The translations under genes and the position numbers were made by a program. The notes below the pieces were generated by a model. The model saw only the letters and a list, made by a program, of their open reading frames with translations, was not told the DNA's origin and ran no database searches. From a virus: 64,000 nt of DNA. The stretch lies in the IMG/VR virus record IMGVR_UViG_3300045988_182948. One strand, 5' to 3'. Positions 1 to 64,000 of the stretch are shown here, piece after piece (positions within the stretch are counted from its first letter, which is position 1; each line of letters opens with the position of its first letter).

Positions 1-93
1 CTCATATTCTTCTTTAATACTTTTTAAATTATAATAAACATATCTTAATTCATTTTCAGTAATATCATCTTTTGTATTAATTTGTATATTCAT
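1..93 (-). CDS. hypothetical protein, N-terminal fragment; the gene continues beyond the window start
   Basis: ATG at 93..91 on the minus strand, preceded by AGGAGG (105-110). The frame stays open to position 1 (MNIQINTKDDITENELRYVYYNLKSIKEEYE...). Confidence 0.4.
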   Translation of the reverse strand, partial: MNIQINTKDDITENELRYVYYNLKSIKEEYE

Positions 94-200
94 TTTATTA
101 TTTTCCTCCTGTAATAAAAAAAGACTCATTCCTGCTAGGAAAAGTCTCTTACTTCGTATATATTACAACTCTAGTATAGCATATTTTGTGAATACTTTTT

Positions 201-505
201 TATTTAATAAATTTATAATCTTGTAATCCTTTTTTTAAAATATTTAAACATTCTAGCCAGTCTTCTCTGGACTCGATTTCATAGCTACTCCATTCTTCAA
301 TATTATCACAACTAGACCAGTCAAATACTCCATACTTTTCTATACCCGTAGTTTGATTATTTATATAATCATTACAAAAACTGTCTATATGATTATAAAA
401 CCAGTCCTCAGTACAAGTTAGTTTAAATTTCTTCTGCCAATGTCCTTTTGCATTTACGTTTTCTATTCTTACAAAAAGTTCTTCTTATTTATTAATATCT
501 ACCAT
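201..505 (-). pseudogene. interrupted ORF: ATG at 505..503, in-frame TAA after 6 codons, then a 94-codon open frame (Cys-rich CTEDWFYNHIDSFCNDY...) with no in-frame ATG
   Basis: Manual translation of the minus strand. MVDINK-stop is followed in the same frame by EELFVRIENVNAKGHWQKKFKLTCTEDW... down to the TAA at 203..201. Confidence 0.3.
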
Positions 506-517
506 TTTCCTTCCTCC

Positions 518-1030
518 TCACTTCTCTATAAATTCTATAATTTCTTCAATATTGACTGGTTTAAACTGATTCGCATCAACTCCCACATCATACCTTTTTA
601 ATCCCTTCAACTTCATCTTATAATTGTAATCAGAATGATTATGCTGATGTCCATGTAAATGAATGGCTCCACTAAAGAAATGATTCCATTCTTCAAATGG
701 ATAATGAGAGAGTATAAAAAGTTGTTTGTTATATTTTAATTCCTTATAGTCACATATATCCTGGAATAACCCTTCATCATACTGCTTATCATGATTGCCT
801 CGAATGAGAATTTTCTTTCCATTTAATCTTTGAATAATCTTATGAGATTCTTCGAGGGTCATTTTAAAGCATAGGTCGCCTAAGATGTAAATTGTATCTT
901 GGGGTTTGATGGTGTTGTTCCAGTTTTTTATGAGAGTTTCATTCATTTTCTCTACATCAGAAAAAGGTCTGTTTGTCAGCTTAATAATATTCTTATGCCC
1001 AAAATGTAAATCGCTTGTCAAATATATCAA
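518..1030 (-). CDS. calcineurin-like metallophosphoesterase (MPP superfamily)
   Basis: Motifs DLHFGH, GDLCF, GNHD and GHQH are typical of metal-dependent phosphoesterases. Confidence 0.75.
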   Translation of the reverse strand: MIYLTSDLHFGHKNIIKLTNRPFSDVEKMNETLIKNWNNTIKPQDTIYILGDLCFKMTLEESHKIIQRLNGKKILIRGNHDKQYDEGLFQDICDYKELKYNKQLFILSHYPFEEWNHFFSGAIHLHGHQHNHSDYNYKMKLKGLKRYDVGVDANQFKPVNIEEIIEFIEK

Positions 1031-1056
1031 TTGTTTTATCCTCCTTTTTCTTTTTA

Positions 1057-1440
1057 TCAGTTTTCTGATAAACCTATAAATGAAAACGGTGCAGTGTATT
1101 CCATTCCCTTTTCATCTTTTAAAACACATGGATAAAGATGAGGATTCTTTTTTGCTATTGGATTTAATCCAATAAGAGTATAAAGTTGCCCATCATTTCC
1201 TTGAAATATCTGCTGATACATTGATTCATCTACATTTGAAAAATATTGACAATTTTGTTTAAACTGTTTTTCTTTTTCTTTTTCTTCATTTGAGACTTGA
1301 ACTTTGAAACTAAATGTATCTTGCTCAGCGGAAATAACTTCTCTCTCAAAAATAAAAACACCATATTTCTTTTTTAATGGTTTCATTGCCTCTTCAAAAT
1401 CCTCTAAAAATCTAAAAACGTCTTTCTTGCTCATTTCCAT
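1057..1440 (-). CDS. hypothetical protein
   Basis: 127-aa ORF, overlaps the upstream gene by 10 nt (operon-like packing). Confidence 0.45.
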   Translation of the reverse strand: MEMSKKDVFRFLEDFEEAMKPLKKKYGVFIFEREVISAEQDTFSFKVQVSNEEKEKEKQFKQNCQYFSNVDESMYQQIFQGNDGQLYTLIGLNPIAKKNPHLYPCVLKDEKGMEYTAPFSFIGLSEN

Positions 1441-2048
1441 TTATTGTTTTCCTCCATATTTTGTATTTTCTGAATCACTTCATTAGTGTAAGGAACTCCA
1501 TCAGAAATATTAATAACTAGGCCATCAGCAGAAAAAACACCACTTGGAATCAATTCCTCGATGAAGTTTCTATCTTTATCCATTCTTTCCATTCCATTTT
1601 CGTCTTCATATCCCCAATCACTCCTATCATCAAATGAATAATCTTTTGTGAGGTTCAATAATTCTTTCAAATTATCTACTGCCCAACTACTTCCAAATAT
1701 CTGAACAAAATAACCTTCTATATCATGATGATATAATACAATATCTACTAAAAAATCATTTAGATAGCATACAAACCATGAATCAATTCTATATCCAACT
1801 TCCTTTTGTCTCGCAACATCTTTTCGGAGTATATGAAAACAATAATTACACCATTGCTGGTATGTTTTAGGCTTCTTTCTATCTGCAAATTCTTCATACT
1901 TCATGAAAAACTTCAATTCGTTCTTAATGACTTCTGGAATTCTATCTTCAAGTCTTTTTTGATATTCATTTTTAGCAGTAAGCAAACTTCTAAACAACTC
2001 TTCAGAATTCTTATCTAATTTATATAAATTTGGTACGACTGTTGACAT
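1431..2048 (-). CDS. hypothetical protein (candidate toxin partner of the adjacent Panacea-domain protein)
   Basis: 205-aa ORF lying 5 nt downstream of the Panacea-domain gene. Confidence 0.45.
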   Translation of the reverse strand: MSTVVPNLYKLDKNSEELFRSLLTAKNEYQKRLEDRIPEVIKNELKFFMKYEEFADRKKPKTYQQWCNYCFHILRKDVARQKEVGYRIDSWFVCYLNDFLVDIVLYHHDIEGYFVQIFGSSWAVDNLKELLNLTKDYSFDDRSDWGYEDENGMERMDKDRNFIEELIPSGVFSADGLVINISDGVPYTNEVIQKIQNMEENNKWK

Positions 2049-2052
2049 TCTA

Positions 2053-2613
2053 TCACTCTCCTTGTGTCAATCTTGATATATATTCTATTTTCAAATAGTC
2101 TAAATCAATTATTTCTCCTGAAACTTGATAAGCCCAGCTATCAAAGATAACTGATTTTAATAGTTCAGTATTGCTGATAATCACGAGTTTATTTATGGTC
2201 TGTTCAAGAATTAATCTTGTTATTTCATCCAATTCTTCATTTTTGTAATATGCCAAAGCAAACGTATCATGACAATCAGGATGTACTAAGTATCTCCTGT
2301 AATAGGGAATACTGCAAAAAATGGACTCAGCCCAATACATATAATTAACTTCTAAATAAGTTGATGGAATAGTATTACAACCATAACTCTTTAGAAAAGC
2401 TTTATCAGCTTCTTCAATTCTAACTCCATACTTGCATTTTTTTATTTCATCTTTAAATAATGGTTGGTGGTATATAGCTAAGGAAAGCCCTTGAGCTACA
2501 TAAAGCAGCTTGCTCATTTTTAAAGGCGAGAGATAGCATTCTAATTGTTTTTTATGAGTATAATCTACCATATAATATGCTAATTCTAATGCTGTATATT
2601 TTGCTTCTTTCAT
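2053..2613 (-). CDS. Panacea-domain (DUF4065, SocA-like) putative antitoxin
   Basis: The N-terminal region TALELAYYMVDYTHKK...KMSKLLYVAQGLSLAIYHQPLFKDEIKKCKYGV matches the Panacea consensus (KLQKLLYYAQG...LF.D.I.AW.YGPV). Confidence 0.5.
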   Translation of the reverse strand: MKEAKYTALELAYYMVDYTHKKQLECYLSPLKMSKLLYVAQGLSLAIYHQPLFKDEIKKCKYGVRIEEADKAFLKSYGCNTIPSTYLEVNYMYWAESIFCSIPYYRRYLVHPDCHDTFALAYYKNEELDEITRLILEQTINKLVIISNTELLKSVIFDSWAYQVSGEIIDLDYLKIEYISRLTQGE

Positions 2614-2622
2614 ATTTCCCTC

Positions 2623-2817
2623 CTATTCCAAATAACAATAACTTTCTACCAGTTTCTCATAGTCCTCATCTTCATTTGCTTCAATGACAACATATTCTCT
2701 TATTTCATCATCAGTAATAATGCTTCTATAGATTGTTCTCTCAAAAATATCATTTGACGCATCTTCCTCTTCTCTGATGTTAATACTCTTCACATCTCTT
2801 AATACTCTCTCATGCAA
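2623..2817 (-). CDS. small acidic hypothetical protein
   Basis: 64-aa ORF rich in D/E. Confidence 0.35.
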   Translation of the reverse strand: MHERVLRDVKSINIREEEDASNDIFERTIYRSIITDDEIREYVVIEANEDEDYEKLVESYCYLE

Positions 2818-3036
2818 CTTATCATAAGATGTGTATATACCTAAGAAAGCAACGTCTCCTGATATCCCGTAATCTCCGTACTCTAAAAGATTTTTGGTAT
2901 TTTTTAATAAAATTAATAGTTTTTTTCATAGGTTTCCTCCTTTCTTTGTAACAAAAAAGGATGTACGTTTATGCACATCCAGTCGTTTAACTTTACTCTT
3001 CTATTGTATCATAAATATCACTAATTATAAGCATAT

Positions 3037-3384
3037 TTAGTATCCGATAGTATACTCTATACTTTCTTTTACCTCTCTATAGTCTTTTGCTGGAATCATT
3101 TTCTTTAGCAATGTTACAGCTTTAAAATGTGATTCTTGATGATTTCCTTTCATTGTCATTCTTCCCTCTGAAGAAACATTTTCAATAATGAAAAAATCAA
3201 TATAATCAGTTAATTTCAGTGGAAATCCATTTGAATTAAACGTATATATGATGAGATTATTCTTATTATAGACTTGTTTCAGATTTCTCAAACAGATAGA
3301 TTTGCTTTCCTTAAATAATAAGTTCTTCAATTTTTCATCATGATTTGAATCAATAACCAATGTGTTTTCAGTAATCAGGCTCAT
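3037..3384 (-). CDS. hypothetical protein
   Basis: 115-aa ORF. Confidence 0.4.
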   Translation of the reverse strand: MSLITENTLVIDSNHDEKLKNLLFKESKSICLRNLKQVYNKNNLIIYTFNSNGFPLKLTDYIDFFIIENVSSEGRMTMKGNHQESHFKAVTLLKKMIPAKDYREVKESIEYTIGY

Positions 3385-3405
3385 ACTCTTTCCTCCTCTG
3401 ATAAA

Positions 3406-3654
3406 CTACAAAATAAAAACGCAGCAAATATGGTTTGCGAGTTGATTTTCTATAGTTTGAATATCATCTTCTAAACCATTCTCATAAACAATTTGAGTAG
3501 CAACCTTTACACCAATATATGAGCTTGGTCCTCCATGCTTATTTTGAGGGTATGTGACAACAATCTTCGTTCCAAATGGCAACCCCCTTATATCCTCTGC
3601 TCTTATTTTTTTCATGTAATCCCTCCTACCTAATTTATTATGAATGAACACCAA
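3406..3654 (-). CDS. hypothetical protein
   Basis: 82-aa ORF. Confidence 0.35.
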   Translation of the reverse strand: MVFIHNKLGRRDYMKKIRAEDIRGLPFGTKIVVTYPQNKHGGPSSYIGVKVATQIVYENGLEDDIQTIENQLANHICCVFIL

Positions 3655-3853
3655 GCATTAAAGAATACAGTTCTTTTTCTCTGCACCCTTTATGAAACAT
3701 CTTTAATGCATCTTCTAAAATAATCTCTCTTGTCATCAGAGTTAAGGTCTGCCCATATAAGACTTCTAAATTCTTTAAACACGCCAGTTCCTCTTTTGCC
3801 ATCTTTACTGCTAAATCCCAATCATATTCAATTGTTAATTCCATTTCTATCAT
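3638..3853 (-). CDS. hypothetical protein
   Basis: 71-aa ORF overlapping its neighbour by 17 nt. Confidence 0.35.
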   Translation of the reverse strand: MIEMELTIEYDWDLAVKMAKEELACLKNLEVLYGQTLTLMTREIILEDALKMFHKGCREKELYSLMLGVHS

Positions 3854-3933
3854 CCTTTCTCTTCTACTTGAAAATAAAAAGAGATATATCTCTATAATGA
3901 TATACCTCTTATTTCTCGTTTATTGTTACATCT

Positions 3934-4206
3934 TTATTTTATCATAAAATCTAAAATCTTTCTTTTATCACTACTTATTTTCTTATTGCATATTAGCATA
4001 TCCAAATGAACACAGAGAAGATACAACTGGTCTCCATTCATATCCTCAATATCTAGATTTTTGATATGGGCATTCTTTTTTAGCTGTTGATAATTTTCGC
4101 CTCTCTTGTAAGAAACTTTTAAACTATCTAGTTTCTCCATATTTCTTTTGGCTTCCTTAAGAAGTTCTTTTTTTGTGAATGAAGATATTTTCTTATAATA
4201 ACTCAT
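3934..4206 (-). CDS. hypothetical protein
   Basis: 90-aa basic ORF. Confidence 0.35.
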   Translation of the reverse strand: MSYYKKISSFTKKELLKEAKRNMEKLDSLKVSYKRGENYQQLKKNAHIKNLDIEDMNGDQLYLLCVHLDMLICNKKISSDKRKILDFMIK

Positions 4207-5152
4207 TTCTCAACCTCTTTTTCCTAAAAATGATATTTATATAATCTGAAACAACATCAGCTGTTAAGGGAAACCCAGCAGCTTTCTGATGACCTCCACC
4301 ATTAAATCTCTTTGCAAGAACACTGACATCAATATCTTCTTTAACAGTTCTTAATGAAACAGTCCTACTTCCAATAATCGCAATTGCATCATATTCTGGA
4401 TAGTTAAGTGCTATCTGATTTCCTAGTTCAGATACATACTGCTCAGCAAAGATGACTCCCAAATGATATTCATATAGCTGTAATTCAAATATATCCTTTT
4501 CCTTTGCTTTTATGTAGTTACTTATTCTATGACGCTCCGATGTCAGTAAAACACAATCAGTTTCGCGCAATAATAAGTTATCGCTTGTATCAAGAAGTAT
4601 CTCAATCATATCTTCAGCAAAATTCTTAATACCTTTTATATATAACAAATCGTTAATATCTTTTGCTAAGAGATTATTATATTTGCTCCAGTCCCATGTA
4701 TCATAAGAACGAACTGCTTCAACAAAACGTTCTAGCTTATTAAAGATATCAAGCTGTAATTTAAATTCATAGGTTTTCTTAAGATATTGATAAAATAAGT
4801 ATGTCCCTGACATGAGTTTATCATCTCTCTGTATACAAATGTGTGCAAAATCATATTTGTTTAAGTCTAATGCACTTTTATGATGGTCAATGATTGTTGT
4901 TTTTTCTACAACCTCAGGTGTGAAAAACTGCTGAATATAATCATCATAGACAACAATATCAGTCATGTAGATATGCTCATAATCATCTCCTTTTAATATA
5001 GTCTCTGACATCATTTCCTGAATATTGGAATGTGTACAATATGTTACATCAACACCATAATGATGCTGATGAGCAAGTAGTATTTTTGCTACAATATAAC
5101 ATCCAACGCCATCTAAATCGTTGTGTGTCAGTAATTTAATTTTCTTTTTCAT
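4193..5152 (-). CDS. DHH-family phosphoesterase (NrnA-like nanoRNase / pAp phosphatase fold)
   Basis: N-terminal DHH motif (LLTHNDLDGVGC...HSN) and C-terminal DHHA1 motif (GGGHQKAAGF). Confidence 0.7.
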   Translation of the reverse strand: MKKKIKLLTHNDLDGVGCYIVAKILLAHQHHYGVDVTYCTHSNIQEMMSETILKGDDYEHIYMTDIVVYDDYIQQFFTPEVVEKTTIIDHHKSALDLNKYDFAHICIQRDDKLMSGTYLFYQYLKKTYEFKLQLDIFNKLERFVEAVRSYDTWDWSKYNNLLAKDINDLLYIKGIKNFAEDMIEILLDTSDNLLLRETDCVLLTSERHRISNYIKAKEKDIFELQLYEYHLGVIFAEQYVSELGNQIALNYPEYDAIAIIGSRTVSLRTVKEDIDVSVLAKRFNGGGHQKAAGFPLTADVVSDYINIIFRKKRLRNELL

Positions 5153-5162
5153 ATTCTCTCCT

Positions 5163-5471
5163 TTATCCCAATAAGGCTATTTCTTCATTTGGTACATTAT
5201 CAAAGCAGTAACTATCCATTCTTAGTGCCTCTAGCTCATCAGGATTGCTGTCAATCATGTAAAACAATCCATGATAATCATTACCTTCATCGTCATTTGT
5301 AATAAATAATTTCTTTGCACCATTGCCTTGTATAACTTCTTCTAAAGCATTTTTTGCTAAACAGTGAATTTTATAAGGTCTTTCACTATCTAATTCGTCT
5401 TTTCCCAAATGATTTAACACCAAAGTGGCAGCCTTTAAAACTTCCAGTTCTTCTCTTGTTGCTTCAAGCAT
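5163..5471 (-). CDS. hypothetical protein
   Basis: 102-aa ORF. Confidence 0.35.
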   Translation of the reverse strand: MLEATREELEVLKAATLVLNHLGKDELDSERPYKIHCLAKNALEEVIQGNGAKKLFITNDDEGNDYHGLFYMIDSNPDELEALRMDSYCFDNVPNEEIALLG

Positions 5472-5808
5472 ATTTCATTTCCTCCTTTTCATCTAAATAG
5501 TCATAAATATTTGTTTGTCCTGTTATGGGATAATGATTTTGAGAATCCGTTTTGATGACTCGCACCTCAATAGCCTCAATCATATTCTCATGAAATGAAG
5601 AATCTTTTGCAGCCCTTTTTATTGCATCAGATAATGACTCTGATTCATAGATACCAATAAAATGATTAGGAATAAAATCATTCCAATTGTCATCTTCCCG
5701 ATTATCATTGGAATCCATACTTCCACAATAAATCTGTGTATCTCTTAAATAATCTGACGTTAATAACGCAATATACTTTTTCATAATGTATTCCTCCTCT
5801 CTAAACAA
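5464..5808 (-). CDS. hypothetical protein
   Basis: 114-aa ORF. Confidence 0.35.
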   Translation of the reverse strand: MFREEEYIMKKYIALLTSDYLRDTQIYCGSMDSNDNREDDNWNDFIPNHFIGIYESESLSDAIKRAAKDSSFHENMIEAIEVRVIKTDSQNHYPITGQTNIYDYLDEKEEMKYA

Positions 5809-5881
5809 AAAAAGAATCGCTTCATCTGAAACGACTCCATTCGTATATATTACATATATATTTTATCATATAATGAGGTAA

Positions 5882-6244
5882 TTATTGAATTGGTATTATA
5901 TGAATTGTTAGTCCATGCTGCATTGCCTGCTTAATTATATCAGATATTCCTCTGCTTCCATTATAGAAGGCAATTAATACATCAGCATACTTTGCCATTT
6001 CTTGGTTGCGTATTGGTTCAGCAGATTTTCCATATTTATTCCAGTCAGATGGAAATTCTCTCAATGGATAGAAAAATTCATTTGCATATTGTTTAGCAAT
6101 AGTATCCATGCCTTTGGCACCACCTACAATAATTTCTTCCCAATCTTTACCATCATGATATAAAATTTCTAATTCCAAAAGTTTTAAAAAGATAAATTCT
6201 TTATCTGTATAATCTCTTGGAACTGCTATAATTACTTTTGCCAT
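5882..6244 (-). CDS. SLOG-family protein (DUF2493-like)
   Basis: VIIAVPRDY...IIVGGAKGMDTIAKQYA...SDWNKYGKSAEPIRNQEMAKYADVLIAFYNGSRG is closely similar to the DUF2493/SLOG consensus seen on phages and plasmids. Confidence 0.65.
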   Translation of the reverse strand: MAKVIIAVPRDYTDKEFIFLKLLELEILYHDGKDWEEIIVGGAKGMDTIAKQYANEFFYPLREFPSDWNKYGKSAEPIRNQEMAKYADVLIAFYNGSRGISDIIKQAMQHGLTIHIIPIQ

Positions 6245-6255
6245 TTTTTTTCCTC

Positions 6256-6495
6256 CTAAAACCCCAATAATAAACTCTTATCAGTCATGTCCTCTTTATG
6301 AATAACAACTTCTTTCTTTTCTCCATTTAACATCACTACATACTCTTCATCAAGAGAAATGATTCCTTGTGGAAGCTCACCTCCTTCAATATCAAAAACC
6401 TCTTGCTTATCCAAATCTACCTTACAAATAGATTCTATATTGATTTTTCCACGATTATAAATGGAATGATAATATGCATATACAATTTTATTCAA
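6256..6495 (-). CDS. hypothetical protein
   Basis: 79-aa ORF. Confidence 0.35.
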   Translation of the reverse strand: MNKIVYAYYHSIYNRGKINIESICKVDLDKQEVFDIEGGELPQGIISLDEEYVVMLNGEKKEVVIHKEDMTDKSLLLGF

Positions 6496-6636
6496 TTTAT
6501 CTGTCTCCTTTTTATATCCTTTCTTCTCTTTCGCCTAATAGCAAAAAAACTGTAACTTTATTCTGTTACAGTTCTTGCTTATCGGAATATCTATACATCT
6601 ATTTTACCATATATCTAAAAATTTTATATTTCATGC

Positions 6637-7095
6637 CTAGAAATCTTTCACATCGTCCTCAAAATCCTTTATCATTTGAACAACAAGTGTTAAATCGCTA
6701 TTAGGGAGTTCTTTTTTTAACAATTCTATCAACTTTCTGATAATCTCAAAGTATTCTTCTGCACTTAAAGAGTTATCTGATGAATAATCACGAGCTGATA
6801 TATCTCTACTTTTATTCCTTATAGATTCCTTGAGCATAAATTCTCGATAATCTCCATTTTCATTATCCAATAATTCCTTACTAATATCTTCTCTATGCTC
6901 TTCGATAAACGTCAATACATTTTCAATATCATCAAAACAATTTTTCAGATGTTCATCATCGTTTAACCTGTTTTTTAAAAGATTATGAACATCTATAATA
7001 CCTAGCATTATTCCTAAAGAATTCTCGTATTCACACTCACAAGTGCATTCTCCATTCATAAAAGTAAACTTCCCATTAAATATATAATTATCCAT
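6637..7095 (-). CDS. hypothetical protein (start trimmed to the Met preceded by GGAGG; the longer ORF reaches 7233)
   Basis: The ORF track gives 6637..7233, which overlaps the divergent topoisomerase ORF. An internal ATG at 7095 has a GGAGG SD 8 nt upstream. The Cys cluster CTCECEYEN lies near the N-terminus. Confidence 0.4.
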   Translation of the reverse strand: MDNYIFNGKFTFMNGECTCECEYENSLGIMLGIIDVHNLLKNRLNDDEHLKNCFDDIENVLTFIEEHREDISKELLDNENGDYREFMLKESIRNKSRDISARDYSSDNSLSAEEYFEIIRKLIELLKKELPNSDLTLVVQMIKDFEDDVKDF

Positions 7096-7214
7096 TATCA
7101 ACCTCCGCAAAATCTTTACAATTCTTATTTTATCATGGAAATAGTCATTTAAGGAATATCTTTCCCGCCTATTATTGACTAATATTCTATTATATGTTAT
7201 AATTCGTTGGTAGA

Positions 7215-9401
7215 ATGAGGTGTTTTTTAACAATCTTCCTCTTCTTGGAGGTTATTCCTATAAAGAAACTTATTATTGCTGAAAAGCCTAATGTTATGAG
7301 AGAATTTGTTCACGCTTTGGATTCTCATGCCAAGAGTATTTGCTATGCCAAACCATATGTATATTACTATGAAGGAAAGGATTATATATTTGCAGCTGCT
7401 AATGGACATTTGTTTCAGGCAAAAAATCCTGAAGAAATTAGTATGAACAATAAAAAATGGGACGCTAAAAAACTAGATATCCCTGAAATTATTCCTATTA
7501 AGATAAATAAGCAATATGCTCAGTCATTTTATTGTCTAAAAGAACTTGTTAAAAGAAAAGATATTGATGAAATCATTGTTGCAACAGACCCAGATAGAGA
7601 AGGACAGTTAATATGGGAGCTGATTGCAAGAAATCTAAAAATAACTGTTCCTGTTACACGTATTTGGATTAATGAATGGACAGAAGCATCACTTATAAAA
7701 GCTTTTCATGGCAGAAAAGACAATAAGGTTTATCAGAACCTTGCCGATGCAGGCTTAGCAAGATTACAATCTGATTATCTTATTGGTATGACAGGTACTA
7801 GAGTGCATACTGTCTGCTTTGGTGGTTATAAAAATGTGATTAATGAGGGTCGTGTTCAGTCTCCTACTCGCTATTTAGTAGGAACTCTGGAAAAAACTAT
7901 CATGAACTTCAAACCTGAAAATTATCATATCATCCAACTCCAAACCGGGTCTGATGAAGCAGAAGCAATGACTCTCTTGAGTCATAAGTTAGACACAAAA
8001 GAATCATCAGGATTATTAGAGGTCTTGCCTTCCTATCAATATGAGATTTTAAAAGATGTTCATAAGGTTTCAAAAAAGGGGCCTAAACTATACAAGACAA
8101 ATGATATTCTTATGGATGCAAATAATAAATTAGGCTTATCTGCTGAAAAAACAACAGAAATTCTTCAAAAACTTTATCAGGACTATGCCCTAACAACATA
8201 TCCGCGTACAGAAATCCAACAGATTTCTATATCTGCATCCAAAGAGGTTATGAAAATAGTCAACAGCCTTGAGGGGGTAGGTCTTGTTGATGAGATTATT
8301 GATGAGATTAAGTCAAAACATATGACATTCCAAAAGCGTCTTATTAATTTTAGTGAGGGAGAAATGCCCCATGAAGCTATCACGCCTACATATGAAGGGA
8401 ATCCAAAAGCAACCTTATCAAAATTATCTCATGATGAAAGAAATGTTTATGAGCTGATTGTAAGAAGATTTTTACAGGGATTTTATCCTGAAGCTATTAT
8501 AGAAGAAACAAAAGTAGCAACTGTTATTTCCTATAGTGAAAAAGACTATACTTTCTCAAACTCTGGAAAAATCATTGTTGAACCATCATGGATGAAAGTG
8601 CTAGGCGTACCTCGTGACACTTATCTACCAGCCATTACTGACAGAAAAACCTATCCTTATGTCAATTCATTACTTGAAAGGAAAACAACAAAACCACCTT
8701 CAAGGTTTACTGAAGCAACTCTCTTAAATGCTATGGAGAATGCAGCAAGATATGTTGAGGATTCCTCATCAAAGACTATACTAAAAAAATCCAAAGGAAT
8801 TGGTACAGGTGCTACTAGAAATGAAATCATTAAAAACCTTTATAAAAGTGGCTTTATTATCAAAAAAGGAAAAACTATCTATCCAACTGATAAGCTTATG
8901 CAATGGATGGAAATTCTTCCAGAATCCCCTCTAAAATCTCCTCAAATGACTGCTGATTTAGAAAGTCAATTATCTGAAGTTGAAAAAGGAACATTATCCT
9001 TTCATAACTTTATGAATTCAGTTAATAATCAATTAGATGAACTTATCAAAGTTGCTTTATCCTCGCCTAAAACAAGTATTGTCTCATCGTCTATCAAAAC
9101 TCCTTCAAAAGACACTCATTCATTAGATTCTTTGGGGAATTGTCCAATCTGTGGAAAACCAATGAGAGAAAACAGCAAAAGCTTTTACTGCACAGGATAC
9201 AAGGAGGGATGTAAATTCTCTATTTGGAAAGAAATTAAAGGCAAGAAAATTAGTAAAAGAACAGCCGAAACATTAATTCATAAAGGCTATACTGGAAAAT
9301 TAAAAGGCTTTTATAGTGACAAAACTGGAAAGGATTTTGAAGCAAAACTTAAAATCAATAAATCAACACAAAAAGTTGAATTTGATTTTGATAAGAGGTA
9401 G
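7215..9401 (+). CDS. topB: type IA DNA topoisomerase (topoisomerase III-like) with a C-terminal zinc ribbon
   Basis: The Toprim N-terminus KLIIAEKPNV...AANGHLFQ, the catalytic core and the C-terminal CPICGKP...CTGYKEGCKF zinc ribbon are typical of mobile-element TopB proteins. The true start is uncertain: GGAGG at 7247-7251 is followed by no ATG before 7290, and an in-frame TTG sits at 7245. Confidence 0.8.
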   Translation: MRCFLTIFLFLEVIPIKKLIIAEKPNVMREFVHALDSHAKSICYAKPYVYYYEGKDYIFAAANGHLFQAKNPEEISMNNKKWDAKKLDIPEIIPIKINKQYAQSFYCLKELVKRKDIDEIIVATDPDREGQLIWELIARNLKITVPVTRIWINEWTEASLIKAFHGRKDNKVYQNLADAGLARLQSDYLIGMTGTRVHTVCFGGYKNVINEGRVQSPTRYLVGTLEKTIMNFKPENYHIIQLQTGSDEAEAMTLLSHKLDTKESSGLLEVLPSYQYEILKDVHKVSKKGPKLYKTNDILMDANNKLGLSAEKTTEILQKLYQDYALTTYPRTEIQQISISASKEVMKIVNSLEGVGLVDEIIDEIKSKHMTFQKRLINFSEGEMPHEAITPTYEGNPKATLSKLSHDERNVYELIVRRFLQGFYPEAIIEETKVATVISYSEKDYTFSNSGKIIVEPSWMKVLGVPRDTYLPAITDRKTYPYVNSLLERKTTKPPSRFTEATLLNAMENAARYVEDSSSKTILKKSKGIGTGATRNEIIKNLYKSGFIIKKGKTIYPTDKLMQWMEILPESPLKSPQMTADLESQLSEVEKGTLSFHNFMNSVNNQLDELIKVALSSPKTSIVSSSIKTPSKDTHSLDSLGNCPICGKPMRENSKSFYCTGYKEGCKFSIWKEIKGKKISKRTAETLIHKGYTGKLKGFYSDKTGKDFEAKLKINKSTQKVEFDFDKR

Positions 9402-9406
9402 AAAAA

Positions 9407-9868
9407 ATGCATCATAAAAAAATAAATCTTATTATCTTCTCTTTTCTTGTTATTTGTTTTTTTTGTACTGGATGTACAAGTCGGCAACTAAAAGGAATAG
9501 AAGGAAAATGGTTGTTAAATAATCAGTCTCTTATGCTTATTGAGGAAAATACATTTGTTTGGTATCAAAACATTAATAAAACAGATACAGATTACTTAAA
9601 AGGAAAAGATGTAACCATTCTCTCTGGAGAAGAAGCACTTAATGCAATTAAGGTCCCTGATGCGAACAAAGATAAATTATTAAACACACACATTTATTAT
9701 TTAAGTGTCACTTATACAACAGTGGACATAAACGGTGTAGATGCTAGCCAACAAGCTGATGGAAAACTGAGTGAATTTGCCTTCCAGTTAAGTGGAAAAG
9801 ACCAATTATCTATTGTCAATTTAAATACAAATGAACAATACACTGCAAAAAGAGAGGTAAAAAAATGA
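9407..9868 (+). CDS. lipoprotein (signal peptide plus lipobox FFCTGC)
   Basis: N-terminal hydrophobic segment followed by the CTGC lipobox. Confidence 0.55.
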   Translation: MHHKKINLIIFSFLVICFFCTGCTSRQLKGIEGKWLLNNQSLMLIEENTFVWYQNINKTDTDYLKGKDVTILSGEEALNAIKVPDANKDKLLNTHIYYLSVTYTTVDINGVDASQQADGKLSEFAFQLSGKDQLSIVNLNTNEQYTAKREVKK

Positions 9869-10650
9869 GAATTTTTATAACTGGTGATACCCATGGTGAT
9901 TTTTCTTCTATACATACATTTTGTGAAAAGATGAACACAACAGTAAAAGATATTTTAATCATTGTTGGAGATTCAGGAATTAATTATAATGTCAATTCCT
10001 TTCATAATTCTCAATACAGTTATGAAGATACACAAGAGAACTTATGTTTTAAAAATTATCTGTCATATTTACCAATAACTCTATTCTGTATTCAAGGAAA
10101 TCACGAGGCTCCGGCTGAACTTGTAAAAGGATATCATCTAATACAGAATGTTCATCCACTTTTTAAAGAGCAATCTGTATTTTTACAAGATAATTATCCA
10201 AATATTCTTTTTGCAAACGAAGGTGAAGTCTATAATTTTTTAGGAAAAAGCGTTGCAATACTTGGTGGAGCTTATAGTGTTGATAAAAATTATAGAATTG
10301 CATTGAATAGAAACTGGTTCCCTGAAGAACAACCAGTAATAACTGGTAAAGATAAATTGTTTTTAAAAAATCTAGAAACTTATAACTGGAAAGTTGATAT
10401 TGTTCTTTCACACACTTGTCCATTTCACTATATGCCAACTGAAATGTTTTTAAGTGGAATTCAACAGGACCTCGTAGATAATACAACAGAGGAATTCCTT
10501 GAACATGTAGAAAAGAAATTAAATTATAAACAGTGGTATTGTGGACATTTTCACACAGATAAAACTGTAGATAAAATAAAGTTTCTCTTCCACAATATTA
10601 TTACTTTTATAGAAGATAACGAGGTACCCAATGACAAGACACAATACTAA
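9865..10650 (+). CDS. calcineurin-like metallophosphoesterase
   Basis: MRIFITGDTHGD, GDSG and GNHE motifs. The start overlaps the upstream stop (ATGA). Confidence 0.7.
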   Translation: MRIFITGDTHGDFSSIHTFCEKMNTTVKDILIIVGDSGINYNVNSFHNSQYSYEDTQENLCFKNYLSYLPITLFCIQGNHEAPAELVKGYHLIQNVHPLFKEQSVFLQDNYPNILFANEGEVYNFLGKSVAILGGAYSVDKNYRIALNRNWFPEEQPVITGKDKLFLKNLETYNWKVDIVLSHTCPFHYMPTEMFLSGIQQDLVDNTTEEFLEHVEKKLNYKQWYCGHFHTDKTVDKIKFLFHNIITFIEDNEVPNDKTQY

Positions 10651-11128
10651 AAAAAGACGAATACTTGATATTATTCCTATTATTATTTCGATTCTTCTGG
10701 TTATTGGAATTAATTTCTGTTTTCAACTGGTTTTAGTGAATGGTGATTCAATGAATCCAACATATCAGAACAATGACTTTTTAATCTCTTCAAAAATCGC
10801 CTATAAAAACCATTCTCCTCAAAAAGGAGATATCGTGATTGTAGATGGCAAGTCTAAAGATTTAGATATAGACATCATTAAACGAGTTGTAGCAACCCCA
10901 GGTGATACTGTAGAAATTAAAAAAGGCCAACTCATTATTAATGATAAAAAAGTAAAGGAAGACTACATAGATGAAACAATGAATAAGGATATGCATAAAA
11001 TGACTGTAAAGAAGAATACAGTGTTTATTATGGGAGACAACCGAAATCATAGTATAGATTCTCGGGTTTTTGGAAGTATTCCTATTCAGGATATCATGGG
11101 GAAAGTTATCTTTGATTTGAAATTTTAA
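10631..11128 (+). CDS. lepB: signal peptidase I (S26 family)
   Basis: GDSMNPTY catalytic Ser box, the Lys box and the GDNRNHSIDSR box, with an N-terminal TM anchor. Confidence 0.8.
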   Translation: MTRHNTKKRRILDIIPIIISILLVIGINFCFQLVLVNGDSMNPTYQNNDFLISSKIAYKNHSPQKGDIVIVDGKSKDLDIDIIKRVVATPGDTVEIKKGQLIINDKKVKEDYIDETMNKDMHKMTVKKNTVFIMGDNRNHSIDSRVFGSIPIQDIMGKVIFDLKF

Positions 11129-11130
11129 GA

Positions 11131-11156
11131 GGTATCAGAAGATACTTTTTATTTTA
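11131..11156 (+). terminator. rho-independent terminator after lepB
   Basis: Hairpin GTATCAGAAGATAC followed by TTTTTATTTTAT. Confidence 0.6.
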
Positions 11157-11186
11157 TATCCGCTGTTAACTTAGAGTTAATTTATA

Positions 11187-11215
11187 TTGACTAATACCTC
11201 TTCATATGATATAAT
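11187..11215 (+). promoter_or_regulatory. sigma-A consensus promoter (TTGACT-17-TATAAT) upstream of the ftsH-like gene
   Basis: Perfect -35 and -10 hexamers with a 17-nt spacer, 36 nt upstream of the ATG at 11252. Confidence 0.65.
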
Positions 11216-11251
11216 ATCACTGTAAAATTTACATAAGTGGAGTGATATTTT

Positions 11252-12892
11252 ATGAAAAAGAAAAAAGAATCGATGAAAAAAAACTCAATTATCCCATTTC
11301 TCTATGGGCTCGTTTTCATTGCTATTTATATATATTTAAGATATACAGCAGTTACTGATGGCACTCTTATTGCTTTTCTTCTTGTAGGCTTAATTAGCTT
11401 AGCTATCATCACATATAATCAGCTCAGAACAAATGAAATGGCTCATAGAAATGAAATTCTTACAAATGAAGCTGTTCAGTTAACCCAAACAGCTATGCAT
11501 TCTCACCCCAGCAATAGGAATGCATCTATGAAGTCAGATACTGAAAATTCTACACCTACTCTATTTAAAGTCTACTCACCAGACAATATGAAAACAAGGA
11601 TGAGTGATGTGGCTGGATGTAGTGAGGTCAAAGAAGACCTTATGGAAGTTATTGATTTCCTTAAAAATCCTCAAAAATATAATGAAATGGGTGCACACAT
11701 ACCTCATGGAATTCTATTTATGGGGCCTCCTGGCACAGGAAAAACAATGCTTGCAAGAGCTGTTGCTGGTGAAGCTAATGTCAAGTATATTTATTGTTCT
11801 GGCTCAGAATTTGTAGAAAAGTTTTCTGGGGTTGGGGCTGCTCGTGTCCGCGAATTATTTGAAGAAGCTAAAAAAGCACAGGGTCCTTGTATTATCTTTA
11901 TTGATGAAATTGATGCTATTGGTGGAGCTCGTAATCTTTCTGGAAATGACGCAGAAAAAGACAAAACCTTAAATCAGTTACTAGTTGAAATGGATGGATT
12001 TGAGAAATCAAATGATATCATTGTGATTGCTGCAACAAATCGTAAGGATATGCTAGATGAAGCCCTACTGCGTCCTGGGCGTTTTGATAGACAGATTCTT
12101 GTCGGATTGCCCACAAAAGAGGAACGATTAGAAATCCTAAAAGTACATTCCAAAAACAAGAAGGTCTCTTTGGATTTGGACTTGGAAAGTATTTCAAGAA
12201 AGACTCCAGGATTTTCGGGAGCTCAGCTTGCTGCAGTCCTTAACGAGAGTGCTCTGTTCGCTGTAAGAGAAAATAAATCATTCATTACAAATGATTTCGT
12301 GGATGAAGCAATTGATAGGGTTCTTATGGGTCCATCAAAAAAGAACAGAAAATATATTGATATAGAAAGAAACATCGTTGCTTATCATGAAGCTGGTCAT
12401 GCTGTTGTAGGATTGACTTTGGAAAATGCTATGCAGGTTGAAAAAATCACAATCATCCCTCGAGGTGATGCTGGTGGGTATAACTTGTTTTCTGAAAAAG
12501 AAGAGCGTTTTCTTAATACAAAAAACAGTATTCTTGCTGAAATTACTGGACTTCTTGCAGGACGTGCTGCTGAAGATTTAATGTTTAATGACATTACAAA
12601 TGGAGCAACAAGTGATTTGAAACAAGCAACAAACCTAGCTAGGCGATATATCTGCCAATATGGGATGAGTCAATTGGGTCTTGTGCAAATGGATGATGTT
12701 CGAAATCTTTCACCTCGAACATCTGAAAAGGTTGATATTGAAATCAAATCAATTCTTGATGAATGCTATTTAAAGAGTAAAGATTTATTAACTATGCATA
12801 AAAACCTTTTAGATGCCATTGCCTTGGAACTTTTGGATAAAGAAACAATTGATTCAACTCAAATTCAGAAATTGGCATGCCAGTATTGCTAG
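11252..12892 (+). CDS. ftsH: FtsH-like ATP-dependent zinc metalloprotease (short form, minimal periplasmic loop)
   Basis: Two N-terminal TM helices, Walker A GPPGTGKT, Walker B IIFIDEID, the SRH region and the HEAGHAV zinc-binding motif. At 546 aa it is shorter than canonical FtsH. Confidence 0.8.
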
Positions 12893-13065
12893 AAACCTAA
12901 TGTGACTTAGTGAAGCCTCTACAAACTATGTTTTGGCTTCTTTTTCATAAATATTTGCATTCTTCAACAAACTTTAGATTATAGAATAGAAATATAGAAA
13001 AATTTCCTAGTGATTTTATGTATGAGTTATCACTTGAAGAAATAGATTAAATAAAAATTATCAAG

Positions 13066-13080
13066 GTCACAAATTGTGAC
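13066..13080. promoter_or_regulatory. 7-1-7 palindrome GTCACAA-A-TTGTGAC, candidate operator upstream of the prepilin peptidase gene
   Basis: Seen directly in the sequence. Confidence 0.35.
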
Positions 13081-13265
13081 TTCACCAAATCACTTTCCAC
13101 AAGACAAAATTCCTTTTTTATCAATAGCATAATATAATTTCTACTCTATGATATAATATATATATATTTTCTAATCGAGGTATATATTCTATGAATATAG
13201 AATAAAAACATAAACAAGGTTATAGTGGTTTGCTATAGCCTCTTATTATAATTGGAGGTGGTTCA

Positions 13266-13733
13266 ATGCCCTATTTAGATATCGCTTTTACATTTGTTCT
13301 CTTAAGTATCTGTGCCTACACTGATACAAAGTTCAGAAAAATATATAACTGGATGACTCTTCCCTTCATAGCTATTGGTATTCTTAATACACTCCTGCTC
13401 TATGGACCTAAAGAGGGATTCATGAATTGTCTTTGGCTAATTCCTGCCCTTATTCTTTGTATTATCCTATTTAAACTGCATCAGATTGGTGGAGGTGATG
13501 CAAAGCTTATTTTAAGTGTTGGGGCTCTTATGGGTCTGGAATACACTCTTATTATCCTTCTTATTTCCTTTATATTAGGCTGGTTCTATTCAATATATCA
13601 GCTTCTTAAAAAAAGAAATAATAAAAAAGGAGTCTTAAAGGGACATCAGCAGATTATGATTCCTCTTGGAAGTATTATGCTGGTGGCTTTTGGGATTGTT
13701 GGGGGATTACAGGTATATTTGTTGTATTTATAA
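13266..13733 (+). CDS. A24-family prepilin peptidase (CpaA/TadV-like short form)
   Basis: Polytopic membrane protein with D...D catalytic positions and a GGGDAKL motif. Confidence 0.6.
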   Translation: MPYLDIAFTFVLLSICAYTDTKFRKIYNWMTLPFIAIGILNTLLLYGPKEGFMNCLWLIPALILCIILFKLHQIGGGDAKLILSVGALMGLEYTLIILLISFILGWFYSIYQLLKKRNNKKGVLKGHQQIMIPLGSIMLVAFGIVGGLQVYLLYL

Positions 13734-14034
13734 AACCTAAAGAAGAAGTTTTTTACTTCTTCCTTTGTATACTTTTCTTATTTCAAATAACACAAACACA
13801 AAAGTATCGCCTCCTGGAATGGCATGTTTTTCGTTGCTAAAGATGAAACTAGGGTTGCAACAGTTATTTCAAGAACATCTATCAAAAACGACACTCTCAA
13901 CCATATCATGAAATTTTATCACCTCCGCATAGAAACAATTCATTTATTTAGAATCTGAATGATTTCTATGCGGTTTTATTTTCATTTTTTTGACTATATG
14001 ATTCAACTATTGCTTGAGTTTACACCTAATTCGC

Positions 14035-14289
14035 GACAAAATAAAACTACGCAGAAGCCTCCTTTATTCCCTATTTTTTTATAATCTAGATAGACTATAA
14101 AATAAAGGAGAAAACAAGTATTACTCTGCGTAGAGGTGAATTTGCCTTTGGCTTGCAGGATAAAACCTGCCCTAAAAAAATGCTTGCCAAGTATCCTATT
14201 CATCGTTTTTGTAGATGGGACTATTAACGTTGTCTCAGAATTTTGGGGACATGAGCCATAAAAAGCAAGGGAGCAAAGGCTCCCTTTTT
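14035..14289 (+). ncRNA. repeated structured non-coding element, copy 1 (candidate sRNA with an intrinsic terminator)
   Basis: A conserved core is shared with 27196-27461. It has a P1 stem CTACGCAGA / TCTGCGTAG, an internal GCAGG / CCTGC stem, and a terminal hairpin GGGAGCAAAGGCTCCC plus a T-run. A possible TTTACA-17-TAAAAC promoter lies at 14021-14049. Confidence 0.5.
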
Positions 14290-14410
14290 CCTTGGCTTAA
14301 TTATATTATATAATGTTTTTGTTTTTTATTTATTTTTGATTGTGATTTGAAATTATCTATCTTGTAGCTTAAACTCAAGATAATAAAAAAGAGAACCCTC
14401 TCAGATTCCC

Positions 14411-15256
14411 TCAATTAACATTTACAAACTCGTTAAATACTTTTATCCCCTCTTCATTTCCTAGATGATTTTTCAAACAGTCAAGCAGGTCCATTTTACT
14501 TTGATAAGCTTCAACTACATAATCACTAATAGATAATTTTTCTGCCTTTTCTTTTAACTTCCGACTTGGATACAGTCTTTTATTATTTGAATAATTTTCG
14601 AAACATTTTAGTGCCTTTTTATATTCCTTCAACTTATTTATTTGTTTTCCGTTTATTAAAAATTGAAATTCTCTATTAAATATATCCCATTTCAAATTCA
14701 ATATATCATTACGAATCTCTTCATGTCTAAGTAATATTAACTTATCATAGTTAAGCTGACCTAGTAATTGGCATAGCTCATTCTCATTTCTTATATACAC
14801 TAGCATGTCCAAATCTATAAATTTTTCCAATCTCTTTATTAAGAGTGGTTCTTTTTGATAATCAGTAAGTATTTGACTAATTGATACATTAGGTATGCAG
14901 TCAATGTTGATGCTATAATCACCTTTTAATATGTTTATGGCGTCACCATATCCTTTATCTTTTGATACAATATAATACTCTTTGTTTTCTTTATATTTTA
15001 AAACCATCTTTGTTAGCTCAACAACAATACAAAAATCTAGTGAGTTCTTCTTTTGTTTACTGGCTGTATGTGTATAAAGCCCTATATTTCTATGATTCAT
15101 CAATGTATTCACACTATTAAAATCTATTTTTGCATTATTATTGCAAAAATAATAATAGTACGCATTTTTATCAATTGGAAAAGGCAATTCAAAACCTACA
15201 TTTTCACAATCAATAAAATAAACTTTCTTATATTTCTTGAATTTATTATTAAACAT
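14411..15256 (-). CDS. NYN/LabA-like (PIN-fold) domain protein
   Basis: The N-terminal KKVYFIDCENVG and IVSKDKGYGDAINIL resemble NYN-domain signatures. Confidence 0.4.
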   Translation of the reverse strand: MFNNKFKKYKKVYFIDCENVGFELPFPIDKNAYYYYFCNNNAKIDFNSVNTLMNHRNIGLYTHTASKQKKNSLDFCIVVELTKMVLKYKENKEYYIVSKDKGYGDAINILKGDYSINIDCIPNVSISQILTDYQKEPLLIKRLEKFIDLDMLVYIRNENELCQLLGQLNYDKLILLRHEEIRNDILNLKWDIFNREFQFLINGKQINKLKEYKKALKCFENYSNNKRLYPSRKLKEKAEKLSISDYVVEAYQSKMDLLDCLKNHLGNEEGIKVFNEFVNVN

Positions 15257-15283
15257 TTCTTATAATCCTTTCTTCTTATCTTT

Positions 15284-15580
15284 TTAATGCCAATTATCCG
15301 GCCAACCTACTGCCTGTCCACATCTATGGCAATGAGCATACCCAAACTCTTTAGATAAATCAGCTCCACATTTTGGGCAAAATGCTTTATCACCATCTGT
15401 GATGACTTGCTTATATTTGAATTGTCTATCAATGACTGATAGTATATAATCACACATACTTCTACCAAGCATGGATGATTCACCTAGAGTATGGAACAAT
15501 TTTTCTTCTAATTCTTCTCTTTCATATTTTATCATATTTTTCCTCCTACTCATTAATTTGAGTTTCTTTTGTTCCACCAA
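15284..15580 (-). CDS. zinc-ribbon protein
   Basis: CPKCGADL...CHRCGQ, i.e. two CxxC pairs. Confidence 0.4.
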   Translation of the reverse strand: MVEQKKLKLMSRRKNMIKYEREELEEKLFHTLGESSMLGRSMCDYILSVIDRQFKYKQVITDGDKAFCPKCGADLSKEFGYAHCHRCGQAVGWPDNWH

Positions 15581-15755
15581 ATTCAGTTGTAGAATAATTG
15601 CTGCACCCAGTTAAAGAAGAAACACATATTAACAACATTGCTACAATAAGTATATTTTTTTTAATCATTTCACTTTCTCCTATTCTTGTATTTTCATCAA
15701 CAATATAAATAAAAATTGTTTTCAATTATTATATTTTTATTGGTAAGTCTTTTTT

Positions 15756-15941
15756 TTAAAAATCAGTTGAACCAGTCCAAACTTCATTCTTTAAATTATC
15801 ATCTTCATGAGTACCCCTATGAAAACCAAAGAATATTGTTTCTTGTTTTTTATTTAACGCATCTGTAACTAAAGTTGGATTTTGAAAACAAAATTCATCT
15901 TCACTTTTTAAATCATGAAATTCTTCCATACTATCCTCCAT
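15756..15941 (-). CDS. small hypothetical protein
   Basis: 61-aa ORF. Confidence 0.25.
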   Translation of the reverse strand: MEDSMEEFHDLKSEDEFCFQNPTLVTDALNKKQETIFFGFHRGTHEDDNLKNEVWTGSTDF

Positions 15942-15967
15942 ATAAATACAAGGCTAATATTTTCCTC

Positions 15968-16528
15968 TTATATCTTATTCATATTCTCTAATCTTTTTTG
16001 CAACAGCATAGCAGTATTAATAGCATCATAAGAAGCATGATGTTCAGTCCCCTTAAACTCTCCAAATTCCTTTTCAACAATCTGCATAAGTGATGGCAAC
16101 TGCTGAAAGTTTTCCTGTTCCATGATATAGGATTGAAGGTCAATAAACGTCATCTCATTAAATTCCTTCTCGAATCCATTATCCTTACAGTTCACTCTTA
16201 AAACTGCTGAATCTCTAGGCCCCCATGATACATATAAAGTCTCTAAATTATCCTTATGAATCCATTTCAGGAATTCTTTAAAAACTTCACTAAAATTTAT
16301 TGATGATAGTATTTCATCTCTTGAAACTCCTGTTAAGGACAAGATAGAATTGGAAGGAATGTTATGAGGTTTAATGATTCTTCTGAATTTATCTCCTTCA
16401 ATAATTCTTTCTCCATATCTTGTTGTATATATTTTCTTAGCTGCTAATTCAAATATTTCTGTCTTATTCCTTTCTTTTGAAAATTCTAAATCAATAACGA
16501 TATATTGCCCAGCATAATCATAATTCAT
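15968..16528 (-). CDS. DEDDh 3'-5' exonuclease (DnaQ/epsilon-like)
   Basis: Exo I (YIVIDLEFS), Exo II and Exo III (HHASYDAINTAML) motifs. Confidence 0.7.
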   Translation of the reverse strand: MNYDYAGQYIVIDLEFSKERNKTEIFELAAKKIYTTRYGERIIEGDKFRRIIKPHNIPSNSILSLTGVSRDEILSSINFSEVFKEFLKWIHKDNLETLYVSWGPRDSAVLRVNCKDNGFEKEFNEMTFIDLQSYIMEQENFQQLPSLMQIVEKEFGEFKGTEHHASYDAINTAMLLQKRLENMNKI

Positions 16529-16668
16529 TAATGGTTTTCTCTCCTTTCATTCTCCAAATAAAAAGAATCTACAATTGCTATGTAGATTCTTTTGTTTCGT
16601 ATATATTACCCTTATATTTTACCACATATCAAAGGATATGTACTATGTTCATTTGAATCTCAATCAAT

Positions 16669-18855
16669 TTATAATCTTAGCATTTTTTTAAACACCTTAA
16701 ACATTTCATTTGGCAAATTCTGCGGATTCTTAACACATACAGAGTTTTCATAAATTTGTCTAATTGAATCAAAATCAAAATTACCTAAACCAATGCCAAC
16801 TGAATGGACTTGATAATGTTTTTTAAAAGTATTCATGATTTTCTGCATATCCTCTATTGCAGAAGCTCCACCATATTGTGCTGCTGCAGGTTCGCCATCT
16901 GAAAGTATAAAGAAATAAAGGTCTTCATCAGGTTGAGATGATTTTACCAACTCCCTTAAAGAATGAAATATAGCCAACCCATCTCGGTTATTTTCATGAG
17001 CCTTAATATGAAAGAGGTTATCGAGAGCCTGAAGTTTTCGACAGTTTTGGAAAGATATATATTTCCTTATTCTAACGTCTAAAGAAAAATCTTCATCATG
17101 TCCATATACAGCAAATGGGATTTTCAGCTTTTGAGCAGCCTTTGCTACCATCCAGCAGCCAACGATTGCATTTTCTATTTTAGAACCTCTCATACTTCCT
17201 GATTCATCTACTAAAATGATGAATCGGACTTTTTTCTTCTCTCCAGACGTTTCCTTCTTAAAAACCTGCAAATCAGTTTTTATTCTATAAAGTCCACTCA
17301 TATCAATGTTTCCTTCAAATCTGCCCTTTGATACATCATCCTGGCTTCTGTGCATAAGTATCTTTTTCATTTTTTTAGATAATTCATTCACAGATGATGA
17401 TAATTCATCTTTCTTTATCATTTTTAATGCTTCTTTTCCCTCTGATGTATATTCTTCTTTCATAGAAAGAGAATCCTCCAAATCAATCATAGATACAGAA
17501 ACGCTATGATGACACGCTGTCTCGCCTGCTCTTTCATCTTCATCAGATGTAATAGAGGCTTTCTCTGCTCTATCTTCAGTCTTCTCGAAAGTTTTTGATG
17601 CTCCATCTAAAGCTTCACTCATTGAATTGATGGCTTCATCTTCTAATTCCTTTGCTGTTGGTTTTGTTCTTTCTGGAGCAGCTGATTCATCTGACTTTGA
17701 ATCAGCTTCATCTTTCAGACTCTCTTTACCAAGTTCTTTTGCAGATTCTTCCATTTCCTTTTTTAAATCCTCAGGCAATCCTAAATCATATTTGCTTGGA
17801 GCAGAAGATTTCATTTTAGCGCCACCTCTCGCAGTGCCTCCTCCGCCCATGCTTTTCACTACTTCTGAATCAACTGAACCTGTACTTTTACTATGACTTT
17901 CTGCCTCTTTTGCCATTTTTTCCATCATCTCTTTGGCATGGTCAATATTATAAAGGTACTCATTTGTAAGATTATCTGCTATTTTGTCAAGTAGTGGCTG
18001 ACAAAGATTCAGTAATGCTTTGGCAGTTGCTGCTCTTTCATAGGTTGTTGGTGCTTCAAATCTTGCATATAAAGCAAGATTCTTAATCTTTTCAATATCA
18101 TCATCTTCAAACAATGCATTCAATACCTGTATATCAATATGTTTTCGATATCCAACATGTCCAAAAGCCTGTGCTTCAAAAAGCACAGCTCTTAGAGTAT
18201 TGTCATCCCAATTATCCATGTCAAGGCATACATAACCTGATTCAATGGCCTGTCTGAAAAGTTCTTTCTGCTTATCATGTCCTATATTCCTTAAAAATGT
18301 TAGGCATCCATTTTCTTCCCTTCCTTTTTCACACATACATCTATCTACAGATAAGTCTTCATATATGTTATTGACCTCTGGCATATTAACTTTAAAAACA
18401 AAGTCTCCTACCTTTTCTCTGACAAGAGGAATTAAATCTGCCTTATCTTCTTCCTTGGCAGAATGATAATCATTTGCTGCTTTTTCTACTTCTTTTTTAG
18501 CATCACAAAGGTCTTGGTGAAGCTGACCTATTATATTAAAGTCTGAATAAAGCAAATGCCCAGACTCATGGTAGATGAGAGCTTTTGCAATGATATGATA
18601 ATGAGATGTATCAAAGGCTTTATCTTCATAAGTCCACAAATCTATATTCATAATAGGATTGCCATCTTTATCAAAACTTGTAAAACTGCTCCCAACCTTA
18701 TCCATATAAAAGTTTAAGTTCATTCTTTTGGAAACTATCTGAGCCAAACTCTTGAAAGAAGCTTTGTACCCCTTGCTGGAAAGTAATTCTATCCCTGTTA
18801 AAATTCTTTTTTTACTTTTCTTTCCCAATAGTGATTTCTTTGTTGGTTTCTTCAT
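16669..18855 (-). CDS. vWA-domain protein (CobT/CbbO/NorD-like partner of a MoxR-type ATPase) with an N-terminal HExxH motif
   Basis: C-terminal vWA with MIDAS (ILVDESGSM...SDGEP). HESGH at about residue 97. A long acidic/Ser-rich linker. Confidence 0.6.
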   Translation of the reverse strand: MKKPTKKSLLGKKSKKRILTGIELLSSKGYKASFKSLAQIVSKRMNLNFYMDKVGSSFTSFDKDGNPIMNIDLWTYEDKAFDTSHYHIIAKALIYHESGHLLYSDFNIIGQLHQDLCDAKKEVEKAANDYHSAKEEDKADLIPLVREKVGDFVFKVNMPEVNNIYEDLSVDRCMCEKGREENGCLTFLRNIGHDKQKELFRQAIESGYVCLDMDNWDDNTLRAVLFEAQAFGHVGYRKHIDIQVLNALFEDDDIEKIKNLALYARFEAPTTYERAATAKALLNLCQPLLDKIADNLTNEYLYNIDHAKEMMEKMAKEAESHSKSTGSVDSEVVKSMGGGGTARGGAKMKSSAPSKYDLGLPEDLKKEMEESAKELGKESLKDEADSKSDESAAPERTKPTAKELEDEAINSMSEALDGASKTFEKTEDRAEKASITSDEDERAGETACHHSVSVSMIDLEDSLSMKEEYTSEGKEALKMIKKDELSSSVNELSKKMKKILMHRSQDDVSKGRFEGNIDMSGLYRIKTDLQVFKKETSGEKKKVRFIILVDESGSMRGSKIENAIVGCWMVAKAAQKLKIPFAVYGHDEDFSLDVRIRKYISFQNCRKLQALDNLFHIKAHENNRDGLAIFHSLRELVKSSQPDEDLYFFILSDGEPAAAQYGGASAIEDMQKIMNTFKKHYQVHSVGIGLGNFDFDSIRQIYENSVCVKNPQNLPNEMFKVFKKMLRL

Positions 18856-18894
18856 AATTTCTCCTTTATATTGAAAGGGATGAAAAAATCATCC

Positions 18895-20691
18895 CTAAAC
18901 TAATTCTATTGTTTCAAATTCATATTCTTTTCTTGGCATTTTAGGTTTAACGCCTGCAAATGTATTCATAATCTCATTATAAGCATAATCAATCACAGGG
19001 TCTCCTGTTGCAGTAAAGTCTTCTGGTTTATTTGACCCCTTTACTCTATCAACTTCTTTTGATAGAGGGGCAAGTACTGTTGTAAAAGCGGCTCTTACTG
19101 GATTGTCAATATCCTTAATCTTTTTAGCCCAAGATAGACAATTACGTAAGTCAATATTTTGTGTTGTTTCATCTCCATCATCTCTAATTTGTGTCTTGAT
19201 GTTATTCTTGCATTTAATAATCTTAGAAGCTAAATCTCTATCAATACCTGTAGAGTTAACTATGATATTTGTTTCTGTCATCTCATCATATCCTGATAAA
19301 TTATGCCACTCATCAACACGTGAAATATGAGACAAATTATCTTCTTTTGTTCCTTCATACCCTATATTCATAGCTTCACAATATCTAAAATTATCATGAG
19401 CGATGATTGTTTCTCCAGTTTGAGGAATTGTATACATTCTTGTATCATCAAGCACATTATTTGTTGCTGAAACAACGCCTGCATTCACCATGTTTCTTTC
19501 ATCAAAGAAAAAGATTCCACCATATCTCATAATTCTTGTCAATGGACCTTCACAAAATTCTGTTGTACCATCCTTAATTGTCATATATCCATATAAGTGA
19601 GATGTTTCTGTATCACTATTTCCTGTCAGAATCATGAAAGGCAATTTTAACGCCCCTGCCATCATTTTAACGAATGTTGTTTTCCCTGATGCAGATGGAC
19701 CATAGAATCCCATTTTCCAGATATTTCCGTTTTTAAAGCTTTGAATTGATTCCCATAACTCATCTGTTATTGACTCCTTATTTTTTTCAAATAAGTCCAT
19801 AGCAATTTGACGAGTTCTTTGTAAATCAAGCGGTAATTTCTTTGCTTCTGCATCAGACATTAATGAATAGTCTCTTTCAGAATATGGTACAAATACAGTT
19901 GCTGCTTTAGCATCTTTTCCTTTTTTACTCTTTCTTTTAATAGTTGGAGCATGAATTTCCTTAACTACTTCATCCCCAATATCAAGAGACAAATCATACA
20001 CATTATTGTGCATTGCAACTAAAGGAAGAATATTATATTGGATATAAGGGGCATATTCTTCATCAATGAGTTCATCATTGTCAATCTCCTTGAAATTAAA
20101 TCCATCAAATGTTTTAGCAGTAAAATATAGCGAATCACATAAAGGCAAAAATTTCTCTGCTTCTGATGATTCGACTAAAGTTCCTGCGGTTATAGAATCA
20201 TATTTTTCCTTAGGAAGATTTTTAAATTCACACAAATATGAGAAAACTTCTCTTGCTTCATCACTTGCTTTATTTCCCTTTTTCACAAACTCTAATAAAT
20301 CATATCCCAAAATCAATCTATAAAAGAGATGTGAATAGATATTTGTAGCATAAATCATTTTATCTGCTGGAATGACTACGAATGTTTCAATAGGATTTTT
20401 CGTACCCCCAGTGAATTTACATAAAAGAAATTCCTTTTTATCCTTTTTTCCCCACGCCATAATTGTGTTTTCATCAACAATTTGCGAATCAATTACTGCT
20501 TTAGCAATTTTACTTGATAGCCTTGATACGATTTTTCCACTCGATGGTGAAGGTGTTGTATTTTTAATTGAATAAAAATGCTCATCCTCCTTGTTTGCTG
20601 TAAATTGAGTGTTTGGAATTAAACTTCCTGCATCCGTTGAAGAAAATGCCATCCTAGATGCTTGATAAATCGTTTTTTTAATTGCTGCCAT
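18895..20691 (-). CDS. MoxR/CobS/CbbQ-like AAA+ ATPase (AAA_5 type) with a ~300-aa N-terminal extension
   Basis: Walker A GPSASGKTT and Walker B IFFFDE. Lies immediately upstream of the vWA partner with a 39-nt gap. Confidence 0.6.
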   Translation of the reverse strand: MAAIKKTIYQASRMAFSSTDAGSLIPNTQFTANKEDEHFYSIKNTTPSPSSGKIVSRLSSKIAKAVIDSQIVDENTIMAWGKKDKKEFLLCKFTGGTKNPIETFVVIPADKMIYATNIYSHLFYRLILGYDLLEFVKKGNKASDEAREVFSYLCEFKNLPKEKYDSITAGTLVESSEAEKFLPLCDSLYFTAKTFDGFNFKEIDNDELIDEEYAPYIQYNILPLVAMHNNVYDLSLDIGDEVVKEIHAPTIKRKSKKGKDAKAATVFVPYSERDYSLMSDAEAKKLPLDLQRTRQIAMDLFEKNKESITDELWESIQSFKNGNIWKMGFYGPSASGKTTFVKMMAGALKLPFMILTGNSDTETSHLYGYMTIKDGTTEFCEGPLTRIMRYGGIFFFDERNMVNAGVVSATNNVLDDTRMYTIPQTGETIIAHDNFRYCEAMNIGYEGTKEDNLSHISRVDEWHNLSGYDEMTETNIIVNSTGIDRDLASKIIKCKNNIKTQIRDDGDETTQNIDLRNCLSWAKKIKDIDNPVRAAFTTVLAPLSKEVDRVKGSNKPEDFTATGDPVIDYAYNEIMNTFAGVKPKMPRKEYEFETIELV

Positions 20692-20867
20692 AAATTTTCT
20701 CCTTTCTTTTCTGCTCTTTTTATCTGATATCTTTTTTCTCTCATACGTATTGTCTCCATGACTTTTGTCAAAAGAAAAAAGACTTTCTCTCTGTAGACAC
20801 AGATAAAAAGTCGTTTAATAATACATATATATTTTATCATAAATCATTTGATTTGTGATAAGTCTTT

Positions 20868-21224
20868 TTATTCTATAGAGGATTTTGAATGCTTTTGAAA
20901 CATCTTTTCAAACTCCTCTCTCTTCCGATGAAGATTTTCCTCGTCTAGCTGTTTCCATAACTCTTTTTCCTTTGAAATGCGTTCATATGCATCATTTAAA
21001 AAAAGTGCATCTGGAGACATTCCAAAATAGCGTGAGATAAGATAAGCATCATTATATGAGAGTTCATTTAACCCTCTTTCTAACGCACTCACATATTGAG
21101 GTGTTTTTCCTATAACTTTTGCAACATCAGCCTGTGTAATATTTAACCTTTTTCGCGTTTTTCTATAATGATTTAATCTTCTGCATTCCTGTAAATTCAT
21201 AACTTCCCCTCCACTATCTAACAA
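20868..21224 (-). CDS. XRE-family HTH transcriptional regulator
   Basis: HTH region ITQADVAKVIGKTPQYVSALERG. Confidence 0.7.
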   Translation of the reverse strand: MLDSGGEVMNLQECRRLNHYRKTRKRLNITQADVAKVIGKTPQYVSALERGLNELSYNDAYLISRYFGMSPDALFLNDAYERISKEKELWKQLDEENLHRKREEFEKMFQKHSKSSIE

Positions 21225-21484
21225 AATTCTATATTTGTCATTTTATGATATAATAAATATGTACCTTTAGTACGAATTGTTTTTTTGTGATTCATATTGA
21301 CTTTCCCTCCCTTTTATTGAGGATAGAAATAACATATCAGCTTATTTTATCCTACTAGAGTTTATATCCAATCACAAGACCTATACAAATGAGTTATCTC
21401 CCTAACAAGTTTGTATATCATGTCATTGATTTGACTTTGAAAGTAATTGATTTTAAGAGACAGCATATAATATGTCTCGTCCGA

Positions 21485-21510
21485 AGCCCCTCATCTAGGG
21501 GCCCTTTTTT
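21485..21510 (+). terminator. intrinsic terminator-like hairpin (GCCCCTCATCTAGGGGC plus T6)
   Basis: Seen in sequence. It is canonical in the plus orientation and sits just downstream of the minus gene ending at 21515, so it may act bidirectionally. Confidence 0.4.
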
Positions 21511-21514
21511 ATAT

Positions 21515-22210
21515 CTATATATTGACATTCGTATCTACATTCTCATTAAAATCAATCATATTTCCACTCACTGCATTATAAAATTCCTCATTTTCATCAA
21601 AAGGTATAAACCATTGCTGTTTCCTATCATCATAATAAAACTCAACAATAAATGTTTTCTGATAATTTCTTTTTATTGTATGGACTGCGGATTTAATCTT
21701 TTCAATATTACGAGTTAAAAATTCCTCATGATTATAATTTATATCTATCTGTGTATCATCGTTCACAAGCTGCTCGATAATCTTATCTAATATCTCTAAA
21801 TTATTATATGTCGTTACAGTTATCTTTGCTTTGGAATAAGGAATATGACTTGACCAGTTATCAACTGTCATTGTCTGTATTTGATAAGAAACATTCCCGT
21901 ATATATGTTCTTCTATTATATTGTGAATATCCTGATTATTTTCAAATCCTGTCTCAATAATAAACCTTTCTGGAGCGGTTTGAGAAATCTCTGCAATTTC
22001 TTCAATGTTTTTACTATTCCATGCTATAAATAGCGATTCTACTTTAGCCTGAATTTGAGTCCGCTGCCTATAATTATCTTTTAGCACTCCTATAACCAAT
22101 AGCAAAGCGAAGCACATGAAAACAGACATTAGCATTTTTGCTATTTTTTTATAATTAAATAATCCCCATAAAATGAATGATTTTATCTTTAGTTTTAATC
22201 CTCTTATCAT
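21515..22210 (-). CDS. membrane-anchored hypothetical protein
   Basis: N-terminal TM segment, 231 aa. Confidence 0.45.
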   Translation of the reverse strand: MIRGLKLKIKSFILWGLFNYKKIAKMLMSVFMCFALLLVIGVLKDNYRQRTQIQAKVESLFIAWNSKNIEEIAEISQTAPERFIIETGFENNQDIHNIIEEHIYGNVSYQIQTMTVDNWSSHIPYSKAKITVTTYNNLEILDKIIEQLVNDDTQIDINYNHEEFLTRNIEKIKSAVHTIKRNYQKTFIVEFYYDDRKQQWFIPFDENEEFYNAVSGNMIDFNENVDTNVNI

Positions 22211-22412
22211 TTGTCACCTCTCTCATTTCCTTTTTATTATATCACTATAATCACATTTCTATATTATACAAACTATAATTATAATTTTTTAGCATTTATA
22301 CAAATTGTGATATAATATAAGTGTCTTTTTAATACGAATTTAATTATTATAATTACTTTCAAAACGTAAGTCCTAGTTATCCATAAATCTAGGCAGAAGG
22401 GAGAAAAATTTT

Positions 22413-22937
22413 ATGGAACAATTTATTTTATTATCAGTTTATTCAGAGTATGAAAAAACATCAGAAATGATAGCTAATACTCAAAGATTTATACCTTTTA
22501 TTGCGCTTGCATTTATATTCTTTATAATTGTACTAGTTATTGTTGGAATTTGTACTGCCTTTTTTAGCTATAAGGAGCTAACTGTTAAAAGAAAAACAGA
22601 GCAAGCAAAAATTAGTGCAGAATTATTGAAAGCGAAATCAACTTTATTAGCTGCTCAAGCACAGTTTGCTCATGCTCAGCAAAAAGATGTTGATAGTGTA
22701 ACTGCAACTGCTTTAAGAACTGCTTTTGCTAAGATTAAAAGTCCTGAGGATGTTTTATCTGTTGTTGATTCAGCTGAACATCAGGCTCATTCTCAACTTT
22801 TAAAATCACCTCTTTTTGATGATGATTTCACTATTGAGTCTGAAGCAGACCTTAATCATTTTCTTGACCGCATGGCAGAAGATTTAACTTCTGGTTTACA
22901 ATCTCAAGATGTAACTGATACTATTCCCGTAGAGTAG
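22413..22937 (+). CDS. membrane protein with a coiled-coil region
   Basis: TM helix at residues ~25-50, Ala/Gln-rich helix. Followed by the terminator at 22950-22975. Confidence 0.5.
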   Translation: MEQFILLSVYSEYEKTSEMIANTQRFIPFIALAFIFFIIVLVIVGICTAFFSYKELTVKRKTEQAKISAELLKAKSTLLAAQAQFAHAQQKDVDSVTATALRTAFAKIKSPEDVLSVVDSAEHQAHSQLLKSPLFDDDFTIESEADLNHFLDRMAEDLTSGLQSQDVTDTIPVE

Positions 22938-22949
22938 GAATTCAAAATT

Positions 22950-22975
22950 CTGTAGCATTTGCTACAGTTTTTTTG
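22950..22975 (+). terminator. rho-independent terminator
   Basis: CTGTAGCATTTGCTACAG followed by T7. Confidence 0.6.
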
Positions 22976-22991
22976 TGCATTATTTTATAAA

Positions 22992-23483
22992 TTATATCTT
23001 CCTATATTCTACCTTCAAATCTTTATCAAGCTTATAGGAGATTATGGAAGGAGTGTCTTTTTTATATGCATGGACATTCATAATATACCCTTCATCTATC
23101 TGATGAAATTCTATTGCAATTGGAATAATAGATATTGTCTTTAACATATCAGATACTCTCCTATGTTCTATTTTAACACTTTCACAAATCCATAAAATGT
23201 TTGAAATATTTGTCAATTGAGAATAGATAAGAACTTGTCCAAGGTGCTTAGAATCACTGTTTTCATACTGATTCTCTACAATCAGCCCTCCTTCTCCCTC
23301 TTTCTCTTTGTATATCATATCTATTCTATACTCACCTATTGTGGCTTCTGTTTTAAAAAGAGAAATGGGACTATCAAAGATGTTGAGGGTTTTAGCTATA
23401 TCTGGAATAAGATTATTTTTAGCCAGCCATGGTGTAAAATCTGTAGTCTCATTTGGGAAGATATCTCGTAAATCAATTTTCAC
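22992..23483 (-). CDS. PD-(D/E)xK-like nuclease-fold protein (tentative)
   Basis: The RIDMIY...LIVENQYE...K pattern is consistent with a D...E.K restriction-endonuclease-like core. Confidence 0.35.
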   Translation of the reverse strand: MKIDLRDIFPNETTDFTPWLAKNNLIPDIAKTLNIFDSPISLFKTEATIGEYRIDMIYKEKEGEGGLIVENQYENSDSKHLGQVLIYSQLTNISNILWICESVKIEHRRVSDMLKTISIIPIAIEFHQIDEGYIMNVHAYKKDTPSIISYKLDKDLKVEYRKI

Positions 23484-23515
23484 TCCTTTCTCACTCCTGG
23501 ACGTTTGCCCAAATT

Positions 23516-24181
23516 TTACTTCATCGAAAAATCTAATATCTTTATCTGATTATCTCTTTCTTTTGTCTTTATATATAAATCAAAATGATAAAACATTTCA
23601 TATAATGAATCTTCCTCATAACAAAATAGGAATTTCTTCTCCTGCAAATCAAGTATGGAATATACCCCTGTACTATTCCCTAAGAAATATTTTAATTCTA
23701 TTTTTCCCATAGTTCCAAATAAAGGATTATAGTTAGCCAAATAACTTAGATAGGGAGTGAAAACAGCAAATTCACAAAAGCCATACTCATCTATCAGAAT
23801 ATCTAAACAAAAAGATTCACCTTGATTCTTGTTTCTTAAAAGAGAAAAGTTATCACTATAATATAAAGAAGCCTTTGCCTTTTCTTTCTCCATTGGTAAA
23901 ACATTCATTTTCTTTAGGCTTTTCAAAATCTTTTTAAAATCATCACCCACTACAAATAGATGCCGAATACTTCCATAATTCAATTGATGGTTTCTTATAA
24001 GAATTTCTTCTTCAATACTTTTCAGGTATGTTTCTAGTTTCAAATCAAATAACCTCCATAAAAAAAGTGTCAGGCTTAGCACGACACTTAAAAGTATAAT
24101 ATCTATATAGAATCTGCTTTGGCTCCTTTCTTTTCTTGATTTGTTTTTTGAATGCTCTTGATAACATCTATTTTTACACAA
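23516..24181 (-). CDS. TM-anchored hypothetical protein (overlaps the upstream NTase gene by 79 nt)
   Basis: Single N-terminal TM helix FYIDIILLSVVLSLTLFLW. 221 aa. Confidence 0.4.
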   Translation of the reverse strand: MCKNRCYQEHSKNKSRKERSQSRFYIDIILLSVVLSLTLFLWRLFDLKLETYLKSIEEEILIRNHQLNYGSIRHLFVVGDDFKKILKSLKKMNVLPMEKEKAKASLYYSDNFSLLRNKNQGESFCLDILIDEYGFCEFAVFTPYLSYLANYNPLFGTMGKIELKYFLGNSTGVYSILDLQEKKFLFCYEEDSLYEMFYHFDLYIKTKERDNQIKILDFSMK

Positions 24182-25005
24182 TCTGAAACATAATCCTCAA
24201 TAAGAGAATTAAGTTTATCCAACGTTATATCATTAACTGTGAGAGAATTATTCTCCAGTAACTTGTTTATTTCACATTCGGCTTTTTTCACATATGTATC
24301 AGCCAAATAAATTGCTTCTGAATACTCTATTGGTGCTGTTTTATATTTCTTAATCTTATTTTTCTCTTTTATTGATAGAAAATCAAGATTCATAAGTGAT
24401 TCAAAGTTTACTTTTCCATCTAATCTAGCAACTTCTGAGACCATTTCAGATAAACGTGCAAGATGATGCAACTGCTTTGGGTTATATTTATAAATATCAA
24501 AAATTTCTTGTCCAGAATCTGTTCTCTTTTCAAGCCCCTTTCTTTTTTCATAAATAAATCCCTGCATTGACTTAACAAATCTTTTTACATCCCGATTTGA
24601 GATATCGTCTCTCATTTCCTTCAAAGATTTTAAAAATAATAAAGTTCTAACACGTTGGTATTCCTTATTTACATAGAAATATGGGGTATATAATAACTCC
24701 AGATATGTTGGATTCATCTTATAAAGAAGATTTCCTAATAATCTAATATCTTTCACTTCAATATGACTCTTATCATTCATGACAAGTTCTTTAGAAATCA
24801 TATTTGGTCTTTCAAGTAAGTCTTTAAGCGTTGGGATAATAAAGCACTTAACATCAAAATCACTGCTATAGTCGTCAGTATATTCGTCAAAACCATAATT
24901 CTGGGAACCTTGTAAACACATAAATGCAACATGATAATCAGTATTTTCTTTAAGCCAGTTCATTTTCTTTTTCATTTCATTTAATACCATTTGTTTTTTT
25001 GCCAT
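24103..25005 (-). CDS. Pol-beta-superfamily nucleotidyltransferase-fold protein
   Basis: GSQNYGFDEYTDDYSSDFDVKCF matches the GS-x(n)-DxD nucleotidyltransferase signature. Confidence 0.5.
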   Translation of the reverse strand: MAKKQMVLNEMKKKMNWLKENTDYHVAFMCLQGSQNYGFDEYTDDYSSDFDVKCFIIPTLKDLLERPNMISKELVMNDKSHIEVKDIRLLGNLLYKMNPTYLELLYTPYFYVNKEYQRVRTLLFLKSLKEMRDDISNRDVKRFVKSMQGFIYEKRKGLEKRTDSGQEIFDIYKYNPKQLHHLARLSEMVSEVARLDGKVNFESLMNLDFLSIKEKNKIKKYKTAPIEYSEAIYLADTYVKKAECEINKLLENNSLTVNDITLDKLNSLIEDYVSDCVKIDVIKSIQKTNQEKKGAKADSI

Positions 25006-25111
25006 ATTTCTATCAATCCCCCTATCTCAAGTATTTCTTTACAACCACAATTATAACATATTATTAGATTTTAGTCAATAATATGGATTTTATTTACTTA
25101 GATAAATTATT

Positions 25112-26362
25112 TCATCTTAAAAAACCTGGTGGATGAATATCCATTCCTAACTGTGTTGAAAAATCAGAAAGTTCCTCATCTAGTAGACTATGACCAAATT
25201 TTATGCTTTTTTCTCCCCACCTCTCTTTAATTTCCTGAATAATCTCCTCTAAATGCAACTGTTCATAACGGTCCTCTTCATTAGCAGTATTAAATAGACT
25301 CATCTGATACGCATAAGTTTCCTTCTCAACAAGGCTGCTGACAGATATTGAAAGACTTCTTAAAGGAATAGCCATATTCCAATTATCCCTAAGAAGAATC
25401 ATTACCATATCCAAGATTTCCTGTGCTATGTTTGTAGGAGTATCTACTCGCTTTTGCCTGCTTAATCCCTGTAAATCCTTATACCTCATACCAATGGATA
25501 TAACAGACCCTAGCTTATTTGATTGTCGCAATCGTTTAGCAACACTTTCTGCAAGCATTGACAGGACTATCTTTGCTTCCTCAATAGTATGTATATCATG
25601 TTTTGCTGTTATGCCATTCCCTACACTCTTTATCACTTGCTGACTTGAATTGACTGAGAGAGTGTCATAGCCATTTGCAAACAGCCATACCATTTCACCA
25701 TTCTTCCCCAGAAAACTCTTGATATATTCTTTAGATGATAATGCTAAATCTCCTAATGTATAGATATTTCTTTCATTCAATTGTGATGATGTTGCTTTTC
25801 CTATATAAAGAATATCTGCAACGGGTAATGGAAAAACCATATCTTTAAAATTATCTCGTGTTATCACTGCAAGCCCTTGTTTCTTATCTAAGTCACTTCC
25901 TAATTTTGCAAAAACCTTATTAAAACTTAACCCCATCGATACTGTCAACCCAAGTTCTTTAAACACTCTTCTTTGAATCTCCTCGGCTAATTCCATAGCA
26001 GTCTTATGAAAAAGTTTTTCGGTTCCTGTAATATCAATCCAGGCTTCATCCAAGCCAAAACTTTCAACCTTATCACTATATTCTCGATAAATTCTTTTGA
26101 CTTCCTCTGTATAGAATAAATAGTCATCATAATGCGGAGGAACAATTAACAGTTCTGGGCATTTCTGAAAAGCGTCTCTCAGTGATTCACCAGTTTTAAT
26201 ATGATACTTTTTAGCCAAATCATTTTTTGCAAGAATAATTCCATGCCTGTCCTCTTCATGACCTCCAACAGCCATTGGAACATTTCTTAATTCTGGATAC
26301 ATCATTTCTTCAATCTGAGCATAGCAATGATTAATATCACTATGGATTATCCATCTTTCCAT
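25112..26362 (-). CDS. Y-family DNA polymerase (DinB/UmuC-like)
   Basis: IIHSDINHCYAQIE, FGLDEAWIDIT and GLTVSMGLSFNKVFAKLGSDLDKKQGL align with the DinB/UmuC conserved blocks. Confidence 0.75.
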   Translation of the reverse strand: MERWIIHSDINHCYAQIEEMMYPELRNVPMAVGGHEEDRHGIILAKNDLAKKYHIKTGESLRDAFQKCPELLIVPPHYDDYLFYTEEVKRIYREYSDKVESFGLDEAWIDITGTEKLFHKTAMELAEEIQRRVFKELGLTVSMGLSFNKVFAKLGSDLDKKQGLAVITRDNFKDMVFPLPVADILYIGKATSSQLNERNIYTLGDLALSSKEYIKSFLGKNGEMVWLFANGYDTLSVNSSQQVIKSVGNGITAKHDIHTIEEAKIVLSMLAESVAKRLRQSNKLGSVISIGMRYKDLQGLSRQKRVDTPTNIAQEILDMVMILLRDNWNMAIPLRSLSISVSSLVEKETYAYQMSLFNTANEEDRYEQLHLEEIIQEIKERWGEKSIKFGHSLLDEELSDFSTQLGMDIHPPGFLR

Positions 26363-26475
26363 ATGTCACCCTCCTTACAATTCCATTATATATTCTTTAC
26401 AGATAATGTGATTTATTATCTGTAATAATAAAACCCTTTTTTCGGTGTTAAAACAAAAAAGAGCAGCAATGCTAC

Positions 26476-27021
26476 TCATTCGTATCTATGTTTTTTCTTA
26501 GTACAATCTTTCCAGCTTCTGCTATATTGTCTTGATATGTCGTCCCATGATGTTGGCAGGTTTTTTATTCTACCGTTTTTTAAAGATAATTTTGTATTTG
26601 GATAATTCTCCTTATATTCTCTTCTCTCCTCTTTTGAAACTATGTTCTTTAAACTATGTGTAGTGTAAGGGGTTCTATAGTGTTTATAATGGTTATGTCC
26701 AATATGAGGACAACTTTTGTATTTGCGTTTGTAAAATTCAAGTCTTTCATTGCGGTAATTATCATAGAGTTTTTGAAGATTAATATAAGTTTTTGTATTA
26801 TATTCAGCAAAAAGGAAAACTGTTCCCTTTGTACACATGAAATAATCATCTTGAATTATAAAAAAATTATTTTTCCAAACATCTTCCCAATTTTGAAAAT
26901 TTAATGTATCTGAAAATTCCCATTTACTGTCTATGATTAATTTTCCATCTTCTGAAAATTTGTAAGTGGCAGAATAAATATCGTAAGTTTTAGCTTTATA
27001 ATTTGAATGTATAGCTTTCAT
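26476..27021 (-). CDS. hypothetical protein (basic C-terminus)
   Basis: 181-aa ORF. Confidence 0.4.
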   Translation of the reverse strand: MKAIHSNYKAKTYDIYSATYKFSEDGKLIIDSKWEFSDTLNFQNWEDVWKNNFFIIQDDYFMCTKGTVFLFAEYNTKTYINLQKLYDNYRNERLEFYKRKYKSCPHIGHNHYKHYRTPYTTHSLKNIVSKEERREYKENYPNTKLSLKNGRIKNLPTSWDDISRQYSRSWKDCTKKKHRYE

Positions 27022-27195
27022 ATCTTCCTCCTAAAAAAGACTATCTTTCCTTGAAAAATAGCCACTTCGTTATATATTACTATAAATAGTATATCATGAT
27101 TAAAAACATATTTAATTTTATCAATATTTAATTTTATCAACAGGTTTATTCTTATTTTTATAATTCAAGTTATACTTGAATCTATTTTATATTTA

Positions 27196-27461
27196 TGACA
27201 AAATAAAACTACGCAGACAAGTGATTACTCTGCGTAGAGGTGAAATTGCCTTTGGCTTGCAGGATAAAACCTGCCTTAAAAAAATGCTTGCCAAGTATCC
27301 TATTCATCGTTTTTGTAGATGTCATAGAATGCCTGGCAACAAAAAACATGTCACTCATAAACACAATTATCTTTACCCTGATTGTAGATGTGACTATTAA
27401 CGTTGTCTCAGAATTTTGGAGACATGAGCCAAAATAGGCATGGGAGCGAAAGCTCCCTTTT
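27196..27461 (+). ncRNA. repeated structured non-coding element, copy 2
   Basis: Same core as 14035-14289. It lacks the 58-nt hairpin insert of copy 1 but carries a 69-nt insert at 27321-27389 flanked by TGTAGATG direct repeats. Terminator GGGAGCGAAAGCTCCC plus T-run. Confidence 0.5.
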
Positions 27462-27574
27462 ATTATATCACATTTAGAAATTTGTAATGTTTTTTTTAAC
27501 CTCTAAGAAATGCATATTGTATTTTTAGTGCTCATGGAAAATTATATATATCTTCTTTTTACATTATCAGCAAA

Positions 27575-28141
27575 TTATTTATTCTGAATGAATTGATTAT
27601 CCAGGTACTTTCTTACATTTGTTGCAGACTGCTCTTGAATCTCAATAATTTGGGCACCATTTATATAGGCTATTTCTTTTAGTTCCCTACTGATTCCCGT
27701 ATAATCTGATGCTCCTACTACCAATAATGTATCTCCTTTACCTAGTTGTGAAACCATTTGTATCGCCTTGTTGTAGTTTGGTGCAATATCCCCATAAAGA
27801 ATAGGTTTAGCTACAAGTAATGATGCATTATCTAATTCTTCTTCATCTGGAAGTGTTCCATGTAATTCTAGGGCATCACTTCCAGCATCCTTATGTAAGC
27901 CATCAATATTCATTGTTATAATAGGAATTTTATACTCAGCCAGAGCTATATGAGCATCATTGGGCTTTGCTTCATTCACATTCGCCTTTAATTGTTGGAT
28001 AACTTCATTATATTCATCAGGAAAACTATTGGCATATTCTCTTGTCAGTTTATTTCTCAACTCTTTCTGGTTTTCAAAGGTTGGTATACCGGATTCTTGA
28101 GAAATACCTGCGCCAGTAAATGCTATTATCACCTTTATCAC
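27575..28141 (-). CDS. SIR2-family protein, short form lacking the zinc-ribbon module
   Basis: GAGISQESGIPTF, MNIDGLH and ELHG (catalytic His) motifs. No Cys tetrad. Confidence 0.65.
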   Translation of the reverse strand: MIKVIIAFTGAGISQESGIPTFENQKELRNKLTREYANSFPDEYNEVIQQLKANVNEAKPNDAHIALAEYKIPIITMNIDGLHKDAGSDALELHGTLPDEEELDNASLLVAKPILYGDIAPNYNKAIQMVSQLGKGDTLLVVGASDYTGISRELKEIAYINGAQIIEIQEQSATNVRKYLDNQFIQNK

Positions 28142-28211
28142 CCCAGTATATTTATGACTTTCTATACCATTAATTATATCATATTCATCTTTTCCTTATG
28201 CTATAATTTAT

Positions 28212-28931
28212 GTGAAAGGATGTTTGACTATGGAAAGCGATGAACTAGATATTTTAATGGAAGAATGGCAGGAATATGAAAGAAACCGCCTTGGGAATGA
28301 GTTCAAATATTTTATTAATGATGGATTTATTGATAAGAAGGCTTGGATGAATCAAACAGGAGTCAAGATTTGCTATTTTCTAAAAGAAGCCTATCATGAT
28401 GAAAATAATGATACTCCGGAACATGTTCTTAATTGGATTAGAGATTGTATTCAAAAGGATGGTCCGACACATATGTGGAAAAAAGTATCTACATGGACTC
28501 AAGCCATTAAATCAGCTGAACTTTTAGAGATACCTGTGTATAATTACAAAGAGATTTACACAAATTGTAAAAAGAGAACTCGTGAAATCGCCTTTGTGAA
28601 TATTAAGAAAAGCAATGGTTTATCTCATTCGGATTCAGAGGAACTGATGAAATTGGTAGAAGATAAGCAAACTGCTGAATATCTCAAAAAGGAATTAGAA
28701 ATTATTAATCCTGATGTTATTGTCTGTGGAAACACATTCAAATATCTTCAAAAAATCCTTGGTAATGAACTAACTGGGGAAAAGCCTAATGAAAAATACT
28801 TTGCATTTTGGAAAGATAGAATCATTATTAATTATTATCACCCAGCATCACGAACTTCACAAATTGTTAATTTCTATGCCCTAAGTGCAATTTATAAGGC
28901 AGCCATAAACGAAAGCAATCACAGCTTCTAA
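28212..28931 (+). CDS. hypothetical protein (probable true start MESDELD at 28230)
   Basis: 239-aa ORF divergent from the SIR2 gene. Confidence 0.4.
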   Translation: MKGCLTMESDELDILMEEWQEYERNRLGNEFKYFINDGFIDKKAWMNQTGVKICYFLKEAYHDENNDTPEHVLNWIRDCIQKDGPTHMWKKVSTWTQAIKSAELLEIPVYNYKEIYTNCKKRTREIAFVNIKKSNGLSHSDSEELMKLVEDKQTAEYLKKELEIINPDVIVCGNTFKYLQKILGNELTGEKPNEKYFAFWKDRIIINYYHPASRTSQIVNFYALSAIYKAAINESNHSF

Positions 28932-29052
28932 ATATTGCCTAATACAAATTATAAAAAGAAATATAGGGAGTCAGTATGAAACGAACCTCAAAATTTGGAT
29001 AACCAAATAATTGAGTTCACTTCTAAATAGGCTCCCTTTTATTATCCTATAA

Positions 29053-31029
29053 TTATGCTTCCATAAAGAAGTTATTATCCAGCAATGATACCTCTTTAGC
29101 CTCTTTAGCCTTTTCTAAAGTTAGAATGACTTCTGCCTCTTCTTTATTATTGACCAAAATGCACCCTTGTCCTGTAAGCAGAGCTTCTAAATAGGTCTGA
29201 AGAGTAAATTGAGATTCTTTTTTCTTCCCAGTTCCTTCATCTTGTGACCCATTAAAGATAAGAATCCTTCTCTTAACATCTATATAACCATAATTCATAG
29301 CACGTCCAACTCCCTTTAAATGATGAGAAAAGAAACAATTCTTTTTATTATACAGTTTAACATCTTCTCCCAACTGGTTAACAGCTAGCATACCAACAAA
29401 ACACTCATCAATATCTTTGAAATTATCATATCCACTAAAGATATCAATAGAAGCATTTACAAAATCAAGTGACTGATTTTCTAAATCAACATCAATATAC
29501 TCTGCAGCATTGCTATGCGTAATGTCTCCTGACATAACAATTCCTTCTTTTTTATAGTGACTGTTCCACCCAATATGAATATCTTCCCCTTCAAAATTTC
29601 GTGCAAATGCATGTAAATCTATATCAACTCGTCTTTTATCATTCCAGTAGACAAAGAATCTCAATCTCTTCACAGCATCTGGAATCTTCAATGCTAATCC
29701 ACTTCGAATATAGCCTCCCTCCTGAGATTTTGAGTTCGTTTCTATCAGGGAGTTTTCAAGACTAATATTATTCATTTCAAGATATACAGAACGTCCAGTC
29801 AAAGCTGTTTTCAATGTTGTGGCTTTAGCTTCAAAGACTGCAAGGCAGATATGATAAACATCACGTGCTTCCTCCTCTTTTTCACCTTCAAACTCCTGAC
29901 CAAAATGAGTGAGAATGCTTACCAATGTCTGCATACTTAAGCTTTCAACATGCTGAATCAATTCCATCTGAATCTTTTCAGGAGAATATCCTAATCTCAC
30001 TAACCATGAAACCATTCTCAGTAGAGTTCCTGGATGCTGTCCAATAAAAGATACAGCATTTTCATCTTTTATAGAAAGCAAGTCATGAACTTTAGAATAC
30101 CAGGAATGAAGCTCCTTTTGTCTTAAATACTTAACAGCCTGATTATGTTTTCGACTTCTTGAATACTCCTGATAATCAAGTGCCTGTAGTGCAAATAAAG
30201 TCTCTTCTCTTTTCTTATTCGAAATCATAATATTGACTTTGAAATCTGAAATAGGGAAACTTTCTAAAACCCTTACAAACATCTTTTTATTTGACTTTGT
30301 AAAATGATAATGGTTTCTTTTGTATACATATGATATGACTCTTAGAACATCCCCTGTATGCTGACAAATAGATGACATTGCCTTTATAAACTGTTCTTTT
30401 TTCATTGTCTGGAAAAATACCCAAGATAATTCCAATAAATTCTCCTTAAACTGAATAGAAGTATCTTTTAGGATATGTTCTGGGATATGAATACATGCCA
30501 TTGAAATCATTTCTTTTTCAGGGATTGTCATTCTCTCTCTCTTAGAAAGAATACGAATAAAAGGAGTTTGATATTGGTTTGTTTGGGGAATTAATTCTAA
30601 TACCTTAGCCTCCAATAATTTATCATCTTCTCTTGTTTTGATGCTTTCTTTAACATTAGGAAGCCAACCTTTAGCAACTTCTACAGGAAACAATGATTCA
30701 ACTCCATAAGTGGAGAAATAATGAACAAGCTGATGCATACGATATGTTGCTTCATCTATTTCCATAACCTGATTTGGAAAATCAGGATACATAGGCTTTG
30801 CTGGTATTTCGTCCATTAGGGAAAGTAAAGAGTGATAAAAGGTATCTAGAGATAACGACTGAGCTAATAAAATAATATCTTTAGCATTTAATGTATAACC
30901 TAAAGAGAGCAGATTTTCATTTAATGTCACTGCTTTTGCCAAACGTTCATGAGTTAAAGAAAACTCCTCTGTGTTGTCATATAAAGCAATTCTTAATTCG
31001 GATAATAATAATTTTTCATATTTTTGCAT
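29053..31029 (-). CDS. large protein with a C-terminal TerD-like domain
   Basis: C-terminal VDIDLHAFA...GIVMSGDITHSNAAEYIDVDLEN resembles the TerD Ca-binding core (DLDASA...SGDNxTGEG...DE.I.VDL). Confidence 0.45.
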   Translation of the reverse strand: MQKYEKLLLSELRIALYDNTEEFSLTHERLAKAVTLNENLLSLGYTLNAKDIILLAQSLSLDTFYHSLLSLMDEIPAKPMYPDFPNQVMEIDEATYRMHQLVHYFSTYGVESLFPVEVAKGWLPNVKESIKTREDDKLLEAKVLELIPQTNQYQTPFIRILSKRERMTIPEKEMISMACIHIPEHILKDTSIQFKENLLELSWVFFQTMKKEQFIKAMSSICQHTGDVLRVISYVYKRNHYHFTKSNKKMFVRVLESFPISDFKVNIMISNKKREETLFALQALDYQEYSRSRKHNQAVKYLRQKELHSWYSKVHDLLSIKDENAVSFIGQHPGTLLRMVSWLVRLGYSPEKIQMELIQHVESLSMQTLVSILTHFGQEFEGEKEEEARDVYHICLAVFEAKATTLKTALTGRSVYLEMNNISLENSLIETNSKSQEGGYIRSGLALKIPDAVKRLRFFVYWNDKRRVDIDLHAFARNFEGEDIHIGWNSHYKKEGIVMSGDITHSNAAEYIDVDLENQSLDFVNASIDIFSGYDNFKDIDECFVGMLAVNQLGEDVKLYNKKNCFFSHHLKGVGRAMNYGYIDVKRRILIFNGSQDEGTGKKKESQFTLQTYLEALLTGQGCILVNNKEEAEVILTLEKAKEAKEVSLLDNNFFMEA

Positions 31030-31048
31030 ATCTGCACCTCCATTAATT

Positions 31049-31073
31049 TAAAAAAAGAGGAGTCAAAGACTCC
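31049..31073 (-). terminator. rho-independent terminator (minus strand)
   Basis: Hairpin GGAGTCAAAGACTCC with an A-run on the plus strand, i.e. a T-run on the minus strand. Confidence 0.5.
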
Positions 31074-31418
31074 ATGTGAGCAATCTTGTAGCAGTTCTTC
31101 TTTTCCTTCATATTTACAAGATTTTGAATCAAAAGGATGCTACAACATAATAGAAAAGAAGTTCGCCCACAGCTGAACAATCCGATAGCAATAAAGTTCT
31201 TTTTCTGCAAAATGTCTTCTTTACAAAATAAAAGGAAGCTATCATATATAAATTTATTAAAATAACAATAAATTTGAAAAAAGAACCACGTCCAGCGATT
31301 AATCTCTTTTCATTGCATAACCATTATAACATATAATTTGTTTTTAGTCAATTATATTTAAGATTATATGTCTTATTCTTAATTTCTTAAATGGTTATAA
31401 GTCGGTGTATTTCATTAC

Positions 31419-32678
31419 TTATTTTTTAACCCTTTCATTTTCTTTCACATCTATTTTACATTTTTCAGTCTTAATTGGTACTTTGTTATAATCAGTTAGG
31501 TAAGCAAATTCGCCTTTCTCTACAAAATATGTTTTGATTTCGCTCTCTTCGTCATCACTCTTTATCATTTTTGTGTCAATTATTTTCATAATGATTTTTT
31601 CATTATTTTTATTTTCTAATAGCAAATATTTGTTTTCTTGATTTTCTTCAATAATATGATGTATTTCTTCATCAAGAAGGATATCTATTCCTTTATTATA
31701 GAAATTATCTAGCAAAGATGACATACTGTAGATAAAATAACATGTCATTGCGAAAATAATAAGTATAGAAGATACAAGATAAAGAAATGTTTTTATTTGC
31801 ATTTTATTATCTACATCTTCCTTTTTTTCTTCTTCATCTTGATTATCTTGATTAACTTCTTTTTTTTGAGTGACTTTTTTACCTTTATTTAAGTAACCTA
31901 GCCTATCTAATCCATCAACAAAGTAAGGTATATAAATAATATATGAAATTATAAAACTAATACTTAACCATCCTTGAGCTTCAATTTGTTTTAAACTATA
32001 TATAAACCACACAGTCATACCAATAATAATGGCTATTGTACAACAACTTCTTATTACAATATTTTTTTGTGCTATAAAAACAATATAACCAAAATAACAT
32101 AATATCATAATAAGAAATATAACAATTGGTTTTATTATGAATTGAATTATTTCAATAGTTCCTGTATTCCCATAAAATATCAAAGTACAAATAATAAGAA
32201 GTAACGTTATTTCCATGAATACACAAGGAAAAAATATTGCCTTATGTGTTAATTTGTTTTTAAATTTATACATAATAATTGCTTCTATAAAAATTATAAA
32301 ACAAACCGACAGGCCAACAATCAAATTACTCCAGTACGAAGAAACTTCAACATTTAAAGGAATATTATTTAGTCCCAAATATTCACAGTATCCCTCTGTC
32401 ATAATTTGATTAAAATACCCCATTAACCATGGAAAGATACCAACAGTAATTGCAAATATAGCCCCAAAACTCGTTGAATTCTTTAAAAAGAAAAACAAAA
32501 AAGGATATTTCTTCTGTAACTTATCCTCAGCGGGGGTGTTTGTCTCACCCTTTTCTGGATTTTCAGGCAATTTTACTTTTTTGTCTTCTTCCATTTCTTG
32601 AGAAGTGGGTTCACCTTTTTGTTTCAGATTTATCTGTTCATTTTTTAATTGTTTCTTTGGATTCTTTCTTTTGCTCAT
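31419..32678 (-). CDS. polytopic membrane protein with a Lys/Glu-rich N-terminus
   Basis: Multiple predicted TM helices. 419 aa. Confidence 0.5.
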   Translation of the reverse strand: MSKRKNPKKQLKNEQINLKQKGEPTSQEMEEDKKVKLPENPEKGETNTPAEDKLQKKYPFLFFFLKNSTSFGAIFAITVGIFPWLMGYFNQIMTEGYCEYLGLNNIPLNVEVSSYWSNLIVGLSVCFIIFIEAIIMYKFKNKLTHKAIFFPCVFMEITLLLIICTLIFYGNTGTIEIIQFIIKPIVIFLIMILCYFGYIVFIAQKNIVIRSCCTIAIIIGMTVWFIYSLKQIEAQGWLSISFIISYIIYIPYFVDGLDRLGYLNKGKKVTQKKEVNQDNQDEEEKKEDVDNKMQIKTFLYLVSSILIIFAMTCYFIYSMSSLLDNFYNKGIDILLDEEIHHIIEENQENKYLLLENKNNEKIIMKIIDTKMIKSDDEESEIKTYFVEKGEFAYLTDYNKVPIKTEKCKIDVKENERVKK

Positions 32679-32807
32679 TGTATCATTCCTTTCTATAACT
32701 TCTCACAAATCTCTGTCATCATTATACAAAATTCAACAATTGAAAATCAAACAAACAAAGCAAAATAACAAGAAACTCAACCTTTTAGCAGCAAAAAAAG
32801 AGGATTC

Positions 32808-33089
32808 TCATAAAATCCTCCTAAAAAACACAAAACTTCCTACAATTACGCTGATATAGTATATATAATATGGCATACTCAATATATATATCACTTCTTT
32901 ATTCACACCACTATCTATCCACCCGCTTTTATAATCTTTCCATACATAGGCTATAAAACATCCATGAACAATCCCCATTGGGCCTATAAAAATAAGAAAT
33001 ATATTGTATCTCATCAAAAATAAAATAAGTAATAATAAGCCAAATACAAACCAAAATTGCAGCCATTTCCTAACATATTTATTTTTCAT
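32808..33089 (-). CDS. small membrane protein
   Basis: 93 aa, 2-3 TM helices. Confidence 0.4.
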   Translation of the reverse strand: MKNKYVRKWLQFWFVFGLLLLILFLMRYNIFLIFIGPMGIVHGCFIAYVWKDYKSGWIDSGVNKEVIYILSMPYYIYYISVIVGSFVFFRRIL

Positions 33090-33150
33090 TGATATTTTCT
33101 ATAGAAATATTAGCATCTCCTACCATCATTCATATCCTATTTCCTCTTAT

Positions 33151-33471
33151 TTATTTTTTTGTATCCATTTTCACTATGTAAAGAATATGAGAAGATAAAT
33201 AAAGATTGTAACAAGCATCTTGAAGATATTTTTCATCTGTTATGAGATAATTTTCTTTTGCCTTAATATCTTGTTTTATCTTCCATAATGCAACCTTGCC
33301 TGCACCCTTCAAATTGCAAAGGAGTTTTGCTGTCCTAAGACCAGTGACTTCTAAATCTGTATAAGTTACAATCTTTAAGGTAAGACTTTTGGAGAATTTG
33401 AAGGGTATTGAAACGAAACCATTTTGGTAGCAATACTCCAATACATAACTTTCTTTTTTCTCTTTCCACAT
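33151..33471 (-). CDS. hypothetical protein
   Basis: 106-aa ORF. Confidence 0.35.
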   Translation of the reverse strand: MWKEKKESYVLEYCYQNGFVSIPFKFSKSLTLKIVTYTDLEVTGLRTAKLLCNLKGAGKVALWKIKQDIKAKENYLITDEKYLQDACYNLYLSSHILYIVKMDTKK

Positions 33472-33487
33472 TTTTGAACCTCATATT

Positions 33488-33517
33488 TTATTAAAAAGAG
33501 AGGTATTAATCCTCTCT
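33488..33517 (-). terminator. terminator overlapping the flotillin stop codon
   Basis: AGAGAGG-TATTAAT-CCTCTCT hairpin plus T-run on the minus strand. Confidence 0.5.
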
Positions 33518-34963
33518 CTTATCATTACTCATTTTTTCCAATGCTTTCACTCCAACTAATGACCCAAGAATCTGATTAAGATTTAAGCCCAACCCTTGTT
33601 CCATTCCTGTATTTACTTGATGAGTTGTCTTCATGACATCCTCAATCAGTTTTGCGCTATTCCCTTCACCATACATTGTAATGTTGCCAATCTTTTCAAG
33701 TGGTTTGGCTGCCGCTTCAACTGCTTTTGGCCATGCATTGAAGTACATTTCTGCAATTGCTGCTTCGCCATATTTTTTCATCGCTTCAGCTTTTTTATCT
33801 AATGCTTCAGCTTCAGCAATACCTTTGGCTTCAATAGCCTTGGCTTCTGCTTCCCCTTTTGCACGGATACCTGAGGCTTCCTGCTCCATTTGATATTTTA
33901 AGGCTTCAGCTTGTGCTTTCTTGGCTTGAGCTTCTTTTTCCTGCTCAAATTTCCACGCTTCTGCATTTTGCTGACGTGCATATAAATCAGCCTCTGCTCT
34001 TTGCTGTGCAGCAAATTTTTCTGCTTCAGCTTGCTTCTTGATTTTTGCATCAAGTTCCTGTTCTGTAACTTCAACGTCTTTACGTCTCAATTCAATTTCT
34101 TTTTCCTGTCTCATAATATTTGCGTCAGCTGTTGCAATTTCAATTGCTTTACGAGACTGTTCCTGCTGAATTGTATATGCTGCATCTGCTTCAGCTTGTT
34201 TTGCATCTGCAGTCTTCTTTAATTCAGCTTTTTTGATAGCTAATTCATTATTCTTTTCTGCAATGATTGTTTCAGCAGCAATTTTTGCATCATTTGCTTC
34301 CTGGAATGCTTTTGACTGAGCCTGAGCAATATCTCTTTCACTCACAGCACGAGAAATTGCCGCATTTTTTTGAATCTTTACAATATTGTCAACCCCAAGA
34401 TTTTCAATAACACCATTGCCATCAACAAAATTCTGAACATTAAACGAAACAATATCCAAACCCATCTTTGCCAAATCAGGTTCAGCATTCTCCTTTACCA
34501 ATTCAGCAAACTTCTGTCTATCGGAAACCATTTCCTCAAGATTCATACGTCCTACGATTTCACGCATATTCCCTTCCAAAACTTCTCTTGCAACATTGGC
34601 AATATAATCAACTCTCTTATTCAAGAAGTTCTGTGCAGCTAATCCTAAACGTTCACTGTTATCACTAATCTTGACATTGACTGCTGCATCTACATTAATG
34701 TTGATATAGTCAGCAGTTGGTACAGCACTAGACGTTTTGACATCAATGGGAATTAACTGTAAATTCAATTCATCTTTCTTCTCTAAAAATGGAATTTTAA
34801 TTCCTGCTTTCCCAATTAAAACCTTTGGTTGTTTTCTCAGTCCTGAAATAATATATGCAGTGTCTGGTGATGCCTTGACATATCCTGTCAATACAATCAC
34901 TAAAATAAGAGCTCCTACTAAAACACCTGTAATCACTCCAGGATTCATTAAAAAATCTAACAT
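33506..34963 (-). CDS. flotillin / SPFH (band 7) family protein
   Basis: N-terminal TM, SPFH core, long Ala/Glu/Lys-rich coiled coil (EAEAKAIEAKGIAEAEAL...). Confidence 0.75.
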   Translation of the reverse strand: MLDFLMNPGVITGVLVGALILVIVLTGYVKASPDTAYIISGLRKQPKVLIGKAGIKIPFLEKKDELNLQLIPIDVKTSSAVPTADYININVDAAVNVKISDNSERLGLAAQNFLNKRVDYIANVAREVLEGNMREIVGRMNLEEMVSDRQKFAELVKENAEPDLAKMGLDIVSFNVQNFVDGNGVIENLGVDNIVKIQKNAAISRAVSERDIAQAQSKAFQEANDAKIAAETIIAEKNNELAIKKAELKKTADAKQAEADAAYTIQQEQSRKAIEIATADANIMRQEKEIELRRKDVEVTEQELDAKIKKQAEAEKFAAQQRAEADLYARQQNAEAWKFEQEKEAQAKKAQAEALKYQMEQEASGIRAKGEAEAKAIEAKGIAEAEALDKKAEAMKKYGEAAIAEMYFNAWPKAVEAAAKPLEKIGNITMYGEGNSAKLIEDVMKTTHQVNTGMEQGLGLNLNQILGSLVGVKALEKMSNDKRED

Positions 34964-35036
34964 AATCTACCTCCTTTCTTTTTATTCAATTGTTTCATTC
35001 TTATTTGTTAAACTTTCTTATTTCATGTCTTCACCT

Positions 35037-35070
35037 CAAAAAAAGAATGCAGACAGGTGCATTCTTTTTT
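35037..35070. terminator. bidirectional intrinsic terminator (A7 - hairpin AGAATGCA..TGCATTCT - T7)
   Basis: Seen in sequence. Confidence 0.55.
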
Positions 35071-35282
35071 TATATGCTTTGTCATTTATTTGCACCTGTC
35101 CTTTCTTTATGAGTCTATTATATCATTTATTTGTTATTTTTACAATAATTTTTTCTATATATTTATGAAAATAACAAATGTTTAACTGTTTTCCCTTTGC
35201 TGTCATTATATAAAGAAAAAGACATACCTCATTTGATACGTCTTTTCCTTATCATAATATAATATTTATAAACTATGGAACT

Positions 35283-35543
35283 TTATTCTACATAATTGCA
35301 TCTTTCAATCTTTACTTTATCAGAATGTTTCCATCCAATTGCTCTTGTCTTTGCCTGACACATTGGACAGCTGCAATGTATTTTACTTTTAGCAAGTCTG
35401 TGTGTTTGCCCATTTGTGAATTCCTCTAAAACTCCCTCACCATAACTATCCAAAATCTTTTTCTTTCTTTCAATAATCCTGAATTCATTCTTTCTAGAAA
35501 CTGCTCTATTATGTCTTTTTTCAGTATATGACATTGTCTTCAC
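35283..35543 (-). CDS. small basic Cys-containing protein (CSCPMC motif)
   Basis: 86-aa ORF. Confidence 0.35.
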   Translation of the reverse strand: MKTMSYTEKRHNRAVSRKNEFRIIERKKKILDSYGEGVLEEFTNGQTHRLAKSKIHCSCPMCQAKTRAIGWKHSDKVKIERCNYVE

Positions 35544-35698
35544 CTCACTGAATACTTATAAAAATCGTGAAAAGAAAGCCATTCACCTCTCCAAGTGAAC
35601 AGCCAATATTATACAGGTCCTCTCACGATTTCCATAATTCTATTTTACCATAGATTATTAGGATAAAGAAAAATAGAACTGTTGTATTCTATCATGAT

Positions 35699-35908
35699 TT
35701 ATATAATATAGATTTCACCTTTAACGATTTCATCATTATATAGCCCATTATAATAAATAATCTTTTTATCAGTTACATAATAGATTTCCAAATCATTAAT
35801 CTTGTTAAGAATTATTTTTTTATGTTTTAAGGAATCCTTAACTTCCTTAATGATTCTGCTTTCTTCAATATTGAATCCATTACTCTGTATTTCTAGTTTA
35901 TATTTCAT
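35699..35908 (-). CDS. small hypothetical protein
   Basis: 69-aa ORF. Confidence 0.3.
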   Translation of the reverse strand: MKYKLEIQSNGFNIEESRIIKEVKDSLKHKKIILNKINDLEIYYVTDKKIIYYNGLYNDEIVKGEIYII

Positions 35909-35935
35909 TATCTCACCTCCGTTCTTTTATTCTTT

Positions 35936-36538
35936 TTACTCTTTTAAACTCCTTATAAATACTTTCAGCAATCTTTCATCATATTGAGAAGATTCTTCCA
36001 ATAATCTCTGAATAGCCTCTTGCGTCGTTAGTGTTTGCTTGTAGCATCTTTGAGATGTTAAAGCATCATAACTATCTACAATTGCAACTATTTTTGCTTC
36101 TAAAGGGATAGTATCTCCCTTTAAATTCTGCAAATATCCACTCCCATTATTTCTTTCATGATGATATAAGACAATATTTTGGCAAACGCTTGCAAAATCA
36201 AAATCTTCATCTGTTTTACAGTATTTAAAAAGATTACAGAGATAATATGTTCCATATTGAGTATGATTTTGAATAATCTGATATTCCCTATTTGTTAATG
36301 TTTTCTTTTTTGAAAGAATTTCCAAAGGAATAGCAAGTTTCCCTATATCATGAACAAGAGCCGCCAATTCAACATGAAACTTAAATAAATCAGTTAAGTT
36401 TAACGAAGGGATATCCTTGTCCAATCTCTCAACAAATCTTTTTATATACATTGACACATTTTCTGAATGGTCGTTGAAAAAGTTTTTTTGAGAAGTGACA
36501 AGATGATTAAATTCATCTTCAACAGCTTTTGATATCAT
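35936..36538 (-). CDS. HD-GYP-type HD-domain phosphohydrolase
   Basis: The H...HDIGK metal-binding motif and HHERNNGSGY (GYP variant). Confidence 0.65.
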   Translation of the reverse strand: MISKAVEDEFNHLVTSQKNFFNDHSENVSMYIKRFVERLDKDIPSLNLTDLFKFHVELAALVHDIGKLAIPLEILSKKKTLTNREYQIIQNHTQYGTYYLCNLFKYCKTDEDFDFASVCQNIVLYHHERNNGSGYLQNLKGDTIPLEAKIVAIVDSYDALTSQRCYKQTLTTQEAIQRLLEESSQYDERLLKVFIRSLKE

Positions 36539-36732
36539 TTAAAAATCACCTCATTAAGATACTTTAGTACCTTTTATTTATTTAAATTTATAATACTTAA
36601 CTTATTACTTTCTTTTGCAAAGTATAAAATCATATAAAAACCTGTTACATATTTACAATTTCTTTAAATCATGCTACATTTATATTATAAATCAACTCTT
36701 ATTTCAAGAGTTTCAAAAGGGAGGAATGTATT

Positions 36733-37536
36733 ATGAAGCTCAGTTTTAAGAAATTTTTTGTTGGGGTATCAATTTTAGCATTAACTTTTGCTGCTATAAA
36801 TGTAACCCCAGTATTCGCAGCAGATTTAGATGATATTTATGAAAAAGAAATATCTGAATCTATTATTGCTGGTGACGGAAGTGCTGAAAACCCTTATATT
36901 TTAAATGAAGAAACCTCGCCGATGTTTACACAGTATTTAGAAGAAAAGGGTAAAGAAGCTATAGTGTCTTTACAAGTTCCAACAGTATCAACATTTGGTT
37001 TATTTGATGGCATTTTAAGTGGTACATCTCACGGAACTGCACCAAATGGTGCCTATTGGAAATATACGAGTGGAGCACCAAATGTTAATAGTAATGGTAA
37101 TGTATGGATGAAAAGTGTTGAATATATGACTTACAATGAAGTAAAAAATATGGTGGCAGGGTTTAATTCAAGTTCATATGTTTCAGTGTTTAAAGGTAGT
37201 ATTACAGAAATTGCTGGATGGAGCTTAACTAAAGCTGTTAATCATCTTATAAACAAAGGAATACAAAAGAGTATAGCAACAGCTTTTGCAACTTGGCTTG
37301 GTTGCGGAACAACTTTTATTGGTGCATATCTTATATTAGAAGAATACAGTACTTTTACGAAACAAAGACCATATATAAGAGCCCATGAAGCTGGTGTAGG
37401 ACTTATTCATGCAGCATATAATACTTCTTATCAAGGAAAATGGTATGGTCATTCTGCATCTGATTTATGGCCAACTTATCCAATTGCTAAAGACCCTGGA
37501 ATAATGTATGGAAAAGGAACTTATGTGAAAAAATGA
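36733..37536 (+). CDS. secreted protein (signal peptide ...PVFAAD)
   Basis: N-terminal signal peptide. 267 aa. Confidence 0.5.
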   Translation: MKLSFKKFFVGVSILALTFAAINVTPVFAADLDDIYEKEISESIIAGDGSAENPYILNEETSPMFTQYLEEKGKEAIVSLQVPTVSTFGLFDGILSGTSHGTAPNGAYWKYTSGAPNVNSNGNVWMKSVEYMTYNEVKNMVAGFNSSSYVSVFKGSITEIAGWSLTKAVNHLINKGIQKSIATAFATWLGCGTTFIGAYLILEEYSTFTKQRPYIRAHEAGVGLIHAAYNTSYQGKWYGHSASDLWPTYPIAKDPGIMYGKGTYVKK

Positions 37537-37820
37537 TATTTTACTTTTTAATTGAAACCATTACTTTATTATTAATCTTTATTAATATTCTAAAACTTAT
37601 TAAAAAAAATGATTTAAAAAAATACATTATATTTATTGAGGGAGGATTAATAGTTTCTTTTATTTCAATATATTTGTTTGTATATTTCAATGGATATCTT
37701 CCTCATATCACAGAAGAATTAAATAAAAATGGATTTTTATATCCTTTTCATTTAATTTCTATTCTCGTGTGGGTAGTTTTAAATAGTATTATTCTTCATA
37801 AGCAAAAAAAAAATAAATAG
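37533..37820 (+). CDS. small membrane protein (3 TM), translationally coupled to the upstream secreted protein
   Basis: ATGA overlap with the upstream stop. Hydrophobic throughout. Confidence 0.45.
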   Translation: MIFYFLIETITLLLIFINILKLIKKNDLKKYIIFIEGGLIVSFISIYLFVYFNGYLPHITEELNKNGFLYPFHLISILVWVVLNSIILHKQKKNK

Positions 37821-38188
37821 AATCTTACTCTATAAATGAATATCATTTATAGAGTCTTTTTTATTTCTAATTCACTTAAATCTAAGTATTGAAATATAAA
37901 TATATTGCGAACGTTCCTATGAACCCTAACTCTTCAAGTGTCTAACATAGGCTTTTCCAAGTTTTTCTTCTGTTTCTCAATTGATATGAGTCATTGTCCC
38001 CTATTGCCTTTTACGTCGGTCTCATGTTACTGGCACAACTTCGCAGATACATAAGTTCTTTTGTTATGACTGATTTAAAATTTACCTTCTTTGATTATAT
38101 CTGATAAAGTTATTGTTCTCTTGTATTGTGAAATCACTTATGGGCACAAAATGCCCAGATGTCTTTTCATTATAATAAATTTCTTCTT

Positions 38189-38263
38189 TGGTGTGAAAGA
38201 CGGGAATCGAACCCGTATAGTTGGAGCCACAATCCACCGCACTACCATTGTGCTACAATCACC
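38189..38263 (-). tRNA. tRNA-His (GUG) with G-1; two T:T mismatches in the acceptor stem
   Basis: Manual fold: T-arm ACGGG/TTCGATT/CCCGT, anticodon loop TTGTGGC, encoded CCA. Confidence 0.5.
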
Positions 38264-38316
38264 ATCATTATTTTATAAAGCAACACGCAAAAAGTGAGTG
38301 TTCGTCATAAAATATT

Positions 38317-38391
38317 TGGTACCCAATATAGGAATCGAACCTATAATTGATGGTTCGTAGCCATCTGTTTTATCCATTAGACTAATTGGGT
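38317..38391 (-). tRNA. tRNA-Arg (ACG)
   Basis: Perfect 7-bp acceptor, anticodon loop CTACGAA, encoded CCA. Confidence 0.7.
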
Positions 38392-38399
38392 ATGTTTTT

Positions 38400-38473
38400 T
38401 GGAGGCCTCGACCAGACTTGAACTGGTATAAATAGGGTTGCAGCCTATTGCATAGCCATTCTGCCACGAGGTC
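38400..38473 (-). tRNA. tRNA-Cys (GCA)
   Basis: Anticodon loop CTGCAAC. One A:C mismatch in the acceptor stem. Confidence 0.6.
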
Positions 38474-38517
38474 GCAAATATTTTCTTTTTGTTTTACAAT
38501 ATTTTAACTTTATATTT

Positions 38518-39597
38518 TCATTTAATGACCCATTGAAGTTTTGAATCATCAGTAAAATATAATTCTCCTCCATAATCAGAGCACCAACTTTTGTCCAAAT
38601 TGACTTTTTCTTCATTGTTTTTCAATTCTATTTCATAATCTTGTTTCATCTGAGAAACTAAATTATCTTCTCGTGAAATTGAAATATTACTCTTCAAAGT
38701 TTTGTTTATAATAACATTTCCACTAATAAGACTATCTTTAAATTCATCTATAGTGGCTTTTTTAATGATTTTTTTATATATTTTTTTATTTGCACTTTCA
38801 TAACAACAAATCTGTAATACTTTGCGTATTTGAAAATTAGGCTCATATCTTCCTGCTAAATAAATAATTATTGGGTTTACATAGTTACTAAATGTAAAAA
38901 GTCTTTTTTCTTTATCATCTAATTTTAGAGGAAATAAAATGATATAATCATATTTTTTATTTTCATCTAATTCACATAAAGAAGAACAAGTGTCCTCAAC
39001 TCCATTATAGTTATAGATAATTTCATAATTCAAAAAATAATTATTTATAAGTTTTTTAATATCCTCATACTCTTTTATTTCTTTCAAAGGCTTTGCTTTC
39101 ATTTTCTTTTGATTAAGAACATCAATAATAATATTTATATATTCTTCTGTGACATTTTTATTATTAATAAATATAGGCTCAGATGTAAAATCGGTTGTAC
39201 GATATAACTGAATTGTTTTTTCTCTATATATTTCATTTAAAACGTTAGCTACTTTATCAATATGATTGACATAAATATCCTTTTTCAAGAAAATATTTTC
39301 AATATAAAACTTTAAAACATCTTGCCAATTATTATTAACAAATAAATTTTCCATATCTTCTGGTGATGTAACATAAAAAAGTGTTTTTAACTTATCCATC
39401 AAAATCTCTGATTTTATAAATGAGTCTTTTGTAAACATACTACTTAATTTATTATAATTGTCTATAGTTTCCTCTACATTTTCTCGAAGATGTTTTCCAT
39501 GAAAAGCTTCTTCAAGGTTATTATAATATTTTTCCTTATACAAAAAACCATCTGAATATGTCGGTGACAGATTTAACTCTTTAATATTTGTTATCAT
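38518..39597 (-). CDS. hypothetical protein embedded in the tRNA array (very AT-rich; Lys/Asn/Ile-rich)
   Basis: 359-aa ORF lying between tRNA-Cys and the next tRNA block. Confidence 0.45.
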   Translation of the reverse strand: MITNIKELNLSPTYSDGFLYKEKYYNNLEEAFHGKHLRENVEETIDNYNKLSSMFTKDSFIKSEILMDKLKTLFYVTSPEDMENLFVNNNWQDVLKFYIENIFLKKDIYVNHIDKVANVLNEIYREKTIQLYRTTDFTSEPIFINNKNVTEEYINIIIDVLNQKKMKAKPLKEIKEYEDIKKLINNYFLNYEIIYNYNGVEDTCSSLCELDENKKYDYIILFPLKLDDKEKRLFTFSNYVNPIIIYLAGRYEPNFQIRKVLQICCYESANKKIYKKIIKKATIDEFKDSLISGNVIINKTLKSNISISREDNLVSQMKQDYEIELKNNEEKVNLDKSWCSDYGGELYFTDDSKLQWVIK

Positions 39598-39874
39598 ATA
39601 ACACCTCTCTCGTCCATCTAAAGGCTTTATAGTAGCCTTTTAAAAACTAGTTAAAATAAATCAATACTCCTTAAAAACCCCTGCTGGCATCTGCCATATA
39701 TATTCTGGAGTGCTTTTCAGTATTCTGACTTACCATGCCTATATCAGAAGTTTGATGAACTGAAAAGAATTTTTCGGATAAGGTTTTACATGGATATTTA
39801 TATACCTTATACCTGTAGAGGAAAATTTTAGAATATGTTATCAGCAAAAACAATTTATATCCTAAATAATATTT

Positions 39875-39913
39875 GGTGCTCATAGTAGGATTTGAACCAT
39901 CATATGGGCGTTT
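39875..39913 (-). other. tRNA 3'-half-like fragment (TGG + acceptor + degenerate T-arm)
   Basis: TGGTGCTCATAGTAGGATTTGAACCATCAT. Only the T-loop and acceptor are recognisable. Confidence 0.3.
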
Positions 39914-39989
39914 TGGTAGGAATAATAGGAATCGAACCTATATTGCACGATTATCGGTCGTGAGTACTCACCAGTTGTACGATACTCCT
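39914..39989 (-). tRNA. tRNA-Ile (GAU) with C at position 33
   Basis: Anticodon arm CACGA-CCGATAA-TCGTG. Good acceptor, D-arm and T-arm. Confidence 0.6.
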
Positions 39990-39992
39990 ATA

Positions 39993-40066
39993 TGGTATCC
40001 GTTGGTGGTAATGCTCCACCGTCTTCAACTTGTAAGGATGATGTTCTTCTTTTAAACTAAACGGAT
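39993..40066 (-). tRNA. tRNA-Val (UAC) with an atypical T-loop (AGCATTA)
   Basis: Perfect acceptor and T-stem GGTGG/CCACC. Anticodon loop CTTACAA. Confidence 0.5.
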
Positions 40067-40067
40067 A

Positions 40068-40144
40068 TGGTCTCGATAAAAGGATTTGAACCTTTACAAA
40101 CTCGGTCCCAGGCCGAGTGCACTACCAAATTATGCTATATCGAG
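40068..40144 (-). tRNA. tRNA-Pro (UGG) with C at position 33
   Basis: Anticodon arm CTCGG-CCTGGGA-CCGAG. Perfect acceptor. Confidence 0.6.
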
Positions 40145-40270
40145 AGGAAAGAGAATATCTCTTCCGTATTTATGGTGGACCAGACATAATATGTTTATCT
40201 ATTACTACAATAGACTGGACTCCGAGATACTTCCCAATATCTTATCTTTACCTTATTTCATGAAGGAAAC

Positions 40271-40345
40271 TGGCACCTCTTGAAGGAATCGAACCCACAT
40301 CGTGGAGGTAGAAACTCCATGCTCTATCCATTAAGCTAAAGAGGT
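40271..40345 (-). tRNA. tRNA-Arg (UCU)
   Basis: Anticodon loop TTTCTAC. Perfect acceptor. Confidence 0.65.
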
Positions 40346-40548
40346 AATAATGATAACTACTTATCGCAATAGCCTTAGCATCTGACTCCTTATACAGAAT
40401 ATACTTTCATTTTCTATTCTTTCATGCACTTTCAAATATACTAAGAAAATATATATTTTCGTCAAAGCCAACCTCCTAGCTCGTGACTATCTGCATCCAT
40501 TGCTTATGCAGTTTCCACATGGTTTTATTTAATAAATTATATAATCAT

Positions 40549-40625
40549 TGGTGGACGATATAGGATTCGAACCTATGACCAGTCGGTTATGAGCCGACAG
40601 CTCTGACCATCTGAGCTAAACGTCC
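40549..40625 (-). tRNA. tRNA-Met/Ile2 (CAU)
   Basis: Anticodon arm GTCGG-CTCATAA-CCGAC. Confidence 0.65.
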
Positions 40626-40637
40626 ATATTTTTAAAA

Positions 40638-40716
40638 TGGTGGAAACTTTGGAATTCGAATCCAACTGATTTCCTGTGTGCAAAACAGGTGACCACACCT
40701 AGCAGTCCCAGTTCCC
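40638..40716 (-). tRNA. tRNA-Ala (UGC) with G3:U70
   Basis: Anticodon loop TTTGCAC. Acceptor GGGAACT/AGTTTCC gives the G3:U70 identity pair. Confidence 0.6.
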
Positions 40717-40728
40717 AATAATACATTA

Positions 40729-40816
40729 TGGCGCTGACTATAGGACTCGAACCTATGCTAGATTTACATCTAGTACGGTTTAGCAAACCGCTGCTTTACC
40801 ACTCAGCCAAGTCAGC
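40729..40816 (-). tRNA. tRNA-Ser (GCU), class II
   Basis: Anticodon loop TTGCTAA. Long variable arm CTAGAT-TTAC-ATCTAG. Perfect acceptor. Confidence 0.6.
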
Positions 40817-40824
40817 AAAAATAT

Positions 40825-40911
40825 TGGTACTCCCAATGGGAGTCGAACCCATACGAGCTTTTGCCCACAGAAGTTTAAGTTCTGTATGTCTACCGATTTC
40901 ATCATAGGAGT
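40825..40911 (-). tRNA. tRNA-Leu (UAA), class II
   Basis: Anticodon arm CAGAA-CTTAAAC-TTCTG. Confidence 0.6.
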
Positions 40912-40914
40912 ATT

Positions 40915-40999
40915 TGGTCTTCTCGAAGAGATTTGAACTCTTACGCTATAAAGCACTAGTTTCTAAAACTAGCATGTCTACCTATTCCATCACGAGAAG
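40915..40999 (-). tRNA. tRNA-Leu (UAG), class II
   Basis: Anticodon arm CTAGT-TTTAGAA-ACTAG. Perfect acceptor. Confidence 0.65.
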
Positions 41000-41004
41000 A
41001 TGAT

Positions 41005-41081
41005 TGGTGGTTTCAGATGGACTTGAACCAACGCTACGAGAAGTTTCAGTTATCTGCTCTACCAGATTGAGCTATGAAACC
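41005..41081 (-). tRNA. tRNA-Phe (GAA)
   Basis: D-arm GCTC..GAGC. Anticodon loop CTGAAAC. Perfect acceptor. Confidence 0.7.
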
Positions 41082-41095
41082 AGATGATAAAATAT

Positions 41096-41170
41096 TGGCA
41101 CCTCTGTAAGGAGTCGAACCTTAAGTTTTGGTTTTGGAGACCAATGTGTTCCCTTTTACACTACAGAGAT
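41096..41170 (-). tRNA. tRNA-Trp (CCA)
   Basis: Anticodon arm TTGGT-CTCCAAA-ACCAA. Confidence 0.7.
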
Positions 41171-41172
41171 AT

Positions 41173-41249
41173 TGGCATCAGGGAGAGGGCTCGAACCTCT
41201 AAATGTGGGAGTCAAGGTCCCATGTGCTTACCAGTTTCACCACCCTGAT
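41173..41249 (-). tRNA. tRNA-Gln (UUG) with C at position 33
   Basis: Anticodon arm TGGGA-CCTTGAC-TCCCA. Perfect acceptor. Confidence 0.6.
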
Positions 41250-41363
41250 ATCTAAATAGATTTAGTATACTTGGAAGTGGTTGAACCCTCATACCCTCTA
41301 TTAGAAGTCGAGTGCATTACCAACTTTGCTACAAGTACAATATATAATTATGAAATTTTTTAA

Positions 41364-41450
41364 TGGTGGGCCCCACTGGATTCGAACCAGCAATGTTTCT
41401 AATGTCACAGATTTACAGTCTGCTTCCTTCACCAATTTGGATAGAGACCC
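41364..41450 (-). tRNA. tRNA-Tyr (GUA), class II
   Basis: Anticodon loop CTGTAAA. 3-bp D-stem and long variable region. Acceptor has two G:U pairs. Confidence 0.55.
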
Positions 41451-41457
41451 ATATGTT

Positions 41458-41540
41458 TGGCGCTCAGTGAGGGACTCGAACCCCCAAGTCCTTTCTGACC
41501 AACTGTTTTCAAGACAGCACGACTATGGAATTACCCAATG
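41458..41540 (-). tRNA. degenerate tRNA-like sequence (Ser-UGA-like anticodon arm; acceptor 5' strand and D-arm not foldable)
   Basis: Good TGG, acceptor 3' strand and T-arm (GGGGG/TTCGAGT/CCCTC). Anticodon arm CTGT-CTTGAAA-ACAG. No complementary 5' acceptor was found. Confidence 0.3.
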
Positions 41541-41750
41541 GTTGTTGACAAGAAAGGTCTCCTAAGATGATATAGTCTTAAACTTTATATAAATAAGCGC
41601 ACCATACAGGTGTATCATCTCAGGTTTTTCAAGCCTCAAGGTTTCTGGTCTGCCAATTATCTACTATAAACCTTTTTTCGATTTAATAAATAATCATAAG
41701 ATATAATGTTATTCTATAAAATAACTATCCAACAATGAATACAATATATT

Positions 41751-41825
41751 TGGTATCCGAGGTGGGATTCGAACCCACGATTACCTGATAGAGCGCTAAA
41801 GCGTAAACTGCTTGCCAACTCGGAC
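41751..41825 (-). tRNA. tRNA-like gene, anticodon arm not resolved
   Basis: Perfect acceptor and T-arm (GTGGG/TTCGAAT/CCCAC) with a 40-nt core that did not fold canonically by hand. Confidence 0.35.
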
Positions 41826-41830
41826 ATATT

Positions 41831-41907
41831 TGGCGGACCCTACAGGACTTGAACCTGCGACCCTTCGCTTAACAGGCGAACGCTCTAACCAACTGAGCTA
41901 AAGGTCC
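41831..41907 (-). tRNA. tRNA-Asn (GUU)
   Basis: Anticodon arm TTCGC-CTGTTAA-GCGAA. Canonical D-arm. Confidence 0.7.
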
Positions 41908-41916
41908 ATATAATTT

Positions 41917-41991
41917 TGGAGTGAGTAAAGGGTATCGAACCCTCATCCTCTGCTTGGAAGGCAGATATACTAACCGTTGTACTATACTCAC
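41917..41991 (-). tRNA. tRNA-Gly (UCC)
   Basis: Anticodon arm TCTGC-CTTCCAA-GCAGA. Perfect acceptor. Confidence 0.7.
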
Positions 41992-41998
41992 ATTCATA

Positions 41999-42074
41999 TG
42001 GTGCCATCTGAGAGATTCGAACTCCCAACCAACTGATTACAGGTCAGCTGCACTTCCAGTTGTGCTAAGGTGGC
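41999..42074 (-). tRNA. tRNA-Thr (UGU) with C at position 33
   Basis: Anticodon loop CCTGTAA. D-arm GCAC..GTGC. Confidence 0.55.
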
Positions 42075-42078
42075 AAAT

Positions 42079-42153
42079 TGGCGGAACATAGGAGAATTGA
42101 ACTCCTATCTCTTGATAGACAGTCAAGTATATTTTCCATTATACGAATGCTCC
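42079..42153 (-). tRNA. tRNA-Asp (GUC), position 37 is U
   Basis: Anticodon arm CTTGA-CTGTCTA-TCAAG. Confidence 0.55.
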
Positions 42154-42154
42154 A

Positions 42155-42231
42155 TGGTTGCAGAGGCAGGATTTGAACCTGCGACCTCAGGATAATGAGT
42201 CCTGCGAGCTACCAAACTGCTCTACTCTACG
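42155..42231 (-). tRNA. tRNA-Met (CAU), initiator-like (C1:A72 mismatch)
   Basis: Anticodon arm CAGGA-CTCATTA-TCCTG. Canonical D- and T-arms. 1:72 is unpaired (C/A), as in bacterial tRNA-fMet. Confidence 0.55.
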
Positions 42232-42337
42232 ATATTTCACAAAAGAAAAAGTTCCTCATACGAGAAACAATAAAAAAGAAAATTTAAAATATCTCGTTTA
42301 TTGTTTGTTTTTCACTTCCTTTCGTGATTTTATAATT

Positions 42338-42366
42338 ATTATAACATATAATATAAAATTAGTCAA
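42338..42366 (-). promoter_or_regulatory. perfect sigma-A consensus promoter (TTGACT-17-TATAAT) driving the tRNA array
   Basis: Read on the minus strand it gives TTGACT aattttatattatatgt TATAAT, about 100 nt upstream of the first tRNA. Confidence 0.65.
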
Positions 42367-42373
42367 TATATAA

Positions 42374-42396
42374 ATAAAAAGTGCATATAAATGCAC
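42374..42396 (-). terminator. terminator of the minus gene 42429-42752
   Basis: GTGCATATAAATGCAC hairpin followed by a T-run on the minus strand. Confidence 0.5.
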
Positions 42397-42428
42397 TCTT
42401 CATTTCTATAAACAACATTTAATACAAA

Positions 42429-42752
42429 TTAATACTCATAATCAATTAAAAAATCCTTGACTGTGTATTCATTTGATTTTAATCTTTCATCTTCAGCTTT
42501 TTCCATTGCTTTTTGAATTGCTTCCTCAAATGGAATTTCATCATCTGCAATTGCTATCAGGATTTGGTTGATTTTATTATTGTCCTCTAAAATATGTTCA
42601 GCACATGATTGTAATATATAATCATCACTATATCCAAAACTTTCTAATCTTTCTTTAACTTTATTTCTCATACTTACTTTCATTTTTTTTCCTTCTTTCT
42701 TTTTAAATATTTTCTGCATAAGTTTTATATAATTTTTTAAATATAATTCCAT
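42429..42752 (-). CDS. hypothetical protein
   Basis: 107-aa ORF. Confidence 0.4.
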   Translation of the reverse strand: MELYLKNYIKLMQKIFKKKEGKKMKVSMRNKVKERLESFGYSDDYILQSCAEHILEDNNKINQILIAIADDEIPFEEAIQKAMEKAEDERLKSNEYTVKDFLIDYEY

Positions 42753-43087
42753 CCATGAACTTCATTGTTCATAGCATAAACAAGCAACTCAAAAGGAGGA
42801 AGCTGTTCTGTAGCTTCATAATAACGAGAAATTTGTTTTGCCCTTGCTAATAGGACAGTACAAACTTTTGAGCTTCTCGCATTTAAAATTAAAATAATTG
42901 CTCTTGATAATAAAACATGAATCTCGGGACCATTGGGATGCCCTTTATCAACCCAAAAAATATCCACAATATTCTGTTTGTGAATGTTCTCTATTAACAT
43001 TCTGTTTTGTCTTTGTTTCATATGCTTAGATTCTATAAGATTATCTAAGCATATATGAAAGTTTTGATTTTCCTTTATAATCATCAT
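42737..43087 (-). CDS. hypothetical protein
   Basis: 116-aa ORF. Confidence 0.4.
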   Translation of the reverse strand: MMIIKENQNFHICLDNLIESKHMKQRQNRMLIENIHKQNIVDIFWVDKGHPNGPEIHVLLSRAIILILNARSSKVCTVLLARAKQISRYYEATEQLPPFELLVYAMNNEVHGWNYI

Positions 43088-43145
43088 AATTCTGTCCCTC
43101 CTTTTTGAATTGATGAAAATAACTGCAATCTTTCTTGCTAAAAAA

Positions 43146-43349
43146 TCAATTGTATTTTAGATGTAGATACATCAGAGCAAATACTAGCTCTGCAACTAAA
43201 AAAAGACATCCATCTAATGCTGTCTTATCAACTACTCCTAAAAATACTAAAATCATAATTTTTAAATAATTTAAATTTAATAGTGCGAGAACTGGGATAA
43301 TCATGGTTAATATGACATGATTCCACTTAACTCTTTGTAGAAGCTTCAT
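43146..43349 (-). CDS. small membrane protein (2 TM, holin-like size)
   Basis: 67 aa, hydrophobic. Confidence 0.3.
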   Translation of the reverse strand: MKLLQRVKWNHVILTMIIPVLALLNLNYLKIMILVFLGVVDKTALDGCLFLVAELVFALMYLHLKYN

Positions 43350-43557
43350 AATTTCTCCTTTCCAACTTCTAATAATTTACGAATTTTCCCTCCAAAACTC
43401 ATATCAGAATAAATTTATGGAACTCGTATAGATTACACTTATATTATAGCATATTCCTAAATATTATTAATTTTATATAGGTTAAGTCTAAATGTGATTA
43501 AATAAAAAAACTATAACCTATGAAAATATTTCTAAGGTTATAGTTCGTTTAGTTCCT

Positions 43558-45270
43558 TTATTCATCCCACCAGTTATAATTTTTAATGTCATCTTCAATC
43601 TGATGAGAGCTTGAGGATGATTGTTTTTTTATTTGCCTGATTGCTTCACTTTCTTGAATTCCCGGAGAAAACCATGCTGGTTTATCTGAGTTGTTCTTCA
43701 AATCATTAAACAAAAATGTTAGAAAGCAGTTTATTTGATTATCTGGAGTCTTGAAAGAATATCCAGAGGTTTTTATTCTATCAAGAATATTAAGCATAAT
43801 TGAATCAAAGGATGCCTGATGAATAATAAGTTTTTCAAGATTCATTATTAACAAATCCCCTTCTATCATTTTTGCTTCTTTACTCATATAGAATTTCTTA
43901 AAGAGCTTCAGTTTATTGAAGCAGGCATTGAGAAAGTCTTTATCAGTGTTTTCTATAAAGATTGAATTATAAATAGAAGAATTGATTTCATTAATTAAAT
44001 TAATTAATAAAGAATCGTTTTTATTATTTTCAGTATAAGTATTTAAAGTTTTATTAATGTTGATATCTTTTTCGCTATTTTGTTTCTTTCTTTTTGAAGA
44101 AATTGTTTCTTTCATATCTGATGAAATGATGGCTCTTGATGGAGTCTTGATATCTGTCAAATTCTCTGAATTATGGCTCTTTTCAATTTTTTCTTCATCA
44201 TTATAAGTCAAATTCACGAAATTGTGGCTCTCATCTAATATGTCATAATCATCAAATTGTGGCTCACTGAATTCTTTCATGTCTATATCTTCAAGGTATT
44301 GCTTTACAAATTGATATATTTTATCTGGGAAGTTTCTTGTTCCATTTTCCCATTTGGAATATGTCTGTTTATAAAGGCTTAATGAATATTTTTTATTTAT
44401 AGCCTCTACTATCTGTTTTTGGGTTAAGTTATGCTTTAAGCGAAGCTGTTTAACATATGTATAATTTCTTTTATTTTTATTGATAATTAAATCTTCTTTG
44501 AGTTGGTCCATGCGACTCTTTAGATATAGTTTTTTGTTTTTGCTGTCTAAGCTTTCAAATTCTTCAACATTATCTTCAAAGTTGAAAAGTTTTAATAGAT
44601 AGAAACGGGTATCCTGTGAAAATGCTCTATATTCAAATAATAAACCACAGGCTTTTAAAAGATATCTTCCTCTTTTTAATGCTGACTGTCCAAGCCCTAA
44701 TTTCTTTTCCTGAGTTTCAAGAGATTCTTGGAAGTATATTCTTTCTTTGTCATCCACAAAATAATTCATTTGAGATAAACACATTGTATCAAAGTATATA
44801 GAATATTGAAGTTTTGTAGCTAGAGGTAGATTGTTATAAATATCATCAAATAATTCATTTGGAAACCTAAAGAAATTGTAACTATCTAAATCTGTTTCAT
44901 AATAAAACTCATCTGTTTCATCTTTTTTATTATAGTTATATAGATATATCTTATTATTTCCAACGCTTCGCTTATAGTTGATGAGTCCAACCCTCTTTAA
45001 ATCTGCTCTTGCTCGGCAACATGTTGATTCACTAATTTTTAATTTATTCATTATATCAGAATCTGAGTAGATAATATAAGGACCACTGTTATCTTTATAA
45101 GTGGTAATGATATATCTGTTTAAATAGAGAGAATACATAAACTTTGCTGGAACAGAAAGTTTTTTGAATCTATTATCTGAAAATAAGACTTTTGGTATAG
45201 ATAAGAAAGCATCTATTTTTGTTGTATCATTAATATTATAGTATTTAGATTCTTTATCCATAGAAAACAC
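43558..45270 (-). CDS. RepA_N-family replication initiator with an internal XRE-like HTH
   Basis: The N-terminal FLSIPKVLFSDNRFKKLSVPAKFMYSLYLNR...GLINYKR matches the Firmicutes plasmid RepA_N signature. A central HTH is LTQKQIVEAIN. A TATAAT with RBS GGGAGG lies immediately upstream. Confidence 0.6.
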   Translation of the reverse strand: MFSMDKESKYYNINDTTKIDAFLSIPKVLFSDNRFKKLSVPAKFMYSLYLNRYIITTYKDNSGPYIIYSDSDIMNKLKISESTCCRARADLKRVGLINYKRSVGNNKIYLYNYNKKDETDEFYYETDLDSYNFFRFPNELFDDIYNNLPLATKLQYSIYFDTMCLSQMNYFVDDKERIYFQESLETQEKKLGLGQSALKRGRYLLKACGLLFEYRAFSQDTRFYLLKLFNFEDNVEEFESLDSKNKKLYLKSRMDQLKEDLIINKNKRNYTYVKQLRLKHNLTQKQIVEAINKKYSLSLYKQTYSKWENGTRNFPDKIYQFVKQYLEDIDMKEFSEPQFDDYDILDESHNFVNLTYNDEEKIEKSHNSENLTDIKTPSRAIISSDMKETISSKRKKQNSEKDININKTLNTYTENNKNDSLLINLINEINSSIYNSIFIENTDKDFLNACFNKLKLFKKFYMSKEAKMIEGDLLIMNLEKLIIHQASFDSIMLNILDRIKTSGYSFKTPDNQINCFLTFLFNDLKNNSDKPAWFSPGIQESEAIRQIKKQSSSSSHQIEDDIKNYNWWDE

Positions 45271-45472
45271 CTCCTCCCTTTTTTATTATATCTTAATATA
45301 TGAATATAAGATTTGTATAATCTTATTTTAAAACCTATTTATTGGAGTTGTTTTACTTAATTTTCTTGACTTTTCTTATAAAAATGTTAAGATAAAAGTG
45401 CAAAAAATCTCTTATGCCAAAAAGAGTATTATAAAAACAACTGTCCGCAATGCCAATTTGGACTAAACTGAT

Positions 45473-45495
45473 GACCGTCTGCCAGGACGGTTTTT
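45473..45495 (+). terminator. plus-strand intrinsic terminator in the rep upstream region (candidate counter-transcript end)
   Basis: ACCGTCTGCCAGGACGGT plus T5. Confidence 0.35.
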
Positions 45496-45723
45496 CTTTT
45501 ATAGAAGTGCCACCTTCTAAAGAAAAAACAGCTTACTTGAACACACAACCTATGTCGTCGAAAATAATACTGAAATAGGTGATACACATCACCAAAAAGT
45601 GGTTATGTGCTCAAATAAACTGTTTTATAAAAAAATATATTCAAATGTTAAAAAACTCAAGATAAAAAATGTTATTATTTTCGACACTAAGATTATAACA
45701 AAAATGGGAAAATAAAGCAAATG

Positions 45724-45776
45724 AAAAAAAGACAGACATGAAAAGATGAAAATCTTTATGATGTATGTCTTTTTGC
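45724..45776 (-). terminator. long hairpin terminator after gene 45777-46178
   Basis: A7-AGACAGACAT...ATGTATGTCT-T5. Confidence 0.45.
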
Positions 45777-46178
45777 TTATATGTGTGTGAGCTTAAAGCG
45801 CGGATGAGTTGTTAAGTTTGCAGCTTCAATAATAATAATCTCTTTTTTTGAATATTCTGTTTCATGGGTTATTGTCTTGATATATTTTAATCTAATTCGT
45901 TCTCCCTTTCTTGTAATGTAGTGCGAGAATCCATCAAATTGATTATGAGTTTTGTAGTATTTCTTTAAAAGTTCAAAAAGCTTTATTTTAACGTCATAGT
46001 CAAAAGAATTCCGACAATCTGCACATACAAAATTAATTTGTCGAGGCTTGCTCTCATCCATTTTAAATCCTTTGCCATTCAAATCCTTAATATTGGAGAT
46101 ATTCTGTCCAACATGACATGCACATATCAATGCAATTGAGCCCCAATCATTTAAGGGGGAGCTATCTAACTGAGACAT
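45777..46178 (-). CDS. hypothetical protein (CxxC...CxxC)
   Basis: 133-aa ORF. Confidence 0.4.
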   Translation of the reverse strand: MSQLDSSPLNDWGSIALICACHVGQNISNIKDLNGKGFKMDESKPRQINFVCADCRNSFDYDVKIKLFELLKKYYKTHNQFDGFSHYITRKGERIRLKYIKTITHETEYSKKEIIIIEAANLTTHPRFKLTHI

Positions 46179-46479
46179 TGATATTAAAAACAGCTAATTC
46201 AGAGTCTGTATCTGCTATTTTTTCTAAAATAAACACAGGTGTAGAAATTTCTAGAACTTTGTTTTCAGTTTCTAAAAGCTTCCCTGCTCTGGCAATTGTT
46301 TTCATTGTGTTGGCAATGGCTCTGTTACCCATAGCCTTAATAGTTACTGTACTTCCTTCTTCAAGGAAATGCATTAAAGAACTTGAACATTTTGTAACAT
46401 ATGCAGGGATATCTTGAATCCCTTCTTCAGTTCTGATAACTCCTTTCGTGATTTTCATAACCTTATTTCCGTTTTTCAT
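46162..46479 (-). CDS. spoVS: SpoVS-like protein
   Basis: MKITKGVIRTEEG...KAMGNRAIANTMKTIARAG resembles stage V sporulation protein S. Confidence 0.55.
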   Translation of the reverse strand: MKNGNKVMKITKGVIRTEEGIQDIPAYVTKCSSSLMHFLEEGSTVTIKAMGNRAIANTMKTIARAGKLLETENKVLEISTPVFILEKIADTDSELAVFNINVSVR

Positions 46480-46575
46480 TTTCTACCTCCGTAGCTTTGC
46501 TACAGGAAATATTATATCATGTATTTATGAAATCAGTAAATTCGTTTGTGAATATAACAAATATACATATTTATC

Positions 46576-47328
46576 TTAAATATTAAATAAATGCCCAACT
46601 ATGAGAGTTGCATTATCTTCTCCGCCTGCCTCATTAACTTTCTTTAAAACCATATCGACTCCTTCATTTATTGTTTGAGCTGTTGCTAGGATTGATATGA
46701 CTTCATCAGGTGTTATATATCTATAGATACCATCACTTGTCATTAATACAACATCATCCTCTTTTAGATTTCCTGTTAAAAGGATATCTGCAGAAACTTC
46801 TGGAAATACTCCCAATGCAGATGTTAGACGACATCTTCCAGGATGTATATAGAAATCTTTTTCTTCAATTTTACCTGCCATCAACTCTTCATATGTTTCA
46901 GAATAGACTCTATTCACTCTTTTAAACTGTCCATTTCGAATAAGCTGTATTTCCGTATTTCCAGTTGACGCTGTTAAGAAGTTAAATGATGTTTTACTGA
47001 TTACTGATATTGATAGTGAAGAATAAATATTTCTGTATTTTTCACTCATTGCGTTGATTGATAGGAATGCCTGTGAGACTACATAAAAACCGAAATCTAG
47101 AGAGTCTCTGATATCTATAATGGTTGTTTTATCATTAATGATTTTATGTAGATACTGGCTCATAATATGAATAGCGAGCTGACCTATATTAATATCTCCA
47201 GCCTGCCCACCATTACCATCAGCTACCATAAGTATATAATAATCCCCTATTTCCTCCATTAAAATTCCATCTTCCAGCTTATCAAGCTGACATTTTGCTG
47301 TATTCCCATAAAAATAAAGCTGCTTCAA
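46576..47328 (-). CDS. PP2C-family Ser/Thr protein phosphatase
   Basis: MVADGNGGQAGD, TSDGIY and GGEDNATLIV motifs. Confidence 0.7.
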   Translation of the reverse strand: MKQLYFYGNTAKCQLDKLEDGILMEEIGDYYILMVADGNGGQAGDINIGQLAIHIMSQYLHKIINDKTTIIDIRDSLDFGFYVVSQAFLSINAMSEKYRNIYSSLSISVISKTSFNFLTASTGNTEIQLIRNGQFKRVNRVYSETYEELMAGKIEEKDFYIHPGRCRLTSALGVFPEVSADILLTGNLKEDDVVLMTSDGIYRYITPDEVISILATAQTINEGVDMVLKKVNEAGGEDNATLIVGHLFNI

Positions 47329-47458
47329 TTTTAATCACCTCTTTTTTCATCGTACTCTTTTATTATATATCAATATTTGTTAAAAGAACAAATATAAAAG
47401 CATAGAGTTATGAATAAAACAAACCATGTTATAATAATGAGGTAATGGAGGTGATTAC

Positions 47459-48448
47459 ATGAAGTTTAAAAAGATTGTTATGAGTATCATGGGTATTGGA
47501 CTCTCATTAAATCTTGTAGGAGTCTCGCCTGCATATGCAACAGATAATCCTTTGAAAGATTCCCAAGAGAAGGAGCAGGAAAATTTGAAGAAAAAAGCTC
47601 AAAAAGAAGATATTTCTAATAAGGCTGACGAAAATCAACCCTTTAGCATAAAGGATGAGGCTTATTCAATCTATGCATCATCTAAAGAGTCTTTTAATAA
47701 TTTACAGATGCAATATGGCCATTTAGATGGAGACTCTCAAGCTGGTCAAGGATTTAAATCATATCTTAAGATAATAAGTGAGGATAAGGAAAATCAGCAG
47801 TTACAAGCAAGATTAAATCAAATGGCACAAGGAGATTATAGTGTGAACGTTTCTGCTGATAAATATGATTCATTGAAGGACGCTGTTGAAGGAGTGACTG
47901 ATGAACAAAAGGAATCTAATATGAATATTCAGGAGAATGAGGAGTCTAAAAGTAAGGATTCCCAGATTATAAATTCAGATGATTACAATAGTGATATAGC
48001 TTTTGGTTCGGGTTATCAGTCATATGTTCAGCAATATACCAATAAATATGAACAGAATAAAAAAGATACTCAAGATAGCTCAGAGGAGGTAACTTCGCAA
48101 CAAACCAAGGAATTTGGCAAAAGCAAGGAGAATAGTCAAAGTCAAAGTGAGAAAGATAAACAGGAAGTTGCTCAAAAAGAAAAACAGAATAAGGAGGCTA
48201 TCCAAAGAAATTACAATAAGCAATTTAATTCTCAAAAGAATGAGAATAGCCAAAGTCTTTCCAAAAACGAAAAGGCTAATGAGAAGTTTTTAGAGTCTGG
48301 AAAGAATAAAAGTATTCTTAAAAGCTATAATCAATTGAAAAATGTGATTGTTGCTTCTCAAAAGGCTGTTTCCAAGGCAGGAAAATCAGCAAGTGCATCA
48401 AAGAGTTATGAAAATAAAGTAAAAAACATAATTGCAAAATCTAATTAG
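47459..48448 (+). CDS. secreted low-complexity (Q/K/E/S-rich) protein
   Basis: Signal peptide ...SPAYATD. Compositionally biased. Confidence 0.5.
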   Translation: MKFKKIVMSIMGIGLSLNLVGVSPAYATDNPLKDSQEKEQENLKKKAQKEDISNKADENQPFSIKDEAYSIYASSKESFNNLQMQYGHLDGDSQAGQGFKSYLKIISEDKENQQLQARLNQMAQGDYSVNVSADKYDSLKDAVEGVTDEQKESNMNIQENEESKSKDSQIINSDDYNSDIAFGSGYQSYVQQYTNKYEQNKKDTQDSSEEVTSQQTKEFGKSKENSQSQSEKDKQEVAQKEKQNKEAIQRNYNKQFNSQKNENSQSLSKNEKANEKFLESGKNKSILKSYNQLKNVIVASQKAVSKAGKSASASKSYENKVKNIIAKSN

Positions 48449-48457
48449 GAGGGAAAA

Positions 48458-48910
48458 ATGAGAAAATTAATAAGAATCTTATTGGTTTTCTCTTTCTTTT
48501 TGAATATTTATGGCTGTCAGAATGTTGACAGGAAAGAAATGTTAGATTACAAAGAGATAGAGATTGCCAATCGTCATAATGATGAGGATTTAATTGATAA
48601 AGCAAAAAATATTTATACTTCGAATCTATCCAAGGCACAGGAAGATGAGGAAAGGCAGGTCGCTACAGTCAAATATTTGGATGATATTTATCAGATAGCT
48701 TCTACACGAGTAAATCTGGATTTAGATATATTATATGTTTTTTCTGAAGATTATGAAACATATATTGCTACAATGCAGGCATATTCGGAAGTATATCTTA
48801 AGGAACGTGGAGAATTAGTTAAAAATCAGTCTTTATCAAAAAAAGAAAATATTGATAAAACAAGTACAGGAAAAATGCTAAAACTTTTATATCAGGCAAT
48901 TGATGAGTAA
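48458..48910 (+). CDS. lipoprotein
   Basis: Signal peptide with lipobox LNIYGC. Confidence 0.5.
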   Translation: MRKLIRILLVFSFFLNIYGCQNVDRKEMLDYKEIEIANRHNDEDLIDKAKNIYTSNLSKAQEDEERQVATVKYLDDIYQIASTRVNLDLDILYVFSEDYETYIATMQAYSEVYLKERGELVKNQSLSKKENIDKTSTGKMLKLLYQAIDE

Positions 48911-48954
48911 GAAAAAGAGACCCAGTAGGGTCTCTTTCGTTTATATAATAGCAT

Positions 48955-49962
48955 TTAAAGTATCAATACAGTATCATTCATTTTGAAATATTCAGAACTG
49001 AGATATAACTCATCAGCATTCATGAGAACTGCATTCATGAGAAGTTTTGTGAATTTGTAAGATTCAATAGGCTTTTTGACTGTTACTTTTTTTGATATCT
49101 CAAATATTTTTTCCCCTTGCAAATAGAATATACCATCAATCACCTCAATAATGACCTTGAATGGGGCATTTGTTTTTTTATTAATAGAACTATTCTTCTT
49201 TTTTAAATTCAATTCCTTGAGCTGTTTCAGTTCTTCCAATGAAAGAACATATTCTCTTGCTTTGGCATATTCACATAAGTATGCTTCATCTGTGTCTATT
49301 AAAGGAGCTACATAAATATCATTTTTCCCCTTAAATATTAAAGTTGAGGAATGATTGCGAGTTTGGATGGATAATTCTATATTTTCATATAATCCATCAG
49401 CAAAGCTACTTATTGCCTTGCAGAGACTCTTTGAGAGATGATATGCAAGATTTTTGTTGGTGCTTGTGACACCTTCAAGTCTTAGCTGATGAATGCAATC
49501 TGTTCCCCAAAAATAAAGTTCCTTATTTTGAAGAATGAAAGTGGGATGTTGCAGGAATTTTAGATAGCTGAGACCTGTTGTCATTTCCTCTAGAATATTA
49601 AAATTTCTTAGCGTTCTGGAATGAATATTCCCTATAGCCTCACCAGTAATATCCAATATACTTAAATCCGCCTCTTTATAGGGTATTGTTATTTCTTCTA
49701 CTAAGCTTCCATTCTTTTTCATATAAATAACTATCCTATGGTTTTGAATGCCAAAGACATGCTTTGCGCCATGAATTCTCTTATATCCCTGATAAAAATC
49801 CTTTATTGTAAACATGATAGGTGCTTCAATCTTTTCTGGTAATATATGAATTTCTTTCGTTTTTGCTATGCTATCAGTTATACAGCATTTGTTATCAATA
49901 AAAATAATATCCCCTTCCCTATTCTCATAATTCTCTATAAACTTAATATTTCTCTTAATCAT
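48955..49962 (-). CDS. hypothetical protein
   Basis: 335-aa ORF. Confidence 0.4.
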   Translation of the reverse strand: MIKRNIKFIENYENREGDIIFIDNKCCITDSIAKTKEIHILPEKIEAPIMFTIKDFYQGYKRIHGAKHVFGIQNHRIVIYMKKNGSLVEEITIPYKEADLSILDITGEAIGNIHSRTLRNFNILEEMTTGLSYLKFLQHPTFILQNKELYFWGTDCIHQLRLEGVTSTNKNLAYHLSKSLCKAISSFADGLYENIELSIQTRNHSSTLIFKGKNDIYVAPLIDTDEAYLCEYAKAREYVLSLEELKQLKELNLKKKNSSINKKTNAPFKVIIEVIDGIFYLQGEKIFEISKKVTVKKPIESYKFTKLLMNAVLMNADELYLSSEYFKMNDTVLIL

Positions 49963-50300
49963 CTGACTACCTCTTTGTTTCTATATGGTCCTTTTCTTTT
50001 TGGATGAATATCCATAGAGATTGTAAAGATTGATGTCTTATCCTTGTATCGGGAAATATATTCATAGGTTTTGGAAAGAATGTTGAGAGAATCGGTGTTT
50101 ATATAAAGGCTGATATTATTGGGAATATAGATTTCATTGAATAGGTAATTTGTAAGTTCCTCATTTGTAAGAAATTCATCAAATCGGGGGTTTTGAAGAT
50201 ATAGCCAAGCAAGATATGACTGTAGGAATTCCTTATAGATATCCCCCATTTTCTCTAAATCTTTTGATTTTTTTTTCTTAGCTTGTTCTTTTAGGCTCAT
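49959..50300 (-). CDS. hypothetical protein
   Basis: 113-aa ORF, coupled to its neighbours by 4-nt overlaps. Confidence 0.4.
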   Translation of the reverse strand: MSLKEQAKKKKSKDLEKMGDIYKEFLQSYLAWLYLQNPRFDEFLTNEELTNYLFNEIYIPNNISLYINTDSLNILSKTYEYISRYKDKTSIFTISMDIHPKRKGPYRNKEVVR

Positions 50301-50881
50301 TTGCTTTCACTCCTGATAGATACATCAAGTTCTTTATTTTTTGAGATTCCTTTTCTACTATATATATCCTTGTCACGGAAAGCTTTTTTGGAAATAGATA
50401 TGTAGTCTCTCAATTTATCATCTTCAACTAGAGACGTTATGAAGTCCTTTGCATTTTCTATATTTGGCACAGTAATATATTTACATGTGACAGTTCCATA
50501 TCCCTTAAAATGTATTGATTTCTCTGTTAGCCCTTCTTTTTTTGCATCAGTCATAATCAGTTCACCAATCTCAGACTTAATACTGTCAGACGCCCCTTTT
50601 ATTCCTTTAAGTGTTTTTCTTGCTTCATTGACATATGTTGAGGATTCCTTAATTAGCGTTTTGGCTAGATTGTGTATTTCTTTATCTGTAAAGCCTCTGT
50701 CTTTTAGTGTGCTGATTGTCTCATGAAGCTCTTCAGGAAAGTCTTCACTATTCTCATAGAATGACTGAATCATTTTGTTTGCACTATCAGAATACTCATC
50801 AAAGCGTGAGATATCTTGATTTATATTTTGTAAGTCTTCTAGCCTATCTAGAATTTTTTCCTCTGTTTTATAATCTTTCAT
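50297..50881 (-). CDS. hypothetical protein
   Basis: 194-aa ORF. Confidence 0.4.
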   Translation of the reverse strand: MKDYKTEEKILDRLEDLQNINQDISRFDEYSDSANKMIQSFYENSEDFPEELHETISTLKDRGFTDKEIHNLAKTLIKESSTYVNEARKTLKGIKGASDSIKSEIGELIMTDAKKEGLTEKSIHFKGYGTVTCKYITVPNIENAKDFITSLVEDDKLRDYISISKKAFRDKDIYSRKGISKNKELDVSIRSESK

Positions 50882-51437
50882 TGTCTTCCTCCTTTACTGT
50901 AATCTTGTTTTTATCAATATCTTCATGATAACTTGCAAAGAGTGCAAAGGCATCACTGATATCTTCGTTTGGAAAAATATATCCATATTTTAATCCTAGA
51001 GTTTCTCGTACTGTTTCCTTTTTTGCGTGACCATCACCTGTTATGTTTTTTTTAATAACTGATGGTGATAAAAAGTACTGCGGAGTATCTATAAAATAGG
51101 ACATTAAGAAACCATGGAGTTTCAAGAGTGTTTGTGATGATTTCAATCTCTTAGGATAAATAAAAATTCCTTCCATATACACACCTGTAATAAAATATTG
51201 GTTTTTAAGAGTATCTAGATAGTTTTTTATGCAGCCAAACTTGAGCTTTTCAAAATCCTCAGGTTTCATTTGGAGAGGTTTTTTGATTTTTGAGAGATTT
51301 ATATCATCTAGTAATATTCTCTTACTTTTTTCTTCATAGATGACAACGCCAGTATTTGATGTTGAAGCATCTAAAAAGAGTTGAATAGATGGCTTCTTTT
51401 TTAAGAATTTCGTTTCACGTGAAACATTTTTTGTCAT
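50868..51437 (-). CDS. RuvC-like Holliday junction resolvase (tentative)
   Basis: IQLFLDASTSNTGVVIYEE (cf. LGIDPGSRVTGYGVI), MEGIF, KNITGDGHAKKETV and DISDAFALFASYH parallel the RuvC catalytic blocks. Confidence 0.45.
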   Translation of the reverse strand: MTKNVSRETKFLKKKPSIQLFLDASTSNTGVVIYEEKSKRILLDDINLSKIKKPLQMKPEDFEKLKFGCIKNYLDTLKNQYFITGVYMEGIFIYPKRLKSSQTLLKLHGFLMSYFIDTPQYFLSPSVIKKNITGDGHAKKETVRETLGLKYGYIFPNEDISDAFALFASYHEDIDKNKITVKEEDNERL

Positions 51438-51489
51438 ATTCCTAAACCTCTTCTTTAGCAGAAAAAGAGGCTTTATAGCCCCTTTTCAC

Positions 51490-52164
51490 TTAATCGATTA
51501 AACCTTCAGCTTTAAATGCTTCAACTGCTGCTTCTGTAATGGCTTTGGCTGCTTCGGTATTGAATGTTCCACAGTGTGGAGCAGCTTTCCATTCCTTATT
51601 TGCATCTTGATAGCGTCTTGATGGGAATCTTAAATGATACTTTCCATTTTCATGATGCAATTCGACATCATGCATTGCCATTTTTTCAGTTGTTACAAAT
51701 GATGCATTTCCAACGAGTGCCTCAAAAGTAGGAACATCGCGCAATGTAGGGAAACGGATAATTGTTGGGTTTTCTTCTAATGCATTTGCCATTTCATCTT
51801 TCTCTGTTTCCACAAACTTTTCTTCCACTGTATCTTCAAAAGCTTTAACTACAGCAGCTTGAACTCTATCACGAACTTCCTTAGAAATAGGATGAATATA
51901 GCTTTGAGTCTGAGTTTCTCCATTTTTATCCTGATACTTTTTATATGGGAAGAAGATTGAGAATTTGTCATCTTCTTTTTCTGTCAATGAGACATTGCCA
52001 AATAGAGGTAAGCCCTCTGTTGTTACAGAGAAGAATCCGACTAATGTTGGATTATTTTCGAATGAAACTTTTCTAGGAAAAGTTACCTCCACTGATGGAT
52101 TTTCTTTATCAGCTGTTGATTTTGAAGCTGTAGCTGCAGCTTTTTTTGCTTTAATGCTTGCCAT
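51490..52164 (-). CDS. tandem SpoVG-domain protein
   Basis: Two repeats. The first contains ...FSIFFPYKK...SYIHPISKEVRDRVQAAVVKAFED, matching the SpoVG pattern (HPI..E.R..I..AV). Confidence 0.5.
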   Translation of the reverse strand: MASIKAKKAAATASKSTADKENPSVEVTFPRKVSFENNPTLVGFFSVTTEGLPLFGNVSLTEKEDDKFSIFFPYKKYQDKNGETQTQSYIHPISKEVRDRVQAAVVKAFEDTVEEKFVETEKDEMANALEENPTIIRFPTLRDVPTFEALVGNASFVTTEKMAMHDVELHHENGKYHLRFPSRRYQDANKEWKAAPHCGTFNTEAAKAITEAAVEAFKAEGLID

Positions 52165-52278
52165 GTTTATTTCCTCCTTATGTTTCGCATAGATTTACGT
52201 ATATATTTTATCATAAATTTCATGAGTTGCGTTTTTCTGTTTGGATGTTATAAGTGTCAAAGGGGTTAGATAGCCCAT

Positions 52279-53016
52279 TTACCCTTTGTCATGAATTATC
52301 CAATGCATAATAGCTAATTCTTTTAGCACTTCCTTTCTGACAACAATGTTAATTGGCTGCTCATATAATCCACATGATAAGACTGGATAGATATTCATGC
52401 GATTCCTATTTTTGACTAACTCTCCTTTTTCATTGAACCTTGCAGCACTTTTTTGGTGTATTTCATATGCTCTTATCTTATCAACAAGTACTTCTAAATC
52501 TCCTAAATGTCTTTCAATCTCTTTTTTAAGAGTTTCTTTATTGATAAGCATTGCTTCTGTTTCAGCTACATTATCTTGTGTCATAAGAGCCTTACCTTGC
52601 CTGTAGGATGAAGCTCCAATAATCTCATGATAGACGATAAGATAGTAATCTGTTTCTACATCTGGGTTAATTAGCCAACCTTTTTGCGAAGTGTTTATAT
52701 TTCCTGAAATTTCAAAGCAGAATGTTGGAAGCTGTGAAGCAATAGACTTTATATCTACTTTGATATCCTGACCATAAAGTTGAGCAATGACGTCAATTCC
52801 TCGTAGCTGTCTATCCCTGTCCTTCACAATTTCCTGAATATTCATATCCTTAAATATATTCGTGTTTTGAAGATATTGGATAGAAGTTTCTTCAAATGCT
52901 TTATCCCCTACCCAGTTTGTTCTTTTATTTGATTGTGATGAATGGATAGACCGAGATGTCCTGTTTCCTAGATTTAGTTTGTATACGTGGTTATTTTCTC
53001 TTTTATAAAAATCCAT
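52279..53016 (-). CDS. hypothetical protein
   Basis: 245-aa ORF. Confidence 0.4.
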   Translation of the reverse strand: MDFYKRENNHVYKLNLGNRTSRSIHSSQSNKRTNWVGDKAFEETSIQYLQNTNIFKDMNIQEIVKDRDRQLRGIDVIAQLYGQDIKVDIKSIASQLPTFCFEISGNINTSQKGWLINPDVETDYYLIVYHEIIGASSYRQGKALMTQDNVAETEAMLINKETLKKEIERHLGDLEVLVDKIRAYEIHQKSAARFNEKGELVKNRNRMNIYPVLSCGLYEQPINIVVRKEVLKELAIMHWIIHDKG

Positions 53017-53037
53017 AAAGTTTCATTCCTCCTTCCT

Positions 53038-53703
53038 TTATTTTTTATCAATATTTAAGATAGGCAAATCACCATTATAGTCTTTTTTTAGATGTTCAAA
53101 GATTTGATAAAGTGCTTCAACGTCATTAATAGCTCTATGTGCGACATATTCAATACCATATAATTTTCCTAAGTCAGACTGCTGATTTGATGCAACAAGT
53201 CCTTTTTCTTTTAGCTTCATGTTTATTGCCATCTTTAGTGTGTCTAGACTCCTTTCAAATGGAAAGTTAAGTTTGAATCTCTTTGTAGCTACTTTTAACA
53301 TTCTGTTATCAAAACTATTAATATTTTGTCCAACTGCTAGACTTGTTTCTTTGCTGTTGCACCATTCAACAAACTGTTTAACTACATCATATTCTGGTGG
53401 CTTATCACTTAACATCTTATTTGTAATACCAGTAATCTCAACAATTCTTTGAGTAATAAAAATCCCTGGATTACATAGTGCTGAAAATGAGTCAACAATA
53501 GTATTATCTTCAACATAAATAGCTCCAATTTCAATGATATGGTCCTTATTAGTTAAACCTGTTGTCTCTAGGTCATACATGATATAATTGCCAAGCGTTT
53601 TATCTGTGACTTGCTGATAGATGCAAATCGGAAATCGCAGGCATCTTAAATCATTTGATTCATCCAATAGGCAACCACATATTGGACACTTGTTCTGTTT
53701 CAT
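53038..53703 (-). CDS. DEDDh 3'-5' exonuclease with an N-terminal zinc ribbon
   Basis: CPICGC...C at the N-terminus. Exo motifs MYDLETTGL and HRAINDVEAL. Confidence 0.65.
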   Translation of the reverse strand: MKQNKCPICGCLLDESNDLRCLRFPICIYQQVTDKTLGNYIMYDLETTGLTNKDHIIEIGAIYVEDNTIVDSFSALCNPGIFITQRIVEITGITNKMLSDKPPEYDVVKQFVEWCNSKETSLAVGQNINSFDNRMLKVATKRFKLNFPFERSLDTLKMAINMKLKEKGLVASNQQSDLGKLYGIEYVAHRAINDVEALYQIFEHLKKDYNGDLPILNIDKK

Positions 53704-53956
53704 CTTTATCCTCCTTTAAATAATAAGATAATTGAAATTGTATAATAGACTGTTCTTTGATGTTCCTCCTCCTTGAATTGTTTAGACAGAGTCAATATGA
53801 TGACCTTGTCTTCAACAAAAAAGATATACCTCTGCTGAGATATACCTCTTCTTCGTTCTAATATACATTCATATTGTATCATATTTTTTAGCATTGAGTA
53901 TTTATATTAATCATGAAATTATTGTTTTAAGAGAAGTGACTCGTGAAATAAAAGGG

Positions 53957-53998
53957 GTTAGTTAACCCATTGTAAAGGTCAAGGGCTATTTAACCTTT
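53957..53998. repeat. two adjacent 14-bp palindromic parS-like sites (GGGGTTAGTTAACCC; AGGGCTATTTAACCT)
   Basis: The motif GGGYTAAnTTAACCC recurs at 54719, 54743, 55977 and 58107. Confidence 0.45.
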
Positions 53999-54035
53999 TT
54001 TATAAAAATGCTCTAATTAATTTGCAGGATTTCAT

Positions 54036-54088
54036 GTTGACTTTTAAAAGGGTTCTTCTTAAGTAAATATAACACTAACTTTATATTT
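54036..54088. repeat. left arm of a ~53-bp inverted repeat (partner at 55849-55900)
   Basis: GTTGACTTTTAAAAGGGTTCTTCTTAAGTAAATATAACACTAACTTTATATTT is the reverse complement of 55849-55900 with 3 mismatches. Confidence 0.6.
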
Positions 54089-54440
54089 ATAATTATTTTT
54101 AAGAGGATTTTGGTCGTTTATTTATGGTTTTTCTTATTTCTTATTCAGAATGCATTTTATTGGATATTTTTTCAGAAAAATGCATATTTTTTCAATTTTT
54201 TGAATTAGCATTATACTATCACTATTCAACCTTTGTTAAGTATAAAGCGAGGTGGGAGGGATTTATCAGGTATCTTGAAAAACTCTTTGGATATACTACC
54301 TCCTTAACATTCTTTAAAAACTCCTCCTATACCCCTTTTATTTCATTTGAGCTTATATGCTATAGCAAGTTTTTATATAATTGCTTATATAATCTCTAAA
54401 TTTCAATTCTAAGAGACTTTTATGTGCTTGGTGGATAGTT

Positions 54441-54480
54441 GGAGGGTGTTTGCGAATAGGAGGCGGAGAGAGGGAATTAA
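54441..54480 (+). repeat. GA-rich tract (GGATAGTTGGAGGG...ATAGGAGGCGGAGAGAGGG)
   Basis: A related purine tract lies at 55676-55725 in the same orientation. Confidence 0.4.
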
Positions 54481-54715
54481 GAGCGTTTTTATATGCTTAT
54501 GCTTAAAAATATATAAATGTTGATAAAGTAATAATTGAGTAACATCTCTTAACATCCCTCAATCTCTTTTAAACTCCTTTTTTTAAATTATGTTGGACCG
54601 TGATTCGTTTCATCATCTATTGAGAATCACCTTATGAAAGGTAGCAGAAAAGCATGTAGAAAGAATTTTATATAGAGCAAGTTTTTATATTGGATATAAA
54701 AGGATTGTAGGGAGG

Positions 54716-54756
54716 GGTTAAATAGCCCTTGACCTTTGATAAAGGTTAATTAGCCT
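54716..54756. repeat. inverted copy of the paired parS-like palindromes
   Basis: GGTTAAATAGCCCTTGACCTTTGATAAAGGTTAATTAGCC matches the reverse complement of 53957-53998. Confidence 0.45.
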
Positions 54757-55068
54757 TTGTATATAAAAGAAATGACTGGCATAGGTGATAATCCTATTTA
54801 CATTCTAGTAAAAATCTAATGACATAAAAAACAGCTAGATATGGAAGGAGTTAAAGAGATTTTTGTCATGCAGATATGTGTTAGCATATAAAAGTTTCCT
54901 TTTATAATTCCTTCTATCCTCTTTTCAATTCTAAATTTTAATAGATACAAAGAATGGTAGGAGGTTTTAATGAGAGTCTGCCTGTTAAGGGGAGTAGTTG
55001 GGGTATAAAGAGAATTTTGAGAGTAGATTAAGCTTATCTAAAAAAGTATGACTTGAGTTTGAGTGGAA

Positions 55069-55097
55069 TAAAAAAAAGACTCTCGAGAGAATCTTTA
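55069..55097 (-). terminator. terminator after minus gene 55095-55499
   Basis: A8-GACTCTCGAGAGAATC on the plus strand, i.e. hairpin plus T8 on the minus strand. Confidence 0.45.
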
Positions 55098-55499
55098 CAA
55101 ACACTTTCTAAGCTGTTCAGAGAGACTTCTAAGAATTTCCTGTGGGTATCTTACAAGCATGTTTAATGAGTCAGTATAGCAAAACTGTTTAGACTGAAAT
55201 CTAAATATTATCCATGATAATCCTACTAAAAATATAAATAGTATGAGCAGCACCAGAGAAAATGCCTGAGCATTCCATTGATGAGAAATGAAGATATAGA
55301 GGAGTGTTAGGAATGTTGAAAGAGCAATACTCATCAAATAATAAGTTGAAGTTTTAAATCTTGTATAAATATCAATCTTTGTTTTCTTTCCAGTCCCTAA
55401 TAAAAACTCTATACATTCCTGCTTGATAAGAATAGTTTCTCTTAAGTTAAATTTCATATATGACACCTCTTTTTTTTGTGAGTTACGAATAGCGAACAT
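55095..55499 (-). CDS. small membrane protein (3 TM)
   Basis: 134-aa ORF inside the inverted-repeat-bounded segment. Confidence 0.35.
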   Translation of the reverse strand: MFAIRNSQKKEVSYMKFNLRETILIKQECIEFLLGTGKKTKIDIYTRFKTSTYYLMSIALSTFLTLLYIFISHQWNAQAFSLVLLILFIFLVGLSWIIFRFQSKQFCYTDSLNMLVRYPQEILRSLSEQLRKCL

Positions 55500-55675
55500 C
55501 TTTTATAGTTAGGATTATAACATAAATACTTTTGGAAATCAATAAATATATGTTGCATCAGGTAAAGTATTGCTTTAGCATAAAAACTAGGAATGTGGTT
55601 GAATCAGAAGCAAACAAAGTATTTTGGGTAAGTGAATGGAATGGGTTTTTAAGAGAAAGGAAATGAATGTTGAGA

Positions 55676-55725
55676 GGAGGATAGGGGAGTAGGGAGAAGG
55701 GAGAGAGGTAGTAGGGGATAGAAAA
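55676..55725 (+). repeat. GA-rich iteron-like tract (GGATAGGGGAGTAGGGAGAAGGGAGAGAGGTAGTAGGGGATAG)
   Basis: Direct sub-repeats of GGGAG / TAGGG. Confidence 0.4.
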
Positions 55726-55848
55726 TGCGAAATCAATAAAATCGCTTTAAAATCTTCAAAATTAAAAAATTCACCATAAAAAAGTATGATGAAATAAAAG
55801 TCCAAAAAAACGCTCAAAAACCTCTAGAAACTCCTTAAAAATAGTGGC

Positions 55849-55900
55849 AAATATAAAGTTAGTGTTATATTTGCTTAAGAAGAACTCCTTTAAAAGTCAA
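55849..55900. repeat. right arm of the ~53-bp inverted repeat
   Basis: See 54036-54088. Confidence 0.6.
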
Positions 55901-55976
55901 ACCTTATTGACTCTCAATATATAATTCTCTAAAGATATTAAAAAAATCTAAAAACTTAAAGAATTATGCTTATGTG

Positions 55977-55990
55977 GGCTAACTAACCCA
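55977..55990. promoter_or_regulatory. parS-like 14-bp palindrome GGGCTAACTAACCC upstream of parA
   Basis: About 115 nt upstream of the parA ATG. Confidence 0.45.
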
Positions 55991-56102
55991 TGAAAATAAT
56001 TTCTATTGCGGAAAAAGTCAATTCAAGTTATAATTGACTTTGATTAGAGTATCTTGGATATAAAAATTTTATTAAAAAGCAAGGAATTCAATTGAGAAGG
56101 GA

Positions 56103-57056
56103 ATGGTAGCAATGGGCAAAAACACAAAAGTAATTACACTCTATAATCAAAAAGGAGGCGTTGGTAAAACAACAACAACAATTAATCTCGCTCAAGTTCT
56201 AGGGAGTACCTTTAATAAAAAAGTATTAATTATTGATAATGATGCTCAAAACTCTCTTAGCTTTCTGGCAAATATACAAATAAGAAATAATGGAGCTGTA
56301 GAAGATGAAGATGGATTAAAGACATTAGGGTGGCTGGAACAGATGTTTCAGTTATACGGAGATGTTCCAACAGTTCGAGATATTCAGGAAACAATTATAA
56401 CTCCAACATATCAAAAATCGGAGAGAATTGAAGGAACCATTGAGTGGGATATAGTCGAGAAAAAATTTGCGTTCGATATGATTCCTGGAACTGGAAAAGA
56501 CTTATCTTTGGCTGAATTGATTTTTATCACGCCCAACGATGAACCTTTTATTCTTAAGCCAGAAAATAGAAAATTGGCGCCATATGTCTTGAAAGTTATC
56601 ATTGAGCAAATAAAGAAATACTTTGATTATGATTATATCTTAATTGACTGTCCTCCATCACTAGGTATCTTAAGTATGGGAGCTCTAGTTGCATCAGATT
56701 ATTTAATTATACCAACAACAAGTGATATGCTTTCAACGATAGGGATTCAAACAATTATAGACAATCTTAAGGAATTACACTTATATGTACCAGACTTTAA
56801 TATATTAGGGGTTTTGTTTAATTGCTATTCAGATACAAAATATGATAATGAGTTGATAGAAGATGTAAGAAATTTTGGAGACTCTCAAGGAATATCTGTA
56901 TTTGAAGTGAAAATTCCTAAGAAAAATCAAATGAGAATGGTAAGTTCTGAAGAGATTATAGCAGTTCTCAAAAACGAGAAGGCTTTTAAGAGTTATACTG
57001 AGTCAATTATTGACCTTGCTCAAGAAATTATAAAGAAAAGTGAAGGGGGAGAATAG
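56103..57056 (+). CDS. parA: ParA/Soj-family partition ATPase
   Basis: Deviant Walker [15 protein letters not shown] and IIDCPPSLG. Confidence 0.85.
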
Positions 57057-57058
57057 TT

Positions 57059-58087
57059 ATGCCACCAAAAAAGAAATCGATGAGTGATACGGGAACACAT
57101 AAGGCTTCTTCATCAAGTCTGTTCTCAGCTCTTGGAGATGGAATAGATGTTACTGGTTTTGACCCAGATTCAAAAACAGTGAGTGAAACATCCAGATTTA
57201 GAACCGAATATCTAGAACTATCAAAAATTATAGACAATAAAAGTAACAATTTTAGAGCCTTGGATACATTCTATTTGGAATTGTCAATTGCAAAGGTAGG
57301 GCAACTTCAACCAATTATTCTAGTTCCAGAAGTTGTAGAAGGAAAATCAACTGGGCTCTATGAAATAAAAGTGGGGTCTCGACGTTTTGCTGCATTAAAT
57401 AGGCTACTAGAAAAAGCTTTTAAAAAGAGTAATCAAAAGGACATTGAAAAGTACTCAAAAGCTTTTGCAATTATTCTGCCTTATGGTGCTACTCAAGATG
57501 AAATTGAAACAATTTATCGAGAAACGAATACTACAGCCAGACCATTAACTGTAGAAGAAGTTTTCGCCCATTTTGATGGTATCTTTAAAATAAGTGACAC
57601 AGGTGAATTTGTTCATATTCCAAAAGGTGTCAACAAGTATGAATATGTATCCAAAGAGTTTAAGAGGATGGGATTTGATTTTTCGGCAACAAAAGTCAAA
57701 GAGTACTTAACAATTTATAGTGCATCTGATAAAAGAGTTACAGACTGGTTTGAAGATAAGCTTTTAACACGTCAGCAGGCTGTAGAAGTGTCAAGAATGC
57801 CTTCGGCTATGCAAATATCTGTAATGGATAAGTTTGAGCAGATGACAACTAAGGAAATAAGTGATTATATTAAGACTTACATGCTGGAAAAGAAAACAGA
57901 GAAGCTTACAAAGAAAATGAGAGGAATCGATGCAATTAGCTTTGTAATAAAGAGCAATAAAAATCTGAAACATATTGCAGTAATGGAAAATATCAGATTT
58001 CAATCAGAAGATGAGAAACTTAGTTTCTTAAGTCAGATACAGGAGCTTCAGGACCATTTGAATAAAATTGAAAAGTTATTAAAATAA
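57059..58087 (+). CDS. parB: ParB-like partition protein
   Basis: YEIKVGSRRFAAL corresponds to the ParB GERRxRA box. Lies immediately downstream of parA. Confidence 0.6.
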   Translation: MPPKKKSMSDTGTHKASSSSLFSALGDGIDVTGFDPDSKTVSETSRFRTEYLELSKIIDNKSNNFRALDTFYLELSIAKVGQLQPIILVPEVVEGKSTGLYEIKVGSRRFAALNRLLEKAFKKSNQKDIEKYSKAFAIILPYGATQDEIETIYRETNTTARPLTVEEVFAHFDGIFKISDTGEFVHIPKGVNKYEYVSKEFKRMGFDFSATKVKEYLTIYSASDKRVTDWFEDKLLTRQQAVEVSRMPSAMQISVMDKFEQMTTKEISDYIKTYMLEKKTEKLTKKMRGIDAISFVIKSNKNLKHIAVMENIRFQSEDEKLSFLSQIQELQDHLNKIEKLLK

Positions 58088-58102
58088 TAAATGAGCATTA
58101 TA

Positions 58103-58130
58103 AAAAGGGCTAATTAACCCTTTTTATTTT
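58103..58130 (+). terminator. terminator after parB that also carries a parS-like palindrome (GGGCTAATTAACCC)
   Basis: Hairpin AGGGCTAATTAACCCT followed by TTTTTATTTTTT. Confidence 0.5.
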
Positions 58131-58155
58131 TTGTCCTATTGTAACAATAGGACAA
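58131..58155. promoter_or_regulatory. perfect 12-1-12 palindrome TTGTCCTATTGT-A-ACAATAGGACAA (operator candidate)
   Basis: Seen in sequence, about 105 nt upstream of the gene starting at 58261. Confidence 0.4.
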
Positions 58156-58260
58156 CACATATCTGTAGATATGTGATACAATATATATGTAAATTTAAAC
58201 GAGGCATCAGGACTATATTTTCATAATATAGTCTTTTTTGTGCTCAAAAGGAGGAAATTT

Positions 58261-58917
58261 ATGAGTTTAAAAAGTAGATTGAAAGAAAATCAAACAGAAG
58301 GAGATGTAAAAGAAGATGTTAAGAAATCTTTGAGTGAGGAAGAAACAGAAAAAATGAGCGATACATATGAAACACCAGAACGAATTGCGTTCAGCAAAGG
58401 AGAAAAAGATTACCCAAAAAAAATAGACAAAGTTTATGCTCAAATGAAAACAGGAGATGTTTTTTTAGAAGTTCTTGAAGATGGTTTTAATCTAACTAAT
58501 GAAGATAAGGGATATAACACAAAAATTCATATCAATTTCTCTCAGCTGGATAAAAGTATGAAACAAAAAGCATTTAAAAGTCATTATCTTGACTTAACTA
58601 ATTTTCTATATTTAAGAAACATTTTTCTCTCAGGCAAATATTCCGTATTAGAAGAATTGGAAAGAGCGACGTTAAATGCTACAAAAAAATATTGTGAAAG
58701 TATTTTTTCTGAGTATAAACAGCCTGATAAAAGTATTTCAAATACTTTTTATGTAACTCCAGGAATGAAACAAGGCAATTGGATGATTGGCATTGTAGAA
58801 GTGAATTCAAAGACTAAGGAAAACCAAAGAATTCAGGTGCCAGTTACAACTGCCCGATTGATTGCCATGCTTGAGCTTATTTATTTAGCTTACCAGAGAC
58901 ATCTTTTTAGAAACTAA
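58261..58917 (+). CDS. hypothetical protein (start moved to the ATG after AAGGAGG)
   Basis: The ORF track starts at 58240, but the SD AAGGAGG lies inside that extension. MSLKSRLKEN... follows it with 7-nt spacing. Confidence 0.45.
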   Translation: MSLKSRLKENQTEGDVKEDVKKSLSEEETEKMSDTYETPERIAFSKGEKDYPKKIDKVYAQMKTGDVFLEVLEDGFNLTNEDKGYNTKIHINFSQLDKSMKQKAFKSHYLDLTNFLYLRNIFLSGKYSVLEELERATLNATKKYCESIFSEYKQPDKSISNTFYVTPGMKQGNWMIGIVEVNSKTKENQRIQVPVTTARLIAMLELIYLAYQRHLFRN

Positions 58918-58945
58918 TATTTCAATTGAACAGGAGGAGCTTTAA

Positions 58946-61249
58946 ATGGACTTAAGATTAAAGGATAGATACAAGCAAAGGCTGGCGAAGAATTCTATGC
59001 CAGCTTCTTCTCATAAAAAGGAAAATGAACTGGAAACAATTAGAGGTGCTGTTCAATATCGAATTGTACCTAGAGGATTTTTAGAATCAGATAAGTTAAT
59101 CTGGGTAGTCATGGATATTAAGGATGTTGCCACAAAAGAGCATATCAAAGTTGTTGGAGAAACCAATCACTACAATGTTGGAGACTATTTGGAATTTTAT
59201 GGAACATGGGTAGAAAGAAATGGAAAAAAAGAATTTCATTTTAAATATGCATTAAGAGTAGATGATGATTATGTTGGTGCAACAGCTATGCTAGCTTTTC
59301 TATTTGGAGCAAAGACAGCAAAAAGAATTATTGAGCATTATGATAACAAACCTCAAGAACCTATGAATATTTTTAAAAACAATGAAGAGAGATTTAGAGA
59401 AGATATGAAGTCAGTTAAGGGAATAGGTGATAAAAAAATTCAAAAGGCCTATGAGAAACATAAAAAATATATTGCAGTTGATGCTCTTTATTTTAAATTT
59501 GCAAGATTCAATCTTTCATTGTCAAAGGCTCTTAAACTTATTAAAAAGTGGGGAAGTGCAGCAGCCGATATTATTGATGAGAATGTTTATCAGTTAATTC
59601 ATATTGATGGTTTCTCATTTGAAACAATTGATAGAATTGGATTAGGATATTATAAGTTTGATAAAAAGGATGGAAGGAGAATAGAAGCATATCTTATTCA
59701 AATTCTAAAAAATGCTGCATCAGGAAAAGGAGACTGTTTTTTGCCATTAGAAGGACAGGAAGGTCTTATTGCTCAGGCACAATTAGGCTTAAATATATCA
59801 GATAATCTTATTAGAGAAAAAGTCATTGACCTTATCTATAAACAAAAGTTGTACAAAAGATTATATGAAGGCAATATAGTTATATATCTTCCTCATATTT
59901 ATAAAGCTGAAAAAACTGTTGTGCAAATAGTTTCATCTGCAATACATAAGAATAAAGTTATCAAAGAAGATAAAGTTGATATGATAATTGCTGATTATGA
60001 AAAGAGAAAAGGCTTTACTCTTGCAAACAAACAGAAGGAAAGTATTAAAACCTCATGTATTAATCAGTTTAGCATAATATCTGGTCCACCTGGTTCTGGC
60101 AAAACAACAATTGTTGATGTCATATGTGAAGTTTTTAGAAGGCATAAAAAAACATGTAATATCAAATTGGCTGCCTTGGCTGGGAAAGCAGCAACACGAA
60201 TGGCTGAAACAACAGGGATAGAAGCCAGTACAATTCATAGATTGCTAGGATATAATCCAGACACTGGATGGACATATAATGAAAAAAATCAGTTGCCAAA
60301 TGTTGACTTGCTAATTATTGATGAGTTTTCTATGGTTGACATTCTTCTGTTTGAGAAATTGATGAAAGCTGTCTCAAGAGATACCGTTGTGATTTGTGTA
60401 GGAGATAAAGACCAGTTACCATCAGTGGATTGTGGACAGGTTTTAGAAGACCTAATTGATGTTCCCTATATTCCTAAAACCATTCTGGAAGAAATCTATA
60501 GACAAAAAAAGGATAGCACCATTTTAAAAAGAGCTCTTGCATTTAATAAAGAACAAATTCCCTCTTTAACTGAAGCGAAGGATTTTAAATTTATTTCCTG
60601 TGAGGTAAATGATATTAAAAAGACTTCAGAGACTGTCTTAAATTTATATGTAAATAAAATTAAGCAATGGGGAATAAAGAACGTCTGTCTCATGGTTCCA
60701 CAAAATGTCAAAGAACTAGGAGGAGATATAATGAATCTTCAACTTCAAGGAATTATTAATCCGCCTGATAAAAGCAAAGCTGAAATCAGTAGTGGGCATA
60801 AAAGAGTTTTTAGAGAGGGTGATAGAGTTATCCAGTTGAAGAATATTGAGAATGGGATTTCAAATGGAATGGTTGGAACTGTTATTGAATGTTTTCCTAC
60901 GGATAGACATATAGCATCAGAAGATAAGTTTACAGTATTATTTGATAATGGAAATGAAAAGACATATGCCAGAGAAGATTTTGATATGTTAAAGCTTGCA
61001 TATGCATTAACTATTCACAAAAGCCAAGGTTCAGAATATAAATGCATCATTATGCTGATGGATGAGCATCAGAGATTTATGATAAGAAAGAAATTAGTCT
61101 ATACAGGAATGACTCGATGTAAAGATGAACTTTTTATCGTTGGACAGGAAAAGATGTTTGAGCATGCCTTGAAAAATAAAGATAAGCGAAGAAATACTAT
61201 GTTAACTCACTTATTTATGGAATATAAAGAAGGAGCCACAATTTCGTGA
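58946..61249 (+). CDS. RecD/TraA-like superfamily 1 helicase
   Basis: Walker A GPPGSGKTT, Walker B LLIIDEFSMVD and the C-terminal AYALTIHKSQGSEY motif. Confidence 0.75.
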   Translation: MDLRLKDRYKQRLAKNSMPASSHKKENELETIRGAVQYRIVPRGFLESDKLIWVVMDIKDVATKEHIKVVGETNHYNVGDYLEFYGTWVERNGKKEFHFKYALRVDDDYVGATAMLAFLFGAKTAKRIIEHYDNKPQEPMNIFKNNEERFREDMKSVKGIGDKKIQKAYEKHKKYIAVDALYFKFARFNLSLSKALKLIKKWGSAAADIIDENVYQLIHIDGFSFETIDRIGLGYYKFDKKDGRRIEAYLIQILKNAASGKGDCFLPLEGQEGLIAQAQLGLNISDNLIREKVIDLIYKQKLYKRLYEGNIVIYLPHIYKAEKTVVQIVSSAIHKNKVIKEDKVDMIIADYEKRKGFTLANKQKESIKTSCINQFSIISGPPGSGKTTIVDVICEVFRRHKKTCNIKLAALAGKAATRMAETTGIEASTIHRLLGYNPDTGWTYNEKNQLPNVDLLIIDEFSMVDILLFEKLMKAVSRDTVVICVGDKDQLPSVDCGQVLEDLIDVPYIPKTILEEIYRQKKDSTILKRALAFNKEQIPSLTEAKDFKFISCEVNDIKKTSETVLNLYVNKIKQWGIKNVCLMVPQNVKELGGDIMNLQLQGIINPPDKSKAEISSGHKRVFREGDRVIQLKNIENGISNGMVGTVIECFPTDRHIASEDKFTVLFDNGNEKTYAREDFDMLKLAYALTIHKSQGSEYKCIIMLMDEHQRFMIRKKLVYTGMTRCKDELFIVGQEKMFEHALKNKDKRRNTMLTHLFMEYKEGATIS

Positions 61250-61324
61250 TTATGACAGATACAAAGTTTCTAATAACGAGGAGGAGCCATAAATTCATGA
61301 ATTTGACATGTTGGAGGAATAAAA

Positions 61325-61852
61325 ATGAAAAAAAGACTTATTTTGGATTTTGATGGAACTCTGGTTGAATTTAAACCAGTTGAGAGATTAGATGAACTAT
61401 TGACTCCTGGATATTTTTCAAAACTATTTGTTTTTGAGAATGTTGTTTTAGCTATTCAGGAATTATACAAAAGGCATCCAGAAATAGATATACTTATAGG
61501 AAGTAAAGTGTTAGATGCACCACATATTCCAAAAGACAAAGATGTAATTATAGATAAGCACTTGCCATTTATAAATAGAGAAAATAGAATCTATATCCCT
61601 TATGATGCTAAAAAAACCGATTATATACAAATTACGTCTTGTGATTATGTTTTGGATGATTTAACAAAAAACCTTGTAGAGGTTGAAGAGAGTGGGGGAC
61701 ATGGTATCAAACTCTTGAATGGAATAAACGCTAATAAAAGAACATGGAAAGGACCAGCTGTACATAAGGATTATCCTTATACGCTTATTGTTGAGCAGCT
61801 AGAAATTTACATGAATTTGAAGGAGAAAGAAAATGAAATGGAAAAAGTATAA
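61325..61852 (+). CDS. 5'(3')-deoxyribonucleotidase-like HAD-fold protein
   Basis: LILDFDGTLVEF (DxDGT nucleophile motif). 175 aa. Confidence 0.5.
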   Translation: MKKRLILDFDGTLVEFKPVERLDELLTPGYFSKLFVFENVVLAIQELYKRHPEIDILIGSKVLDAPHIPKDKDVIIDKHLPFINRENRIYIPYDAKKTDYIQITSCDYVLDDLTKNLVEVEESGGHGIKLLNGINANKRTWKGPAVHKDYPYTLIVEQLEIYMNLKEKENEMEKV

Positions 61853-63671
61853 TAAGACAAGTGGATTGCATGTATGTCCTCAAATGGATATGTATCTTAC
61901 ATCTTGTGGATTTACCAAGGCATCCGCCTACTACTTAACTCACCCTTGTGAGATGCATGATAAATATCTTCTACACGATTTAAGAGAAGTTGTTCATGCT
62001 ATTGGGGAGTTTATTAAAAATAATAAAAAGATAGTTATTATAGGAGATTATGATGCAGATGGAGTGACATCAACAAGCTGCTTATATTTAACTCTAGATT
62101 ATTGCGGGGCTTGTGTGGAGTATCTCATTCCACATAGAGTCAAGAATGGATATGGATTAAGTCATGCTTTGGTGGATGATGCTATTGCAATTAATGCTGA
62201 TGTTATCTTAACATGTGATAATGGCATTTCCGCCTTAGAAGCAATCCGATATGCTAAAAGCAAAGGAATCACTGTTATTGTGACAGACCACCATACACCA
62301 GGAGAAACTTTGCCAATTGCAGATTATATTGTTCATCCTGCTTTAGGAGACTATCCATTTTCTAATATAAGTGGATGTCAGACAGCATATAAACTATGCT
62401 TAGGTATCATTGAAGAATGCTCCCCATTAAAGGATAAGAAATTAATAAAAAAAGCAATGAGGAGAAAGGAATTCCAATTGAAGGACTATCTGTTTCAGCT
62501 GTCAGCAATTTCTATTGTAACTGATGTTATGCCACTTGCTTCCATTGATGAAGATACAGCAAAAGTCAATGAAAATAGAAAATGGTTAATGGATGGAATT
62601 GAAATGATTAAAAAGAATCCAGATTGGAGAATTCAAATGATGTTAAAAGAACTTGGGGTCAATCAAAAAACATTTGAAGAAACATCAATTGGGTTTTATG
62701 TTGGACCGTGTTTAAATGCAGTTGGAAGGTTAACTGATGCAGGTAAAGCAGTTCAATTTTTAACAGCACAAACTAAAGAGGAAGCAAAAAAAAGATTTTC
62801 ATTTATGTACTATATCAATGAAGAGAGAAAAAAGGTAAAGTTGGAGTGCCTAGAAAAAATTCATATGAGTGATAAACATAAGATTAATTTAATTGTCCAA
62901 AAGGAACTGCATGAAGGGGTACTTGGGATTTTGGCATCGCATTATACAAATCAGAATGGATATCCAACTTTTGTATTGACTGACTGCACAATCGAAAGTG
63001 GTCAAAAAGCTTGGAAAGGTTCAGGAAGAGGAGTAGAAGAACTAAATTTGTATGATATTCTTTCTCAGGTTCAAGATGAAACAGGGACACTCTATACCTT
63101 TGGTGGACATGCGGGGGCAGTAGGGGTTACTGTTCTGGATGAAAATATTGAACAATTTAAAAGTAGAATTACTGAAATTGTAGAGGACAGACTTGCTCAT
63201 TCCTCTTATGCAAAAAGTTATATTCAGTTAACGACAATTGAACAAAGAAAGGAAATTGCTGAAGCAGTTAAAGAATTAAAGCCTTTTGGAAATGGACTTC
63301 GTTTGCCAATCGTGGAATTAAGCTATAATGTTAAGGAAATTAATCTGTATTATAAGTCTAAACACGCTAAATTTCTTCATAAGGAACCTGATAAATCAGG
63401 AACAAAGACTATTTGGAATAATTTTGAATTATGGAACTATGGAGGATTAGAAGAAGCTAAAATACTATGTAATAGAGATTTTGTTTTATCTTTTGACAAT
63501 GTTCAAAAACTTATAGATAATGGAAAAACAGAATCTGAAGCTCAACAGCAAAAATATGAAAAATATATACGAAAAACGAAGGAATCAAGGGTGACATATA
63601 AAGTTGAAGTTGGTTATAGTGACTTTTGTGGAATGGGGCCAAGATTTAATGTTTTAGAGGTTACTTTTTAG
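61833..63671 (+). CDS. recJ: RecJ-like DHH-family single-strand DNA exonuclease
   Basis: DHH motifs (IIGDYDADGVTS, IVTDHHTP) and DHHA1 (FGGHAGAVGV). Confidence 0.65.
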   Translation: MKWKKYNKTSGLHVCPQMDMYLTSCGFTKASAYYLTHPCEMHDKYLLHDLREVVHAIGEFIKNNKKIVIIGDYDADGVTSTSCLYLTLDYCGACVEYLIPHRVKNGYGLSHALVDDAIAINADVILTCDNGISALEAIRYAKSKGITVIVTDHHTPGETLPIADYIVHPALGDYPFSNISGCQTAYKLCLGIIEECSPLKDKKLIKKAMRRKEFQLKDYLFQLSAISIVTDVMPLASIDEDTAKVNENRKWLMDGIEMIKKNPDWRIQMMLKELGVNQKTFEETSIGFYVGPCLNAVGRLTDAGKAVQFLTAQTKEEAKKRFSFMYYINEERKKVKLECLEKIHMSDKHKINLIVQKELHEGVLGILASHYTNQNGYPTFVLTDCTIESGQKAWKGSGRGVEELNLYDILSQVQDETGTLYTFGGHAGAVGVTVLDENIEQFKSRITEIVEDRLAHSSYAKSYIQLTTIEQRKEIAEAVKELKPFGNGLRLPIVELSYNVKEINLYYKSKHAKFLHKEPDKSGTKTIWNNFELWNYGGLEEAKILCNRDFVLSFDNVQKLIDNGKTESEAQQQKYEKYIRKTKESRVTYKVEVGYSDFCGMGPRFNVLEVTF

Positions 63672-63858
63672 TAGCCTTTTTTTATATATTAGTAAGGTAA
63701 TGTACAACTGAGTAGCGTCTGTTTAATAATATATATAGGTTATATATTACACTTCTTAAGATATGTGATACAATAATAATGAAATATATAACGAGCAGAG
63801 GATATGTCATGAAGGCGTATCCTCTTTTGGTTAATAAACAAAAAAGGAGGAAATTTTA

Positions 63859-64000
63859 TGTTAACAGCGTTTGATGAGAAAGCGCAAAAAGCAATTGTCA
63901 TTGCAGAGAGTATTGCTTTTGATTTAGGACATAGTAGTGTAGGAAGTGAACATCTTCTCTTATCTCTTTTGAAGATAAAAGATTGTCCTTTTTCTAAGAT
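63859..64000 (+). CDS. ClpC/ClpB-like AAA+ chaperone, N-terminal Clp_N repeat; truncated by the window end
   Basis: AAAGGAGG SD, then MLTAFDEKAQKAIVIAESIAFDLGHSSVGSEHLLLSLLK, the Clp_N repeat signature. Confidence 0.6.

Follow-up and report, generated by a model that had tools for sequence, protein, structure and literature searches.

The DNA analysed here (the window) is a stretch of 64,000 nucleotides from the IMG/VR virus record IMGVR_UViG_3300045988_182948, in which a dense cluster of tRNA genes lies next to the gene of a replication initiator (Table 1). The cluster comprises 22 intact tRNA genes, all on the minus strand and within 4 kb, which makes it a phage tRNA array, and is interrupted by the gene of an ORFan protein. 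One tRNA with U34 is present for each four-codon box served by the array (Ala, Gly, Leu, Pro, Thr and Val), and the four-codon Ser box is represented in the window strain only by a remnant of tRNA-Ser(UGA). A promoter-like site, with 11 of 12 consensus matches plus a TG extension, precedes the first tRNA of the array by approximately 107 nt.

Table 1. Features of the tRNA array and its surroundings (positions in the window).
Feature	Position	Strand	Remarks
Phage tRNA gene array	38189..42231	-	21 ARAGORN tRNAs, an Infernal-only Val, a degenerate Glu and a truncated Ser
Gene of 359-aa ORFan protein	38518..39597		inside the array
tRNA-Ile(GAU)	39914..39989	-	loop CCGAUAA; C33 at 39956, C32 at 39957; 58.3 bits; CCA encoded
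tRNA-Val(UAC)	39993..40066	-	U33; T-loop AGCAUUA; D-loop without GG; Rfam 49.4 bits; missed by ARAGORN
tRNA-Pro(UGG)	40068..40144	-	loop CCUGGGA; C33 at 40111; 61.4 bits; CCA encoded
tRNA-Gln(UUG)	41173..41249	-	loop CCUUGAC; C33 at 41216; 51.9 bits; CCA encoded
tRNA-Ser(UGA), 3′ remnant	41458..41525	-	aligned with strains L001, L003 and L005, where the gene is intact
tRNA-Glu(UUC), degenerate	41751..41825	-	corrupted D/anticodon arm; Rfam 28.9 bits, just under threshold
tRNA-Thr(UGU)	41999..42074	-	loop CCUGUAA; C33 at 42042; 59.1 bits; CCA encoded
tRNA-Asp(GUC)	42079..42153	-	U37, loop CUGUCUA
Initiator-like tRNA-Met(CAU)	42155..42231	-	C1xA72 mismatch; U37, loop CUCAUUA
Sigma-70-type promoter match	42338..42366	-	near-consensus TTGACT, 17 nt, TG-TATAAT; consensus scan only
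RepA_N/HTH replication initiator	43558..45270	-	Pfam; adjoins the array; basis for host identification and for the search for relatives

U33 is regarded as almost invariant in elongator tRNAs, in which it forms the U-turn and is recognised by enzymes such as the bacterial t6A37 machinery. Four tRNAs of the array (Ile-GAU, Pro-UGG, Gln-UUG and Thr-UGU) carry C32-C33 and lack this canonical U33. ARAGORN and Infernal alignments to Rfam RF00005 independently give the same 7-nt minus-strand anticodon loops for these genes, identical to those obtained by manual folding in an earlier sequence-only reading of the window; the Infernal inspection of anticodon-loop alignments that it had called for places C at position 33 in all four. 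That reading had also described well-formed stems in the four genes and U33 in the remaining 17 or so tRNAs, both of which were borne out: the stems are intact, and the other 18 intact tRNAs (17 predicted by ARAGORN and the Infernal-only Val-UAC) have U33. The four genes match the RF00005 model over its full length (positions 1-71) with 51.9-61.4 bits, and they are not low scorers when set against a family threshold of 29 bits and a range of 43-71 bits for the whole array. They also have a purine at position 37 (A, G, A and A, respectively), the GG of the D-loop, and the T-loops UUCGAUU, UUCAAAU, UUCGAGC and UUCGAAU. An alternative fold restoring U33 was considered and rejected, since both programs agree on the register.

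The window is part of a phage or phage-plasmid of approximately 200 kb and 31% GC, which is present in isolates of Coprobacillus cateniformis as well as in many gut metagenomes. Many samples have yielded contigs of the element that are 180-206 kb long. Its RepA_N protein is 99% identical to proteins of C. cateniformis isolates and identifies this species as the predicted host. Proteins encoded beside the array have matches in phage families; among them are an exonuclease V/Dda-like helicase, a RecJ-like exonuclease and CobT/CobS-like proteins. An RNA-repair nucleotidyltransferase of the RlaP type and a protein with a PIN domain are also encoded in the window. A comparison of ten window proteins (including PIN7, RlaP-like and SIR2) with defence-system models revealed nothing specific and only generic HD-domain similarity. 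Searches of GenBank phages gave a tRNA-Asn fragment as the sole nucleotide match, with no close relative, and protein matches of at most 34% identity; no relatives of the 359-aa gene product or of RepA_N were detected by protein search in IMG/VR, and PLSDB plasmids gave no match. Inversions between strains adjoin the tRNA array, and no convincing inverted repeats that could account for them were found beside it.

All four C33 genes are intact and retain C33 in 10 of 10 strains of the element. Within the same array, the Ser-UGA of the window strain is truncated, having lost its 5′ acceptor strand and a portion of the D-arm through a 57-nt deletion, and roughly half of the strains carry a corrupted Glu-UUC, which is intact in others (alignment to L003 and L005); these two genes fit the definition of a tRNA pseudogene in some strains, whereas the four C33 genes do not. 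In syntenic relatives (L132-L135 below), whose RepA_N identity is 38-47%, the stems of the orthologous tRNAs have undergone compensatory changes, and C33 is retained in Pro, Gln and Ile of diverged relatives. In Ile-GAU, L135 has an identical anticodon arm, C33 included, despite 21% divergence; in Pro-UGG, C33 is kept in L132-L134, where the acceptor, anticodon and T stems have changed in a compensatory way; and in Gln-UUG it is kept in L133 and L134, where an anticodon-stem U-A pair has become C-G, with U33 in L135. The window Pro-UGG is further a member of a diverse family of Pro-UGG tRNAs with C33 in IMG/VR, 27 of which fold into a cloverleaf with covariation at 16 of 21 pairs. By their sequences, the C33 genes are conserved and look like working genes rather than decaying copies.

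On the other hand, the base at position 33 itself is not fixed. Thr-UGU has C33 in L132 and L134 and U33 in L133 and L135, and across the clade position 33 flips between U and C in Thr, Pro, Gln, Phe and Cys. When the 18 isoacceptors shared by the window and L135 (mean identity 75%) were compared, differences were observed at position 33 in 5 of 18, at position 32 in 4 of 18 and in the anticodon in none of the 18, so that position 33 turns over at the same pace as position 32, a free pyrimidine position. The C33 set consists of Ile, Pro, Gln and Thr in the window versus Ile, Phe and Cys in L135. The clade-wide share of C33 (14/85 = 0.16) is close to the neutral C/(C+T) value of 0.20 at four-fold sites of window genes. 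The nearer relatives L133 and L134 have the C33 set of the window, which is weak evidence either way because their tRNAs are only about 13% diverged.

Phage arrays in general also break the U33 rule. Among 2,019 IMG/VR tRNAs, position 33 is occupied, besides U, by C in 47 cases, A in five and G in none, and at the resulting C33 rate of 2.2-2.3% in about 2,000 phage tRNAs the probability of at least four C33 among 23 tRNAs is about 0.0015-0.0018. Nine of 140 dense arrays sampled, including that of the window, have at least four; the window array thus lies in the upper tail yet is not unique. C33 clusters by genome, with most arrays having none, some reaching 20-40%, and arrays with 4-6 C33 tRNAs in existence. 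In one Ile-GAU family of IMG/VR, 10 of 103 members (10%) have C33, and the nearest neighbours of these sequences are U33 sequences. A frequency of 59% C33 in Pro-UGG is valid for a rare arm subclass only, and samples not seeded with Pro give 4 of 101. Other C33 tRNAs co-occur positively with C33 Pro-UGG; alongside C33 Ile-GAU they account for 0 of 55 versus 20 of 998, which is uninformative. In mycobacteriophage Bxz1, both Val-GAC and Val-CAC have U32-C33 according to ARAGORN. Our literature search found no paper treating position 33 in phage tRNAs. C33 is a recurrent, genome-clustered minority state of phage tRNA clusters generally, and the tRNAs concerned otherwise evolve like working tRNAs. 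The previous judgement that a recurrent U33-to-C change is unusual therefore stands in that the pattern is not noise, but has to be qualified in that the same minority state recurs in phage tRNAs, including those of Bxz1. Annotation pipelines that penalise non-U33 tRNAs may under-call or mislabel real phage tRNAs.

The explanation that we favour, with roughly even confidence, is that the four are functional elongator tRNAs of a lineage in which the requirement for U33 has been relaxed to one for a pyrimidine. U33 and C33 would therefore interconvert over evolutionary time, with the remainder of each tRNA under purifying selection, and U and C at this position appear to be nearly equivalent to selection in the lineage. 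The four genes would form part of a near-complete tRNA set of the C. cateniformis element; the single-strand array seems to sit behind a strong promoter (a consensus match), the four genes encode CCA, and their tRNAs are probably expressed, charged and used. C33 would still offer a pyrimidine at the turn and may be as compatible with decoding as it is in other systems. In yeast tRNA-Leu(GAG), the natural C33 does not impair function and its reversion to U has minor effects only (PMC13492127), and many eukaryotic initiator tRNAs normally carry C33 (PMC5041475). The window resembles yeast tRNA-Leu(GAG) and the initiator tRNA-Met of multicellular eukaryotes in having C33 in tRNAs that are expressed and functional there (PMC13492127, PMC5041475, PMC8887486) and presumably so here. 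However, the eukaryotic cases are single fixed exceptions, whereas the window has four elongator tRNAs in one array of a bacterial virus, U and C replace each other between related phages, and other phages have comparable multi-C33 arrays.

The shifting set of C33 isoacceptors, the neutral-like share and the weak correlation between C33 fraction and flanking GC content (rho 0.25, P 0.003) fit a relaxed U/C position and speak against a single anticodon-specific nuclease. Two points run counter to relaxation. Genome clustering needs a lineage-specific cause, and simple drift names none; moreover, T-to-C changes in a genome of 28% GC outside its tRNAs, the most AT-rich of those with C33-rich arrays, go in the direction opposite to the mutation bias. 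A side effect of C33 could be an altered action of host enzymes on the anticodon loop, for example through loss of t6A37 on Ile and Thr. If the constraint is indeed relaxed, the array would show the extent to which a virus bringing its own tRNAs can do without the "universal" tRNA design. If position 33 is instead under selection, it would be a simple marker of tRNA-centred conflict between phage and host. Because the element resides in cultured isolates, the Coprobacillus phage is a tractable example for either reading.

Such selection, which the sequence-only reading had also raised, is a possible but rather unlikely explanation in the form of counter-defence, in which C33 is favoured because a host factor recognising U33 or the U33-N34 junction acts poorly on phage tRNAs with C33. 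This factor may be an anticodon-loop nuclease or a toxin needing a modification that C33 blocks (t6A37 or wobble-U). Consistent with the latter, E. coli TsaBCDE cannot place t6A on a U33C tRNA (PMC8887486) and Elongator needs U33 (PMC11096365); however, ANN-decoding (t6A) tRNAs of IMG/VR are not enriched in C33 (2.5% versus 1.9% of others, P 0.5), and the Kluyveromyces lactis gamma-toxin, the one nuclease for which the papers examined report a test of this change, cleaves U33C normally (PMC2275089). In metagenomes, with tRNA density as proxy, C33 is commoner in dense, phage-like arrays (22 of 323 tRNAs) than at low-density loci (5 of 250), and this concentration, the genome clustering, the repeated origin of C33 in Ile-GAU and the presence of the RlaP-type and PIN-domain proteins in the window are in line with counter-defence. 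Yet C33 isoacceptors differ between related phages and are broad across phages, whereas known anticodon nucleases are isoacceptor-specific. That C33-rich arrays mark lineages which encounter, or are armed against, a host factor recognising the anticodon loop on its U33 side is a tentative idea to which we assign a low probability. Should counter-defence prove true, U33C would be a general signature readable directly from sequence.

The closest published argument is that of van den Berg et al. (eLife 2023, PMC10264068), who proposed that anticodon-loop differences allow phage tRNAs to escape anticodon nucleases such as VapC, PrrC and colicins. Their supplementary table flags loop "mutations" in Val-GAC and Val-CAC of cluster C1 mycobacteriophages, two tRNAs that about 89% of 161 C1 phages possess and that have U32-C33 in Bxz1. 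The window is similar to the C1 phages (such as Bxz1 and Rizal) in the large array, the big phage and loops that depart from the canonical or host form. That study, which does not mention position 33 anywhere, builds on a well-characterised host with known VapC and MazF cleavage sites, whereas in the window the change affects the universally conserved U-turn base in four isoacceptors and its turnover among relatives looks nearly neutral. For rescue from PARIS and from retron-associated PtuAB by T5-type phage tRNAs, experimental proof has reportedly been obtained for one isoacceptor each (Lys and Tyr). The window, by comparison, contains no tRNA-Lys. Where T5-type phages are discussed in two reports, differences between phage and host tRNA sequences are described as keeping translation going (PMC11464382, PMC11555353).

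It is improbable that C33 serves to tune decoding or modification, altering loop dynamics or wobble-U modification such that single U34 tRNAs better read whole boxes or the codons preferred by the phage. Three of the four tRNAs (Pro-UGG, Thr-UGU and Gln-UUG) have U34, the array has one U34 tRNA for each four-codon box it serves, U33 contacts positions 35 and 36 (PMC5041475), and the wobble-U modification enzyme Elongator requires U33 (PMC11096365). Nevertheless, Ile-GAU has G34 and the other U34 tRNAs of the array keep U33, the tRNAs carrying C33 are swapped between relatives, and IMG/VR shows no excess of C33 among tRNAs with U34 (17 of 888, versus 14 of 588 with G34).

The chance that C33 is a host-derived trait, with phage copies mirroring C33 in chromosomal isoacceptors of Coprobacillus or Erysipelotrichaceae, is very small. 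Clustering by genome could in principle reflect host lineages; however, the elongator tRNAs of cells are described as having a nearly invariant U33 (PMC5041475), C33 falls on different tRNAs in related phages, and a small cellular control of 179 tRNAs contained no C33 among 103 bacterial Thr-UGU seeds and two doubtful cases among 76 others. Harder still to credit is C-to-U editing, in which a phage or host enzyme would deaminate C33 to U33 in the transcript, so that T-to-C changes would be invisible to selection and accumulate in lineages possessing the enzyme. Such editing would explain why C33 clusters by genome, affects a broad set of isoacceptors and seems to turn over neutrally, but no deaminase or RNA ligase domain was detected among the window ORFs scanned (50 of 63 ORFs of at least 90 aa against Pfam and two more against the defence library only, in 64 kb of the approximately 200-kb element). 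We know of no precedent for editing of tRNA C33 in bacteria or phages. Finally, the earlier suggestion of decaying copies or pseudogenes is extremely unlikely: the array does hold the truncated Ser-UGA, the corrupted Glu-UUC, an Arg-UCU copy with a poor T-arm (43 bits) and oddities such as three tRNAs with U37 and the non-canonical T-loop of Val, but the four genes reach 52-61 bits, have intact stems, encode CCA and are intact in every strain, and both the compensatory changes in relatives and the strong covariation of the C33 Pro family contradict decay.

Further unusual features noticed in the sequence-only reading are also present. Its non-TTCRA T-loop AGCATTA of tRNA-Val is that of Val-UAC, a gene conserved at 97-99% in nine other strains. 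U37 is present in three tRNAs of the array, including the two for which it had been reported, Asp-GUC and the initiator-like Met-CAU. The Asp-GUC loop is identical in L132-L135, and Asp-GUC accounts for 11 of the 21 pyrimidine-37 cases in the IMG/VR sample. The counterpart of the initiator-like Met-CAU in L135 has the loop CUCAUUC and the anticodon stem GGG/CCC.

The array comprises 21 tRNA genes predicted by ARAGORN, and four of them, for isoleucine, proline, glutamine and threonine, carry C instead of U at position 33 of the anticodon loop. These C32-C33 loops, proposed by the sequence-only reading, are the same in the ARAGORN structures and in the loop columns of the Rfam tRNA covariance model. 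The Infernal alignment places C33 in all four genes with 51.9-61.4 bits (model threshold, 29 bits), and they are ordinary scorers because the whole array spans 43-71 bits. The remaining 17 ARAGORN tRNAs have U33, as that reading had also stated, and a tRNA-Val(UAC) has it too. Its other observations were borne out as well, including U37 in Asp-GUC and the initiator-like Met-CAU (C1xA72) by ARAGORN and Rfam, and the T-loop AGCATTA of tRNA-Val by Infernal.

Features of the window and their coordinates
Feature	Coordinates	Strand	Details
tRNA array	38189-42231	-	21 genes (ARAGORN)
tRNA-Ile-GAU	39914-39989	-	loop c-c-gat-a-a (ARAGORN); C33 at 39956; 58.3 bits
tRNA-Pro-UGG	40068-40144	-	loop c-c-tgg-g-a (ARAGORN); C33 at 40111; 61.4 bits
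tRNA-Gln-UUG	41173-41249	-	loop c-c-ttg-a-c (ARAGORN); C33 at 41216; 51.9 bits
tRNA-Thr-UGU	41999-42074	-	loop c-c-tgt-a-a (ARAGORN); C33 at 42042; 59.1 bits
tRNA-Val(UAC)	39993-40066	-	Infernal only, missed by ARAGORN; U33; T-loop AGCAUUA; D-loop without GG
tRNA-Ser(UGA) remnant	41458-41525	-	
tRNA-Glu(UUC)	41751-41825	-	
Pyrimidine-37 tRNAs	42079-42231	-	
Orphan tRNA 3' fragment	39876-39913	-	
Inversions beside array	33151-39913		
RepA_N initiator	43558-45270	-	adjoins tRNA array
ParA ATPase	56103-57056	+	
RlaP-family 'RNA repair pathway' nucleotidyltransferase	24103-25005	-	
PIN7-domain protein	14411-15256	-	
Panacea (SocA-like) antitoxin domain	2053-2613	-	weak match, 24.2 bits, just below cutoff

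All four genes are kept with C33 in ten strains of the element (the window and L001-L009), with at most one polymorphic site scored per gene; for Ile, the one second allele scored is a longer ARAGORN call. The array can lose genes, since tRNA-Ser(UGA) has lost its 5' part by a 57-nt deletion in the window strain while remaining intact in other strains, and tRNA-Glu(UUC) has a corrupted D/anticodon arm in the window and about half of the strains while being intact in others; the C33 genes are not those lost. In addition, diverged syntenic relatives (L132-L135 and L137) were reached via RepA_N homologues of 38-47% identity, and their orthologous tRNAs are 65-95% identical to those of the window. 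Pro-UGG keeps CCUGGGA in L132-L134 while its acceptor stem has changed on both sides from CUCGAUA/UAUCGAG to AGGGAUA/UAUCCCU, an anticodon-stem C-G pair has become U-A and the T stem has also changed on both sides. The Gln-UUG loop of L133 and L134 is still CCUUGAC, where a U-A pair has become C-G, and the C33 arm of Ile-GAU is identical in L135 despite 21% divergence. The retained loops and two-sided stem changes point to working tRNAs kept by purifying selection. The earlier suggestion that the C33 copies might be decaying is contradicted by their retention in ten strains, by decay falling on Ser(UGA) and Glu(UUC), and by the compensatory stem changes in relatives; that they are pseudogenes appears very improbable.

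Position 33 itself is labile in this clade. In Thr-UGU it is C in the window, L132 and L134 but U in L133 and L135; L135 has U33 in Pro and Gln and C33 in Phe-GAA and Cys-GCA; and the Gln loop of L137 is UCUUGAC. Among the 18 isoacceptors shared by the window and L135 (mean identity 75%), position 33 differs in five, position 32, which is freely C or U in all tRNAs, in four, and the anticodon in none. The C33 share across the clade is 14/85 (0.16); for comparison, four-fold degenerate sites in the genes of the window have a C/(C+T) of 0.20. A neutral two-state site at an equilibrium of 0.20 would be expected to differ in ~32% of cases and to be C in both in ~4%, the observed values being 28% and 6%. 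The window's C33 set is common to nearer relatives, which says little about selection because whole array blocks, including spacers, are still ~90% identical.

The frequency of C33 elsewhere was estimated with IMG/VR scan patterns that allowed either pyrimidine at position 33, ARAGORN then being run on the returned loci; all IMG/VR and metagenome rates refer to the loci listed, at most 120 per scan, were seeded on particular tRNAs and carry statistics that ignore kinship. The Thr- and Ile-seeded IMG/VR samples contained 47 C33, 5 A33 and no G33 among 2,019 tRNAs of the loci listed, or 39/1,805 C33 (2.2%) by unique sequence. With seeds allowing C or U, C33 was found among the loci listed in 2/102 Thr-UGU, 10/103 Ile-GAU (same arm as the window's), 1/101 Gln-UUG and 46/78 Pro-UGG tRNAs with the arm CUYGG-CYUGGGA-CCRAG; the last figure arises because that arm is a rare subclass, and samples seeded on other tRNAs gave 4/101 for Pro-UGG among the loci listed. 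Each C33 Ile-GAU sequence is nearest to a U33 sequence, which implies several independent origins, and 27 diverse C33 Pro-UGG tRNAs fold as cloverleaves with two-sided changes at 16 of 21 pairs. Beside a C33 Pro, 12.8% of the other tRNAs had C33, versus 5.5% beside a U33 Pro (P 0.007; among the loci listed). In the metagenome loci listed, C33 was found in 22/323 tRNAs of dense arrays versus 5/250 in low-density loci, and in the dense arrays it was limited to 6 of 17, reaching 6 of 23 tRNAs. Across 140 dense arrays, 80 had no C33 tRNA, 25 had one, 19 two, seven three, four four, four five and one six, and the C33 fraction rose weakly with flanking GC (rho 0.25, P 0.003). Among the C33-rich arrays, the window has the highest AT content; eight others (metagenome loci L620, L700 and L711; IMG/VR loci L575, L522, L507, L508 and L601) have 4-6 C33 per 12-27 tRNAs, varied isoacceptors and background GC of 33-55%. 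U32-C33 also occurs in a cultured phage, mycobacteriophage Bxz1, in its tRNAs Val-GAC and Val-CAC.

We see about an even chance that the four genes encode functional tRNAs and belong to a lineage that tolerates either pyrimidine instead of a strict U33. U and C at position 33 would then drift while the rest of the tRNA stays conserved, and altered modification of the anticodon loop would be a likely side effect. C33 is compatible with decoding: when yeast tRNA-Leu(GAG), which naturally has C33, is reverted to U33, the effects are minor (PMC13492127), and many eukaryotic initiator tRNAs normally have C33 (PMC5041475). C33 is an anti-determinant of bacterial t6A37 synthesis, a U33C tRNA being left unmodified by E. 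coli TsaBCDE (PMC8887486), and Elongator requires U33 (PMC11096365). The main alternative, in the framework of van den Berg et al. (PMC10264068), is that selection favored C33 for weakening the action of a host nuclease or modification-dependent toxin. Although it is favored by the specificity of C33 for phage arrays, its genome-level clustering, its repeated origin and the T-to-C changes within a very AT-rich genome, this alternative seems rather unlikely considering that C33 lacks isoacceptor specificity, turns over among relatives, is not enriched in ANN decoders or U34 tRNAs of the IMG/VR sample and matches neutral composition in its share. K. lactis gamma-toxin cleaves a U33C stem-loop normally (PMC2275089). 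Tuning of decoding, C-to-U editing and a host-derived trait have at best a slight chance each; in a small cellular genome sample, C33 was found in 0/103 seed Thr tRNAs, with two doubtful cases among 76 other tRNAs, and U33 is described as near-invariant in cellular tRNAs (PMC5041475).

Phage tRNA arrays whose anticodon loops differ from those of the host are already known, and in itself the window's array is nothing unusual for a large phage. Published datasets contain C33 tRNAs without comment: in the eLife supplement of van den Berg et al., 'mutations' is the only label given to the Bxz1-type Val tRNAs, the paper does not mention position 33 (PMC10264068), and full-text literature searches found no paper discussing C33, U33C or position 33 with phage tRNAs. 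Systematic U33 relaxation in some phage tRNA arrays has apparently not been described before, and the window's array would provide a clear, experimentally accessible example.

The window (GC ~31%) encodes proteins matching phage families, such as an exonuclease V/Dda-like helicase, a RecJ-like exonuclease and CobT/CobS-like proteins, as well as a topoisomerase, a Y-family polymerase and a SIR2 protein. No close relative was found in GenBank phages, IMG/VR (by protein) or PLSDB. The product of a 359-aa gene within the array recurs unchanged in 932 blocks of the assembly collection, on contigs of up to 180-206 kb, and the sample names point to human-gut studies. Several Coprobacillus cateniformis isolates and MAGs encode proteins that match RepA_N at 99% identity, and the element, of which 64 kb were inspected, is accordingly a ~200-kb phage or phage-plasmid of C. 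cateniformis. RepA_N, ParA and the presence in several isolate genomes suggest that it is kept as a plasmid-like prophage. The RlaP-family, PIN7 and Panacea-like proteins are possible players in RNA-centred conflict, and the tRNA-targeting toxin FaRel2 comes from Coprobacillus (bioRxiv 10.1101/2024.07.05.602228).

Strains with the identical 359-aa gene differ by inversions beside the array. In L001, L007 and L009 the inverted block runs from a 106-aa gene to tRNA-His; in L002, L004, L006 and L008 it contains the 359-aa gene, tRNA-Cys and tRNA-Arg(ACG), and its junction makes the Arg and Ile 3' ends overlap. The breakpoints showed no long inverted repeats, and either genuine recombination at tRNA ends or assembly artefacts could account for the inversions. 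Directly downstream of tRNA-Ile lies the orphan fragment, made up of a T-arm and the acceptor 3' strand with its CCA end, which recombination probably left behind. At the array start of L132-L134 (about 12900-13040), a 95-nt gene called tRNA-Ile(UAU) by ARAGORN stands where the window has the initiator-like Met-CAU, its odd length suggesting an insertion or a mis-call.

Neither G18G19 nor the T54-Psi55-C56 motif is present in tRNA-Val(UAC), which is 97-99% conserved over the ten strains; it would therefore lack the elbow contact normally made between D-loop and T-loop. A pyrimidine at position 37, which is near-universally a purine, is a further recurrent oddity of phage tRNAs; it occurs in Asp-GUC, Glu-UUC and the initiator-like Met (window, L003 and L133-L135), is conserved in relatives, and Asp-GUC makes up 11 of 21 cases among the IMG/VR loci listed. 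The window's array has no tRNA-Lys; AAA is the commonest of the codon families tallied in sampled ORFs (730 AAA, 347 AAG), and Lys-UUU is present in L137.

Follow-up and report, generated by a model that had tools for sequence, protein, structure and literature searches.

The window analyzed here is a stretch of 64,000 nucleotides from virus record IMGVR_UViG_3300045988_182948. It belongs to a RepA_N-type extrachromosomal element of approximately 190-205 kb from gut Erysipelotrichaceae, also represented by an isolate contig from Coprobacillus sp. D6, that carries its own polymerase and 21 tRNA genes. The ParA sequence of the element is indexed in more than 1300 assembly blocks from human-gut metagenomes, with contigs of up to 206 kb. 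No relatives of its ParB protein were found in PLSDB, INPHARED or the GTDB representative genomes, searches of phages and plasmids for near and distant matches to the segment DNA described below returned only trivial matches to parA, and a search for literature on the element found nothing usable. The element is a large, very common and undescribed plasmid-like replicon of gut bacteria.

We focused on a 1.8-kb segment that is bounded by inverted repeats (arms) and lies upstream of a parAB operon. The segment is situated between two operons of replication and recombination genes (encoding an exonuclease, a RuvC-like protein, RecD2 and RecJ), with dnaE further downstream. Two conserved, uncharacterised neighbors (225 aa and 245 aa) had no match to any family, PDB entry or structure. 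Read from left to right, the order is parS, arm, interior, arm, parS, parA promoter and parAB, and the features are as follows.

52264-52276: outlying parS-like site, intergenic, upstream of a SpoVG-like gene
52664-52677: second outlying parS-like site
53955-53995: parS-like pair, GGGTTAGTTAACCC and GGGCTATTTAACC, just outside the left arm
54037-54235, plus strand (read inward): left arm, supported by the inverted repeat, cross-lineage alignment and A/T-tract phasing
54037-54060: conserved box of the left arm, TTGACTTTTAAAAGGGTTCTTCTT
reaching 54088: AT palindrome of the left arm, AAATATAA-N7-TTATATTT, followed 3' (read inward) by approximately 145 bp of T-tracts with 10-bp phasing
54293-54340 and 54541-54585: CT-rich tracts
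54441-54480, plus strand: second GA-rich tract
54716-54756: internal parS-like pair, an inverted copy of the left pair
54836-54922: hairpin-forming GA/CT inverted repeat
55073-55096, minus strand: probable terminator of the small gene, a palindrome followed by a T-run (missed by the terminator scan)
55095-55457, minus strand: small-protein gene, 120 aa, two predicted transmembrane segments
55514-55542, minus strand: promoter of the small gene (10/12 match), TTGATT-N17-TATAAT plus the TG of an extended -10
55676-55725, plus strand: polypurine tract with short TAGGGGAG- and TAGGGAGA-type repeats, abutting the right-arm A-tracts
55684-55717: G-quadruplex-type (G4) motif, the only one in the window
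55725-55900, minus strand (inward): right arm
55725-55848: phased A-tracts of the right arm
55877-55900: box of the right arm, followed by the same AT palindrome as in the left arm
55894-55913: dyad AAGTCAA-N6-TTGACTC on the outer side of the right arm
55976-55989: parS-like palindrome, GGGCTAACTAACCC, preceding the parA promoter and 75 bp beyond the right arm
56006-56043, plus strand: parA promoter, TTGCGG-N17-TATAAT, with an overlapping dyad, AAAGTCAATT-N8-AATTGACTTT
56103-58087, plus strand: parA (317 aa) and parB (342 aa)
58107-58120: parS-like palindrome, GGGCTAATTAACCC, directly after the parB stop codon

The inverted repeats were recognized in a preliminary description of this DNA, made from the sequence alone. 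Aligned with the reverse complement of 55849-55900, the stretch 54037-54088 is identical at 49 of 52 positions, with the 3 mismatches reported. The left repeat starts at 54037, one base further in than the 54036 originally given. The longest exact inverted match is 24 nt, compared to a maximum of 18 among 100 shuffles. A repeat search extended the arms to 54037-54172 and 55765-55900 (136 nt, of which 100 are identical; 74%), weaker similarity stretches both to approximately 136-190 nt, and the symmetry reaches past the arms into the flanking parS sites.

Both arms have the same design: an asymmetric 24-bp box (TTGACTT-N9-GKTCTTCTT), then approximately 130 bp of A-tracts phased at 10 bp. The same architecture was present in two divergent lineages, L023 and L024. 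The 10-bp periodicity (p<0.002 by shuffling for the left arm) was detected in all six arms of the three lineages, indicating that the DNA is bent. The left arm aligned with an L024 arm (72% over 178 nt, E = 3e-31) and the right arm with an L023 arm (65% over 230 nt, E = 2e-17), conservation across lineages was seen in both orientations, and TTGACTT and TCTTCTT were invariant in an alignment of all six arms. The cores of the two arms inside one element were 94% and 88% identical, compared to approximately 60-75% between elements. Among 21 strains of the element, there were no variable sites at 54034-54105 and one singleton variant in 55828-55926. RNAalifold detected no conserved RNA fold in the six arms on either strand. 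Judged from these alignments, the arms are a DNA-level element common to both ends of the segment in three lineages. They are absent from the classical RepA_N-parAB relatives, and so the par locus of that family functions without them. We considered the arms as inward sigma-70 promoters, and rejected this reading because the -10 candidates that follow TTGACT-N17 (TAAGTA, TATACA and TTAACA) always end in A.

The interior of the segment is mostly non-coding, as first described, and holds a single real gene, which has a promoter of its own and probably a terminator. A 91-aa ORF (54124-54399), called doubtful at first, carries 2 synonymous and 8 non-synonymous changes, and one strain has a truncated copy. 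Two further frames, ORF76 and ORF62, are broken in 7 and 20 of 21 strains, respectively. The membrane-protein ORF on the opposite strand is a genuine gene, with a length and start that differ from the 134 aa initially assigned. A 2-bp indel at 55470-71 in four strains disrupts the longer frame, and the gene therefore probably starts at the ATG at 55457. The resulting 120-codon frame is intact in all 21 strains (5 synonymous and 4 non-synonymous changes). The only homologs found for the 120-aa protein were at least 86% identical, making it element-specific, and it had no family or PDB match. Genes for proteins of 124-136 aa occupy the corresponding positions in L023 and L024, and the TTGATT-N17-TATAAT promoter, within a conserved block (55497-55553), is also found in both.

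Two GA-rich tracts had been pointed out in the interior, and both are evident: 54441-54480 is 78% purine and 47% G, and 55676-55725 is 90% purine, 52% G and 0% C. The two most G-rich 50-nt windows on the plus strand of the 64 kb contain them, and the segment also includes the window ranked third (54954). The tracts had been described as iteron-like; only approximately five irregular TAGGGRRR-like units are present. No regular arrays of 17-22-bp iterons were found; TRF reported weak purine repeats (periods 7 and 15) and A/T-tract repeats. Single G4 motifs lie at the equivalent position in L023 (8711-8735) and L024 (8356-8377). The relatives also have analogous GA/CT tracts, in both orientations and with no G.U strand bias in their inverted repeats. 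A promoter scan revealed no convincing promoter for transcribing the G-tract. An Rfam search of the window returned tRNAs only, and a z-score scan gave a few stable hairpins in the window element, with comparative support absent.

The motifs within the interior are short and degenerate and occur in both orientations. The recurring motif AAACTCCT from the preliminary description is indeed overrepresented (11 copies in the window versus 3.1 expected, with 3 in the segment); across the window it is probably AGGAG, the ribosome-binding motif of minus-strand genes, seen as its complement. Two other motifs were set aside. A degenerate pyrimidine "iteron", CYYTYAAY, was only 2-3-fold enriched, which we judged too weak, and TAAAGTAWWRCTTKAG (34 matches versus 21 expected) is real in the segments, with promoter geometry unmatched.

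The ParB-type palindrome GGGYTAnnTAACCC had 12 matches at 8 positions, versus 0.67 expected in 64 kb. All eight positions lie within 52264-58120 (5.9 kb), with none elsewhere in the window, and they are found just outside both arms, within the segment and 3' of parB. The candidate ParB target sequence is GGGTTAnnTAACCC. The internal pair had been recognized as an inverted copy of the left pair, and comparison of 53956-53995 with 54716-54755 (40 nt, 83%) bears this out. In L024, parS-like sites occur inside the segment (8402) and after parB (11034), the latter at the same position as here, and the L023 site at 8988 is the equivalent of the 55976-55989 palindrome. The classical relatives have palindromes of their own upstream of parA.

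ParA is a Walker-type ATPase without an N-terminal extension (AAA_31, 1e-35) and has a sub-threshold match to PrgP of pCF10. ParB has a ParB/Noc-type N-terminal domain (PHROG ParB-like, 2.5e-12) and matched the profiles of Noc and ParB structures, with its GSRRF aligned to GERRW so that the GxRR motif is kept. The protein is very divergent, scoring 16.6 bits against Pfam (cut-off 26.3) and 19.7 against TIGR00180 (cut-off 58.5). The TTGnnn-N17-TATAAT arrangement of the parA promoter is also present in L023 and L024. The dyad over this promoter reuses, on the parA -10, the TGACTT half-site of the arm box and is a probable operator. The sequence TTGACTTT has 15 copies in the window and is locally enriched, with four copies at 54037, 55893, 56014 and 56034, and it makes up the dyad over the parA -10. 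A promoter candidate for the exonuclease operon (TGaTACAAT) is located at 53873-53881.

We compared the window to 20 loci (16 distinct sequences) taken by exact-protein look-up and to 4 metagenome contigs. All were collinear with it, as read from assemblies that are consensus sequences and that a rare inversion could escape. L023 and L024, whose ParB proteins are 44-48% identical, have the segment in the same place and the same internal orientation, with the small ORF opposite in strand to parA and the G-tract adjoining the right arm. There was no recombinase or transposase among the 50 ORFs of at least 110 aa in the 64 kb of the approximately 190-205-kb element, in agreement with the preliminary description. 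There was no target-site duplication at the arm flanks (GGATTTCAT and ACCTTATTGA). The arm box occurs at these two sites only, with no further box pair in the window. A pattern scan of 241 million metagenome records recovered this locus only, and scans of IMG/VR and metagenome contigs recovered the same element plus single chance matches. A seemingly rearranged variant, L051, is a contig of 2.4 kb fused to unrelated flavoprotein DNA with a higher GC content, and was discarded as a probable chimera. Together, the single orientation, the lack of a recombinase and of a target-site duplication and the conserved architecture argue against two readings offered at the outset, an invertible switch and a recent or mobile transposase-less MITE; the segment was in every assembly. 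A single orientation with no extra arm copies had been named as the pattern that would favor a static region, and it is the pattern seen in the assemblies. In no sampled genome is the segment inverted or mobile.

The gene for the RepA_N initiator (43558-45270; PF06970, 5e-15, 55.6 bits with a cut-off of 30) is 8.8 kb away from the segment, and RepA_N plasmids are said usually to carry their origin inside or beside repA. The repA gene contains two copies of a 51-nt tandem repeat; no long internal repeats were found in repA of the relatives. Coding-strand GC3 skew placed the leading/lagging switch at approximately 43-47 kb, beside the RepA_N gene. The seven minus-strand genes to the left of the segment (48955-53703) appeared lagging-strand-like, with a mean skew of -0.02 versus approximately 0.3 left of 43.1 kb (Mann-Whitney p = 1.6e-4), and plus-strand skew was 0.29-0.43 at 47-64 kb versus 0.02 at 7-14 kb (p = 1.2e-3), in a decomposition that uses few genes and that gene-specific composition could confound. 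The trend in L023 and L024 was in the same direction. The raw cumulative GC skew of the whole sequence has its minimum at approximately 53-54 kb and gene orientation diverges exactly at the segment, which on its face favors an origin there. The segment contains AT-rich phased tracts, and DnaA boxes were at chance level, with no cluster. The main vegetative origin is probably approximately 10 kb to the left of the segment, at or next to the RepA_N gene. An origin-plus-centromere region had also been suggested for the segment. The centromere part is well supported by the eight candidate ParB-type palindromes around parAB; the origin part is not supported, given the lack of regular iterons and of a DnaA-box cluster and the GC3 skew.

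The reading that we prefer, and to which we give about an even chance, is that the segment acts in cis as a static region with dyad symmetry, lying upstream of parAB and belonging to the partition and maintenance module. ParB would load at the palindromes, and both arms would bind a putative element-encoded factor through the box, whose TGACTT half-site would also form the dyad over the parA -10. Purely by inference, the arms would bend the DNA so that the 1.8-kb interior folds back on itself, and this folding would join the outer and the inner (inverted) parS groups in one compact partition complex. In this scheme the complex would be linked to the autoregulation of both parAB and the divergent exonuclease operon.

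A centromere model leaves the G4 and polypurine tracts unexplained. We consider it possible, at a low probability, that the arms and the G4/polypurine tract together constitute a new bipartite cis-element, either a G4/R-loop-primed secondary origin or a loop that corrals ParB clamps. In the latter variant, a protein-anchored DNA loop would confine ParB clamps loaded at the internal parS sites.

It is unlikely, to our minds, that the segment is an origin, principal or second, used by a replisome that the element itself provides. In that case, unwinding or initiator loading would take place at the bent, AT-rich arms, and the G-rich tract would form an R-loop or G-quadruplex that primes synthesis, as happens at ColE1 and at mitochondrial CSBII. 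The divergence of gene orientation, the raw skew minimum near 53-54 kb, the flanking operons rich in replication and recombination genes, the phased A-tracts, the unique conserved G4 motif and the short repeats in both orientations are all consistent with an origin. However, the GC3 switch at 43-47 kb, the lagging-like genes directly left of the segment and the distance of 8.8 kb to a gene in or near which RepA_N origins reportedly lie point elsewhere, and the segment has neither regular 17-22-bp iterons nor a DnaA-box cluster nor a convincing promoter for the G-tract. We think it quite unlikely that the arms are operators, unconventional promoters or insulators co-regulating, independently of partition, the exonuclease operon on the left and parAB-recD2 on the right. 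Each arm does point outward at an operon. An extended -10-like sequence, TGtTATATT (55863-55871), is mirrored in the left arm, and upstream phased A-tracts resemble UP-like elements; an outward extended -10 is plausible in the window element only. The box and the parA dyad have a half-site in common. Arms are more alike within than between elements, as one element-specific reader protein would lead us to expect. Yet these sequences match the -35 and -10 consensus poorly, L023 does not conserve them, and both operons have better, closer promoters of their own (56006-56034 and 53873-53881).

The terminal inverted repeats and the orphan cargo gene would also fit the fixed and now immobile relic of a transposon-like element that long ago entered the parS region in the ancestor of the large-element lineage, as would the classical relatives, which lack arms and have a repA-parA spacer of 0.2-0.9 kb. 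We regard such an origin of the segment as very unlikely. MITEs and other non-autonomous transposons likewise have terminal inverted repeats and no transposase, but here a target-site duplication is lacking, no second copy was found, the position is conserved in distant relatives, the symmetry continues outside the arms to the flanking parS sites, and the arms are under purifying constraint, invariant among strains and kept across lineages with ParB proteins 44-48% identical. A programmed switch, flipped by a recombinase encoded elsewhere on the element, seems extremely improbable. The segment resembles Hin/hix, Gin/gix, fimS and the Bacteroides invertons in that inverted repeats bound a promoter and a gene, and orientation could matter for an internal gene with its own promoter. 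Unlike those systems, it has one orientation in 24 of 24 consensus assemblies and in two divergent lineages, and the 50 ORFs surveyed in 64 kb yielded no recombinase. Where those switches have short, dyad-symmetric crossover sites, the segment has arms of bent DNA 130-190 bp long.

The preferred reading, a static partition region, can be compared to known centromeres. As in type I ParABS systems (Spo0J-parS and KorB-OB of IncP RK2), there is a Walker-type ParA and a ParB N-terminal domain with GxRR, and 14-bp palindromes are spread around the operon over approximately 6 kb, most of them in intergenic DNA close to promoters, much like the KorB operators, which act both as centromere and as operators. 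Unlike in those systems, the ParB is very divergent, and a 1.8-kb segment, bounded by the arms and containing bent DNA and polypurine/G4 sequence, splits the parS cluster. We know of no described par site with such a segment inside its parS cluster. In RepA_N plasmids of Firmicutes (pAD1/pCF10 and pSK41 type), repA is divergent from a parA-like gene and its centromere-binding partner, with short iterons between. The element shares the RepA_N initiator, more distant relatives of it have repA directly divergent from parAB, and the purine-rich 8-mers near the par sites (TAGGGGAG and TAGGGAGA) recall the pAD1 iterons. The pAD1 par iterons are TAGTARRR; a literature search for the iteron sequence found nothing usable. 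The element differs in having repA 8.8 kb from the segment, a 342-aa ParB/Noc-like protein rather than a small RepC/PrgO-type centromere-binding protein, few and irregular purine repeats rather than 8-bp TAGTARRR-type arrays, and a replicon size of approximately 190-205 kb, with a polymerase and 21 tRNA genes encoded on the element itself. At R1 parC and pSK41-type centromeres, the par promoter lies between two arrays of approximately 10-11-bp repeats in helical phase, and these arrays wrap into a superhelical segrosome. The par operon here is likewise preceded by two symmetric arrays phased at 10 bp, but they are A-tracts with no clear iterons, inverted and 1.6 kb apart, and the proteins are of the ParA/ParB rather than the ParM/ParR type.

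The outcome of the genome scan was negative in that the segment is neither a phase-variable switch nor a mobile element. If the arms and the G4/polypurine tract do constitute a bipartite cis-element, it would be without parallel among the plasmid maintenance regions described so far and would belong to a widespread, uncharacterised family of large replicons of gut Erysipelotrichaceae. Definition of the maintenance region (the parS consensus, the par promoter and operator, and the probable origin near repA) provides handles for tracking the element, and the same handles serve curing experiments and the building of vectors for Erysipelotrichaceae. The arms and the unique G4 tract are concrete cis-elements that might reveal a new organization of ParB complexes or a second origin.

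The preliminary description had pointed to a 53-bp inverted repeat bounding a segment of ~1.8 kb (54036-55900). We found this repeat to be real, but its left end had been placed one base off: when 55849-55900 is reverse-complemented, it is identical to 54037-54088 at 49 of its 52 nt. In a repeat search, the arms extended to 136 nt at 74% identity (54037-54172 and 55765-55900). The longest exact inverted match was 24 nt, compared to a maximum of 18 nt in 100 shuffles. Among the strain sequences, the region averaged one variable site per 25 bp, but the arm cores were almost invariant: 54034-54105 had no variable site, and 55828-55926 had one singleton.

The arms are also shared with distant relatives. 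Identity among ParB homologs drops from 99% directly to 48%, and two loci below this gap, L023 (48%) and L024 (44%), share synteny with the window. Both carry the exonuclease operon, followed by ~3.5 kb of largely non-coding sequence with a minus-strand, two-TM ORF of 124-136 aa, and then parAB and RecD2. Inverted arms bound this region in both loci and are the best-conserved non-coding blocks between elements. Window 54037-54214 was 72% identical to L024 5739-5916 over 178 nt (E = 3e-31), window 55674-55900 was 65% identical to L023 8684-8910 over 230 nt (E = 2e-17), and each window arm matched both arms of L023 and of L024. Read inward, the six arms align over ~190 nt, with an invariant TTGACTT-N9-G.TCTTCTT (the arm box) followed by T-tracts and then a polypyrimidine tract. 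We found no conserved RNA fold of the arms on either strand, and there was a ~10-bp A/T-tract periodicity in all six (shuffle p ≤ 0.002 in five, 0.04 in one), which argues that the arms are DNA elements, predicted to combine an asymmetric protein-binding-type box with intrinsically bent DNA. Arm cores of the same element are more alike (94% and 88%) than arms of different elements (~60-75%). This higher likeness indicates that the two arms of an element either evolve in concert or co-evolve with a binding protein specific to that element.

The palindrome GGSYTANYTAACC (consensus GGGTTA-NN-TAACCC) had 12 matches at 8 positions, all within 52264-58120, compared to 0.67 expected in 64 kb. These parS-like sites are arranged as follows.
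Two sites, further left
Two sites, just left of the left arm
Two sites, in the segment, inverted
One site, 75 bp right of the right arm
One site, directly after parB
The inverted internal pair had been proposed from inspection and was recovered by the repeat search. Consensus sites are found at corresponding positions in L024 (5676, 8402 and 11034), and one is present in L023, at 8988. The N-terminal domain of ParB could be aligned with the structures of Noc and ParB, and the alignment covers the GxRR motif; ParA is without an N-terminal extension. Assignment of the palindromes as parS is well supported. The parA promoter (TTGCGG-N17-TATAAT) keeps its form in all three elements (window, L023 and L024). 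A dyad, AAAGTCAATT-N8-AATTGACTTT, overlaps this promoter and has the same TGACTT half-site as the arm box. Four of the 15 copies of TTGACTTT in the window lie inside these 2 kb of arms and parA promoter. The exonuclease operon has a probable promoter and operator at 53822-53881, where an extended -10 (TGaTACAAT) is closely followed by two direct copies of AGAGGTATATCT, read on the minus strand. Three more distant relatives (L025, L027 and L102; ParB 37-40%) are ordinary plasmids, in which a RepA_N gene diverges from parAB at a distance of 0.2-0.9 kb, with their own palindromes between the two and no arms. In L025, a GAGTAGGGGAG block adjoins the palindromes. This 23%-GC classical RepA_N/ParAB plasmid relative also carries an NAD-salvage block at 11503-16504 (NAD synthase, nucleotidyltransferase, NAPRTase, isochorismatase-family protein and NrtR-like regulator).

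The segment had been described as mostly non-coding, with a doubtful 91-aa ORF, and the comparison of 21 strain sequences agreed: only one ORF behaved like a gene, and ORF91, ORF76 and ORF62 were cut short or frameshifted in some strains, or evolved neutrally. The one gene is the ORF first given as 134 aa, although its start is probably the ATG at 55457. The resulting 120-aa frame is unbroken in 21/21 strains, and of the changes in it, 5 are synonymous and 4 non-synonymous. It encodes a membrane protein specific to the window's element, with no family match, and its promoter, with a strong extended -10, is kept in all three elements.

When all 50-nt plus-strand windows of the 64 kb are ranked by G content, the two GA tracts noted at the outset do lie in the top two, and the third-ranked is likewise within the segment. 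Across both strands, the window has a single G4-type motif, at 55684-55717, which adjoins the right-arm A-tracts; L023 and L024 have exactly one each, within the segment on the parA-sense strand (0.08 per window expected from block shuffles). The interior also has GA-rich and CT-rich tracts in inverted copies, for which no G.U strand bias was seen in the relatives (10 vs 10), so they behave as DNA motifs in both orientations and not as RNA stems. At 54825-54924 (plus strand; -26 kcal/mol, z = -3.7 to -4.2), a GA-rich tract is paired with a CT-rich one in a long, imperfect hairpin. This hairpin contains 7 G.U pairs, has a much better fold on the plus strand than on the minus strand and is a tentative candidate for a plus-strand RNA element. 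The 7-mers GGGAGTA, TAAAGTA/AGTATAA and AGCAAGT are jointly enriched in the segments of all three elements, and none fits known promoter or iteron geometry. A recurrent motif, with a GA- or CT-rich tract 10-90 nt after it, is enriched in all three segments jointly with AGCAAGT (window 54364 and 54676).
Window 54238, 54526 and 55565, plus strand, (TTGnn)AAAGTATAAC/TTGAG
L023 6833 and 7953, plus strand, same motif
L024 6718, 8253 and 8517, plus strand, same motif

The window (~31% GC) encodes 21 tRNAs, a RepA_N initiator (43558-45270), a topoisomerase, an FtsH-like protease, a Y-family polymerase and other functions; the element also encodes a DnaE-type polymerase, RecD2, RecJ, SPFH/flotillin, a VWA and AAA_5 pair, and SIR2. 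The tRNA array (38189-42231, minus strand) covers most amino acids and coincides with a local GC peak of ~40%. To the left of the segment is a minus-strand operon for a DnaQ-type exonuclease, a 245-aa unknown protein, and SpoVG-like and RuvC-like proteins; to the right are parA, parB, a gene for a 225-aa unknown protein, RecD2 and RecJ, and further downstream in full-length relatives ClpB-like, RadC and DnaE-type polymerase genes. Three independent assemblies (L010-L012) stop at an identical point, window ~63.9 kb (locus position 17845), where the ClpB-like gene begins, ~7.8 kb to the right of where parA starts; this point may be a repeat or hypervariable junction. SpoVG proteins bind nucleic acids, and the 224-aa SpoVG-domain protein (51490-52164, minus strand), 1.5 kb left of the segment and kept in L024 and other relatives, is speculatively a binder of the purine tracts.

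Across the index, 1318 assembly blocks contain the exact ParA sequence, on contigs of up to 206 kb, with replicon contigs of 190-206 kb. An isolate contig with exact ParA, AKCB01000004.1, is from Coprobacillus sp. D6 (PMC5410138). There were no ParB relatives in PLSDB, INPHARED or GTDB species representatives, and therefore the replicon family seems undescribed. It appears to be a very common gut element, apparently extrachromosomal.

An invertible switch had been suggested, but the 20 loci from an exact-protein look-up (16 distinct sequences; 98.3-99.4% identity to window 53600-56200) and four further metagenome contigs were all collinear and none was inverted. There was no serine or tyrosine recombinase or transposase among the 50 ORFs of at least 110 aa in the window. 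We consider inversion extremely unlikely, and the static nature of the segment well supported. A MITE-like insertion fared no better: there was no target-site duplication, the arm box is at no other site in the window, and a scan of 241 million metagenome records for its pattern gave only this locus and single chance hits. That the segment is a fixed remnant of an ancient transposon is improbable. In one 2.4-kb metagenome contig (L051, 1-1814; junction at window 55396), the segment's right portion, beginning within the small ORF, is joined to unrelated higher-GC DNA encoding a flavoprotein, most likely a chimeric assembly.

The main rival is a replication origin in the segment, favored by the gene orientation, which diverges there, the bent DNA and the G4 tract. 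The raw cumulative skew minimum, ~53-54 kb, is also near the segment, but raw skew tracks gene orientation, and we used coding-strand GC3 skew to part both effects. Minus-strand genes up to 43.1 kb are leading-like (mean ~0.3), plus-strand genes at 7-14 kb are lagging-like (0.02), and RepA_N has a value of -0.16. Plus-strand genes have means of 0.43 at 47.4-48.9 kb and 0.29 at 56-64 kb, and the seven minus-strand genes at 48955-53703 a mean of -0.02. These contrasts (p = 1.6e-4 and 1.2e-3; same direction, weaker, in L023 and L024) argue for a compositional switch at ~43-47 kb instead, at the RepA_N gene. The change from minus-strand leading to plus-strand leading suggests an origin at that gene (window 43088-47400). 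RepA_N plasmids reportedly usually carry the origin within repA, and this repA has an in-frame 2x51-nt tandem repeat at 44151-44252. As for the iteron-type origin first proposed, the segment has no regular iterons and no DnaA-box cluster. We regard an origin in the segment as unlikely. A new bipartite cis-element, either a G4-primed origin or a ParB corral, seems similarly doubtful, and a purely transcriptional-regulatory role for the arms somewhat more so.

With middling confidence, we favor an architecture upstream of parAB that is static and dyad-symmetric, with centromere and regulatory functions. The arms would bind an element-encoded factor; this binding could fold the interior and bring the parS groups together, and the folded complex might couple to par autoregulation. 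As a non-coding architecture, the segment is real, conserved and unusual, and the gut replicon that holds it is very common but undescribed. By type, the segment is a variant plasmid partition and maintenance region, neither a switch nor a mobile element.
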